Shown here one piece after another: positions 1-64,000 of a stretch of 64,000 nt of DNA. Both the position numbers and the translations under genes were made by a program. Source of the DNA: Squalus acanthias (taxonomy: Eukaryota); assembly GCA_030390025.1 (NCBI GenBank), contig CM059431.1, positions 111,540,001-111,604,000 of the forward strand, in the 5' to 3' direction. Numbering within the stretch: the first letter of the stretch is position 1; every line of letters starts with the position of its first letter. The notes below the pieces were generated by a model that saw only the letters and a list, made by a program, of their open reading frames with translations, made no database searches and was not told the origin of the DNA.

Positions 1-151
1 CAGTTGAAGGTAGTATCAATTGCTGGTTCAAGGTGACATTTTTAGCATTACCACAAGAAGCAGAGAAGATCCTATCAAAGAGAGGACAAAAAGTCACTTG
101 AACTGGCATCAAGATGACTCCCCAAAGCCTTTCCACCTTAAACATTCACCG

Positions 152-673
152 CATTTATTGCCCATCCCTAGTTGCCCTTGAGAAGGTGGTGGTGAGCCGC
201 CTTCTTGAACCGCTGCAGTCCGTGTGGTGAAGGTACTCCCACAGTGCTGTTAGGGAGGGAGTTCCAGAATTTTGACCCAGCGACGATGAAGGAACAGTGA
301 TATATTTCTAAGTCAGGATGGTGTGTGACTTGGAGGGGAACTTGGAGGTAGTGGTGTTCCCATGCGCCTGCTGCCCTTGTCCTTCTAGGTGGTAGAGGTT
401 GCAGGTTTGGGAGGTGATGCCGAAGAAGCCTTGGCGAGTTGCTGCAGTGCATCTTGTAGATGGTACACACTGCAGCCACGGTACGCCGGTGGTGGAGGGA
501 GTGAATGTTTAGCCAATCAAGCGGGCTGCTTTGTGCTGGACGGTGTCGAGCTGCTTGAGTGTTGTTGGAGCTGCACTCATCCAGGCAAGTGGAGAGTATT
601 CCATCACACTCCTTACTTGTGCCTTGTAGATGGTGGAAAGGCTTTGGGGAGTCGGGAGGTGAGACACTTGCCA
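152..673 (-). mobile_element. LINE 3' fragment, CR1-group family B (MEYSPLAW...AARLIG...WNSLPNS); other copies at about 9304-9875(-), 14759-14850(+), 47125-47690(-), 54549-54920(+), 56283-56551(-)
   Basis: Near-identical ORF2 C-terminal translations and a shared 3' end (CACCACCACCTTCTCAAGGGCAATTAGGGATGGGCAATAAATG) recur through the window. Confidence 0.8.
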
Positions 674-847
674 CAGTTGTCCCTCTGAGTCAACAGTACA
701 CGTCCTGCCAGGCTTTCCCAAGTACAGCTGCCGAGACCCATCAGGGTAGAGCTGGCGGCACCAGAATGGCGCAATGCTGCTCGTGTGAGCGTTTGTTGTG
801 AGCAGTGATTCGAGCATGGTACCGCTGCCGCTATACTGCGGTACAAG

Positions 848-1298
848 CAGCCATGGCTCAGTGGGTAACGCTCTCGCCTCTGAGTCAGAAGGTTGTGGGT
901 TCAAGTCCCACTCCAGGGTCTTGAGCACAAAATCTTGGCTGACACTCCAGTACTGAGAGAGCGCTGCACTGTTGGAGCTGTCGTCTTTTGGATGAGACAT
1001 TAAACCGAGATTCCGTCTGCTCTCAGGTGGACGTAAAAGTGGCACTGTTTGAAGAAGACCAGAGGAGTTGTCCCTGGTGTCCTGGCCAATATCCCTCAAC
1101 CAACATCACAAAAACAGATTATCTGGTCATTATCACATTGCTGTTTGTGGGACCTTGCTGTGCGCAAATTGGCTGCCGCGTTTCCTACTTTACAACAGTG
1201 ACTACACTTCAAAAGTACTTCATTGGCTGTAAAGCGCTTTGAGATGTCCTGAGGTCGTGAAAGGCGCTATAGAAATGCAAGTCTTTCTTTCTTTTTTT
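848..1298 (+). mobile_element. tRNA-headed DeuSINE (SacSINE1-like); other copies at about 5401-5860(-), 12814-13835(+, interrupted), 15817-16267(-), 28385-28728(-, old), 29858-30307(-), 36061-36245(-), 56120-56720(-, interrupted)
   Basis: A box TGGCTCAGTGG, B box GGTTCAAGTCC, Deu-domain-like core (TTGCTGTGCGCAAATTGGCTGCCGCGTTTCC), tail GGCGCTATA(T/G)AAATGCAAGT. Confidence 0.8.
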
Positions 1299-1705
1299 TA
1301 CTACAGCAGTTAAAGGTCCTATGACTGAACTCGAGGATGTCCTGCATAGGAACACAAGGGAATGTGTTGGGAGTATCTCGCAGTAAGAAAAGGCAGCAGC
1401 AATAAAGAGAGAACACTGCATTCGGTAGGAAGATGGGATGAGAGAAATAAGAGCCAAAAAAGTACACTTAAGCTGACACAGGAGAATTTCAGATACAAAA
1501 AAAAAACTTAAAGCACAGCAGTCTGAGAAAAAGAAACTGGAGAGAAAAATAACTGAAAGACAAAAAAAGAGAGAGTATGGAATAATTATACTGGAGAAGA
1601 AAGATACAAGAGTCAGAGGAAAGATAAGCAACAGGGAGAGGAGGAAATCAAAGGAGAGGACAAGCGTGGAGCTGCAGTTGTTTAAATGTTAAAATTAGAA
1701 TGTAA

Positions 1706-1739
1706 TGTCACCATCTGCTGGCCACCAAATGCTACTGCA
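1706..1739 (-). promoter_or_regulatory. Candidate CTCF site with upstream module
   Basis: Minus strand reads TGCAGTAGC-N6-TGGCCAGCAGATGGTGACA. Confidence 0.45.
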
Positions 1740-1846
1740 TAGAAAAAAGTCTTTGCTTTGGCCTAAAGTTCTCTATTTTTGAAAGGAATAGGGTCATTTC
1801 ATGAGCAGGGAAAATTAATCTGTTATTTTTCTTCTGCGCCTCGTTA

Positions 1847-2599
1847 CCTCTCTTTCCTCCTTTGAGACACTCCTTAAAACCTACCTCGGTGACCTGTCCT
1901 AATATCTCCTTATGTGGGTCTGTGTCAAATTTTGATTGATAACAACAACAACAACTTGTATTTATATAGCGTCTTTAACGTAGTAAAATGTCTCAAGGTG
2001 CTTCACAGGAGCGTTATAAGACAAAAATTTGACACAGAGTTACATAAAGAGTAATTAAGGCAGATGGACAAAAGCTTGGTCAAAGAGGTAGGTTTTAAGG
2101 AGCATCTTAAGGAGGAAAGAGAGGTAGCGAGGCGGAGAGGTTTAGGCAGGGAATTCCAGAGCTTAGGGCCTAGGCAACAGAAGGCACGTCCACCATTGGT
2201 GGAATGATTATAATCAGGGCTGCTCAAGAGGGCAGAATTAGAGGAGCGCAGATATCTCGGGGGGGGTTGTGGGGCTAGAGGAGATTACAGAGATAGAGAG
2301 GGGCGAAGCCATGGAGGGATTTGAAAACAAGGACGAGAATTTTGAAATCGAGGCGCTGCTTAACCGGGAGCCAATGTAGGTCAGCGAGCACAGGGGAGAT
2401 GGGCGAACGGGACTCGGTGCGAGTTAGGACACGGGCAGCTGAGATGTGGATCACCTCAAGTTTACGTAGGGTGGAATGTGAGAGGCCAGCCAGGAGTGCG
2501 TTGGAATAGTCAAGTCTGGAGGTAACAAAGGCTTTTGTGAAGACACTTGGGACGTTATACTACGTTAAAGGTGCTGTATAAATGCAGGTTGTTGTTGTT
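1847..2599. mobile_element. L2-like LINE 3' end (+) interrupted by an antisense L2 copy (1941-2532); other L2 copies at about 15237-15450(+), 19201-19927(-), 21770-22062(-), 36300-36795(-), 42876-43355(+), 57781-58312(-), 59801-60407(-)
   Basis: ORF2 C-terminus [10 protein letters not shown]...LHWLPV..RLDFKIL...GGRAFS...WNSLP and a (GTT)n tail. Confidence 0.85.
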
Positions 2600-2717
2600 C
2601 TTACCCTGAAGCGACACATGATAAACCTACAAATCCTACCTCAGCAGTACTAAATGATTAAGGGCCGTTCTTCTTTGGATTTTTGTGTCAGCGAGGTAAT
2701 TCAAAAAGAACTCTTAC

Positions 2718-2876
2718 CAAGGTCCACCAGGATGGCGTGTTGCTGAGTAGTCAGCTGTTTCAAAAGTTCCTTGTATGAAATATCTCCAGGTTGCTGTTTC
2801 TCCGGTAACCGGTGTCTCAAGTGATACTGCTCAGCCAAGAATTGCCAGATCTCTCCTCTCCGACCCTTTGGGACAC
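2718..2876 (-). CDS. TBC1D4: TBC1D4 exon, start of TBC/Rab-GAP domain ([18 protein letters not shown]...[12 protein letters not shown])
   Basis: 159 bp, tggcag|GT ... CTTG|gtaaga, phase 1-1. Confidence 0.95.
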
Positions 2877-5800
2877 CTGCCACACAAAGGCACCCTCTTT
2901 AAAAGCAGATCGCAGCACGCACTGCAACTTGTACTTCCAACTCCACACCCTCATGTTGTGCAATAACAAACAACTAGTAATAAATGAATTCACTTGTTTT
3001 CATGGAGAAATGTGAGAAGTCGCACAACACCAGGTTATAGTCCAACAGCTTTATTTGAAATCACAAGCTTTCGGAGCGCTGCTCCTTCGTCAGGTGAAGG
3101 AGCAGCGCTCCGAAAGCTTGTGATTTCAAATAAACCTGTTGGACTATAACCTGGTGTTGTGCGACTTCTCACATTTGTCCACCCCAGTCCAACACCGGCA
3201 TCTCCGCATCATGGAGAAAGGAATCGAAGGATATGTTGATGGGGTGAGGTGAGGTAGGGTGGGAGGAGGCTCATGTGGAGCATAAACACCGGCACAGACC
3301 AGCTGGGCCGAATGGCCTGTTTCTGTGCTGTAAATTCTATGTAATTCTTTTTGACATTTTGGATTTCATTTAACAGGAAGGAGACCTTTCAGGGCTCATT
3401 TTTAAATTAAATGGTTAGACAGGATATGGTCAATTTTAATTTGTTTACATCTTTATTTTTGTTATGCATTTTATTCCACCAATTTTCTGCCTTTACAATT
3501 CTATGAACATCTTTGTAGAAATGACGATTGCTGCGATCCGAGGGGAGGCGAGGAGGAGTCCGATACTGTGGGAGACACAGTTAGTAATCAAGCACTGACC
3601 TTGACTAAGAGCAGTGTGAACCTTCTCCATGTCAACCTTCACCTTCGCCCTTCCCGGAGTGGTTAGCATTTTATCCCAAATGGCAGACACCTCTTTTTGG
3701 CAAAGCACAAACTCTTCGTAGTCCAATTTCACTTTTCTGGCCTGAAGTTCGTCCCTGCTTGCTGTAATTTTACATTTAAAAAAGTCCATCAAATTAATAA
3801 TTCAGGAACCGTACAGCAGCACAGTATTCAAACAGTACATCTCTCCTCCTCGTTCCCGAGCAATAACTACAGCTGAGCAAGGCCTGAGCAGATTACGGTC
3901 ACTTGGACGCCTGCCTCCTCTCCTAAAGGGGTTGCTTCAGGCCGAGTTGCGGCAGCATAGTTGCCAGCTGCCCTTGCGGCAGCTCGGCCATGCCACCAGT
4001 CTTCACGTGTGAGCTGGCAGCCAACTATTGACCCGTGGGACGGGGCAGTGCAGCCAGGTTCGATCGTGCTCTCACTCAACACGTGCACTTCCGGCAAAGG
4101 GTGACTGTGAGCACTGGATAGCGACCAGGGGTGACGACCAATGCTCCCGTTGCGTTGCGCGGCCGCACAGCGGTCTGGAGGTCCCGCGCAGCCGGCTCAC
4201 CGGCTTTTAAATGGAAAAACTGCTCAGGCGCGGAAATTTGAGTGGGCCGCGCGGCCCGTTAAAGGGGCCACGCACCCAAAAAAAAAAAATGAGAGGGAAC
4301 ATTGGTGACGTTTACTTCTATCACTTGTAGGGGGTTGCCCCTGTGATTTTTCTCCCCGGTTGCTGGCAGCAGTGTCCTGGAGATTAGTCTTTAATTCCGG
4401 GAGACTCCAGGGCAATCCGGGCGGGTTGGCGACCCTGCTCACTTGGCCAGGAGATGCTGAGGCCAACTGCAGCGTGACCGACTATCAGTACAGACTGCTG
4501 ATCACAGATGGGGGCCTTGCTGGTCGAATCGGTTATCACGCGAGACAGCGCATCTGCTGCCTTCTCAGGACTTGCCGATCAATTATTTTTAACCCTCGTT
4601 TCACTGACGGAAACCAGGACCGAAAGCCTGCATTCCTTCTATTCACCGGGAGCATAAGCTTTGCTAAAAGCTCTTAAGATTTTCTGTGCGGGAGCCGGAA
4701 ACACTCTGTGCCTCTCTGTTTGCAATTGCGGTTGGTAACTCTTAACACTAAACGTGCGGGCTGATTCCACCATCAGGTGCTCCCAACTAGCAAGGCGTGC
4801 TGGTCAAAAACATTCATAAAGTTGCCAGGCCACCAGGCCTGTTGCACTGCCACACCTTGTCAGTTTCTATTCCCATTAAAAAGGCTCCTTTACAATCATT
4901 CACTCGCAGGGCTCGACATTAGAATGGAACTGCTCTTACCTTCTACCAAAGGCACCATATTTGAAAAGAACTGAAATCTCCTCGACAGCATTAAGAATGT
5001 GACAGTATAACAGTCGTCAATTACATGTGATATCAGGAAACTTGAGATTAGCTTTGCAACAAAACATGATTTAAACAGATTACATATCGACTACTTGAGG
5101 AGAAATGATGGCTTTATTGCTCAAAAGAACAAGATCAATGCAGGGCTTATTATATCCTTGGACCACGATAGATTCAACTGTCTGTCTGTCCCGAGGGTCC
5201 CATCACTACAACTGGATGGCGCATCCCATGTTATATAAATATATAGTGCAATACTGATGTCCTCCCATAGATTCCACCAGTGCATTTAGTGCACACCAAG
5301 TCTTGGAAAGGCTATCAGAAAGACTGAACAGGTTGGGGCTCTTTTCTCTAGAAAGGAGAAGTCAGAGGGGTGACCTCATAGAGGGCCTTAAAATCATGAA
5401 AAAGACTTGCATTTATATAGCGCCTTTCACGTCCACCGGACGTCTCAAAGTGCTTTACAGCCAATGAAATCCTTTTGAAGTGGTGTCACTGTTGCAATGT
5501 GGGAAATGCAGCAGCCAATTTGCGCACAGCAAGCTCCCACAAACAGCAATGTGATAATGACCAGATCATCTGTTTTTGTTATGTTGGTTGAGGGATAAAT
5601 ATTGGTCAGGACACTGGGGATAACTCCCCTGCTCTTCTTCGAAATAGTGGCCATGGGATCTTTTACATCCACCTGAGAGAGCAGACGGGGCCTCGGTTTA
5701 ACGTCTCATCCGAAAGACGGCACCTCCGACAGTGCAGCACTCCCTCAGCACTGCACTGGAGCGTCAGCCTAGCTTTTTATGTGCTCTGGAGTGGGACTAT

Positions 5801-8800
5801 GAACCCACAACTTTCTGACTCAGAGGCGAGTGTGCTACCAACTGAGCCACAGCTGACACTGTAAAGTGAAGGGGTTTGATAGGGTAGACTTAGAGAGGAT
5901 GTTTCCATTTGTGGGGGGGAATCCAAAACTAGGGGTCATAAATATAAGAGAGTCACTAATAAATCCAATAGGGAATTCAGGAGAAACTTCTTTACCCGGG
6001 GAGTGGTTAGAATGTGGAACTCACTACCACATGGGGTGGTTGAAGCGAATAGCAGAGATGCATTTAAGGGGGAGCTAGATAACTACATGAGGGAGAAAGG
6101 AATAGGAGGATATGCTGATAGGATGTGATGAAGTAAAGTGGGAGGAGGCTCGTGTGGAGCATAAACACCGCCATAGACCAGTTGGGCCGAATGGCCTGTT
6201 CCTGTGCTGTAAAATCCATGTAAAATCATAGATTCCCAAGAATGCTAATGCTATCTACAAGCAGAAGGTCATTACTGCATCAACCTTGACTTCAGTTTGA
6301 CTCCACAAGTCTGATATTGGATTCATAAGAATTGGATCTGGTGGTCTGAATGGATTCTTGGCTTCAGAATGCTAGATTAATTAGTGCTTTCGATTAAGCA
6401 TTGTACGGCCCATTTTGCATGGGCGATGAAACCTATACTTTGCAAAAGAAAAAATCTCCACCTTCGTGTCCTGATGTCAAACTGAGTATCACTGCCTATT
6501 GATATCAATTAGCAAGCAAGAGTATCAATTATTTTCTCTAGTCTTCAGTGATTCAGTCCCAGTGTGTAATAAAAAGGAATGTAACGAACCCATTCATGCC
6601 TCTTCATTCTAAAACTGCGATACATGCACTTGAAAAGCAATAGCGCATCCAAGAGCAGTGTACTTGCTGAATGTGTGCAGTCATGCGTTGCTCCACCCTC
6701 TCACAGAACATTACTGTCGGGATCAAACCCCACTGAAGCATCAAACAGCTGCACGGGAGCACTCCCTTTATCACAGAGCAGAAGCGTAGCTGCATTCTGT
6801 GAGACACGACAGACCCCCCCCCCACCCCCACCCCATCCGCCCCCCACCCCCGAGGTTCGATTTGAAATTATGTTCTTAATCGCGGTGCCCCCGCTATATC
6901 CTGCTGTTGAGGCGGTGAATGAAGCGTGTTTGTTGGGTTCTATGCAATGTTGCCACAGCCCAGTCTTGATTCCTCTCATGGGATCACAGCAGATAGCTCC
7001 AGGTGAGGAGCCAGCACTGGCACAAGCATGATGAACTGCACCCTTCTCTACTGTCATTTCTATCAGCCAATTAGAAGGAGCTGCAGACCATTGGCTTGTC
7101 ATTGCTTACAACAGCAGCGATGGTGTTACAATTCTTGCACCAACCATCAGCCTGATAAATATACATTCGCGTTTTTGGGCGGCCAACTGATCGGCAGCAC
7201 GTAGATGAGGCCCAGGGCTCAAAATACCCCGAGCCTGGCCCTGAAACTTAGGCCGGCGAGTGCGATTTGCACTCATCCCACCCCTAGTTCCCGGCCGAGA
7301 TTCCTGCCGAAGTTACGGTGGGAATATTTTTGCAGCCAGTGTTTTTTTTAACCCGTCATAAGAAAGCACTTTCCTACTTATCACAGTCAGCAAACAGGTG
7401 GAATGTGCTCAGAGCTTGGGAAATGAATAATAAAATAATACCGGCAGGATAGCTGACTCAAGCACTGGAACACTCGTCATTTCAGCAACTGGGCGCAGAG
7501 ATAGGGGCAGGCACATGTAGAGGGGTGTTTTGGTTTATGGCTAATTTTAGTGCATTATTTGAGAACATTTTAAAACAATGTGTATCACGTTGTCAATTTA
7601 ACTTCTAAAAGCATTTAGTCATGGCCGCTGAAAGAAACTGGAGCAGAATATTTTGAACAATTTGATTGGTCGGTTTGCAAATGGTAGCTCTGATTGCTGG
7701 GGTTTGTTCCTGATTGGTGCTACCTGCTGTGTGAGTGGATCCCTTCACAGTCAGTACAACTGGAGTTTGACTGACTGAAATAATCGGTGTCTGTGAAGTT
7801 GCCAATCATGAGGTGAAGCTGCGATTCTTTTACAGCGTGATGCCTGTGAAGTCCCACACTCTTGAGTTGCAATGCCTTCAAATAAAATGCAATACTGCAG
7901 CACAAACATGCACAAGATGCAAAACTTAATTACTCGGATACAGTGGCCCAGATTTTGCAGTCAGCGGCGAAGGGGCAGCGCTCGCCGCTGACCTGGAAGA
8001 AAGCTGCCCACAAACTTTTAGCGGGCTCTGGGGCATCAATTTCACCTTTTCTGACATTAATTTCATTCTGGCGCCACCTATAGGGGATCTCTGGCGTCCA
8101 GCAACAGTAATGCCATCAAGCAGGCTAAGCAGCCAATCACATCGGAGAAATCTCACAGACAGCAAACCAGGAAGTAACAAGCAGCTTTTATCATTCACTT
8201 TTTATAATTTTACAGAAAACAAAATAAAGATTGTGATATACACATGGGATTAAGGTAGAAACTGAACTATCATAAACAAACTTTAAAAAAACAAATAAAA
8301 ATTAATTTTTATTATTTTAAAAATCTATGGAATTGTTATCATAATGGAGAAAATGACAATCTGCGAATATAAAATTAGTTTTTCAGGGTCAGAGAGGTTG
8401 TTCAGCACTAATTATGACTTAGTATGCCGTTAAAAACTCAGTTACACTTCAGTCAACAAGGCTTAACTTTTTCAAGGGTTTTTATAGCGAGAAGAGAGCT
8501 TAAATTCAATGATTTTAATTGATTTCCATCTGTGAGGACTGGAACAGCGCACCCTGTGGAGGAGCAGGGTATCACTGACAGCAACTTCAGGATTTCCACG
8601 TTTAAATGAGTATGTGCAGACTCCAGAAGTTGCTGTCAGTTTTATACAGTGATGACGGAGAACGCTGACAGTTTCGTCGTCGTTACAACCGCAAATTCCG
8701 GGCCATGAAGTACTACTCTTGCTACCCTGCCAGGGCCAGTGTGTGGTGCGTGCACTGCAGGTTTAGTGAATTGGAGCTGGACATCCTGCCCACCGGCAGC

Positions 8801-11800
8801 CTGACCTTGTTTCCAAGGCAACACGTGGTTTGGGGATAAGCTCAAAAGGCTTCAGTCACTGCAACCGACCCTGAGCCAGGATGAAGGGAGGCGAGATTCC
8901 CTGACTATTCATTTAATTATTAATTTAACACCATTTTTTTACAATATAAACCGTACCCTCATGAGAACAACCATCAGGGAAATTTCAATGAGGCTTCACT
9001 CCCAGCTTAGAGTCTCACATTGACGGCAGCATGCGGTCAGTGTATCTGATTGACAGCATTTTTGACTTTTTGGTGATTGGAATAAGTCCTCCAAGAATGG
9101 AGCAGAGCCTTGCAAACTTGACTCTTGTATATTTTTATTAAAAAATAAAGCAAGCAGCTCTTAAGTACAAGAGTGTGTGAAGGGATTTATCAGAATAGGT
9201 TGCCGCTGAAATCTATACTCAACGTGAAAAGTAAGTGACATCCGGATTTCTCATTGAATTAAACACTCTTTCAGTTGATCGTTTCAGGCTCAATAGAATT
9301 TTTTTTAATTTATTCATTCCTGGGATGTGGGGGTCTCTGTCAAGGCCAGCATTTATTGCCCATTCCTAATTGCCCTTGAGAAGGTGGTGGGTGAGCCGCC
9401 TTCTTGAACCGCTGCAGTCCGTGTGGTGAAGGTACTCCCCACAGTACTGTTAGGGAGGGAGTTCCAGGATTTTGACCCAGAGACGATGAAGGATCGGCGA
9501 TATACTTCCAAGTCAGGATGGTGTATGACTTGGAGGGGAACTTGGAGGTGGTGGTGTTCCCATGCGCCTGCTGCCCTTGTCCCGCTAGGTGGTAGAGGTC
9601 GTGGGTTTGGGAGGTGCTGCCGAAGAAGCCTTGGCGAGTTGCTGCAGTGCATCTTGTAGATGGTACACACTGCAGCCACGGTGCGCCGGTGGTGGAGGGA
9701 GTGAATGTTTAAGGTGGTGGATGGGGTGCCAATCAAGCGGGCTGCTTTGTCCTGGATGGTGTCGAGCTTCTTGAGTGTTGGAGCTGCACTCATCCAGGCA
9801 AGTGGAGAGTATTCCATCACACTCCTGACTTGTGTCTTGTAGGTGATGGGGAGTCAGAAGGCCACAGAATACCCTAAGAACTGCTTGTCCTCAATGCATC
9901 AGGTTAATTCCAATATGTTATTTGTATAAATCTTGAATTCAATCTCACCCAACCCTTTGATATTCATAGTTAAGCATTGTATCATTAGAGACAACCGTCA
10001 ACGTTTTCACAAGAGCAGCGGAATTTTCGGGAGGGGGGAAGGGAAGTCCGCTCCTGTACGAATATGAGAGAGAAAGAGAGAAGGAGCAGTTTCTATTGTT
10101 TTGAGGTCAGGGATGACAATTTTTGATGACCCCTTGCCTAAAATATACATGTATTTTTTTTCATTTTGTCAATTTTATAGATCTCATCTGCACTCCAAAC
10201 ATTCCTTGAGTGAAAAGAGACAGAGGCCTGGAAATTGGTTCTCACCCGAAATTCGGCCCGAATTAAACCCAGCGATGGCAACAACTGCCATGTCAAAGCT
10301 GATGCAAGAGGTTCACGTAAAATTGGTCCTCAGGAGCCATCAGGACGGGACTGGCCAAAGGGAGGGAGGGAGGGTCGGGCAGTGTCCGACAACAGTCCGC
10401 AGTTTCAACATGGAGCCAGGAGGAGGATTCCTGTTCCTCTTGGCTCCTCATTCTGGTAATCCTTTTTTAAAAAATATAAACTTACCATCCTGGTGGCAGT
10501 CCCCAGTGGCCCCTTTAAGGACCGTTGGTTTGGCTGCGATAGGCCCGAGAAAACTGGCCACATTGGTCGATCGCAATTGAATTTTTGGAAAGGGGCCTGA
10601 AGCGAGCGTTAGGCCATGGATTTGCATCGGAAATGGGCCTAATATGTGCCTGGGAGCGCCCTAACCAATCCTGGCGCGGAATGAGCACGTGTGCCATTTT
10701 GGACCCATCAGCGCCTGTTTCTTCCCCAGAGGTGTTTTGAGGAACAATTCTCCCTCTGATACAATTTGGAAACTCAAATGCATTATATCCACGACAGGTA
10801 TTTTAATGATCATTAACAATACATTTCATATTTCTGTGAGAACTAACCTTCCAGCCTTTGATTTTCCTTCTCCATCCGAAGCAATAGGATCTGCTGACAG
10901 ATGGCTTTCCTCCACATGATGCGCAGCTCCTCCGAGGATTGTTTCTTCTTCTCCCCAACTTGGAAGTCATCCGCTATCAGCAGAGAGGCCAAGGGGTCCT
11001 CCTCCACAGCTGGCGCGAGTGGAGAAAGAGGTGGCAACTCAATGCCGCCAAAACGATCTACAGAAATAGAAAATCCGATCTGGTTATGCCAACCATCTGG
11101 CCTGAGAAAAACACAACACAGACATGCGTCTCCGGGATCATGTTTATACAAGAACGCAAGAAATCACAGAATGCAAAGAGGCCATTCATCATGCCCGTTT
11201 CGTCTCTGCCCCAGTTACTTCAATTGTGGGCAAGTTGCACAAAATTCTTCCCTGATCCTCAAAAAAGTAATCAAGCAAAACCATTGTGTTTTGTTAACCT
11301 TCAATCCCATTCCTTGTAGAGAGAACAACGGTCAATGGTGACTCTTCAATGTCAATCGCTTAATTCGTACTCCACCCACTATTTCAAGATCATGGGATAA
11401 GTTTTCATCTTCACCGCCTGTGGTAATCTAGTGGAGCAGATTGCCCACCCATGGTAGAACCCCCCTGAATTCATACCCCGTCAGGTTATGTCCGTTTGTC
11501 TATGTCGACCATTTCAGACTGGCGCCTGCAAACCGTCTGCCCACGATTCTGGCACACTGTACCTTCCAATGTTCCTTTCTGCTGCATGGCTGCAGAGGAC
11601 TTGTTCATTGGCGAGGCAACACGTAGGAAGATCCGCTGGCGCCACGAAATCCGACGAGGAGTGAATACAATCCCTCCCCCGCTCAATGACTCGGTGCTGC
11701 AGCCAGAAAAGGCCCTTCTCCTGCCTTCACCATCACTGAAGCATAAAAGGGAAAAGCATTTAGAGACAAATGCCAAAACTAAAAAGGGTTGAATTCTTAG

Positions 11801-14800
11801 CCTCTCGAGTGTTGGTCGCTACAGGGTAAGGAAGTAAACAATTCACTGGCATTAGATGGTTTAGTAAAAAGTGACCATTTCATGCGGCATTAAGGAGCGG
11901 ACAAGAACAACGCACATATATTCGACGGTCCTGTGAAGAAGGAAGTTCAGCTTATTTGTGTGAACGCATAGATTAGTGCAGTAAAGAATGAACAAAAGAA
12001 CAAGACTGATCATTTTACAAGGCAACTACCAAGGCCGGTTTTGTTAGGGCAACGTGTAGCACGGGTTAAAGGACAGGTGATAACACAGCTGAAAGGCTGA
12101 CTTCATGAAACCATACTTACAGACTCGGTGCAATCGTCTCCCAGTTTTCAGCAGCTGACAGCACTGCCTTTGCAAACTGATTCCCCCTCAGAAATCATCC
12201 CAATTGTGCAAGAATTACATACATGATTCTATGACTATTTTTTTTCAAGAGCTGAGGGCACATAGAAGATAAACTGTGAAGTGACGGCTCACTGAAAAAC
12301 TAACGAGGAAGCTTTCTGCTATTCCTTATTATTGTAAATATGCAAGCTTATAACTTCACTACAGTGAACAGCAAAAATCTTCCTCCAGCATCACCAAGAA
12401 GTGTGACAATGGGATTGCGCAATCCCACAACACGAGGCACTTACTTTTTCACTGATCCACTATTTGCAAATGATTTACATCTGTTAAACCATGTGCACTT
12501 TCCTTTTCTAATACACTGAAACTTTGTGATTTACTTGAAAAAAAATTCTCATTTGCGGAGGCTTTTTCCCCCAGAAATTAACACTGGTTTACATGTTGAT
12601 GTCCTTGCACCTTTTGCTTGCAATAATTACAGGAGCATACTTGGATAAATCAATCTGTCGTCATACTTGCACATATTAGCATAGTAGTGTTACATGCTTC
12701 AGAGTCGGTGTGTTTTGTTGGCGATGTTTAACACCGCTCTTAAAATAGTGGACAGGAAAACTATAGATACGTTAAACCTTTATCCACTATTGCCACCAAT
12801 AACTTCGAGCCTTATGTCAGCCGTGGCTCAGTGGACAGCACCCTCGCCTCTGAGTCTGAAGGTTGTGGGTTCATAGTCCCACTCCAGACACTTGAGCACA
12901 AAAATCCAAGCTGACACTCCAGCACAGTACTGTCGGCATTGGTGAGGCCGCACCTGGAGTACTGTGTGCAGTTTTGTTCTCCTTACCTAACAAAGGATAT
13001 ACTCGCCATAGAGGGAGTGCAGCGAAGGTTCACCAGACTGATTCCTGGGATGGCAGGACTGTCGTATGAGGAGAGATTGGGTCGACTAGGCCTGTATTCA
13101 CTAGCGTTTAGAAGAATGAGAGGGGATCTCATTGAAACGTATAAATTTCTGACAGGGCTAGACAGACTGGATGCAGGGAGGATGTTTCCCCTGGCTGGGG
13201 GGTCTAGAATGAGGGGTCACAGTCTCAGGATACGGGGTAGGTCATTTAGGACTGAGATGAGGAGAAATTTCTTCACTCAGAGGGTGGTGAACCTGTGGAA
13301 TTCTCTGCCCCAGACAGCTGTGGAGGCCAAGTCACTGAATATATTTAAGAAGGAGATAGATAGATTTCTAGACACAAAAGGCATCAAGGGGTATGGGGAG
13401 AGAGCGGGAATATGGTATTGAGATAGAGGATCAACCATGATCATATTGAATGGCGGAGCAGGCTCGAAGGGACGAATGGCCGACTCCTGCTCCTATTTTT
13501 CTATGTTTCTATGTCGGAGGTGTCGTCATCTTTTGGATGAGACGTTGATCTGAGGCCCATCTGCTCTCTCAAGTGCACTATTTCGAAGAAGAGCAGGGGA
13601 GTTATCCCCGGTGTCCTGGCCTATATTTATCCCTCAATCAACATCCCTAAAAACAGATTATCTGGTCATCACATTGCTGTTTGTGGGACTTTGTTGTGTG
13701 CATAAGCTGCCGCATTTCCTGCGTTACAACAGTGACTACACTTCAAAAAGTACTTAATTTAAAAAGTACTTAAAGTAAAGCACTTTGGGATGTCCTGAGG
13801 TCATGAAAGGCGCTATATAAATGCAAGTCTTTCTATTTCAAGGGGGTGGATGTTGTTAGCTGAGCAGCACTGCAAAGAAACCAAACTACCTTGTCTGGGT
13901 GCATTGTTGGGTTAGTTCCCTATTCTTGAGGCACTGCCAATTCTGGAGCTCCTCACACATTCTCTTCTTTTCTGACTCTAGCCCCAACTTCCCCTCTTAA
14001 TTACCATAAGAGCCCAGAGTTAAGTAGTTAAAGTAAGGAGCTGACTTGAAATACAGTATGGTCAAATTACATCGTGCATTTCAATTTTGTGCTGTACCAA
14101 GGGCCAAACAAGATCTGAATGATTGGCTGCCATCGTTCCTCTCGTATTAATCTGTCCCTCCACCTAATTGATATGGGGACAGTTTGTATACAGATATATA
14201 GGGCAGATGTTTGGAATCGTGCAGTGCAGCAGCAGGAACAATGTGCAGCGAACCTTCCATCCCTACATACTGCAAGGCCACTCCTGTTCCAACTTTCCTA
14301 TTTTTAGGCTTCATTATGGGGTCACGGTGAACTCCCAGTGCTCAATACAGATATCCAGCACTGCAGCAGCTAGTTCAAAGAAAGGAAAGGGAGGTTTTTG
14401 GCCGTTAAAAAATGTAATCATTGCAAGTAACTCTTTACTTGATATAATGGAACAGTACCAAGGCAGAGTTACTGTTGCAGCAAGTGACGAAAAAGGGTTG
14501 CTCTTTTTAGCGCTCCAGAACACCACCCTTTCCGCTCCCCACAAGAGAGCGATTTAGACGCCCGGCATAGGGTGGTGCGATGCTAAATCTTACGTTGATG
14601 GACTTGCCAGCATAAGAGAAAAAAGCTTGCACACTTCAAAAACAATTCAACTGAGACAAGGCTACTTGCCAGTACTTTATAACAAGTAGATGGGCAAAGC
14701 AATTGGCCATAAAGTATCTCCTCACCTGTTACACATTGACTGCTGCCCCGTGCAAAGTAGAAGCCCACCACTACCTTCTCAAGGACAACTGGAGATGGGC

Positions 14801-17800
14801 AATAAATGCCTGCCTTGCCAGCAATGCCCGCATCCCAAAGAATGAATAAACAAAACTCAGACTACCTTACAGCCCATGCAATGATTATTAGGCTTGCCCA
14901 TACAGCAGCAGGCGGAGATTTCAGCTCCAACTTATAATTGAAACTCTTTTGAATATTTACATCTTAAAAGGGCTTCACCCAAGAATTTATTGCAATGAAG
15001 CCATGCGTACCAAATGTTCATTACTCACACCCTCCTAATAAAACCATTCATGCTGCATGCTCATCTACTCACATCCACAATGAGCTGCAGGATAGGCACT
15101 TTCATGTCACTTTATGTGCACTACCAAAAGTTCACTACTTCCTTGCTTGTATGACAAGGTTACTGACAACAGAAAGGAGCAGGCACACATTGAAGCAAGG
15201 CTCCATAACTATAAACTCTGGTATCTGCCTTGTATAAGGAGGGCGGCCGTCAGCTGCCGAGGCCCTAACTCCCTCCCTAAACCTCTCCCCCCCTCTCTCC
15301 TCCTTTAAGACACTCCTTAAAACCTACCCCTTTGACCAAGGTTTTGGTAATCTGTCCTAATGTCTCCTTTTGATTGGTAACGCTCTTGTGAGCGCTGTGG
15401 GACGTTTTACGACGTTAAAGGAGCTGTATAAATGCAAGTTGTTGTTGTTATCTGTGAGAAGAGGCCATCGTGGAAATCTTTGCCAAACCACAATCATGTT
15501 AACCTTCCACAGCAGCACAGACATGTCTTGGAACTGTAATTGAAATACCTGAACCGCCAACTACACTGTCTGAAAACATAACCTACCGATGTGCCAGGGA
15601 GCCTGTACTCTGGTCCAATCCCAAGTAAGTGCCTCACCCTGAAAGAGTACATTCTATGGTTGAGGTTAAGGAGGGAGGCAGACCTCAATGGTATTCCTGC
15701 TAATAAGCTCTCCTCCAATGCTAAGGCAGAATTTTCAAGTGTTTCGTAGAACTGAAGTACAGTCTCCTTTGCAAAGGTGACACCTCAATCACTAGGCCAG
15801 AGTAAAAGAAAGAAAAAAGACTTGCATTTATATAACGCCTTTCACAACCTCAGGACGTCCCAATGAGCTTCACAGCCAATGAAATACTTCTGAAGTGCAG
15901 TCACTGTTGTAATGTAAGAAACACGACAGTGCATTTGCGCACAGCAAGATCCCACAAACAGCATTGAGATAAACGACCAGATAATCTATTTTTAGTGATG
16001 TTGATTGAGGGATAAATATCGGCCAGGAAACCGGGCAGAACTCTCCCGCTCTTCTTCGAAATAATGCCATGGGATCTTTCAAGTCCACCCGAGTTGTCAG
16101 ACTCCGTTTGACGTCTCATCCGAAAGACTCTGACAGTACAGCACTCCCTCAGCACTGCACTGGAGGGTCAACCTAGATTATGTGCTCAAGTCTTTGGAGT
16201 GGGACTCACAACCCACAACCTTCTGTCTCGGAGGCGAGGGTGCTAACAACAGAGCCACAGCTGACACCCAATACAGCAGACCCTAATTACCAAAGTCGCA
16301 CAGTACAATCCAACACCAACCACACAGTTTGCAATCCAAGAACAGTACTTGAGGTTTGAAATCCAGTACCGAGCTTCACATCGCTCAGGGTTGAAATCCA
16401 GTACCAGCCTGCACAATGTTCCCTCATTGCGACCCACTTCCAAACACGATCTGATCATCTGGTCATGCTCCCACCTGTCAGTTCCTCTTTAAGCTGCAAG
16501 AAAATGCCAGATTACCTCAAAGAATCCTTCTTAAGCACAGTTTGAGTGAGGAGAAGTGCTCTGATGATTTCTGCAGCAGCTCAAAGAGAAACACTCCACC
16601 AATAACACTTGAAAACCTATAGAGTGTAGCCAATGTCAGGATTCAAACTCAGGCCCGCAGAATGGAAGAAATACATGACATTTACTGAGACGTGAATGGC
16701 AATCAATCGCTTTGCTCCATTTAAATAAGGCCTTACATTCTCTCAAAAAAATGTGAGCACGGTTTGCAAACGGAGATCCATGTTGGTAGAAACCGAGTGC
16801 AATCTTCCCTCGCTTTGACTGATGAGTCTCATTAGTTTCTACCAGACGCAGAGCAACAGGAGTCTTAATATGGCCGAGGGGCCACGTGGAGAATATCTCC
16901 CCTTCCACCTGCGGCTCTCAAGAGACCTGCTACTACATGTACCTACGGCCTCAATTCATACCCTGCCCACAGTTTGTGTGTGAGAGACAGAAAGAGGATT
17001 CAATGCAAAGAGTTTATTTGCTTTATAGTGGGTGACATGAATCTGTCATTCATGACTTATGAAATAATACTGAGTGGCCTGCGGGTGGCGCTGTCCAGGG
17101 AGAGTATAAATACTCGGGCACGGGCCCAGCTTGCGCAGGACATTCTTAACAGGAACTAGTGAAGGACACAACTAGACCTCCATGTTGTAAAACAGTTGAT
17201 TAAAGCTTTGTTTAACGCTTAGACCAAGTGTCTAGTAGTTTTCTTACGTCAGTGGGTCTGTGAGAAAGTCCACCAGGCAAGACCTTGCCCACAACTGTGG
17301 TCCTCAGCAGAGGTTGAGTATTCCTGAATAGAATCATAGAAATTTACAGCACAGAAGGAGGCCATTCAGCCCATCGTGCCTGTGTCGGCTCTTTGAAAGA
17401 GCAGTCGTGCTTGGTCCCACACTCCCGCTTTTTGTCCGTAACTCCTATAACTTGCTCATCCTCAAAGACCCGTCCAACTCCCTTTTAAAATTATTTATGG
17501 AATCAGCTTCCACCACTTGTTGAGGTAGAGCGTTCCAGATCCCGATCCGGAGTGAAAAAAATTCTCATCTCCTTTCTAGATCTTTTGCCAATGATTTTAA
17601 ATCTATGACCTCTGGTTATTGACTCACTCACCTGCTTTTCTCTATCTATTCTATCAAAAACCCTCATGATCTTGTAAAACTTCATTAGGTCACTTCTTAA
17701 CCTTCTCTGTTCCAAGGAGAACAGTCCCAACGTTTCCAAAATATCCTCACAACTGAAGAACATTTATCCCGATAAATATGGAATCAGAAGGTTGGGGGGG

Positions 17801-20800
17801 GGGGGGGGGGGAGGGGCTTTGTTCAGCCACGCCCATCTGTGTAGGAACACACCTGCTATTGGCTGACACTTTTGCAGGAATCTATAGTTGCGTTTGGTTC
17901 ACTGTCCTGCTGAACGGTCGCAGCACCAAGAGACACCAGAGGGGGGCGAGTCATCTAAATTGGATTAATTAAAAAACGGAATCAGTTGTACTTATTACTT
18001 TGAGAACAGCATTGTTTTCTCAAAGTTGTGTTACACTGCAACAAACCAACTCCCTCAGACTTGAAGGAAAATATAAACTCGCTACTCTGTCTCTCTCACA
18101 GCGAACAACCGAAAGAATTACCTTCAAATGGCAAGTAGTGCATTGCTGTCCGCGTCTAGGCATCTGCTGGCCACTCTTGTCAAGTACCGAACCACCCCAC
18201 TGACTCCACGCTTGCAGGCCCCAGCTGCAAACCGCACAAATCTCCATTAAATGAGCCACTTCAACTCTCCTTTATCAGCATTAAAAATGCATTCCACAAG
18301 ATCAGTCTGCCCAAGCTCTTTGATAGCTGCAATGACAGATCACTGCAATCAGCACGCAGGTTTTCAGTGCCTGTCATAACCATCCACCCTCCAGAAATCC
18401 TTTCACCCAGGAGCCGATCAAGCTGAGACTTGCTGCACTTTTCACTGTTCCTTATTATTTTGGAGTTCTACTTTCAGCTGTACCTTCGCTCAAACTGATC
18501 TGCACTTGGGAGAATAAACCTCTCTAAAATCACCGAATCAATGATCCTTTTCATGTACAGCCACATAGACAACCAAAACAACAACAACTTGCATTATATA
18601 TACAGAATCAGGAGCAAATTGGGTGCTACGCTGGCATAGTGGTTAGCACTGGTGCCTCATAGCGCCAGGGACCCGGGTTCGAATCTGGCCTCAGGTGACT
18701 GTCTGTGTGGAGTTTGCACATTCTCCCCGTGTCTGCGTGGGTTTCCTCCGGGTGCTCCGGTTTCCTCCCACAATCCAAAAATGTGCGGGTTAGGTTGATT
18801 TGGCTATGATAAATTGACCCTTAGTGTTAGGGGGGGATTAAATATGTGGGGTTACGGGGATAGGATGGGATATGTTAGGGGGAATTAAATACGTGGGGTT
18901 ACGGGGATAGGGTGGGATATGTGTCGGTGCAGGCTCGATGGGGATTCTGTGTGAGGGGGCAGGGGCAGGGGCAGGGTGCTGGATTTGGATGATCAGCCAT
19001 GATCGTATTGAATGGTGGAGCAGGCTCGACGGGCCGAATGGCCTACTCCTGCTCTATGTTTCAAAACATTTATTTTAGTAGATTTAAGTACGACACAACA
19101 ACACAACTTCGAGATGTTCGAGATGGTCCTGCCCTGGAAATTATGTCAAGTGCATTTATGTCGGCGGAAAGATACACCCACCCAGTTTCCACTGTCAATA
19201 ATAACAACAACTTGCATTTATATAGCGCCTTTAACGTGTTGAACCATCCTAAGGTGCTTCACAGGAGCGTTATCAAACAAAATTTGACACCGAGCCACAT
19301 AAGGAGATATTAGGACAGGTCACCAAAGGCTTGGTCAAAGAGGTAGGTTTTAAGGAGCGTCTTAAAAGGTGGAGAGGTACAGAGGCGGAGAGGTTTAGGG
19401 AGGGAATTCCAGAGCTTAGGGCCTAGGCAGCTGAAGGCACGGCCACCAATGGTGGAGCAATTAAAATCAGAGATGCGCAAGAGGCCAGATTTGGAGGAGC
19501 GCAGAGATCTTGGGGGGTTGCAGGGCTGGAGGAGATTACAGAGATAGGGAGGGGCAAGGCCATGGAGGGTTTTGAAAACAAGGATGAGAATTTTAAAATT
19601 AAGCCGTTGCTGGACCGGGAGCCAGTGTAGGTCAGCGAGCACAGGGGTGATGGGTGAACTTGTTGCAAGTTGGGACACGGGCAGCGGAGTTTTGGATGAT
19701 CTCAAGTTTACGAAGGGTAGAATGTGAGAGACCGGCCAGGAGTGCGTTGGAATAGTCCAGTCTAGAGGTAACAAAGGCATGGACGAGGGTTTCAGCAGCG
19801 AATGAGCTGAGAAGGGTGGGGTCAGGCGATGTTACGGAGGTGGGAATAGGCAGTCTTAGTGATGGCGCAGATGTGTGGTCGGAAGCTCATTTTGGAGTCA
19901 AATATGACACCAAGGTTGTGAACAGTCTAACAGAGAAGAAATCGCCTCACTGGTTCGGGGAGAGTGGGAAACAGAAGCTGTGGTATGCAGCTACAAACGC
20001 AAGGCTTGTCACATCCAATGCAGACAGGATGTAAAGACAAGCTATGCCCATGGACACGACACCAGGTAGGTTACTGTCCATCTGCATTATAGTCATGTAC
20101 AGGACACACTACTTGTGTGGGCACAGACAAAATATTCCCGAGCCATCAACTGCTGGGGAGCTGACCGTGTCAAATTCAAATTTATAAATATCTTACAAGA
20201 CAAATAAGTAATGGCCCGTATTTTCCGATGCCTACGGGTGTGTACGAGCTGTGTACACACCCATAGGGACATCAGGCATGCGAAGCGCATGCGCTAAAAA
20301 CCGGCATTTCCGATCTGTCAAGAATGATCTTGACAGATCGGACGCCTGCCCTGGAGAAGGGCCTCTGCGGGGGGGGGGGGCAGTTCCGCTTTCTGCAGAA
20401 CCTCCGCCCGCTGAAAACCCGTAGAAATCTTACGCCTGGTAAAAGCAGGGTTGAAAAAAGTAAAAGAAATATATTTTTTTCCACTCATTTATAATTTTAA
20501 AATACATTTAAAAAAGGTAAGTTTCTTTTTAGCCCTGTAAAAAACCTTAATTTTTTTTTTCAAAAAATTAAATTTTTGTTTAAAATATTTAATTTAATGT
20601 AATTTTAACTCATTTTAAAAACGTGGTGGTTTTTTAAAAACTTATTTAATGTTTTAGTGTCTTTTTTCAGTGATCCCCATTCATACTTTTGACAGTTCTA
20701 TCTGTCAAAAGTATGAAGGGGGATTCCCTTCTCCTATTGGCTGGCCTGGTCCACGTGATCCCAGGGATGCTTGCGAACCGCATGCACCCCTGGGATACGT

Positions 20801-23800
20801 GGGCCCTGCGCATTTTGACTGCGGAGAGGCCCAGGAGCGGAAGTGTCCGGACCTCGGGAGCCCTCAGGTAAGAGCGTAGATTTTTTTCCGATAGGAGGCA
20901 TCCGCACGCAGGAAGCCTCCTATCGGAAATTACGGGCCAATATCAAGTAGCTTTATGAAGATTTTTTTTATAAAAAAGGGCAGGAACATAAACAAAAAAG
21001 AATCGAAAATGAGAAGAGAGAGGAAGTGATACAAAGAGCCAGAGATTGTAGAGAAGTGTTGCAGAAATGTGTGAGCAAAGATTAAAAGATGGCCCCAAAG
21101 GTCAGAGTGAGTCATTCGTGAATGTAAACTCAGGGTCCCTGACATGACCTCAGAACTTGTGCAAGCATTTTGCTGTGTTTACATCGTACATTCTGCGCAG
21201 CTGGAGTTGCTTCAACCTTGAAGAATGTTTAATTTGAAAGAGGCCCTAAAAATGTTAAGCGAGATAAATTATATCAAAATAAAAAGACATGGTTCATAAC
21301 TGTGTTGGACCGTGGCCTGGAAATGATACTTTGCAACATTATCCGCACAAATATTTAACTCATTTATTTGAAATTCCTCTGCTGTTTTAACAGAGGTGCT
21401 AAAATAGTGGACTAAAGGAGTGTGACAAAAGCTCATTAAGCATTTGTACAAATACTAGTTTAATTTCCAGATTCATATGGATTACATGATTGCAAATAAT
21501 CTAGTTTTATTTTGCAAGAGATAACTAATAAACCATAACCGAAATGTCCCCGCTGGTTAGTCTCAAAAAGAGTAAAGGGAACAGGCGGAAAAGAGACACA
21601 CAGAAAGTTCAGAGAGAGTACACAGAAAGCCGAGAAAAGTAACGAGGAAAGAAGAAACAGAGAAAATGGAACTATCAGAAAGAAATCAAAAACAGCAGAA
21701 AAAAATAGCAAATAGAAAAGAGAACGAGCGAAGAAAAAAATGAGGAAAAGTAGATAGATCAGAGAGAAAAACAACAACCTGTATTTATATAGCGCCTTTA
21801 ACGTAGTAAAACGTCCCAAGGTGCTTCACAGGAGTGTTATAAAACAAAATTTGGTACCAAGCCACATAGGAGCTATTAGGGCAGATGACCAAAAGCTTGG
21901 TCAAAGAGGTAGGTTTTAAGGAGCATCTTAAAGGGGGAGAGAGAGGTAGAGGGTTAGGGAGGGAATTCCAGAGCTTAGGGCCCAGGCATCTGAAGGCAGG
22001 GCCGCCAATGGTGCAGCGATTAAAATCGGGGATGCGCAAGAGGCCAGAATTAGAGGAGTGCCAACAGGGCCAAGAAACAATAGCAAGATCAGGGAAAAAC
22101 CTAAAGAGCAAAGAGAAAGCAAAGTAGAGAAAGCAAAGGAGCCATGCCAAAGAGAGAAACAAAAAGTTCAGAAAAAAACAGGTTCTCAGAGAAAACAGAG
22201 CAGAGTAAAAACAAAGATCAGGGTGAAAAACAGAATGAGGAAAATGGAGACAAGATAAGCGGAGGAAGAGCAGAGAGAAAAACGAAGAGCAGAAAGTAAA
22301 ATAAAGAGCAAAATGGGAGAGCAGAGCAAAAGAAAAGGATTAGATAAAAAAGTTGCAAGGAAAGAAAGGGTAAAGAGAGCACAGAAAGAATAATAAGAAA
22401 AACCAGAGTGGGAGAAAAGCACAGAGATGAGAAAAAACACAGATCAGAAGGAACAGCATAAAGTGAAAAGAGAAAAGCAAAAAGAACAGAGCAAAAAACA
22501 GAGCAAAGGAAACATGAAAGAGCAAAGGTGAAAAGGGCAGAGGTGAAAAGAGTAAAGCTGAAAAGAGCAGAGGTGAAAAGAGCAAAGGTGAAAAGAGCAA
22601 GGTCAAATAAAAAACAATTTTGTTCTGAATTTAAAAACCAATTGAGATCCAAATTGGCCTCCTGCACTAGATTAAAAAATGAACTGGAAACAAAAGTAAT
22701 GAAAATCAAGTTTATTTTAGGAGGTAAATAAATGACATTCTAATTTTTAACACAGAAAAAGCAAAATTTCTAAAATGATATTCTTCACTATCAAATCAGT
22801 TATTAAAAATGAATATGCACGACATTGTTTAATATTCCACAAGATTCTATTGTAAGAATCTCCACAGGGACATCCCGAGAGAGAAGTGTCACATCAGCGA
22901 GGTCTCTCCTCAATCCCACCCAAATGATTCTAGGAATGCCTGGCTGGTGACAACTACACGCTACACAAAGATGGGTGGCTGATCCTATCCCAGTGCAATC
23001 AGTAGACTGATTACTGAGCTAACCTGGACTACTGGTGGAGTCCGGCTTTGTGGCACGATGCACTGCAACTCAACCGTGAGATTACGTTTGGGATAAATTA
23101 GTCAGCTGGAGAGAACTTTCAGACTTGCTCCCTCCGCAGTCACTTTGGGCTGGATTTTGTCTTGGGGTCGGGTTGGGGTCGTGTTACCCGCATTTCGTGT
23201 TGCCCCCTCCCGACTGCAGATTAATGTGGATGAATGATGCGATTTTCACTTAATTGGGCAATTGAGTTCCAGCATGTGGGAACCGATGAACCAATTAGTG
23301 GTTTCAGTCTGAAAGTCACCTCTGATGATGTCATCATTGCAGGTCAGAGACTGACTGCCTGGCTTTTGCTGTGAGAGGACCTGGATGCAAAATGAGCAGC
23401 AGCTCAGAGAGAGAGAGAGAGAAAACGTTTCAAAATGGCATTACAGAGCCAATTTAGGGATAGTTAAGAGCGTTAATGGCCTCTCCTGCCTCTTGGAAGC
23501 GGGACGGAGTCGGGAACCCCGCGACCGATTTTGTCAAAATTGCGTGGAGGCGGGATGGGGTCGGGACCCCCGACCCCGCAACTTTAACCCCCCACACGCC
23601 TCCAAACCCGACTCCACGGGTCATTGAAAATCCAGCCCTTTCTTCCTGAGGGACATAAGAGGCAGTAGTTTTTTTGGGGTGCGGGTAAATCATCCGCGAG
23701 GGTAGGACCATCGAGCCTTTGAAAGGACACTGTTAAGTTTGGATGAACAATTTTGTTCAGATCTACAGAATGCAGGATAGAAAGAAGCAATGCGTCAATT

Positions 23801-26800
23801 AATGTCACATAAAGTGGTATTTTAATGTTAATTACCTTAAATTACATGGGCTAGTATCTAGCCAAATAGAGTGATTGGTACAACATTATAAATGAACTTA
23901 CCAGACCAGGTACAGAGGAGTTAATTTGTCTTTCTTCTTCAGAATCTAATAGTTTCAGTAACTGTAAGATGTATCTGCCAAATTGAAGGGGGGGTGCAGT
24001 TGGGGGGGAAGAGAGATAGGGGAACATCTTTACTGTTGTTCACTGTAAAAATGATTTTATATTCTTCTGTATCCCTGATAATATGGACTGGTTTGTTGAC
24101 CTAATTCATCACTGAAGGGGCCAGCAACATGGAATGAGACCCGATATCCTGCTCCTGATGTTTGAAATGCTTGCCCGGACACCACCACGTTGAAGGGGGA
24201 TGACTATTGGACAAGTGGTGAAGAGTTACTGCAAGTGGCAAACTGCCCCAGCCTACAAGTGTAGGGGGTGGTTCGGCCCGACTGCCTGCCTCTCTTCCGT
24301 GGCTACATTCGCGCCCGGGTGGCCCTGGAGATGGAGCACGCGGTGTCCGCTGGCATGCTCGAGGCCTTTCGCGACCGGTGGGCACTGAAGGGACTGGAGT
24401 GCATCATCACCCCCGGCAACAAAATTTTAATTTGATTTGTTAAGTTTCCTTTAAAGCTTTTTGTTAAGTTACAGTTTTTTTTTAATTGGTTATGCCCCTT
24501 TAATTGGCAATTGCCACATGAAGAAGAGTCAGCATACAAGGGTCCCATATTATTGCTCAAAGACATATACAGCTGGAGCTTAACATCCTTCCTTCCCTTT
24601 TTTCTCCCACCCCACAACCACCGCCGGCACAAGCAGCTGATGATCTGATGTTTATCACAGTGAAAATATAACAGTTTGTGCACAGTCATGCAAAAAAAAA
24701 CACTGAATAAAAGTAACAAGGAAAGTACAAGTTGATAAGACAGGAATTGACGCCGATTTTGGAAGGGTGAATACTTGCCTTGGCAACATGGGCTTTCGGA
24801 AGGAAGATAAGGTCAATGACACAACAAGCTCGGCAAGTGCCAGCAGCACCACCTTGTCACAAAATGTTTCCATAGTCACTGCTCAGCAGCTCTATCAGAA
24901 ATGATCTAGTTTTAGTTGAGTCAAGCAGCAGTTGGCATGATGTTCTGCATCACGTTGTACTGCACTGCTGAACATAAAGACAAGTCATTAGAAGCAGATG
25001 GCACGGGGGGGGTTGGGTTGGGAGAGGAATCTAAATTACCTTGGTGGAGTGTCCCGACAGCCACTATGGATTCTCCATACACCAAGTGCACCACTAGCCA
25101 TGGCCACATGCCAAGCTTAGCATGGGGTCTGACATGGGCAATTCCTGCCATCTGCTACAAACTAGCTACCTGTCGCCAGTCCTCGCTACTGTTAACTTGT
25201 ACAACGTGCACTGGATATTCTGTTTGTTTAATAAGTGCCGTGAAAGCGGGTACTCTGTGGGCTCGCCAGCAATACTGGGTTTTTCCCCAAGTGATGGGAG
25301 AGGTAGAATATGTCTGCCTTAATATGGGTAGGTGTAGTGAAGGTGGGCAGAGGAAACGCTTCAAGGACACCCTCAAAGCCTCCTTGAAAAAATGCAACAT
25401 CCCCACTGACACCTGGGGATCCCTGGCCCAAGACCGCACAAAGTGGAGGAGAAGCATCTGGGAAGGCGCCGAACACCTCGAGTCTCTTCGCCGGGAGCAA
25501 GCGGAGGCCAAGCGCAGGCAGCGGAAGGAGCGCACGTCAACCCAAGCACCCCACCCACCCGCCCCTTCAACCACCGTCTGCCCCACCTGTGACAGAGACT
25601 GTAGGTCCCGCAGTGGACTCATCAGTCACCTGAGAACTCATTTTTAATGTGGAAGCAAGTCATCCTCGGTTCCGAGGGACTGCCTAATAAAAAGAGGTGT
25701 ATTCAAAAGATATACATGTGACAGGAAATATGTCTTCCGATGTCACCGTGCACATCGGTGGCTGTTGTCCAGCCATGATGCCTTCATTGCGTTGCATTCC
25801 ATGGTGCCCGCATTATCTGAAGGGGGAGAAACACAGGGTGGATTGGTTCTTTTGAAAGGCAGGGCTCTCCTCTGCATCCAAGGTTGCTGGCCCCACTGAG
25901 AAAGCAGAAGAGCGTCTCAGTCAGGTCATCTCAGCAGCGGTTTGCTGTTCCTGGGCTGCCACTTCCATTTTCAAGAAAAGTGCGCCACGCAACTTTGGCA
26001 GACCGAGAGAAAGTGTGAAAACGGCAATGATTGTGTCCAATGTTTCAAGTGGTACCTCCTCGAGGGTGTGGGAGTTCCCAGCTAAGCAATGCCCATGCTG
26101 ATAGGCCCGAGAAAAAAGTGTGTGCCAGTAAGGGACACACTCACCTTTGGCTTGCTTCTGATAAAGGCACACTTCTACCTCGGTTACAGCCAAGTATAAG
26201 GGAGGTGAGTGACTCCCCTGACTCGGGCAGCAACCTCCCTCTATCTAGTTGGCCCCTGTCTATTTACTGGAGAATGGCACCTTCTACAATAGGGCCTCCA
26301 ACTCTTCAGCATCAAAAGGGAGCAGTTTTGCCCTCAGTGTCATTCTGAACAATTAGTTCACTTCTCTTGTCACCACAACTTTCCTTCTTATAGAGAGCTG
26401 CAGCCTTTTAAGAGCAGTTTTGGCACTGAAGTTTGTGATTCCCAGCCAAGTGTGCTGTTGGCCAAGCTCTCTGGGCAAGCTTTACCTTTGCCTGTTGCCT
26501 TGGTCAAATGAGGAGTTGTTCTCCTACCAATTAACTAATGGAGCAGCTCAAAAAACTGCCTTAGATGTACAGGCTGGGGATTCTCATGAAACCCTGAACA
26601 CATAAATTAAAAGCAATCACACCAAACAATTCCCATTAGGCTCTGACCCTCCTCATCCCGACAGCAAAACAGAGTCGGGTGGCATTCATTCCTTTCTCAG
26701 CATCATGTATTTTTAACTCCAGCCTCAGAAAAACAGTCTGCATCCCATCAGCGTGACCTTTTTTTTCCCCCAACATTTCCCATAATTTGCAGCCATTTGG

Positions 26801-29800
26801 CTTCTCATAGACAGAAGCTGTCACTTCGCCATGCTCATCAGTTTTAAATTCTGGGCAGTGTGGAGCTGTGGGCTTGTAGCCAGGATTGGACAGGCATCCA
26901 CAGGCAACACTGCATCTGGAAGGTCTACCAGAAGACAAACCCCATTTGCTTCACCCAAAAGTCCTGTCGCTAATCAGATCCAGCAATGAAACACCGTTCC
27001 AAAACCCCTTGTGGACTGTTTTTAAATACGCTGTGCCCGTACCCATGATGTCATCTTCATCAATAAATAACTTGGTTTTTACTGGAAAATTCTCCAGCCA
27101 GTGCAGACAACAGAAAACCTCCCACAGTTGTCATGGCAAGGATTCACAAAAGTACACAAAAATCCAAAGCAAACCCAGAAGACCCAAACACGTCTTCAGA
27201 GCACATTTAACAAGTCATGGAATGTTCTTACCTGGTAGTCTAAACAATAAAATATCTGAAGTTACATTTTTCCATTATTAGTGATTAATTTTCACAGTCT
27301 TCACATTCTTTTCATGCTTTTCCTTACATTTTTACTCAAGATGAGGCTGCCTCTTATGTAAATTATTTTTCTCCCTTGAACTTCATTGGTCCTCGCTATC
27401 CCTATGGGCAGCTTGCCCACAGCCTCCAGCAATACCCATCTAAAAGTGATCTTTACGAGGTGCACAGGGGTATGATTCTCCCGCCAAGTGAAGAGAGGTT
27501 TGTATTTCATTTGCCGCCTCCTCATAATGGCATAGCCGAGACAGTCAAAGTTTAGAATCAGTTTTCCCCTTTTAAAAACATTTTTTTTCGCCTTTTATAT
27601 AAGGTCTGCAGCACTACACCATTTCCTTGACTCAGGGACAGCCAAATCACCTCTTCTCCCAAATCCCAGCCTTCAGTCAGTAGCTAGGACATGATCGACT
27701 CACCCTCCCTCGGTATGGGGGAAGTGGTTCATCTCCATTCGGTGTCTTCCACTGGCTGAGATCAGGAATTCACCGCAAATGGACATCCCACACACCAGTT
27801 TGCTGTGCCACGAGGCTTCCGTTTACCAGAAATTAACTTTTCAGAAAATGCGTCCATGTTTCCGACTTATTTCCTAGTTTAATTCAATGTTAGTTGAGAT
27901 TGTGAGTGTGATGACAAAGGGCCTACCAACGATAAAGTCTTGTGGAAACCATGTAACTTAAAGCAGGAGTCTCACCACCAAGACCTTTTGTTTCAAATAT
28001 CAAATAATGGCAAAGAATTGCAATTCTTTATTTCTATTAAAGGATTATAAGTGATATCTTGTTGCCTCATTCCAATTCACTTCAATAGAAGTTTTTTGTG
28101 TATGCACTACGGAGAAAGATTTCCTCAACGCACTATTTGTGGTAAAATCATAAATGTGAGTCTAAAGAACAGATCTATGATTTTAACATAAATAGCTGAT
28201 GATATCGTCAGGAGTACTGACTTGAACAAGTTTGTAAGACTGACAATGGTGAGGATCCTGAAGTTACATTAGCAAGCTCGGTATGGTCCTTCTTGTCTGA
28301 AGGTAGTTCAGCCTTTACATATCAATAAATTACATCAAAGCAGCAGAGAAAACAAGAGGGGAGAAACTCGACGACTACATTTTGAGACCAGCTTGGAGTT
28401 TTGAAATGTGGTGACTGCTGTTATGTGGTCAAATGCAGTAGTCATTATGCATGTAAGATCCCACAAACATCAGAGAGATAAATGACCAATTAATCGTTTT
28501 TTGCTTAAGTGTTGGTTGAGAGAGGAATGTTGGCTAGGACACCAGATTAAAGCACCGGAGAGGGCAGATGGAGCCTCGGTTTAATGGGCCATTTATAGGA
28601 TGGCACCTCTGGCAATGCAGCAGTCCCTCAGTACTGCACTTGGGGTTCAACCTCAATTATTTGCTCCAATACTGTGGTGGGACTTGAACCCACAACCTCT
28701 GACTCAGCAGTGACCGCTACCAACTGACCTGCTGTACGTTGCGAGTTTCATCAGGATTTACATGCAGTAAATTTAAAATGTGCAGGGACCCAGTCTTGCA
28801 CAAATTTAGCAACATTTAATTGCCAAGTAAAACGTCCCAGACAGAACATTTTCACTGCCATACTCTTATCTTTTCACGCCAGTACCTCCAATGTCAATAG
28901 CATTCGATGTTCAAATAAATTTTAAAAAGCTCACAGGAAAATAAAGGTGATCAGAGGTGCAAAGGGAGGCTCACAAAAAGTATAGCTGCAGAGTTGAAAC
29001 AAAATAATTCTTTTCGTATTTCGACAGAAATACGGCAGCCAGAGAAGAGATTAGGGGCTAAAATTTGGGGGCGCTAACTTCGCCGGGTTTAGCGCCCCAG
29101 AAAAATTAGCGCCCCCCCGCGACGGAAATTGAGTGGTAGCGCCCCAAGATGGAAGCGGGGCACTACTGAAAGCACCCCGCCACCCTCTTGGGGCGCTGCG
29201 AAGAAATATCGCGGTGCGATGGCGCTGCAACACATCGCGCCGCGGTATTGCAGGCCTTACTCCCCTTCTTAAAGGGGAGGGACCTATCGCAGTGCGGCCT
29301 GGGGCCCAGCTGGGCCCCCGGGGAACGGGAGTGGAGGCAGGTGCTGGCAGGCGGCCAGCAACAAAAATGGCCGCCCCGCACCTCGCCTTTAAATAGCGCC
29401 TCCCCGGCCGCAGGTAGGCCCCCCTGACCCCGTCGGACATCGCGTCCGGCAGTAAGTCAGGGGGGCGCTCCCGAAGATTGCGGCTGGGGCGCTGCACACG
29501 GCGATGACATTATCACCGGCAGCACAGCGCCACGGGGCGCTACCGGTTACCACCGCCGCTAACCGCCCGCTGAATGTCACGGGAGGCGTTGGTGGCGCTG
29601 CACCCGGGCGCTAGTTGCTTTGCGCCCCGTTAGCGCCCTCTTAGGGCGCTAACGGGATGCACAAAGCAACTGAATTTTTCCCCCTAGATCCATAAAAAAT
29701 ATGCAAACAAGCTTGAAACAAATATGAGCACAAGGTAGTAGTTATTCATCACACAAAGGGGTAGATTTTGACTTTGTGCGACAGTGTAAAACGGGTGATA

Positions 29801-32800
29801 GCGAGTCAGCAGAACGTTTTACATCTCTCCCCATTTTTATTCCCATTGAAATCAATAGAAAGAAAGAAAAGACTTACATTTGTATAGCGCCTTTCACGAC
29901 CACCGGACGTCTCAAAGCGCTTTACAGCCAATGAAGTACTTTTGAAGTGTAGTCACTGTTGTAATGTGGGAAACGCGGCAGCACAAACAACAACGTGATA
30001 ATGACCAGATAATCTGTTTTAGTGATGTTGATTGAGGGATAAATATTGGCCAGAACACCGGGGATAACTCCCCTGCTCTTCTTCAAAATAGTGCCATGGG
30101 ATCTTTTACGTCCACCTGGGAGAGCAGACGGGGCCTCGGTTTAATGTTTCATCCAAAAGACGGCACCTCCGACAGTGCAGCACTCCCTCAGCACTGTACT
30201 GGAGTGTCGGCCTAGATTTATGCTCTCAAGTCCCTGAAGTGGGAATTGAATCCACAACCTGCTGACTCAGAGGCAAGTGTGCTACCCACTGAGCCACAGC
30301 TGGCACCTAAATAAAAACCCGGAGTGATGTACTCACCACATTACAGGAAATATGTGATTGCACTAGAGAGGGTACAGAGGAGATTTGCCAGGACTGGAGA
30401 ATTTTAGCTATGAGGAAAGATTGGATAGGCTGGGGTTGTTTTCTTTGGAACAGAGGAGGCTGAGGGGAGATTTAATTGAGGTGTATAACATTATGAGGGG
30501 CCTAGATAGAGTGGATAGGAAGGACCTATTTCCCTTAGCAGAGAGGTCAATAACTAGGGGGCATAGATTTAAAAGTAATTGTTAGAAGGATTAAAGGGGA
30601 GTTGAGGAGAACTTTTTTCACCCAGAGGGTGGTGGCGGTCTGGAACTCACTGCCTGAAAGGGTGGTAGAGGCAGAAACCCTCATCACATTTAAAAAGTAC
30701 TTGGATATGCACTTGAAGTGCCGTAACCTGCAAGGCTACGGATCAAGAGCTGGAAAGTGGGATTAGGCTGGATGGTTCTTTTTCAGCCAGCACGGACACG
30801 ATGGGCCGAATGGCTTCCTTCTGTGCCGTAAATTTCTATGATTCTCTGATTCACTATTGCCCATTTTACACTATTGCACGAAGTCAAGATCTACCCCAAA
30901 GAGTGATCAATGCGCGGAATGGACTTCCAAATAGAGTAGTGGAGGCAAAAAACCTGGTAACAATTGGAGGCTGCAATGGGGGGATACTTTAGTGTATTTA
31001 TGAATGAATGAATTAAGATGGGACGAATAGCCTTCCTCATTCGTAATCATCTTGTGACAGAACAAAATGGGAACAGGACGAGGCCATTCAGCCCCTCGAG
31101 CCTGTTCCACCATTCAATTAGATCATGGCTCACCTGCAGCTTAGCTCCAACTACCTGCCTTGGTTTCCGTAACCCTTAGTAGCCTTGCCTAACAAAAATA
31201 AATCAAATAAAAGTATAATTCTTCCGTGATTTTTAAAAGGAGTTAAATGGTGAGATTCTCTCCTTAAAATCATACTGACATTCTTACCAACATTAAGTCA
31301 CACTTTGTGACAACTTGTGCGGTTGTCACAAGCAAAAGCGGATAACACAGTGTAAGCTTGCTACAAAGATTCGTAAATATTTATTCACTGCAGACCACAG
31401 CAATTAGAGCATCAATGAAACAGTGACAGACAGCTGACACGACCACAGGCACATCAATTAGTCACACGGACCAGGCAACAGGTGCAGTATTAGGGCAGAC
31501 TTTGCAAGCAGGCCGCAGGCTGCTCTCACCTCTTGGAGGTCCCGCTCTCCGACTGCTGCAACAGCTTGCCCGAGTTGGTGTAAAAGGGCTTCAGGAAAGA
31601 AGGGGTGGACAGGGATGAGGGAAGGCTGCTGGAAGTGGATTCGTTCTCTGAGTTACCGCGATTGCGTCTCACGATATTGATGGGGCTGAGCAAGGGGAAC
31701 CAGAAGAGGGGGGGGGGGAAAACACAGAAAAAAAAATCAACAGTCAAATGATGGAAGTGAGGAGCGACAGTCTGTCGAGTGAAAAGTGCTGTAAGTAGGA
31801 AACTGCAGGAGTTCCCCAGGAGATAGATTTTTTTTTAAAATCCTGATAATATTGGAAATACACAACAGATCTGGCAGCTTCGAGAAAGATAGATTATCAT
31901 TTTGGGTAAATACTCGGAATTCTGATGCAGGGTCTCCAACCGAAACATTAGCCCTGAAACTTGTCTCGGCGCAAAACAGCCGGTATCGGATTGGCCGCCC
32001 GTCATACGCAGCGCCCACTATTCAGATCCATTGGCTGCGATGTGGGAATTTTACATGAAGACCGCCCCCTTTAAACAATAATAACTCACTGCAGCTTGTA
32101 AATTAGATCACTGAACATTTGGAAACAGATTCAACCTAACATTGCATGCTACCCTGAACTGAGATATGAAGCTGATTATGTGAAAGTTATTTGATGGTAT
32201 CTCAGAGCAACTGGTGTTTATTTTGAAAACTTCTAACTTTTCAAATTAGACGTGTAGGTGTCTCGTTTCTTCAGTGTATTACTGTATTCTGCACTACGCT
32301 GCAGAGAGCATTTTACACACTTTGATTTCACACCTTTTTATGAGAGTGGCGTATTTCAGAACGTTAATGTTAAGATTTATACGACTTTAGATGGAAATAA
32401 TTCAGTAACATATCACAGTTAATCTACGGATAGACTAAAAATATTGTGCTTTTTTTTTAAAAAGGAAGTTCAGATACATCTTTAGCACTCGCAGGCTGGG
32501 AGCGTGTATCAGGAATTTGGATCCTTAGCCCCCCCACAATGTTTCATGCATGTATGAACTCCCGATATGTGCTCCTGGCCCACATCGCTCTGCACTGGGA
32601 TCACTAAAGATAAAACTTTACTTTTAATTCTTTGCTCTCCTCTATTTAGGTCTCCCCTATGTCATGAACAATCTTCTGACTGAGAGGCCAGGTATCCAAG
32701 CTGTTTCTGGATCTTTGCCAATTCTGCTATTGAGGTGCCACGCTCTGATTTTCCCATCCTCTAGGAAACCATCTGCTCTCTGATCTTCCCCCTCCGTAGC

Positions 32801-35800
32801 TGCATTATGTCTGAGTTTGAGAACACTGAGTGTGAGGAATCAGGGCCTCAATGCAAGACTTAATTCTCTGTGACACATATTCCCAAGCCTTTGTGTAAAA
32901 AAAATTCAAATATTAAAAAAAAAATCAAAATAGGTCATCGAAAAGTTCTTTTAAGATTTTCATGTTGAGAAAAAAGAGATTTGGAATTATTTACGGGACC
33001 TCTCTTCACAAAGCACAATCATGAGTGCGCACCTGGCAAGTGCACCAGCACGAGATCATGGTACAAACCCTCACCTCACCTGGCATTCATATTTGGGCAT
33101 GAAGTCAAGTTAGCTGACTAACAGGAGGGAGCGAAAACGTAAGAGTGAAGGCTACATACCGGGTTGCACCTCAGCAGTCCCCAGCCACTCTGAGTGTGCT
33201 ACTGACAAAAGCTATGGCAATGTCCGCCCACCTATCTCTACCCCTTAACCAGAGTCCAGAGTTCGCGGTACGAAAATCAGGTCGGAGAGGAAAGAGATGA
33301 TAAAATTGCAAAACAACAGAGGCACTTTAATAGAAAACATTACCCTACAATGAAACCCAAGATGTATTTAAGAAGAAGTTAGCACAACAGATTCCAAAAA
33401 ATCTGCTGTTTTTAACTGCCATTTATTGATTCAATTACAATTTTAAAAACTACAGCTCATTTAATAAAATGAATGTAGGCGTGAAATTTAAAAAAAAACT
33501 GTATACAATTTGAGATTAATGATAAAACCTTTACTTTTTTTTAAACATTCAGAAAAGAACAAACTGATAAACACAATGCAACTTCTAAGACAAGTCATTC
33601 AATTGGAATTCTGCTTAGTTCAGGAGTTCCACAAACTTTAGATGTTTAAAAAGTTGCCAATCGGTAAATTTATATCTGGTCTAGAGTGCGCACGCCATGC
33701 GGAAAACCACTCTGAACAGACACGACAGGCAAACAGTTTGCAGCACTGGCTGGATGTCTGAAATATGCCGTTGTCCCTGTTTGAAATTAGGTTGATTCAG
33801 CACAATAATCATTAAACTCCGGGGAAAAGCTTCCTCTATTTGTAGCAAAATCATAAATCGGAATGTAAAGAATGTGTTTACAGTTTCATTAGAAACGGTG
33901 AAGAGGGAAAACCTCCCCGGAGTAACTGAGGAGACACTTGATGCTTGAATCAAGGTTTGATGTTTAAGCATTATGCTTGGATCGGAATCATGCCTGGATC
34001 AGCAATTCTACACAATGGTCCGACGTCACTGGATTGAGTTCTGCCTCAAGTGATATAATTAAAATTTTGCCATTTGCCTTCAGTCTGGTGGTTTACTTGG
34101 GTTCACATTTATCGCTTAGAAAACACTTCAATAACTACTAGCTGATCTCCCGCGGTGTCTCGAGTCTTAAGCACGGCTCGTAATGTTTACCTGGCCGGCC
34201 CTTTTAAGTTCACTGCTCTAAACAGGCAAGTCTAGGTAACTGGGGCTACATATAAGCTGCTGAGGTCAATCAGAGTGCAGTTATAATTGCGAGTAAATTT
34301 CAGGCTCCAGGTCAATGATGGGCTTTCCTTCTCTATTCCTCACAGATTGTTTTGCTCCTGTGCAAAGTGTGACTTTTTGAGTGTGACAGATGTGTGATGG
34401 AACCAGACTTTTACACAAACACTGATATTATCAATAAATTGCAAGGTTGCTGAATAAAGCTGAACTTTTCCCTATTTCCTGATAGTGGTGCAAAGAAGGG
34501 CTCTGGGTAATTATTTGGAGAAACACAAACAGCATCAGTGAGAATGAAGGAATGAATGAGATGTAGTTTGTCAATGAGTGCAATGCTTGGATCAGCCATG
34601 CGTCTGTCTGGAATCAACTATATCGCATCTTACAAGGATTACAACAGTCGCTGTACATTAGATTGTTTTTTAAATTTGCATATGCATGTACCGATTCCTA
34701 TATAGTTTTAACCTTTGTTTTCCTCACTAAGCAGTTGCCTTTTTTTGTAACGGTAGCTTGATTGTGAATTAAGGATTCGTTTGATCTGGGACAGGATCTT
34801 GTGACATGAAGAGGAATATCATCACTGCAGCGTTAAAAGATAAACAGTTCCACAAAACAAAGGGACAGAGAGAGAGAGAAGTAATTAAAGACGTCACGTG
34901 GAACAAGTATTGCAAACGTACTCATCTCCAGACAATGACGCTCCTCTGCCCCACCCCCCACCCGCACAAGCTTTTTACCTGCTCCGAAGTATCTCCGATT
35001 GCTGGCGAAAGATCGGAGTCCTGCCGTGGTGCGGCTTCTCATCGGGAAAACTGATCCTCCGCTTGCTGCTCGACGGCGGGTGGCTGAAGGTGTGAGCCCG
35101 TCTCCGGAACTGGGGCGAGTCGGGGTCTTCTTCTGCGAACGGCTGGCCCAGCGAGGAGACGGGTGAATCCCGGGGGCTGACCGGCGGAGAATTGGGAGGG
35201 GACTCGCCTGGAGAACCGTCCTGCACCAGAACCAACACACAGGTCAGGGAACAAAAAAGCAATGACACCGCTCGCTCTAAAAAGCTGACAGCAGAGCAAA
35301 AATCCTGTAAATCTGTCAACACAGTCTCAGACTCCCATTGTATGCTAATTTGTGCTATCTCACCAACTCCCATATCCTGCCCGTCTTAATCTAGTGAAGA
35401 CTTACAAATACTGCTGCGCGCTGCTGATAAGTAAGTTAAATTTCAAGCTTTCTACATAAAGTGTGCAGGGGACCAGCCTTTCCACTTCTCTCTTGCTGAT
35501 GACAACTTATGTTCAGTGTTTTGAAAGTGATCCTCGAAGGCTGGAACTGCTTTCGCAAGCACTTCCTCTGCATTTCACCAGCTGACTTCCTGCTCCATGG
35601 AAAGTATCTGAACAAAACAAGTCTATCATTTGAAAAGTATCACTGGTCAACTCAATCAGACAAGCACTGAGGTGGGGGGGGGGTGGGGGGACTCAAAGGG
35701 CGCCACTGACCCCGGGACTCACCCTGGATGCATCCGATGCCAAGCTGTTGCAACGTTCAAAGCTGTCCATACTTCCCAACCGACCCCGCATCTTGGCGCC

Positions 35801-38800
35801 CTAAAAAAAACCACAACCACATAAAGAGTAAAATCGGACACGTTGTTAATAAGGTTTACCTGATAGTTCCTGAATAAAGTGAGCTTCACGTTGCGTTGGT
35901 GGGGCGGGGGTGGCGGAATGGCCGGGGGGGGCGGTGATTACCACACAAGGTGCGCGGTCATTGTTGCCACAATGCTATCACATTTTTATCAACGAGAATC
36001 ATGCACTGGTGACATGCTAGATGTGGTCATGTCACTGATTTGTAAACAGAGAATGAAAGAAAGACTTTGATTTATACAGTGCCTTTCATGACCTTAGGAC
36101 ATCCCAGAGTGCTTGACAGCCAACAAAGTACTTTTGAAGTGTTCTCACTGTTGTAATGTAGGAAACGCGGCTGCCAATTTGCGCACAGCAAGCTCCCATA
36201 AACAGCAGTGTGATAATGGCCAGATAATCTCTTTTGTTATGTTGGAAAAAGAGAGAATAACTTTTTCTAACAACTGCAGTAAAGACGACAATTCAACAAA
36301 AACAGCAACAACTTGTATTTATATCGCGCCTTGAACGAAGTAAAACGTCTCAAGGCGCTTCACAGGAGCGCTATCAGACAAAATTTGACACCGAACCACA
36401 TAAGGGGATATTAGGACAGATGGCCAAAAGCTTGGTCAAACAGGTAGGTTTTATGGAGCGGCTTAAATGAGGAGAGAGGTAAAGAGGTGGAGAGGTTTAG
36501 GGAGGGAATTCCAGAGCTTAGGGCCTCGGCAGCTGAAGGCACGGCCGCCAATGGTGAAGCGATTAAAATCGGGGAAGCGCACGAGGCCAGAATTGGAGGA
36601 GCACAAAGATCTCGGAGGGTTGTGGGGCTGGAGGAGGTTACAGAGATAGGGAGGGGTGAGGCCATGGAGGCATGGAGGGATTTGAAAACAAGGATGGGAG
36701 TCGAGCGTTGCCGGACCGGGAGCCAATGTACATCAGCGAGCACAGGGGTGATGGGTGAATGGGACTTGGTGCGAGTTAGGATACGGGCAGCAGAATTCAA
36801 CTGCAATAAGGCGACAATTCTTCTTCAATATTGGGGGCATTCTGTGGCTTGGTCACGGATTTGTTTTCTGGACAGGCAAGTTCTATTTCAAACAGTGCTG
36901 CGCATCAGCTGATGTCCCAGCACACGCTCAACTTTCACATCCTCAAACCAGAAACAATGGAACAATCAGTAACCAGGGGCTTCAGCAGATGATGATCAGC
37001 TTCGAAAGAGGAGTCTGCTGCCTCCCCCGAGGGGAATTCACAAGATCAACCACAGTGTTGGGTGGGGGAAAGTAGAGGCTCTGCACTTTCTTAGTGTTGG
37101 TGGGATCGGCAGGTGTGGCTGTCTATCAAGCAGCAGTATATTAAAAAAAAAGTCTCATTAGGAACACCCCACACAATAGACCCGGGTGCACCGCATCCAA
37201 CAGCCCACATTTACTCTCTCCTTACCTTCTTTAGTCTCCATTTTAATCAGCAACACAATGCACACCGGATTCTTTCCCGAACTCCCTTTCTTAGACACAC
37301 AAGGTATAAATAAGGCTAAAGCACATGACTCAGATATGCATTGTTCTCTCATTGCTCCCTTGCTTAACACTGCACTGACGGGCGTTAGAGAAAGAAAAAC
37401 GCTTTGCAAATTCTTGAGGAGCCAAATAAGGAGCACCGTGATATGACACAACACTTCACAAATTCCTGACTACGCTAGCAGCAAGTTTACAGTCCTTTGC
37501 AGATCTGCGGCAGCACCGTGGAGTCTGCCAAGCCTGTCACAGGAAGCTGGGGGAGATCCAAGGACTGATAACCAGGAAGGCCGTTCAGATTGGAGCAATG
37601 TGCAACATGGACAGGGAATAACTGATTGCAAGGTCACTACTCAAGGTGATTCCAGGATGAAAAACACTTAAAAATCTTACAAGATTTATATTTATAGATC
37701 ATTTATTGGGAGCTAACGTCAAATAATTTGGCCACTGTTGCAATAATGTTCACAATTGATAAATTTTTAGTGTGAATATGATCAAACATCAACGGCACGC
37801 AATGCTCGGACAATGATGAAAATGTAACAAGCAAAAACATTGGAGTGAGAGAACAGAAACACTGGCTATTTTCCCCCTCGCTAAGCATGAGATATGGTTA
37901 CATTTTAATCAAACACAATGTAATAAACAACCACAACAGATGTAAACAGCCAGAAACTTTACTTAACGGAGAATAATTAGCCAGGAGCCATGATAAATGA
38001 AACCACAAGCCGACTCACGATTCTACAGTGCTGTCAATATTTAACTTTCCAACTTCCTAATTCAGCATGACAGGGCACTGAAGAAAATAAACTGGTCAAA
38101 TGAATGAAGCATTTGCAACACGGGTTCAGAAATGGCTGTGAAAATGTGATTACAATGATTCATGTGTTTAGAATGGCTCAGTGTTACTGTACAGTAAGCA
38201 GCCATTTAGTTCAACTAAGTGTTTCCAATTATTTTACATAGTTCCACTATCAATATTTGACTGCAGCTGTGACGAAGATTTATGCTCCATTCCTAAATAA
38301 ATTTCCGCCTCAATTGACTAAACATACTCGAATACTGCTTGGGAAATATTGTCTGGTGACACTCCTGTGAAGCTTCTTGGGAAGTTTTACTCCGCCAAAG
38401 GCGCTATATGAATGCAAGTCGTTGTTGAAATCAAGAGAAACATGAAACAAAGTTGGCCCAGTTCCCTGCTGCAAAAAACCCCAAAGGTCGGGCACGAGGT
38501 GCAACCCAGATGGCAACATATTGGCCCGGATTGTGCGGTGGGTAATGATGGTGAACTGTCAGCGTGCGCCGTCATTACCCCTCTGAAACTGGCCGCAACT
38601 TCAGGATTTAGCGCATGCGCATCTAAACGCGAAAATCCTGAAGTTGCGGTCAGTCATTCACTGCTCCAACACTGGCTGCGCTGTGGACCACCGCCCCGCC
38701 CGCCCCCCACCCCCCACCCCGCCCCCCGCCCCCAACCATAGCTGGAAATCAGTGGAACTGATGAAAACTTGGGCTATTCCCGCGGTAATAGCACTGTTAA

Positions 38801-41800
38801 ATACCCCATTAAATATTAAGCCTTGTTGGAGTAGGTGTAACCAGGGCTTTAACAGCATATTGACTGCTAAACAACCGTTCTAGGCCTGAAAAACTAATTT
38901 TTATATTTGTGGCGTGTCAAATTTCTCCATTATAATAAAGCTTACAATTTGTTCATCATATTTCTGCTTCTACCTTATCCCCAGGTGAAAGTCCCAATCT
39001 TCATTTTCCTCTCTGTAACATTTTTAAAAAGTCCGGATAAAAGCTGCTTTTCATTTCCTGGTTTGCTGTCTGTGAGAATTCTTCAATGTGATTGGCTGCT
39101 TAGACAGCTTGTTGGCGTCACTGGAGATTCCCATTACACTGCGCTACAATCAACTGCACGTCGAGAAATTCAAACCTCTCGCGAGATCTCTGTGGGCAGC
39201 TTTCTTCAAGGCCTGCGGTGAGCGCCTTTGCTTCGCTGCTGACCGCAAATTACGGGCCATTAATTTTTACATAGAATTAACAGGACAGAAACAGGCCATT
39301 CGGCCCAACTGATCTATGCCAGTGTTTATGCTCCACACGAGCCTCCTCCCACCCTACTTCATCTCGCCCTATCAACATATCCTTCGATTCCTTTCCCCAC
39401 ATGTACTTATCTAGCTTCCCCTTAAGTGCCCGATGATGCCACTGTCCTGGTTGGTCGAACACTGCAGCATACTGTGGCTGAACGTCTGATCTCACAAAAT
39501 TCACGATGATCAAGAATGTTTCAAGTACGGCATGCCGCCGCGGTGTTTGATCCTCGAGTGAGCAGCAGCATCAGGCAGGAGCCAGGAATGGTGCTGACAG
39601 GCAAGTCAGAGATGATTTTCATGTGGCGGCAGGTGTTTCATGGATTCTGTGACAAAACCACAGCCGTGATTTTCCAGTGGCCTTGCCCGTCGCGAAGGAA
39701 GCATTGCGTCCCATTAAATATTCCGTAGATGTAGGTAGATAGCTGTTATACTCATGCAGATTATAGGGAAGGATACACGTCTCCTTATAAACTCCAGGGG
39801 GGAAAAATTCAGTTGGTTGCGTCTCCCGTTAGCGCCTTAAGAGGGCGCTAATGGGGCGCAAATCATCTAGCGCCCAGGCGCGGCAATGTTTGCGCCGCTC
39901 GCGAAATTAACTAGACACTTTGCGGCGGCGCTAAACAGTACCGCCACGATCTCCTACGCCGGCAGATCGTGACGTCAGTCGAGTGCGCAATGCCCCGGTA
40001 TCGCCCCGGAGCGGATATTGAGTGGCGCCCCCTGCCTTACCACCTGACGCTAGCAATGACAGGTTGAGGGGAGCGTTTTGCAGTCATGAAGGGACTGGGG
40101 GAGTGCAATTTAAAGGCGACCGCTTCCTGCCTTTTATTGTTGGTGCCATTTTTGAACCATGCATTCTGAGAGAGAGGGAGAGAATCATCTGGAGAGATTC
40201 AACGCTGTGTGAAGGAGTTTTGGGTACTGAGCAGCACTTTGCAGGTTCATTTTGATTTGCCATTCCTTGTATCGATTTAGAAGAGACTGTGGGGGCTGCA
40301 CTCTGAGCTCTTTCCCTGGTACTCTCCATTGTTCTTTCCAGCAGATTTGATGTGCAGGTCTCTCCAGGCCAAGATTCAAGGCTGCAATGAGCAGGATGTG
40401 GATGGAAAGCAAGATCAACCATCCCCTTTAAGAACTGGCCGACGCCATTGTGTCTGTGTTCCATTGCTGACTGACATCACATGAGCTTCGCCAGCGCTCT
40501 GAGGTAGCGCCTCGCTCCTCGGCCTTTGCGCCTTAAGACAGATGTGTAGCGCCTGATTTAACGCTCCAATTACCTCCAGGGGCGATAAAAGTCAAGTTTG
40601 CAGTCGGTGGCGATAATTAGCGCCAGGCGCTAATCTTTGCGCCCGGCTGATAATTGCACCCCAAATGGGGCGATACTGAATTTCTCCCCCCTGCAGGAGT
40701 ATAACAGCTATCTACCTACAGCAAGAGAATATTTCATTTGGGTCACTCTTGTTCGTACTGTGCAGGTAAAAATTTGACCTCAAACAAGAACCAAATCAAA
40801 ATCCAGCATTTTTATTTCCAACAGCTGACATCTTCATCATTGAAGGAGAAAATAAGTGGGATTATTTTCACCATGAAGAAAATTGTATTGTTTAAATGAA
40901 AACCTTTTTAAAACGCTTCAAACTAGTAGGGTTTTAAATTTACAGCAATTCCCCTTCTGGTCTCTCAACTCAATGAAGAGGCACTCAACTGATGTCAGCT
41001 CCGAGATATACATCCTACTGGTCCTGGATCCCAATTTCCAGCACTGTGGTGTAGCTGACTAGCTCCCTGCAGGTTACGGACACCCTCCATGGAGGACAAG
41101 ATAATGGCCCAGATTTAGCTGGAACGGGGCATCTCGCAGGGTGCCCTGTTAGTTAGCCTTGCTCGGGCCTGTTTAGGTTTTTTTTTTAAATTTCCCACAA
41201 AGTTGCTGGAAGTGCGAGCTGGTATCGGTGCGGCGAGGGCAACAGGGCATCTGGGACCTTGGTGAATGATGGAACGGTCTATCTCCTTAACCAATGAGAG
41301 TAAAGAATTGAGAAATAAACAGAGGAAGGACTGAGAAGAGGGTGCATTTGAGTGGGTGAATTCATTGTCAAAATCAGGTTCAGAAAGAGAAATAGAGAGA
41401 GGGAAAGAAAGATTGGATTAATAGAGAGAGAAAAAAAAGAGGAAAAGTAAGATTTTTTTTTATTTTAAATTTGACATTTTTAAAACCTCCAACAACAATT
41501 CACTGAGACTCCACACTTTCAGTTGTTTACTTTCTGGACCAGAGAGGTTGATTGGCAGTCATTAACAATTATCACGTTGGTAAATGGTTACTTGCGCTAT
41601 TAATTACTAGACTTAATTTTCTGTGGCGAGTTTAATGGGCAATTAATGCGCAAATGCAGCAATTTCAAGAAACACACGGGGAGGTTAATCACGAGATGTC
41701 GTTTTCGCGAGGCTAACGATGGAGTGGCGCAAATCGTCCAGCAACTTGTGGCGATTTGCAATTCACAAGGTATCTCTTCCTCGTCATCAGTTGCTGGTCG

Positions 41801-44800
41801 ATTTACACACTACTAACGACATGATGTTAAACTTAAAGGCATAAAAATTCGGTGGCTTTGCGCCTCCCGTTAGCGCCCTAAGAGGGCACTAACGGGGCGC
41901 AAAGCAACTAGCGCCCGGGCGTGGCGCTGCGAACGCCTCCCGTGAAATTCAGCGGGAGGTTAGCGACGGCGGTAATCGTTAGTGCCCCGCGGTGCTGTGC
42001 CGCCGGCAATGACGTCATCGCCGTGCGCAGCGCCCCGCTCGCGCCTCGGCCGCAATCTTCGGTAGCACCCCCTGACTTACCGCTGGACGCTATGTCCGAC
42101 AGGATATGGGGGACCTACCTGCGGCCGGGGCGGCGCTAATTAAAGGGAAGATGCCGGGCGGCCATTTTTGTTGCTGGCCGCCTGCCAACACCTGTCCCCT
42201 CTGCCGTCCCCGGCCTCCTCTGCAGCCCCCCCCCCCCCCCCCCCCCCCCGCGGAGTGCCAGCTGCGCTCCGTGAGCCCAGCACCTTTCTTGAGTGCCAGG
42301 CTCTTTTGCCGGTACTTCCGATCCCCAGGGGGCCCAGCAGGGACCCGGGTCGCGCTGCGCAAGGCCCCTCCCCTTTAAGAAGGGGAGGAAGGCCTGCAAT
42401 ACCGCGGCATGTAGCGCCGTGATATTCACTCACAGCGCCCCAAGAGGGAGGTGGGGCGCTTCCAGTAGCACCGCGCCTCCCTCTTGGGGTGCTACCAGTG
42501 AATTTCGGCCGCAGAGGCGCAAATTTTTTCGGGGCGCTACCTACTCAGTAGGAGTGACTGAAAATATTTTTAACTTTACCTAGGTGAGAGCAGTGTTTAT
42601 GATGAAATACTTCACCCTATATTTATCCCAAGTAATGGCCCCTTTGAGTAATATTACCCATTCTCCTATTTCATTGAAATTCTTAGGAGCAAAAAGTTCA
42701 TCGGATGCTGTAATAGAAATAATAACTGCAAATATATGGCATTATACCCCAGGAGAGACGTTTACTTTTAAAAATAGTAAAACTGTTTCACTCATTCTGC
42801 ACAGGTTCCTTGACGCAGCAGGCAACAGTTTGTTCTGTTGCCCACCAATATCACTCATTACCAATTATGTGCAATGACTCACACCAAGTCCCGTTCACCC
42901 ATCACCCCTGTGCGCGCTGACCTACACTGGCTCCTGGTCCGCCAACGCCTCGATTTTAAAATTCTCATCCTTGTTTTCAAATCCCTCCATGGTCTCGCCC
43001 CCTCTCCCTATCTCTGTAACCTCCTCCAGTCCTACAACTCTCCGAGATCTCTGCGCTCCTCCAAATTCTGGCCTCTTGAGCATCCCCGATTTTAATCGCT
43101 CCACCATTGGGGGCTGTGCCTTCAGCTGCCAAGGCCCTAAACACTGGAATTCCCTCATTAAACATCTCTGCCTCTCTCTCCTCCTTTACGATACTCCTTA
43201 AAATCGACCTCTTTGACCAAGCTCCAACAACCTATCCTAATATCTCTTTGTGGCTCGGTGTCAAGTTTTGTCTGATAACACTCCTGTGAAGCATCTTGGG
43301 ACGTTTTACTACGTTAAAGGCGCTATATAAATGCAAGTTGTTGCTGCTATTGTTGCGTGTGGGTCGCAGAAGCTGCCCAAACATATCAAGTGACCTCTCT
43401 GTGACCCCACACTCTCATCGAGTGAAGAGCACAGCATCGCTGGATTTACCCGATACTGTACACAATCTGATCTGCTGGAGGTTTCTTTAAATATCCATGA
43501 TAAAGGTACGAATGGGAAGTTAAAAAGACCAGGAAGTTAGAACGAGAAGCAGATTACATTGCTTCCCTCGCCACAACTATAGTTCGCAACTGCAATTCAT
43601 CAACAGCTCTAAAAACAACAACTAGCAAAAAAAACCAGAAAATTAACCCTTTGCATTCTTTGCACTGCCTCCAGATTAACTCTGGGTACAGCCTAAACAA
43701 GGGTCTGAGCTGGGCCCATTTACTGTACATACTCACAATTCAGATTAAAAATGTAGGTGCCCGTGGTGGCGGTTTGAAGGTAGGGGATTGTTTTCACCGT
43801 CGGTTATTGTGGTGGACGGTACTACATTCGGTTCCTGGCTCCTGGCCTGTTGCTGCTTTCCTGTCCACCTCCGACAATGCAGCATTCCCTCAATAATGCA
43901 CTGTTCCGAAGTGCCAGATTATCGTGAAATGGGGTCCAACCCACCGCCTTCTGACTCGGAGCAAGAGCGTTACCAACTGAGCCAAGCTGACACCAACTGT
44001 GGGACAGCAACAGGGGTCAATTCCCCAGCTCGCCACTGTATTGCCACAGATGAGGGGTTTTCAGTTATAATAGGGGTCAAACATTTTGTGAAAGTGAGTC
44101 AAGCTCGAGGGTCACAAAATATTTTTTTGACTTTCAGTCTGTTTGTCCCTGTGACGCTGGAAGCTAATTACCGTCTGCGTCACCTGCTGTAATATCATGA
44201 TTGTACTATGATTACCATGGTGCGGCAGGTAAAGGCTTTCAACTGTTGTAGGATTTCTTAAGCCAGCAGAATGAAGCACTACAATAATATAATATGATGC
44301 TAAGACAGTAGATGGCACTGTCACCAAGCAACTGCTGGGTTTCTTCAGATGAATCTACAGAATCTCTATTAAGCTGTCAGAAGGCCTCCTGATGAGAGCT
44401 CAGTTGCTAAGTCCATTGTCTGGTGTGGAACTGAGGTCGGATCAGGAAGATCCACATTTGCATTCCTGGTCTATGTTGAGGTACCTGCTCACAGCCAGTG
44501 ACAATTGGGGTGCTACCACTGGCCTTAGCACTGCTGAGTTAGGGAATGAAGTAGGGCTTGGCTCCTGATCACGACTCAGTGACCCGGGCTGGGAAATGCG
44601 TGTACGCAAACATTAGGTCAGGAGAGGATAAGCCTCAAAGGTGACGGTCCCATGCCTGCTGAAACTGCTTGTCTCGCCAATCGGGAGAGGGAACAGTGAG
44701 TGCCTGACGCCTGTGATACAAAAATCAGTGCCTTCCCAAGAGAAGAGGCGAAAACGGGAAGACGTTTGTGCAAAGTGCGTGCTCACTTTCAACACAGCTG

Positions 44801-47800
44801 TAAAAGAAACCCGCAGAAAATTGTGACACGTGCGCCGTACGTCCAGGGTTAGTCCAGCTCAACGTTACTGCTGCTAGCAGCTCGGAAAAGCGGTGGTGAA
44901 TGAGAAAAGTTTTCCTTTTGAATGGAGGTATGGGGAGAGAGCGGGAATATGGTATTGAGATAGAGGATCAGCCATGATCATACCGAATGGCGGAGCAGGC
45001 TCGAAGGGCCGAATGGCCTACTCCTGCTCCTATTTTTCTATGTTTCTATGAGGTAGGGTTTAGCTGGCAGCAAGTGGACCCAGCTCTGCTGGCTCCTGAG
45101 TTTAGAGAGCTTCCATATTCTGATTCATGTACACTGCACTTTATCGCTGTGTGTTGTCCTGGAAATATTCATGAGCCTAATCACACCAAGGAAAAAGTAT
45201 GGAACAGTTTCCATCTTTGTCGGCGCGCTTCCCCTCACTTCTGTAAAGGCCGTAAAACGCACATGCTGCTTGACATCTTTTAACATTGTTCTCTTTGCTT
45301 CTCTCTATTTCTTCTCACTGTTGTTTTCCTTTTCAGTATCTCGCTCGCACCCCTTTCCTTTTACTTATCTCGCTACTCTTCTTGTCCTCCTCCCTCCCTC
45401 CCTCCCTCCTCCTTCTGCTCCTTTCTCCGTTATCTCTCTCCATCTCGCCCTTCTCACTGTGAAGTGTGTCGCTCATAGATTGCTAGCCTGCTGATTCACA
45501 CCCGTTTGCTACCTGCCAACTGGGAGTCGTCTGATGTTGCTGCCTCATTCAGCTATGTGGAGCATGTGCTGAAGAACAATTAGCGTCACGCTGAATTCAT
45601 TAGTTTTCCCTCACTGCCATTTTAAAAACCCAAGTCAGCGAGCGGACAGTTCCACTAAAATAATGAATCTTGGGAACGTCTTTCTACGTCTGCATTTTCA
45701 TTAGGAATTCCCATATTGAATATGGGAATCTTCACCTAAATGGCAGCCCTAGCATTGCCCCAGCATCTCTCTTAGAGTGAGAGTTTTGCTAAGGTCCAGA
45801 AACAAAATATCTGTACTACAGGGGAAGATAGATCAAACCCTCAAACCCCCCTCTCCAAAAAAAACATCTCATACAAGATGAGGGTCAACAATACAAAGCT
45901 TCTGTCTCCCAAAAAGCTCCCTTGTGTCGATCGCCATTTCTCCTCTGTTGTTCCTCATTTTACTCAGTGCATCCCCGTCCACCATATACATATGTGTATT
46001 AAAAAATACATTCGAACACCAAGCTGTATGTTCAAATACAAAATATAGGACCCTTGGTAATAAAAAAATCAGTCATCACTGGGAGAACAAGCCCAAAACA
46101 CTGCAGTTACTTCGGCAAAAGGAATTCAATTTAATGGAACAAGTGACCAGTGGGGCCTGAATAATGCTTCTGTGGCTTCCTGCACATTACGGAGGAAGCT
46201 TAAACGCATCAATGATGTATACACTTACACAGTTACCTTCTCCTTTAGGCTCTGCTCACCAGACAGTGATTAATGTATTTTGACGGGAAGGTTAAAGGAG
46301 CAGTAGACCTTATATGTGATGCACAACCATCAAAAGTAACTGCGATACTGTACAGGTACTTCACTTATGAAGCTCGCTGGATCAATCTCATTTCTATGGG
46401 GTACGGTACCATAGTGGTTATGTTACTGAACTAGCAATCCAGAAATCTGGACTAATGATCCCTCGACATAAGTTCAAATCCCACCACAACAGCTGGAGAA
46501 TTTAAATTCAGTTAATTAAATACATTTGGAATAAAATGCTGATGTAATGGTGACCATGGAACTACTGGATTGTTGTAAAAACCCATCTGGTTCACTAATG
46601 TCCTTTAGGGAAGGAAATCTGCTGTCCTTACCCGGTCTGGCCTATATGTGATTCCAGACCCACAGCAATGTGGTTGGCTCTTAACTGCCCTCTACGGTTC
46701 AAGGCGGCGGCTCACCACCGCCTTCTCAAGGGCAATTAGGGATGGGCAATAAATGCCGGTCTTGCCAGTGGCACCCACATCACATGAACAAATAAAATTA
46801 AAAAAATTCTGCCTAACAAAAAACTGAAAGAAATGCTGGCAACTACCAACTCTTTTCCAGTAAACCTAAGAGCTTAAGAATTAGGAGCAGGAGTAGGCTA
46901 CACGGCTCCTCGAGCCTGCTCCGCCACTCAATAAAATCATGGCTGACCTTCGACCTCAACTCCACTTTCCCGCCCGATTCCCACATCCCTTGATTCCCCC
47001 ACAGTCGATCTCAGCCTTGAATATACTCAACGACTCAGCATCCACAGCCCTTTGGGGTAGAGAATTCCAAAGATGCACAACCCTCTGTCAGTCTTAAATG
47101 GCCGACCCCTTATCCTGAGACTTTTTATTATTCATTCATGGGATGTGGGCGTCGCTGGCAAGGCCAGCATTTATTGCCCTTCCCTAATTGCCCTTCAGAA
47201 AGTGGTGGTGAGTCACCTTCTTGAACCGCTGCAGTCCTTGTGGTGAAGGTACTCCCATAGATACAAGGGGCATCATGGGGTATGGGGAGAGAGCGGGAAT
47301 ATGGTATTGAGATAGAGGATCAGCCATGATCATATTGAATGGCGGAGCAGGCTCGAAGGGCCGAATGGCCTAATCCTGCTCCTATTTTTCTATGTTTCTA
47401 TAGTGCTGTTAGGGAGGGAATTCCAGGATTTTGACCCAGCGACGATGAAGGATCGGTGATATATTTTCAAGTCAGGATGGTGTGTGACTTGGAGGGGAAC
47501 TTGGAGCTGATGGTGTTCCCATGCGCCTTCTGCCCTTGTCCTTCTAGGTGGAGAGGTCGCAGGTTTGGGAGGTGCTGTCGAAGAAGCCTTGGCGAGTTGC
47601 TGCAGTGCATCTTGTAGATGATACACACTGCAGCCACGGTGCGTTGGTGGTGTAGGGACTGAATGTTTAAGGTGGTGGATGGGGTGCCATGGATAGACTA
47701 TGCCCAAACATCCAAGAACATGGTGGCAGGACATATTGAGAGAGTGGTTAGCAAGGCATATGGGATCTTGGGCTTTATAAATAGAGGTATTGAGTACAAA

Positions 47801-50800
47801 AGTAGAGAAGTTATGCCGAACCTTTATAAAGCGCTGGTTAGGCCACAACTGGAGTATTGCGTCCAGTTCTGGTCACCACACTTTAGGAAGGATGTGAAGG
47901 CCCTTGAGAGGGTGCAGAGGAGATTTACCAGAATGGTTCTGGGGATGGGGGATCTTAACTACAAGGACAGGTTGGAGAAGCTGGATTTGTTTTCCTTAGA
48001 GCAAAGGAGGTTGAGGGGTGGTTTGATAGAGGTGTACAAGATTATGACGGGTTTGGATAGGCTAGACAGGGAAAGGCTGTTCCCACTAGTTGATGGTACA
48101 AGGACTAGGGGACACAGATTTAAGGTTTTGGGCAAGAGATACAGCGAGGAAAAACTTTTTTACGCAGCGAGTGGTGAGGACCTGGACTCGCTGCCGACGG
48201 AAGTGGTGGAAGTGAAGACACTCAATGTTTTCAAGGGGAGACTGGATAGGCACTTGAGGGAAATAAACTTGCAGGGCTACAGAGATAGAGCGGGGGAATG
48301 GGGCTGACTGGATTGCTCTACAGAGAGCCGGCACAGACCCGATGGGCCGGATGGCCTCCTTCTGTGCCGTTATGACTCTATGGGGGCTAAATTCGGTTGA
48401 TTTGCGCCTCCCGTTAGCGCCCTAAGGGGCGCTATCGGGGGCGCAAATCAACTTGCGCCTGGGCACGGCGCTGCTAACGCCTCCCACGAAATTCAGCAGG
48501 AGGTTAGCGGCGGCACTGTGCCGCCAGCGATGATGTCATCACTGTGCGCAGCACCCCGCTCACGCCTCGGCTGTAATATTGGATGGCGCCCCCCGACTTA
48601 CCGCTGGACGCTATGTCCACTGGGTTCAGGGGGCCTACCTGCGGCCGGGGCGGCGCTAGTTAAAGAGGAGGTAGCGGACGGCCATTTTTGTTGCTGGCCA
48701 CCTGCCAGTACCTGTCCCCGTTGCTGTCCCCGGCCCCCGTGAAGCCCCCCCCACGGGGTGCCGGCTGCTCTCTGTCAGCCCGAGTGCCGGGCTCGTTTGC
48801 CAGCACTCCCGATCCTTGGTGGCCCAGCTGGGCGCCGGGACACACTGTGCCAGGCCCCTCCCCTTTAATAAGGGGGCGCTACCCAATTTTTACCCCAATG
48901 ACTCTATGAATCCACAGTGATGTACTGTACAGGCCCAACCTCTTGCTATCAGATGGAAATGCCGATAGCACGCCACACAACAATGTTATGGTTTAACGTT
49001 GGCGACCACACATGAATTCAAACTGAGTAAACTGCCACTGCTTCAGGTCATGCACCAAGTAAAGGGTTTATTTCGGGGTTAAGCACAACAATGTAAATAA
49101 ACGTCATGCCACTGAATTTCAGCTCAGGCGCCTTTCAATTCATGATAAGCCACCTATTTATACCGAGTTGCTTTCTGCAGCTTTACTGGAACAGTGTTAT
49201 ACCCCATGTACCCATCTCAATGTGTGAATGCTGATTACAACCTCAAATAATTGGTATCATGCAGTCCCAATTCCATCTGTCTTCGTTTCATCTGCAGGTG
49301 ATATGCTCAGTGCTATTGATTTACATGGGATGCCCACGACTATTACCAAGAAACATGCACTCTGCGACTGGGCACTGCACAAAAACAAGTCCACCCAGTC
49401 TTTATTTGTAAGAACTATATGGTTAAGAATTTATTACTCCTGCTTTCCTGTTGCTAAATTTAGTCCCTCTGATTTTGGCATTTGGAACAGAGCGGAGATA
49501 CTGACTAAGAGTTCTGAACTGTGGCACTAGGAACACAATCTTAATAAGCTGGCAGATCTGGCCTCCCAATGGCACAGCATGATGATTAATTAAGCGCTGT
49601 ACCTCGAGTGGCAGAACTGAAGTTTTCCTCTACAATTATCCACATGATGCATTTCTAATTTCAGTCAGAACATCGCAGGAAAACATGGCAGAGAGGAGGC
49701 ATAATTTGGAGGTGGCATTGTGTAATGGAGGCATGGCACAGAGGAGGCATGATATGGTGAGGAGGCACGGTCATGGACAAAGCATGGCAAGGATAGTATA
49801 GTTTAAAGGAAGTATGATGTGAAGGAGGCATGGCAGGAAGAGACTCAGTTCAGAGGAGGTTTGGGTGGAGGAGACAGTTCGGAGGAGGTTTGGGTGGAGG
49901 AGACAGTTTGGAGGAGGTTTGGGTGGAGGAGGCAGTTCGGAGGAGGTTTGGGTGGAGGAGACACAGTTCGGAGGAGGTTTGGGTGGAGGAGACACAGTTC
50001 GGAGGAGGTTTGGGTGGAGGAGGCAGTTAGGAGGAGGTTTGGGTGGAGGAGGCACAGTTCGGAGGAGGTTTGGGTGGAGGAGGCAGTTTGGAGGAGGTTT
50101 GGGTGGAGGAGACAGTTAGGAGGAGGTTTGGGTGGAGGAGACAGTTAGGAGGAGGTTTGGGTGGAGGAGACACAGTTTGGAGGAGGTTTGGGTGGAGGAG
50201 ACACAGTTTGGAGGAGGTTTGGGTGGAGGAGACACAGTTTGGAGGAGGTTTGGGTGGAGGAGACACAGTTCGGAGGAGGTTTGGGTGGAGGAGACACAGT
50301 TCGGAGGAGGTTTGGGTGGAGGAGACTCAGTTCGGAGGAGGTTTGGGTGGAGGAGGCAGTTCGGAGGAGGTTTGGGTGGAGGAGACACAGTTCGGAGGAG
50401 GTTTGGGTGGAGGAGGCAGTTCGGAGGAGGTTTGGGTGGAGGAGACAGTTCGGAGGAGGTTTGGGTGGAGGAGACAGTTCGGAGGAGGTTTGGGTGGAGC
50501 ATGCTTAGAGTGGAAAACAAGAGCTTTACGAGTGAGGGGAAAGAAAAAAAACTTCAACTTTGCTCCTAACACAGCTCCTAGTCACAGGATGATGGCTATT
50601 ACAACACAGAAGGAGGCCGTTCGGCCCATCGCTAGCTCTTCAACTAGAACTATCTACTCTACTCCCATTTCACAGCTCTTTCTCTGTATCCTTTTATATG
50701 CTTCCTCATAAAAATCATCTTGGCTGAAGAACAGCAACCAAAGAATGGTGTGAGCTGCTGATCAAAGACGAGAAGAAACATTTCCAGATGGATTTGGAAC

Positions 50801-53800
50801 GATAAATTTAAATAAAAACAGCAGTAGGGCTTTATAAAAATATTTTCACTGGGCTGCTAGCATCATTTGTCGGATATTTTTCCTAAGTCTGAACTATACC
50901 ATGATGTTATGAACTGCGTCTAAGTTACAGCGTACCAAGAGGTGCATCACAAGAAGCTGGTCACCAAGGAAAGGTTGTCGCTCAGGTTTGTTGCCTATTT
51001 CACTGTGCACACATACTACACTAAAAACAAATTCCCTGTCTATGAGTTCAAACAATGAGTAGCATTAGGTGGGTCAGAGGGAGTCTTCAGATGATGTTTG
51101 TTTAGGAAGTGCTTGGATATGCAGGGGAGCTACGTGCTAGTCTGGGCTGATCTGAGGATAAGAAACAAGCCTGTTTATTCTCAACCACATTGAATGAAAC
51201 ATTGAGGAGAATTTCCAAGCCTGAGGCAGTGTGGGACTTCAGGAGTGGCCAAAGCCAGTTTTAAACTCAGGGTGCAAGTGGGACATTCTGCTTGTACAGT
51301 CTTGCAAACTGTCTCAAGAAGGTAGAGGCCACAGCAACACAGGTGAAGCTCAGGAGACCATGGGGTAGATGTTCAGCTTGCTGCCCGGGTGTAAAACTGG
51401 CATTGCAGATCGGCCATGCATTATAGAATCCCCCCGATTTTCATTCCATTCATTTCAGTAACGGGCGGACAATTCGCAATGCCAGTTGGATGCCCGGGCA
51501 GCAAGCTGAAAATCTGCCCTCAACATTCAGGGATATGGAGTGTGTAGTCAGGGCAATAGACAGGGAGTGAGCAGTGAACATTCTTGTCCATTCCTGTCAT
51601 ATCAGTTGTTTAAGATGGTGTTGTATAAAGTGTTCAATGTGCCAGCTAGAAACAGTGACTCCTTTCCCAGCATTCTCTTGTATACTGTGGGACAAGGTAC
51701 ATAAGGACCAAACACTACATTCGGGGACATCCTATTTCAACAGAGATGGGCATAAAACCAGCCAACAAGTCACACTAAAATTCAGAACCAAGTCCCATGC
51801 ACCTTACCCGTGAGAAGATATTTTCCAGAGAACTGGTTAAAGATTTCTTCGCCTTGTTTTTCAGCACATCGAGTTTAAACCTGCCCGTGCTCGCCGAGTG
51901 CTCTGGGATCATGTTGTTTGGCACAGGCTTTGGAAAAAAAAAACAGAACCGTTTTGTGGGTGAGCAAGATTTTCAGTAAATCCACTGAAGCAGGTGACCC
52001 AAATAAAGTCAGGCTAACAATGTGAAATACTGGGTGCCAATGCTAGGATCTGCTCCTCTGCTGCCTGAACCATGGCAGAAAGAAAGACGAGACTGCCATT
52101 TACATAGAACCCTCATCAAGTTTCTCAGGACATCTCAAAGCGCTTCAGGCACAATCAATTACTTTGAAGCGCAGTCACAGTTACTATGTGGGTGGCGAAT
52201 GCTCTTGAACTAATTTCCTACATGATTGTATCTGAAATCCTGGCAGCTATGACATGTAACTGGTAGAGGCCATCTTATCATTTGAACAAAACATTATATT
52301 AAAAAATCACAGACATGGGTCACAGTCATCAATGCTTAACTCCACGGTCACAAATTCAAGCCTTTTGCTTTTCCGATGTGAATAAAGACAAGCGCTGTAC
52401 CATCGGGCTCTCTCCAAGGTGGGCGTGGGTCTTCTGTTTGGTCTCGCACATCTGCCTCAGAATGAGAATCACCAGTTCATTCTCATCTTGGTCATCAGCT
52501 GGCTTCATTTTCTGTCGATACAGATAATTCGTTAATATTACTCATGAAGAAGAGTCTCAAAAAGCCGCCTACTAGAGGTCACCAATTGTTCGGTAGTTAT
52601 TTCCCAGTTGTTCTTAAACTGTGAATGGTTTCTGCTGTAATTTGCGGAAGGCATTTTTTTTTAATTGCAATTGTCTTTAGTGACAGTACATGGACATCTG
52701 TTACAATCCCAGTGTGTATGCTACAAAAAACATGGCGCACTATGACAGTGAGTGAACATTGCGGAGTGGTTTGGATAGTGGATGACCTAAAACTGAATCC
52801 AGGAAACGGCTGTGGAGTTAGCAGCCCTAAAATGACAAGACTCCACTCCCGGTGCACAGCCTCACTCAATGGGAATGCAGATCAGAGAATCGAGTGCATA
52901 GGTCATAATATTACACAAATGTAATACAGATCAGCTGCTTTGTGGTACCCATGAGGAGACAGACTAGTTCTCTTTTGGTCTCACCTTCCATTTTGGGAGC
53001 CTTCTACTGTTATTTGAGTGCATACATTATCTCTTTTACACTCTCTACTGGGTGGCTAGGATGGCCTTCTTTGCCCGGGTAGCATATATCACACCACCCG
53101 GGCACTCTCCCAGAGCAGAGTGAGGGCACTTTCCGCATGTGTTTATTCAAGATAATCTGCTAGCTTCTCACACAGGTAGAGAAGAGAGCTGGCACCCTGA
53201 GGAAGGAGGTGTTCAATCACCAACCGTGGTGTCTCCATGGAAGGGAGGATATCTCTTGTGGTGAACAGCAGTCTATAGTCCAACACAAGCTTCCAGTCTG
53301 TACTTGGGACAGCTCCAATTTTGGAACGAAGAATGAATTGATTGTGGAATAGGATCTGTGAGGGTTGAAATAAAGGGTGAAATCATGTCCTTTTGGGTTT
53401 CGTCTTTGGCATAAGACTGGACCCATGTTCTTTACGTTGCTTCTTTAAGTGCCTTTGTCATCTCACTTGAAGCAATCCTGACACTGGTGTTTTATCTGCA
53501 TGTGGGCCCAGTAGACAATCCCCACCAATAATCGTACGGGGGTAAGTTTAGGGGCTAGAGCTAGGAAGGCATCAGTGAAGATGGACAGGGCATCTGTGTT
53601 GAGGGTGTATACATTAAGAAGAATTATTTCTGAATCTTCAGTGAGTCTTTACTAGCAAGCAATGACCTTTCAAAATGAGGCAAAAACTGTAACAAGTACT
53701 GTCATAATTAATTTAGATTATAGTCACAAATTAATGATCGAATCAGAAATTTCAGTTTGATCTTTTATTAAGAGTTAAAGTAACTGTTACAACCCGTGCA

Positions 53801-56800
53801 TAATCTCTGATCCATGTTTATCATGACAACTTCCAATAATCAATATATAACTTTAGTGAGCCCTTTCCGAAGAGGCTTTATATTGTTACCTGGACACGCT
53901 CAAAAATATCGGCTTGCTCATTGTCACTCAAAAGGGAAACGTGCCTCTGTATGGCAAGCTTGGCACGTGGTGGGTAGAGACCTGGAGAAACAGAGGAGTG
54001 TTGATCAATGTTCCAGTTAATTGTTGGATTTGCTTAAACAGGCTGCAATTCTTTCTACTGTTTTGGACTAAACTACTGCAAAATTCAGGCACCTGCTTTA
54101 TACTACCAGTCACATTATGGCATCAAATCTATCATGTAACATCTATCCTTGTTAGGGATGTCTCAAGGTGTAACCTGGTACAGGAAACTCTTTATTAACC
54201 GGCACCGACGGGACCGGCGTGGTGCCGGTTAATCAAAAAGTCCGGATAACGGAGAGTTATATCTCCCAACGTACGAGAGCCCCGTACACATTGACATGCG
54301 CCTGCATTCGGAGCTCCGTCTCCCCGGGGACCGCCAGCTGACCATCTGTCGTGTCCGCTGCCTACCCGGGCTGCACATTCCCCTCCCAATCTACACGCTC
54401 CGATACAAGGCTAACGCCTCGGGGTTTTTTTTAAAGTTAATTTTAAACGAGAGATGAAGGAAAACCCCGGTTATCTACTCAAGAATTTTGCCAGTTAAGA
54501 GAGATTTCCGGATATTTGGGTGCCGGTTAATAAAGAGTTTCCTGTATTATGCAGCAGTGTCTACCATCTACAAGATGCACTGCAGCAAGTCGCTAAGGCT
54601 TCTTCAACAGCACCACCCAAACCCGCAATCCCCACCACCTAGAAAGACATGGGCAGCAGGTACATGGGAACACCATCATCCCCAAGTTCCCCTCCAAGTC
54701 ACACACCATCCTGACTTGGACATGAATCCACGTTTCTTAATTGTCGCTGGGTCAAAGTCCTGGAATTCCCTATCTAACAGCACTGTGGGAGTCGCTTCAC
54801 TACACGGACCGCAGCGGTTCAAGAGGAAGCCCACCACCACCTTCTCAAGGGCAACTGGGGATGGGCAATAAATGCCAGCTTTGCCAGCGATGCCCGCATC
54901 CCGAGAATGAATAATAAAAAAATATGCTGAAAAGCCTTCTCAGTGCTCGCAGGTAGTGTAAACCCAGAAATGTAACCTTATCAGGACAAAAGTGGTTTTT
55001 AGAACGCACTTGCAGGTTTCATACCATTTTCATACTTTATAAACACTCAGAAAATGAAGCACAAATGGAATGTTGGAATCATTTATTTTCAAGGCTCTAC
55101 ACTTGTCTTTAACAAACTTCTCGTAACCTGACCCACATAAACTTCCTGAACAGTGTTATGTTTCTGCTCCAATTTTCTCCCCTCCTCTGCTGAAGACTGA
55201 TGGTGAAGTGACTCATAGGAACAGGCAATTCAGCCCCTTGAGCCTGTTTCGCCAATCAATTAGAAGATCATGGCTGACCTGTAACTCCATTTACCCGCCT
55301 TTGATCAATATCCCTTACCTAACAAAAATCTATCCAGATACGGTCTAACCAGAGCTTTATTTAACTGTAACCTTTCTATTCCACCCTTTTCTATTCCAGC
55401 CCCCTTGAGATAAAGGCAAAAATTCCATTAGCCTTTTAAATTACTTTCTGTACTTGTCTACTAGCTTTTAGTAGTTTCTAAATATGGACCCCTAAATCTC
55501 TCTGCTCGTCCACAGTTCTTAGCTTCCTGCCATTTAGAAAATACTCTGATCTATGTTTCTTAGGTCCAAAGTGGATGACCTCACACTGTCCCACATTGAA
55601 CTCCATCTGCCACAGTTTTGCCCACTCACTTAATCTATCAATGTCCTTTTGCAACTTTCTGCTCCCACCTACACTACTTACTGTGCTACCTAACTAAGCA
55701 TTGCCAACACATCACTTTGAGTTACGTCTCCATGGGCACAGGTGGCCATTCTTTATATTTGAACCCAGACAGTAAGTGTTGGCATGCTATCTGATTAAAA
55801 GAGTATGAGGGAGATGGGGACATTCACTGCTGAGCTCTGTCCTGCCCTCAAGGGTGGTGAGCAGGGGCAGAAGCCCTGGCTGATTTTCAAACATTCCTAG
55901 CCCTGGAACGTAGAGGCATCACCGGTGTCCCAGCTCACAGCAGCCAATCAAGTAAAGTCCAAGAATTAACAGCAGGACCTTCTCATTCTATATGGCCCAA
56001 ATTCATATATGGTGTCTTTACCCAAAGAGTCATTGGCAGAGTGTTCATATTCCTTTTTAATAGTGTTTCGAACTTTTTTACAGCTGAGTACCAGATTTCG
56101 GTTTGTCCCAAAAAGAATTTGTGTTGATATGGTGCCTTTCACATTCTCAAGGCATTCAAAGAGCTTCACAGTCAATCAACTTTCCTTCTGAAGTGTTTTA
56201 AGCGTTCTTATATAGGCAGCCAATTTGTACACAGCAAGTTTGAACAAATAATAAACAAGTGAAATCACCATATATTTTTTTTTAATTCGCTCATGGGATG
56301 TGGGCGTCGCTGGCAAGGCCAGCATTTATTGCCCAACCCTAGTTGCCCTTGAGAAGGTGGTGGTGAGCTGCCTTCTTAAACCGCTGCAGTTTGTGTGGTG
56401 AAGGTGCTCCCACAGTGCTGTTAGGGAGGGAGTTCCAGGATTGTGACCCAGCGATAATGAAGGATCGGTGATATACTTCCAAGTCAGGATGGTGTGTGAC
56501 TTGGAGGGGAACCTGGAGGTGGTGGTGTTCCCATGCGCCTGCTGCTCTTGCTGAGGGAAAATTGTTGGCCAGGACACCGGGAGAACTCCCTTTTTCTTCC
56601 TTGAATAGTGTCATGGGATCTTTTATGTCCACCTGAGCAGAACCCCTGGGCCTCAGTTTTACATCCCATCTGAATGATGACAGCTGGGACAATGCAGCAT
56701 TCCCTCAGTACTGCACTTCCACCAGCTGACCTCTGCATTCCTGGGCTGGGAATATTCAAAGAAAATTGACCTAGATTTTCCTCTACAGTGGAAAGCCTGC

Positions 56801-59800
56801 TGGAACTGTTGCAGGGCAGGTTTTGTGCCCACACGTGGCGGCTGACACTGACCTGGGCGGCTATCCAGGGTTAACTATTTCTGGTAGGATCCCGCTGGTA
56901 TTTTAAGCAATGCCAGGAAGCCTACCTCTGGATGGTGGGCGAGGGCAGGGGATTGGAAGAGTGGAATATTGCCTATGCAAGCCTCAGTCACCTGCAGCAG
57001 TAGAGCAATGGCTGCTTCCAGAGCAGCTGAAGAACTGGACACATATTTGCAACACATTGAAAAAAGCTCTGCTAAGCGAGTGCGATCGATCCCTCCTTGA
57101 GTCACTGGTGAGGGGGAGGGAAGCCATTTAAAACTTGAACCACACCTCCTTAGCAATACTGAATGCCAGAACACAATGGGGATTCCTGACATCGAACATT
57201 ACCAAGGTGTTAATGAAGGATAATATATCAGATAGCCTATTTTCCTCCAACAACGTGCTATTTAAATTCACCCGCCCACATATTTCGTGTCTGCTATCAC
57301 TTCTGGAGGGAAAGCCCAGAAGTGGCAGCGTCCAATGGGGAGCCAGCGTAATGGCGCCCGGCCGATTTCCCGCCTCCATTTTGGAACTGCCCGAAAATGG
57401 GCAGTAAAGGGGAGGAGAACCTCACTCATTCCGATTTAGGAGCAGGGAGAATATTCTACAATATCATTTGCTACGTGCAGATAATTACTGAATCCCAGAG
57501 GTTGCAGCTGGGGTGCACCTAGCTGGCTGGTGCCCCATATTTACCTTCAATCCGTTCACAGAGTTTGTGCAGGTAATGCATGGGACACGCCTCACACAGT
57601 TTAATCTGAGTCTTAGCGTTCTGCAGGGCAGCCGCAGTGCTAAAGGCCTGCTTCAAGGTCAGCATGACTTCATCCACCTGTCAAGGGGCACAGTTCAAAT
57701 GAATCACTGCACAAAGCGAGTATCTACTGCTCAAGAAAGAGCAAAAAGCACACCATCCAACGGCTAACATTTTTTAAACTATAACAACTTGCATTTATAT
57801 AGCGCCTTTAACATTGTAAAACGTCCCAAGGCGCTTCACAGGAGCGATTATCAGACAAAATTTGACACCGAGCCACGTAATGAGATATTGGGACAGATGA
57901 CCAAAAGCTTGGTGAAATAGGGTAGGCTTTAAGAAGCACCGTAAAGAGGAGAGAGAGGTAGCGAGGCGGAGAGGTTTAGGGAGGGGATTCCAAACCCAAC
58001 GGTCTAGGCAGCTGAAAGCACGGCCGCCAATGGTGGAGCGATTAAAATCGGGGATACGCAAGAGGCCAGAATTGGAGGAGCGTAGGAATCTCGAAGGGTT
58101 GTGGGGCTGGAGGAGGTTACAGAGATAAGGAGGGGCGAGGCCATGGAGGGATTTGAAAACAAGGCTGAGAATTTTAAAATCGAGGCGTTGCTGGACCGGA
58201 AACGAATATTGGTCAGCGAACACAGGGGTGATGGGTGACCGGGACTTGGTGCAAGTTAGGATACGGGCAGCAGAGTTTTGGATGAGCTCAAGTTTATGGA
58301 GGGTACAAGCTGGAAGGAGAGCATAAATATAATATCCTTTGGTTTTTCAAAACTATTGAATAATGTGAGTGGATGACAACATTGGGCTCATAGCTGCAAA
58401 GATGCACTGAAACCTGGTAGTTGTGAGGGAATAGCGTTAAAAAAATACAGTTGAAATAATAAAGTCCTGCAGCACATTGGATTAAATACAGCATATATGT
58501 TAGCTTAGCTCTCTCACATAGTCATTCTTTGCCGCTAACTCCCACAAAGATGTCATCAACATTCCCTGTTTAAACGAGCATCAAAAAATAAACAAGGGAG
58601 GAAATCAAACAAATATTCAAGTTAATCATATTAATTCATGACTTATAAAAGAAATCATGATGGTGAGCTCTCATTCCTTTGGAGAGGTTTTTTTGGCTTG
58701 GAGTTCGTCTTTCATTTTTGCCTGGAAACCAGAATTGTCACTTCTGCAAACAGGCAGTTTCTTGTTCGTCAAATGTGCTACTCAACTTGGAGTCCTTCCT
58801 TTGGGAGTAACCATCATGTGAGGAAATGGGTCAGATGATAAGACAATGACAGGACTTTATGTGAAAATAGTCCTGCAGTTAGAGAGACAAAAGCAACCAG
58901 AAGGATGAGTGTAAAACACACACACAAGAACCTGTGCTTGATAGGCTATTGCTTACTGCTAACATGTTCTTTAAAGCACATTTTTTACTTGATTAACTTA
59001 ATTGGAGAAAAAAAGGAAATGGGAAGATGCCAAACTTGGAGGGAACTCTGATTTAATTATCATCCAAAATAGGCCATCTGTGAAATATTTCTTTCTGTAA
59101 AAGTATAGGATAGTCACTAATAAATCCAATAAAGAATTCAGGAGAAAGTGTGGAACTCGCTACCGCATGGAGTAGTTAAGGCGAATAGCATAGATGCATT
59201 TAAGGTGCTGGGTAAGTACATGAGGGAGAAAGGAACAGAAGGATATGCCGATAGGGTTAGATAAAGTAGGGTGGGAGGAGGCTCAAGTGGAGCATAAATA
59301 CCGACATAGACCTGCTGGGCCGAACGGCCTGTGTCTGTGCTGTAAATTCTATGCAATATGTATCTATAAACATACCGATTCATTTCTGGCAATTGTGTAC
59401 TGGATACTAGTGGATCGCCTGTGGCATTGCTCATAGCCAGGACCTGCCGTGTGCTTTCCAATCATTACAGCAGTCCCACTGCAGCTTAAACACAACTGCG
59501 GATTGTCTATCACTGTAGCACAGCAAACTTACCAAAACAATATAAACCACATGACTAAGTAAAATATCACGCACTTACAGATACTGAATGATACAAACCT
59601 AAGCTTTAATATTTGTTGCACTATTTACCAACCACTTTAAAAAAAACTTGTTTAATCTGCAAAAAAAAAATTATTCTCCCCTCCCTTCTATGTACTATGG
59701 TGGACTTGCAGTTTACTTAAGATGCAAGCACTTTATTTATTTGTGTATTCTTCTCTCCACCCTCCACAAAAGTTTCCTTTCCTTTGCTCAGTTGTATATT

Positions 59801-62800
59801 ACAACAACAACAACTTGTATTTACACAGCGCTTTTAACGTAGTGAAACTTCCGAAGGCGCTTCACAGGAGCGTTATCAAACAAAATTTGACACTGAGCCA
59901 CATAAGGAGATATTAGGGCAGAAGAGGTGGGTTTTAAGGAGTGCCTTAAAGGAGGAAAGAGAGGTAGAGAGGTGGAGAGGTTTAGGCAGGGAATTCAGTG
60001 CTTAGACCTTGGCAGCTGAAGGCACGGCCACCAAAGGTTGAGCGATTAAAATCGGGGATGCGCAAGAGGCCAGAATTAGAGGAGCGCAGAGATCTCGGAG
60101 GGTTGTGGGGCTGAAGGAGATTACAGAGATAGGAAGGGGCGAGGCAATGAAGGGATTTGAAAACAAGGATGAGAAATTTAAAATCGAGGCGCTGCTTAAC
60201 CGGGAGCCAATGTAGGTCAGCGAGCACAGGGGTGATGGGTGAACGGGACTTGGTGCGAGTTAGGACACGGGCAGCAGAGTTTTGGATGACCTCAAGTTTA
60301 CTGAGGGTAGAACGTGGGAGGCCAGCCAGGAGTGCGTTGGAATAGTCAAGTCTAGAGGTAACAAAGGCATGGATGAGGGTTTCAGCAGCGATGAGCTGAG
60401 GCAGGGGCCATGTGACATGAGCACTTTGGGTAGTATAGTTCCACAAGAAGAGAGGGAAAACCCTAACCCGATTGCATGATGCATTACAGTCTCACACACA
60501 TAGAATATATCCAATGCAGCTGGAAACCAAAGCACTGAAAGCCCAGGTATAATCTACCTCATGTCTCAAGCTCCTGACAGAAGGACAGGCTTATGTGGTG
60601 ATAAGCACTGCCTGAAAGGGTGGTGGAAGCAGATTCAATAGTAAAATTCAAAAGAGAATTGGATAAATACTTGAAGGTAAAAAATTGCAGGGCTATGGGA
60701 AAAGAGCCGGGGAGTGGGACTAATTGGATAATACTTTCAAAGAGCCGGCACAGACATGATGGGCCGAATGGCTGAAGTGCTGCATCAGTCTATGATTCTA
60801 TGATAACTTCTTCCAGGGATTATGTATTTTACTATGTTTGTTACGAACAAAATGTCACTTTTAGCTTCATACATTCAACCTGAACGAAGCAGCAAAATGG
60901 CAGTTTTAAACAGTGCGAAGAAATCATCTGATGAGCCAGCTTTATCGTTGCTGCTTCATGAATGACAGCTTTAAAAACATATCGAGCGGGGGTGGCGGAG
61001 TGGTGATTCCTCAATTCTCTGCTGGTTACATGCTCCTCTGTTGTATTTTTGTTGCTTTTGATTTGAGACCATTTATTGAGTCCCATATTTCTTCCATAAT
61101 TGGACAGATAAATGGTCATTTGAGACAGTAATTATTTTTTGTTTGCCAGACAGACATGTGATCCTTTGGAGGTGCGACACCCGAACATGCGATACAATTA
61201 TGGCCTTGAAATTGGACCTCTTAGCGCCCGTTTTCCAGGTGCTACGCAGCCTCCTAAGACACCAAAATGGCGGACAGGAAGGCGCGCACACTCCCGCCAA
61301 ACGTACTGTTAACTGAAATGATGGTCAGATTCAATGCAGGAGCCAAATAATGTGCCTCAGGACGACGCTCCCTACTGCGCCAGTGCGGCAGTTCCATTTC
61401 CACGCCCATAATTCTGTGGTGCTTCTCTGAGTGACACTGCCTAGCCTGTGCAATGAGGACTGAATTCAAGAGCACTTGCGACTGGCAATGTTTCCTGCTG
61501 CCTAGCAGGAACTGGTGTGAGCCAGCCCAATCTCGCACAGTACAATCCTCTGTGAACACCAGAGAAATCTCAATGCAGTCTGCCTAAAATGAACAGGGAT
61601 AAACAGGACCCACTTCTAACACACTGCAACGCCCAGTCCCCTTAATGCTGGGATGCACGAATGCTGAATCTGAGTCCAGGCCCAGAACTGCAGTGCTTTT
61701 TTTTTTTTGGACCTCTGAAGTCTCCTACATTAAATTGCAGACTTTGATTTTCCGACTAAGCCTCACGTATTGGAAAAAGATCTGAAATAATTCCGGGGAA
61801 AAATGCCATCATTAGATTGAAATGAGAAGTCGCACAACACCAGGTTATAGTCCAACAGATTTATTTAAAATTACAAGCTTTCGGAGCTGTCGCTCCTTCT
61901 TCAGGTAGGGTAGCTGTGAGAGAATCTCCCAGAATTCACAATATAAACACAGAAAAAATGTATTCAAATCTTTTCAGGTAGGGTAGCTGTGAGAGAATCT
62001 CCCAGAATTCACAATATAAACACAGAAAAAATGTATTCAAATCTTTTCAGGTAGGGTAGCTGTGAGAGAATCTCAGGTAGGGTAGCTGTGAGAGAATCAT
62101 TTTTTCTGTGTTTATATTGTGAATTCTGGGAGATTCTCTCACAGCTACCCTACCTGAAGAAGGAGCGACAGCTCCGAAAGCTTGTAATTTTAAATAAATC
62201 TGTTGGACTATAACCTGGTGTTGTGCGACTTCTCATTTTTGTCCACCCCAGTCCAACGCCGGCATCTCCACATCATCATTAGATTGAGCATTGCATTGGC
62301 GGATTAATAAATCCCGTCACAATGTTACTGTGAGGTGGAATATTGGTTACATCTTCTTCCCCAATAATTAACAGCCTTCTATTGAAATTTCATTAAAATC
62401 ACACATTTTAATACTGCATCACATTAGCATGTCATTAATACTGGGAACATGCATTCTCCCCTTTTTGTTAAATGAGTAATTTCACCCCATAGATTCTTAG
62501 TGTTCCACATCAAAATAGAACTGGTCTCTAGTCCAAGTGCTTTTCCACAGTGATCGTAACCAGCCTCTTAAAGAAGCACTGTGCCATCACTGAGTAGATT
62601 GTACTAAATACGTGCTACTGGCCTGTTTTGTTGCAGTGCAAAATAATGGCTGAATAAAATAGCTAATAGCTGATCTTATTTTTCACTGAGAAGCCTACTG
62701 CCCCTTTTTTCAAGCCGTTACCCAGTCTATCCATTCCGACACCTAAAATGAAATAATTAGTCTCAAAATAAATTTCTCATCAAATTAACAAATGAATGCA

Positions 62801-63842
62801 TCCCACCCACAGCATGGCTCCATCAGCTGAAGTCATCGGGCTCTTGACTCGCAAACTTAAGGTCTCATGTTGAAGTCAAATTTTGTTTTTATTGCATGGG
62901 ATTTTTACCACTGTTTTAAGGATCAGATTCCTCAAGTGCACCTGTTTATAATTAAGTCCGCTGGTTTATGCTGACTGAATTAGTGAGATTCCATTGTTAC
63001 GTGTGATTTTCACCAGTGTTTTTTGGAGATTTAATTATATAATTTTGCCCATTTTTCCATGAAAACCGCAAGTCAATGGCTTTGGTCATACGTTCCAGAG
63101 CTTCCTGTTTTCCAAGTTAATTTGCTTCCATTGAGAGTAATATCCACCTCAGCAAGGAGAAAGATTTCCTCTGTGCGCTGAAATTGTAAACCCATTTGTA
63201 AACAGGTTTTCGATTATTTGACACACACAATCCACAGAGGAAATCTTCCCAAGCGGTCACGGTCATGTGAACGACGTCCCTCTTGCTCTTTCAAGATCAT
63301 CGTGGGGAACTATGCAGCTTCCTTGTGACAGGAAGAGGCTGCATGGTTTGCAAGATACTTCCCCAAAGTCATCCGAGAACGGATCTCGCTAACTTTGTGC
63401 ACCTTATGCTTCTAGGGTTAGACACTGCAGCTTTCCCAAGTAGCTGCTTTTGCAAAGTCAGTTATGCCCTAAACAGCCAGAAGAGAGACAAAAATGGCCT
63501 GAGTGCATTCAGTACAACAGTCTGAAACCTCCTAATATCCAACATATCCATGCCAAGTATATTCTACCTGAAAGAGACCAGTCATATTAGTCCTGGTAAT
63601 GGTTGCCTAAATGGCTTGTGATGAGAACCACTTTTAAGCACAGCAATACACAATTTTCACATTTATAGTCCAAGTTCTGATAAAGTTTTACTCTGAAAGG
63701 TTAGATGTGCAATTGCCACCAGACAGAAGGGACTTACCAGCGATTCATTGGCACACTGAAACACGTAGCACACATACTGATTTAGTCCCGGTTCAACACT
63801 TTCTCGACAAATGAACCCAAAATGGTCAACGTGTTTTATACC
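2718..63842 (-). CDS. TBC1D4: TBC1 domain family member 4 (AS160), partial, 12 exons: 63738-63842, 57545-57677, 53890-53981, 52401-52511, 51808-51927, 35723-35800, 34979-35220, 31530-31685, 11563-11735, 10848-11057, 3600-3761, 2718-2876
   Basis: All exons have AG/GT boundaries and join in frame. The spliced peptide follows AS160 as recalled ([64 protein letters not shown]). The gene runs off both window ends. Confidence 0.95.
3008..3212. mobile_element. Penelope-like element terminal fragment with inverted duplication and hammerhead-like motif
   Basis: Near-perfect inverted arms of about 80 bp; 11-bp flanking direct repeat TCATGGAGAAA (3000-3010, 3209-3219); same family as 61820-62276. Confidence 0.7.
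3061..3097 (-). ncRNA. Minimal type-I hammerhead ribozyme-like motif
   Basis: UCAC-CUGACGA-A-GGAGC(AGC)GCUCC-GAAA-GC-UU-GUGA. Confidence 0.6.
3600..3761 (-). CDS. TBC1D4: TBC1D4 exon ([17 protein letters not shown]...[13 protein letters not shown])
   Basis: 162 bp, attacag|CA ... CAAG|gtcagt, phase 1-1. Confidence 0.94.
4139..4304. mobile_element. hAT-like MITE; adjacent hAT-like fragment at about 4328-4437
   Basis: TIR CAATGCTCCC/GGGAACATTG; 8-bp flanks GTGACGAC/GTGACGTT (6/8 match). Confidence 0.55.
5300..6222 (+). mobile_element. CR1/HER1-like LINE 3' fragment interrupted by a DeuSINE; other CR1 fragments at about 3213-3346, 17330-17755(-), 30329-30850, 39270-39430(-), 46865-47120(-), 55215-55700(-), 59105-59356, 60607-60802
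   Basis: [13 protein letters not shown]...WNSL translation and CR1 3' tail GGGCCGAATGGCCT. Confidence 0.8.
7945..8704. mobile_element. PIF/Harbinger-like MITE, same family as 38523-39258 in the opposite orientation
   Basis: TIR GGCCCAGATTTTGC/GCAAATTCCGGGCC; internal similarity to the 38.5 kb copy; TSD degenerate. Confidence 0.6.
10225..10727. mobile_element. Degenerate Harbinger-like MITE
   Basis: Starts GGCCTGGAAATT, flanked by AGA/AGA, right TIR weak. Confidence 0.4.
10848..11057 (-). CDS. TBC1D4: TBC1D4 exon ([14 protein letters not shown]...[27 protein letters not shown]), calmodulin-binding region
   Basis: 210 bp, tttctgtag|AT ... GAAG|gttagt, phase 1-1. Confidence 0.93.
11563..11735 (-). 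CDS. TBC1D4: TBC1D4 exon ([18 protein letters not shown]...[33 protein letters not shown])
   Basis: 173 bp, tgcttcag|T ... GAAG|gtacag, phase 2-1; donor is the first in-phase GT after the conserved block. Confidence 0.9.
12937..13511 (+). mobile_element. Young CR1/HER1-like LINE 3' fragment inserted into a DeuSINE
   Basis: Uninterrupted 160-aa ORF2 C-terminus ([11 protein letters not shown]...WNSLP); TSD TGTCGG at 12931-12936 and 13512-13517. Confidence 0.88.
18626..19062 (+). mobile_element. HE1-like V-SINE followed by a CR1-type tail
   Basis: tRNA head (TAGTGGTTAG, GGTTCGAATC); V-domain-like TGTGGAGTTTGCACATTCTCCCCGTGTCTGCGTGGGTTTCCTCCGGGTGCTCCGGTTTCCTCCCACA; internal duplication of about 46 bp. 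Confidence 0.8.
20213..20938. mobile_element. PIF/Harbinger-like MITE
   Basis: TIR GGCCCGTATTTTCCGAT/ATCGGAAATTACGGGCC; 3-bp TSD AAT. Confidence 0.75.
21560..22610 (+). repeat. Purine-rich low-complexity tract ending in a 15-bp tandem repeat (GAAAAGAGCAAAGGT-like, about 6 copies, 22515-22602); similar tract at about 1380-1670
   Basis: Composition seen directly; interrupted by an L2 fragment. Confidence 0.8.
23147..23638. mobile_element. PIF/Harbinger-like MITE
   Basis: Perfect 12-bp TIR GGGCTGGATTTT; TSD TTT. Confidence 0.75.
24263..24510 (+). mobile_element. Tx1/L1-group LINE 3' end fragment
   Basis: Translates [56 protein letters not shown], resembling Tx1 ORF2 C-termini, followed by a T-rich 3' UTR. 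Confidence 0.6.
25130..26340. pseudogene. Fossil PIF/Harbinger transposon: decayed transposase (+, about 25130-26100) and convergent Myb/SANT-like ORF (-, about 26145-26340)
   Basis: Frameshifted motifs in the expected order: [43 protein letters not shown]; minus strand [13 protein letters not shown]...EVAARV...TWL*PR*K...K|gtgagt. Confidence 0.55.
25341..25694 (+). mobile_element. RTE-clade LINE 3' fragment
   Basis: [16 protein letters not shown]...W..LAQDR.KWR...[21 protein letters not shown] (C-terminal zinc finger); imperfect TSD starting AGGTGTA (25330, 25695). Confidence 0.85.
29055..29684. mobile_element. GC-rich Harbinger-like MITE; family members at 39797-40691, about 41838-42541 and 48382-48896 (opposite orientation)
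   Basis: Shared terminal block AATTC.GT.G.TTGCG.CTCCCGTTAGCGCC; GGCCATTTTTGTTGCTGGCC core shared with the 41.8 and 48.4 kb copies; possible TSD TAG. Confidence 0.7.
29758..30897. mobile_element. MITE carrying nested DeuSINE and CR1 insertions
   Basis: Imperfect TIR of about 47 bp beginning GGGGTAGAT.TTGACTT.GTGC; TSD AAA. Confidence 0.75.
31530..31685 (-). CDS. TBC1D4: TBC1D4 symmetric cassette exon ([52 protein letters not shown]), equivalent of the long/muscle-isoform exon
   Basis: 156 bp, phase 2-2, long pyrimidine tract then ttgctcag|C ... AG|gtgaga; [12 protein letters not shown] resembles mammalian PSFLKSFYQNSG. Confidence 0.88.
34979..35220 (-). CDS. TBC1D4: TBC1D4 exon (DGSPGESPP...[15 protein letters not shown]...[10 protein letters not shown]), Thr642-equivalent Akt/14-3-3 motif
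   Basis: 242 bp, ggtgcag|GAC ... AG|gtaaaa, phase 0-2. Confidence 0.94.
35723..35800 (-). CDS. TBC1D4: TBC1D4 exon ([26 protein letters not shown]), Ser588-equivalent Akt motif
   Basis: 78 bp, tttttttag|GGC ... AGG|gtgagt, phase 0-0. Confidence 0.93.
38523..39258. mobile_element. PIF/Harbinger-like MITE
   Basis: TIR GGCCCGGATTGTGCGGT/ACCGCAAATTACGGGCC; TSD ATT. Confidence 0.75.
41106..41830. mobile_element. Harbinger-like MITE, right end obscured by the adjacent GC-rich MITE
   Basis: Starts GGCCCAGATTT; internal similarity to 7945-8704. Confidence 0.5.
46398..46800 (+). mobile_element. tRNA-like-headed SINE with a family-B LINE tail
   Basis: A/B-box-like TAGTGGTT and GTTCAAATCC; from about 46695 matches the 3' end of LINE family B. 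Confidence 0.7.
47696..48381 (+). mobile_element. CR1/HER1-like LINE ORF2 C-terminal fragment with 3' tail, within a nested repeat cluster (46865-48900)
   Basis: [17 protein letters not shown]...[16 protein letters not shown]; tail repeat ATGACTCT. Confidence 0.88.
49840..50499 (+). repeat. G-rich minisatellite, 22 units of 29/31 bp (GGAGGAGGTTTGGGTGGAGGAG-(AC)ACAGTTC)
   Basis: Units counted directly from the GGGTGGAG core. Confidence 0.95.
51362..51520. mobile_element. Short hairpin-like MITE
   Basis: TIR of about 28 bp GGGGTAGATGTTCAGCTTGCTGCCCGGG; flanks CAT/CAA. Confidence 0.65.
51808..51927 (-). CDS. TBC1D4: TBC1D4 exon ([40 protein letters not shown])
   Basis: 120 bp, poly-T ccaaag|CCT ... 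CGG|gtaagg, phase 0-0. Confidence 0.94.
52401..52511 (-). CDS. TBC1D4: TBC1D4 exon ([37 protein letters not shown])
   Basis: 111 bp, cgacag|AAA ... ATG|gtacag, phase 0-0. Confidence 0.93.
53890..53981 (-). CDS. TBC1D4: TBC1D4 exon ([31 protein letters not shown])
   Basis: 92 bp, tttctccag|GT ... CAG|gtaaca, phase 1-0. Confidence 0.95.
54181..54544. mobile_element. Tc1/mariner-pogo (Tigger-like) MITE
   Basis: Perfect 26-bp TIR CAGGAAACTCTTTATTAACCGGCACC; TA TSD on both sides. Confidence 0.85.
57545..57677 (-). CDS. TBC1D4: TBC1D4 exon ([45 protein letters not shown])
   Basis: 133 bp, ttgacag|GTG ... GAAG|gtaaat, phase 0-1; not in the ORF track. Confidence 0.95.
61820..62276. mobile_element. 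Penelope-like element terminal fragment with inverted duplication, internal 73-bp tandem repeats and two hammerhead-like motifs
   Basis: Inverted arms of about 140 bp (61820-61960 / 62098-62238); 14-bp flanking direct repeat CATCATTAGATTGA (61807-61820, 62274-62287). Confidence 0.72.
62151..62186 (+). ncRNA. Minimal type-I hammerhead ribozyme-like motif (mirror copy on the minus strand at 61872-61907)
   Basis: UAC-CUGAAGA-A-GGAGC(GACA)GCUCC-GAAA-GC-UU-GUA. Confidence 0.6.
63738..63842 (-). CDS. TBC1D4: TBC1D4 exon, PTB2 domain ([35 protein letters not shown])
   Basis: 105 bp, ttccag|GGT ... CTG|gtaagt, phase 0-0. Confidence 0.95.
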
Positions 63843-64000
63843 CTGGAAGGATACAGTTAAAAGATGCCAGGTTAGATGTAAGGGAATCAGTAAAAAGAGT
63901 AGAAGCAACTTCTGAAAGTCTTCCTATCAGCAACCACCAGGGTTAAACTGACAAAATACCATCTTTTCTTGTTAGGACTGCCTCTGGCTGAGCTCTGTCA

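What the first reader, a model, noticed from the sequence alone, without database searches (positions are those of the whole stretch)
61872..62186. Hammerhead ribozyme motifs with a compensatory stem change between two Penelope-like copies
Seen: this copy reads UAC-CUGAAGA-A-GGAGC[GACA]GCUCC-GAAAGCUU-GUA, and the copy at 3061-3097 reads UCAC-CUGACGA-A-GGAGC[AGC]GCUCC-GAAAGCUU-GUGA. Within the motif the differences fall only at the variable N7 core position, in loop II, and in a compensatory stem-I pair (C-G versus U-A). Established: Penelope-like elements carry minimal hammerheads whose very short stem III is completed by dimerising through a palindrome. Inference: the AGCU palindrome makes this an obligate-dimer ribozyme cleaving after CUU, with an atypical extra A after A9. 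The class is known; this shark variant may be uncharacterised.
Basis: partly seen in the sequence, partly recalled or inferred. Interest (0 to 1): 0.7.

Follow-up and report, generated by a model that had tools for sequence, protein, structure and literature searches.

The report
Penelope-element minimal hammerhead, recent fold-back insertion
The motif is a real, intact copy of the small self-cutting RNA motif already described for Penelope-like jumping genes, sitting in a very recent hairpin-shaped insertion in a shark-like TBC1D4 intron where it is probably inert, so the catch is correct but ordinary.

Summary
The motifs are real: three complete minimal type I hammerheads (62151-62186 +, its mirror 61872-61907 -, 3061-3097 -); none of 200 shuffled windows gave more than one hit. 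Each lies in a short head-to-head fold-back insertion with a target-site duplication (14 and 11 bp) and a one-sided tail of about 38 nt, the published layout of truncated Penelope-like element (PLE) ends. Contigs from two samples carry the empty site, so the 467-bp insertion is very recent; the family is highly repeated. The 'atypical' extra A is the published consensus for PLE hammerheads, and a turtle motif of 2014 has the same core, AGCU palindrome and CUU site. At these loci the only second copy is antisense, so the motif is predicted to be buried in a duplex. Cleavage is untested and I could not link this family to an RT/GIY-YIG ORF. This scan reported the same kind of motif on other shark-like DNA several times. 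New member of a known kind; low interest.

The parts
61807..61820 (.). left copy of the 14-bp target-site duplication
   Evidence: D4, 100% identical; present once in empty-site contigs of runs X1 and X5
61820..61973 (-). inverted, tail-less pLTR arm (5'-truncated)
   Evidence: 141 nt perfectly complementary to 62098-62238; relatives continue beyond 61973 (loose ends)
61872..61907 (-). complete minimal hammerhead, mirror copy; sense to the TBC1D4 pre-mRNA
61973..62098 (-). three partial repeats of the upstream pLTR (73, about 27 and about 26 nt), each ending at A6 or N7 of the hammerhead core
   Evidence: (D1, D2); junctions not confirmed by independent reads
62098..62238 (+). direct pLTR arm (5'-truncated)
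   Evidence: I1
62151..62186 (+). complete minimal type I hammerhead: helix I 62151-53 with 62184-86, core C3=62154 to A9=62160, extra A 62161, helix II 62162-75, G12-A15.1 62176-79, AGCU palindrome 62179-82, predicted cut between 62183 and 62184
   Evidence: numbering by established hammerhead convention
62239..62276 (+). 38-nt tail present on one arm only; last 3 nt overlap the target site
   Evidence: family 3' ends cluster at 62276 and at 62235-62249 (loose ends)
62274..62287 (.). right copy of the 14-bp target-site duplication
3000..3010 (.). left copy of the 11-bp target-site duplication of the second insertion
   Evidence: D2; no empty site tested
3009..3097 (-). inverted tail-less arm of the second insertion (sister subfamily, 91.5% identical over 118 nt)
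3061..3097 (-). complete minimal hammerhead with 4-bp helix I; sense to the TBC1D4 pre-mRNA
3096..3213 (+). direct arm with tail; begins inside the core at G8, so its hammerhead is incomplete
3209..3219 (.). right copy of the 11-bp target-site duplication
   Evidence: D2
63720..63845 (-). TBC1D4 exon upstream (in the gene's direction) of the 62-kb insertion; the next exon is 57537-57677
3598..3771 (-). TBC1D4 exon upstream of the 3-kb insertion; the next exon is 2710-2877

Best explanation
Both sites are dead-on-arrival, 5'-truncated insertions of the terminal repeat (pLTR) of a very abundant, recently active Penelope-like retrotransposon family, and the motif is that element's minimal hammerhead carried along as a passenger. 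Shown: the motif, the head-to-head arms, the one-sided tail, the target-site duplications, the empty site, the intronic position. Inferred from work on other PLEs: the element's endonuclease nicked both strands of an AT-rich target 14 bp apart; reverse transcription started at two internal sites about 38 nt apart (giving one arm with and one without the tail); both cDNAs stopped early and were joined head to head; one cDNA restarted three times at the hammerhead core. Inferred: in the parent's tandem transcript two same-strand motifs share a 4-bp AGCU helix III (probably with help from the element's protein) and cut slowly after CUU. At these two loci the motif is inert, because its only neighbour is its antisense copy, which TBC1D4 transcription makes first.
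For: Motif above chance. Architecture matches published PLE insertion units: adjacent inverted truncated pLTR, 30-40 bp tail on one end, 8-10 bp duplications, head-to-head junction (PMC8557442, PMC3846280 passages); opposite-strand motif pairs 100-700 bp apart are described in PMC4209133. Empty site in 2 of the 3 DNA runs laid; two clusters of 3' ends; depth falling from the tail toward the 5' side; many different fold-back joints in relatives. Variants at 3% or more hit 0 of 23 core, helix II and palindrome positions and 3 of 6 positions expected to be free (N7, loop II, H17; Fisher p=0.0055), and H17 varies U to C, within the NUH rule. The dimer minimum-energy fold of this copy pairs the palindrome between strands. 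Helix II probability is 0.0 in all three read-through folds against 0.985-0.990 for a single arm.
Against: No RT or GIY-YIG match among 149 of 149 open frames of 85 aa or more in the window, no relatives in viral or metagenome contigs, no genome held: PLE identity rests on architecture. No Rfam hammerhead model matched. The core is no more conserved than the downstream pLTR (0 of 23 versus 6 of 87, p=0.34), variants reflect a few related subfamilies, and recruitment at 82% identity favours conserved copies. The full double-hammerhead fold scores 8.2 and 9.8 kcal/mol above the dimer minimum (the model ignores core contacts). No RNA evidence: the one raw RNA run gave 0 reads.
Confidence: 0.85

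Rival explanations
1. The element is a PLE end, but in this family the hammerhead no longer cuts; it is kept as a structural signal (protein binding or a pause site for reverse transcription).
For: In the anole element, hammerhead mutants did not affect insertion in vitro, and no RNA-seq reads began or ended at the cut site (PMC11167929); minimal motifs cut poorly even as dimers. Breakpoints here fall at A6/N7/G8, not at the cut site. Arm starts in 19 listed fold-back joints spread over 62151-62248, with 2 of 38 at the cut site, both from one joint.
Against: All catalytic positions are intact in both subfamilies, helix I covaries between them, and H17 varies only to C in the listed variants.
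Confidence: 0.3
2. A non-autonomous non-LTR retrozyme: tandem monomers, each with a hammerhead, that replicate through circular RNA.
For: There is a short tandem array inside the insertion; retrozymes were found in the one chondrichthyan sampled in bioRxiv 10.64898/2026.07.22.740005.
Against: [quoted passage not shown] Unique target-site duplications flank a fold-back, not an array.
Confidence: 0.05
3. A fold-back DNA element (MITE-like) whose hammerhead look is chance.
For: Long perfect inverted repeat with a target-site duplication; no Rfam hammerhead hit.
Against: Arms are asymmetric (tail on one side), duplications differ in length (14, 11), the central junction differs from copy to copy, and the motif is far above chance.
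Confidence: 0.03
4. A host-domesticated intronic ribozyme that regulates TBC1D4 pre-mRNA.
For: Both insertions put a complete motif on the sense strand of TBC1D4 introns; one lies about 120 nt from an exon.
Against: The 62-kb insertion is absent from two other samples; both motifs are predicted to be paired with their antisense arm; no same-strand partner within 58 kb.
Confidence: 0.02

Closest known systems
Minimal hammerheads (min-HHR) in the pLTRs of metazoan Penelope-like elements (Cervera and De la Pena 2014, PMC4209133), especially the Chrysemys picta row of Fig. S3
   Same: Type I fold, CUGANGA core plus one extra base, G10.1-C11.1 pair, no loop III, palindromic 15.1-16.1; the turtle row has the same core with extra A, the same GAAA-GC-UU and CUU site; single dispersed copies and opposite-strand pairs.
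   Different: Helix I and II sequences differ; no chondrichthyan row among the 56 of Fig. S3; no ORF link shown here.
Insertion unit of endonuclease-positive PLEs: pLTR, adjacent inverted truncated pLTR, 30-40 bp tail (PMC3846280, PMC8557442; mechanism in PAc of Anolis, PMC11167929)
   Same: Head-to-head arms, one-sided tail, target-site duplication, AT-rich target (71% and 64% AT), two clusters of 3' ends.
   Different: No ORF at all in these copies; duplications are 11 and 14 bp against 8-10 bp in the rotifer examples; three internal restarts at the hammerhead core, which I did not see described in the passages read; PLE clade not determined.
Animal non-LTR retrozymes (bioRxiv 10.64898/2026.07.22.740005; PMC7229834 seen as search listing only)
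   Same: Non-coding, type I hammerhead, related to PLE pLTRs, reported in one chondrichthyan.
   Different: No tandem units with complete motifs here.

Membership tests
PLE minimal hammerhead (min-HHR) | Core CUGANGA and GAAA, cleavage triplet NUH, type I topology | tested here: met
PLE minimal hammerhead (min-HHR) | [quoted passage not shown] | tested here: met
   A at 62161; 62162 G with 62175 C; defined
PLE minimal hammerhead (min-HHR) | Missing or tiny helix III with palindromic 15.1-16.1 | tested here: met
   AGCU at 62179-62182; pairs between strands in the dimer minimum-energy fold of this copy, though not in that of the 3-kb copy
PLE minimal hammerhead (min-HHR) | Compensatory changes across a family | tested here: inconclusive
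   one pair with a change on both sides, 237 of 500 shuffles reach it; both letters recur in other runs but no deep alignment could be built
PLE minimal hammerhead (min-HHR) | Self-cleavage as a dimer, not as a monomer | not testable with these tools
   bench assay; the raw RNA run gave 0 reads
Rfam hammerhead families | Match to a curated covariance model | tested here: not met
   no hammerhead family up to E 10 on the window or on 62120-62230; these models were not shown to cover minimal motifs
Endonuclease-positive Penelope-like element | Adjacent inverted 5'-truncated pLTR, 30-40 bp tail on one end, target-site duplication | tested here: met
Endonuclease-positive Penelope-like element | Hammerhead in the pLTR | tested here: met
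Endonuclease-positive Penelope-like element | Single ORF with telomerase-like RT and GIY-YIG endonuclease in full-length copies | tested here: inconclusive
   these copies are truncated; no RT or GIY-YIG Pfam hit in 149 frames of the window; no genome or longer copy reachable
Non-LTR retrozyme | At least two consecutive tandem units with complete hammerheads | tested here: not met
   against the criterion

The most novel reading that the evidence does not exclude
The breakpoints are a genomic footprint of what happens to the hammerhead during transposition: three restarts in this copy end at A6/N7, the truncated arm of the 3-kb copy begins at G8, and one joint in related DNA has both arms starting exactly at the first base after the predicted cut. 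If this holds across thousands of copies of a family that is still inserting, the template RNA is broken or the RT is stalled at the folded core, and some cDNAs are made from ribozyme-cut RNA, which would give in vivo evidence on the open question of what PLE hammerheads do.
Probability: 0.1. Interest if true: 0.55.

Novelty: new member of a known kind. Interest (0 to 1): 0.17.

Why it matters
As it stands it extends a motif class described in 2014 to one more vertebrate lineage and marks a PLE family that is still, or was very recently, inserting. The role of PLE hammerheads is unsettled (PMC8557442, PMC11167929), and a young, very abundant family with polymorphic insertions is good material for asking whether insertion breakpoints track the cut site; this locus alone does not answer that.

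Tried and rejected
No whole genome is held, so no genome-wide alignment, covariance model or search for a parent ORF was possible. Exact-pattern scans found 0 loci in viral contigs and metagenome contigs. Rfam gave only hairpin-driven miRNA and weak chance matches, all below gathering score. Pfam on 149 of 149 frames of 85 aa or more gave DUF3350 (a TBC1D4 exon) and three sub-threshold hits, no RT or GIY-YIG; this scan also missed the evident LINE fragments, so it is insensitive to short decayed pieces. Seven weak BLAST hits elsewhere in the window are not hammerheads. The idea that the C-G pair of the 3-kb copy is a junction artefact was rejected. A splice acceptor ending at 62144, just before helix I as in Drosophila Penelope, was considered and dropped: its A is T in about half or more of related depth (62143 and 61915). 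A first conservation test (0 of 28 versus 8 of 14) used classes chosen after seeing the data and is not relied on; the a-priori version is. Enrichment of arm starts at the cut site was not seen in the 19 joints that were listed, a subset of those found. Lunse et al. on dimer cleavage is not held. The sequence look-up, the near-place look-up and one word look-up of earlier findings returned nothing.

Full report
OBSERVATION. A third, identical to the first, lies at 61872-61907 on the minus strand. A descriptor for minimal hammerheads finds only these three, also when relaxed; 200 dinucleotide shuffles of the window gave a mean of 0.055 hits, 11 of 200 with one hit and none with two. By the standard numbering (established knowledge) C3 is 62154, an extra A follows A9, helix II is 5 bp, A15.1 and U16.1 are separated by only G and C, and the predicted cut is between 62183 and 62184, after CUU. 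Single-strand folding recovers helices I and II (z -2.1 for this copy, -1.4 for the 3-kb copy). No Rfam hammerhead model matches.

THE COMPENSATORY CHANGE. The C and U of the 3-kb copy fall in the 2-nt overlap between its arms, so they could have come from the other arm. Laying public contigs on 61500-62600 (4 of the 23 runs) settles this: loose ends ending in TTC before 62152 occur in X1, X5 and X12, and G at 1.3 makes up 26%, 13% and 84% of summed depth. U at 2.4, which restores a fourth pair, makes up 53-66% at the two arm positions listed, so this copy belongs to a subfamily with the shorter helix I. Linkage of the two sides in single molecules is seen only in the window's own copies. Listed variants (3% or more, both arms pooled) touch 0 of 23 core, helix II and palindrome positions and 3 of 6 positions expected to be free (p=0.0055), but the downstream pLTR is nearly as constant (6 of 87; p=0.34), the variants come from a few related subfamilies, and recruitment favours conserved copies. 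This is consistent with selection on the fold, not proof.

WHAT THE INSERTIONS ARE. The 62-kb unit has a perfect 141-nt inverted repeat (61820-61960 with 62098-62238), a 38-nt tail on the right arm only, and a 14-bp direct repeat at both ends; the 3-kb unit has the same plan with an 11-bp repeat and a right arm that begins at G8. The two units are 91.5% identical over 118 nt. Contig 1 of X1 and contig 17 of X5 run from 61806 straight to 62274, that is, the empty site with one copy of the duplication, defining a 467-bp insertion. X12 does not cover the flanks, and X21 (RNA) gave 0 reads. The empty-site contigs differ from the window at a few flank positions, so they are another haplotype or a very close relative. 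Summed depth on the element reaches about 4 million against about 10 on the flanks; the tool warns this is no copy number, but it marks a very abundant repeat. Family 3' ends cluster at 62276 (124 and 114 contigs) and at 62235-62249; many joints connect the two arms at different points (15 of 77 shown in table 5; 18 loose-end rows shown, 346 not shown). Between the arms lie three partial repeats that each end at A6 or N7 of the core; these junctions are not confirmed by independent reads and could be an assembly error. Both insertions are in introns of TBC1D4, on the minus strand, whose closest named relatives are from sharks.

HOW IT MOST LIKELY WORKS. The layout is that of truncated ends of endonuclease-positive Penelope-like elements: adjacent inverted truncated pLTR, head-to-head junction, 30-40 bp tail at one end, short duplications (passages of PMC8557442 and PMC3846280). 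In the anole element PAc both DNA strands are cut at AT-rich sites and reverse transcription starts at two internal sites whose distance is the tail; its hammerhead cut only with the protein present and was not needed for insertion in vitro (PMC11167929, main text parts 1-2 of 4; a search of its supplements gave no text hits, and its figures and .gbk file could not be read). I infer the same route here. For the ribozyme, a 2-nt linker cannot close helix III, so activity needs a partner strand. In a two-strand fold of this copy the minimum-energy state keeps helix II and pairs the palindrome between strands (-25.1 kcal/mol), whereas the full double hammerhead scores -16.9; for the 3-kb copy -19.1 against -28.9, with a different minimum. 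The dimer is plausible, not shown. At these loci the second copy is antisense: helix II probability is 0.0 in read-through RNA of either strand of the 62-kb unit and of the minus strand of the 3-kb unit, against 0.985-0.990 for one arm alone, and on the TBC1D4 pre-mRNA the antisense arm is made first. The motifs are therefore most likely inert passengers here.

COMPARISON WITH WHAT IS KNOWN. Cervera and De la Pena 2014 (PMC4209133; main text parts 1-2 of 4, supplement parts 1-2 of 3) list a nucleotide between 9 and 10.1, the G10.1-C11.1 pair and a palindromic 15.2-16.2 as conserved features, report families full of compensatory changes and motif pairs on opposite strands 100-700 bp apart, and found no monomer and low dimer activity. 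By my count of Fig. S3, 54 of 56 rows show the extra base, 30 of 56 an A, and 10 of 11 vertebrate rows an A; the Chrysemys row has the same core, palindrome and CUU site as this copy. No chondrichthyan is among the 56 rows. A 2026 preprint (10.64898/2026.07.22.740005; parts 1-2 of 5 and passages) reports hammerhead retrozymes in one chondrichthyan; its supplements are closed and may hold this family. Lunse et al. on dimer cleavage could not be read and is known to me from a review passage (PMC6765202); it may include shark variants. PMC6155905 was seen in passages; the supplement of PMC8557442 was listed, not opened. Five searches returned no paper on a shark PLE hammerhead; the library lacks most subscription papers and Repbase, so this is weak. 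Earlier notes of this scan report the same kind of motif and fold-back copies in this and other shark-like genomes, and intact PLEs with paired motifs in this genome; I could not check that those are the same family, and do not count them as support.

MEMBERSHIP AND VERDICT. It meets every sequence feature of the PLE minimal hammerhead and the structural features of a PLE insertion unit; cleavage and the RT + GIY-YIG ORF are untested or inconclusive (0 such hits in 149 frames; no longer copy reachable). It fails the tandem criterion of retrozymes. The boldest reading left open is that breakpoints at the core (A6/N7 restarts, G8 start, one joint with both arms at 62184) record ribozyme folding or cutting during transposition; in the 19 listed joints only 2 of 38 arm starts are at the cut site and 1 of 38 at 62158-62160, so I give it 0.1. 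Verdict: observation confirmed, interpretation partly supported, new member of a known kind, interest 0.17.

Noticed in passing
window 61807-62273: The 467-bp insertion is absent from contigs of two other samples (X1, X5): a presence/absence polymorphism in a TBC1D4 intron, and a perfect 141-bp hairpin that could be a substrate for dsRNA editing or dicing (inference).
   Followed up: partly
window 61973-62098: Three partial repeats all end at A6 or N7 of the hammerhead core, and the right arm of the 3-kb insertion starts at G8; restart points coincide with the 5' side of helix II, not the cut site.
   Followed up: partly
run X1, joint 61874 to 62184: A fold-back joint in related DNA (2 contigs) has both arms starting exactly at the first base after the predicted cut, with 7 extra letters between; one of 19 listed joints, so possibly chance.
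   Followed up: partly
window 61902-61910 (+) and mirror 62148-62156: Read antisense, helix I plus the core start spells a splice-donor-like site; with the two common variants at 61908 and 61910 (both about 94% in X5) it equals the canonical donor consensus (consensus recalled).
   Followed up: no
window 62274-62276 and 3209-3213: Both target sites begin with letters identical to the element's tail end (3 and about 5 nt), suggesting target-template microhomology at priming; the tail appears to run into an ATG.
   Followed up: no
window 62202-62258: The pLTR downstream of the hammerhead folds into a long stem that brackets the inner 3'-end cluster, like the AC-rich stem-loop where the anole element starts reverse transcription; folding z-scores are not significant (-0.9, -1.2).
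   Followed up: partly
window 29613-29671 and 41851-41909: GC-rich near-perfect hairpins that gave weak miRNA matches, inside GC-rich repeats at about 29.0-29.7 kb and 41.8-42.6 kb; possibly internal palindromes of a non-autonomous DNA element.
   Followed up: no
window 49771-50711: Degenerate tandem array with long open frames on both strands, in a TBC1D4 intron.
   Followed up: no
window 31532-31687: TBC1D4 exon present in isoform P0002 and skipped in P0004: an alternatively spliced exon.
   Followed up: no
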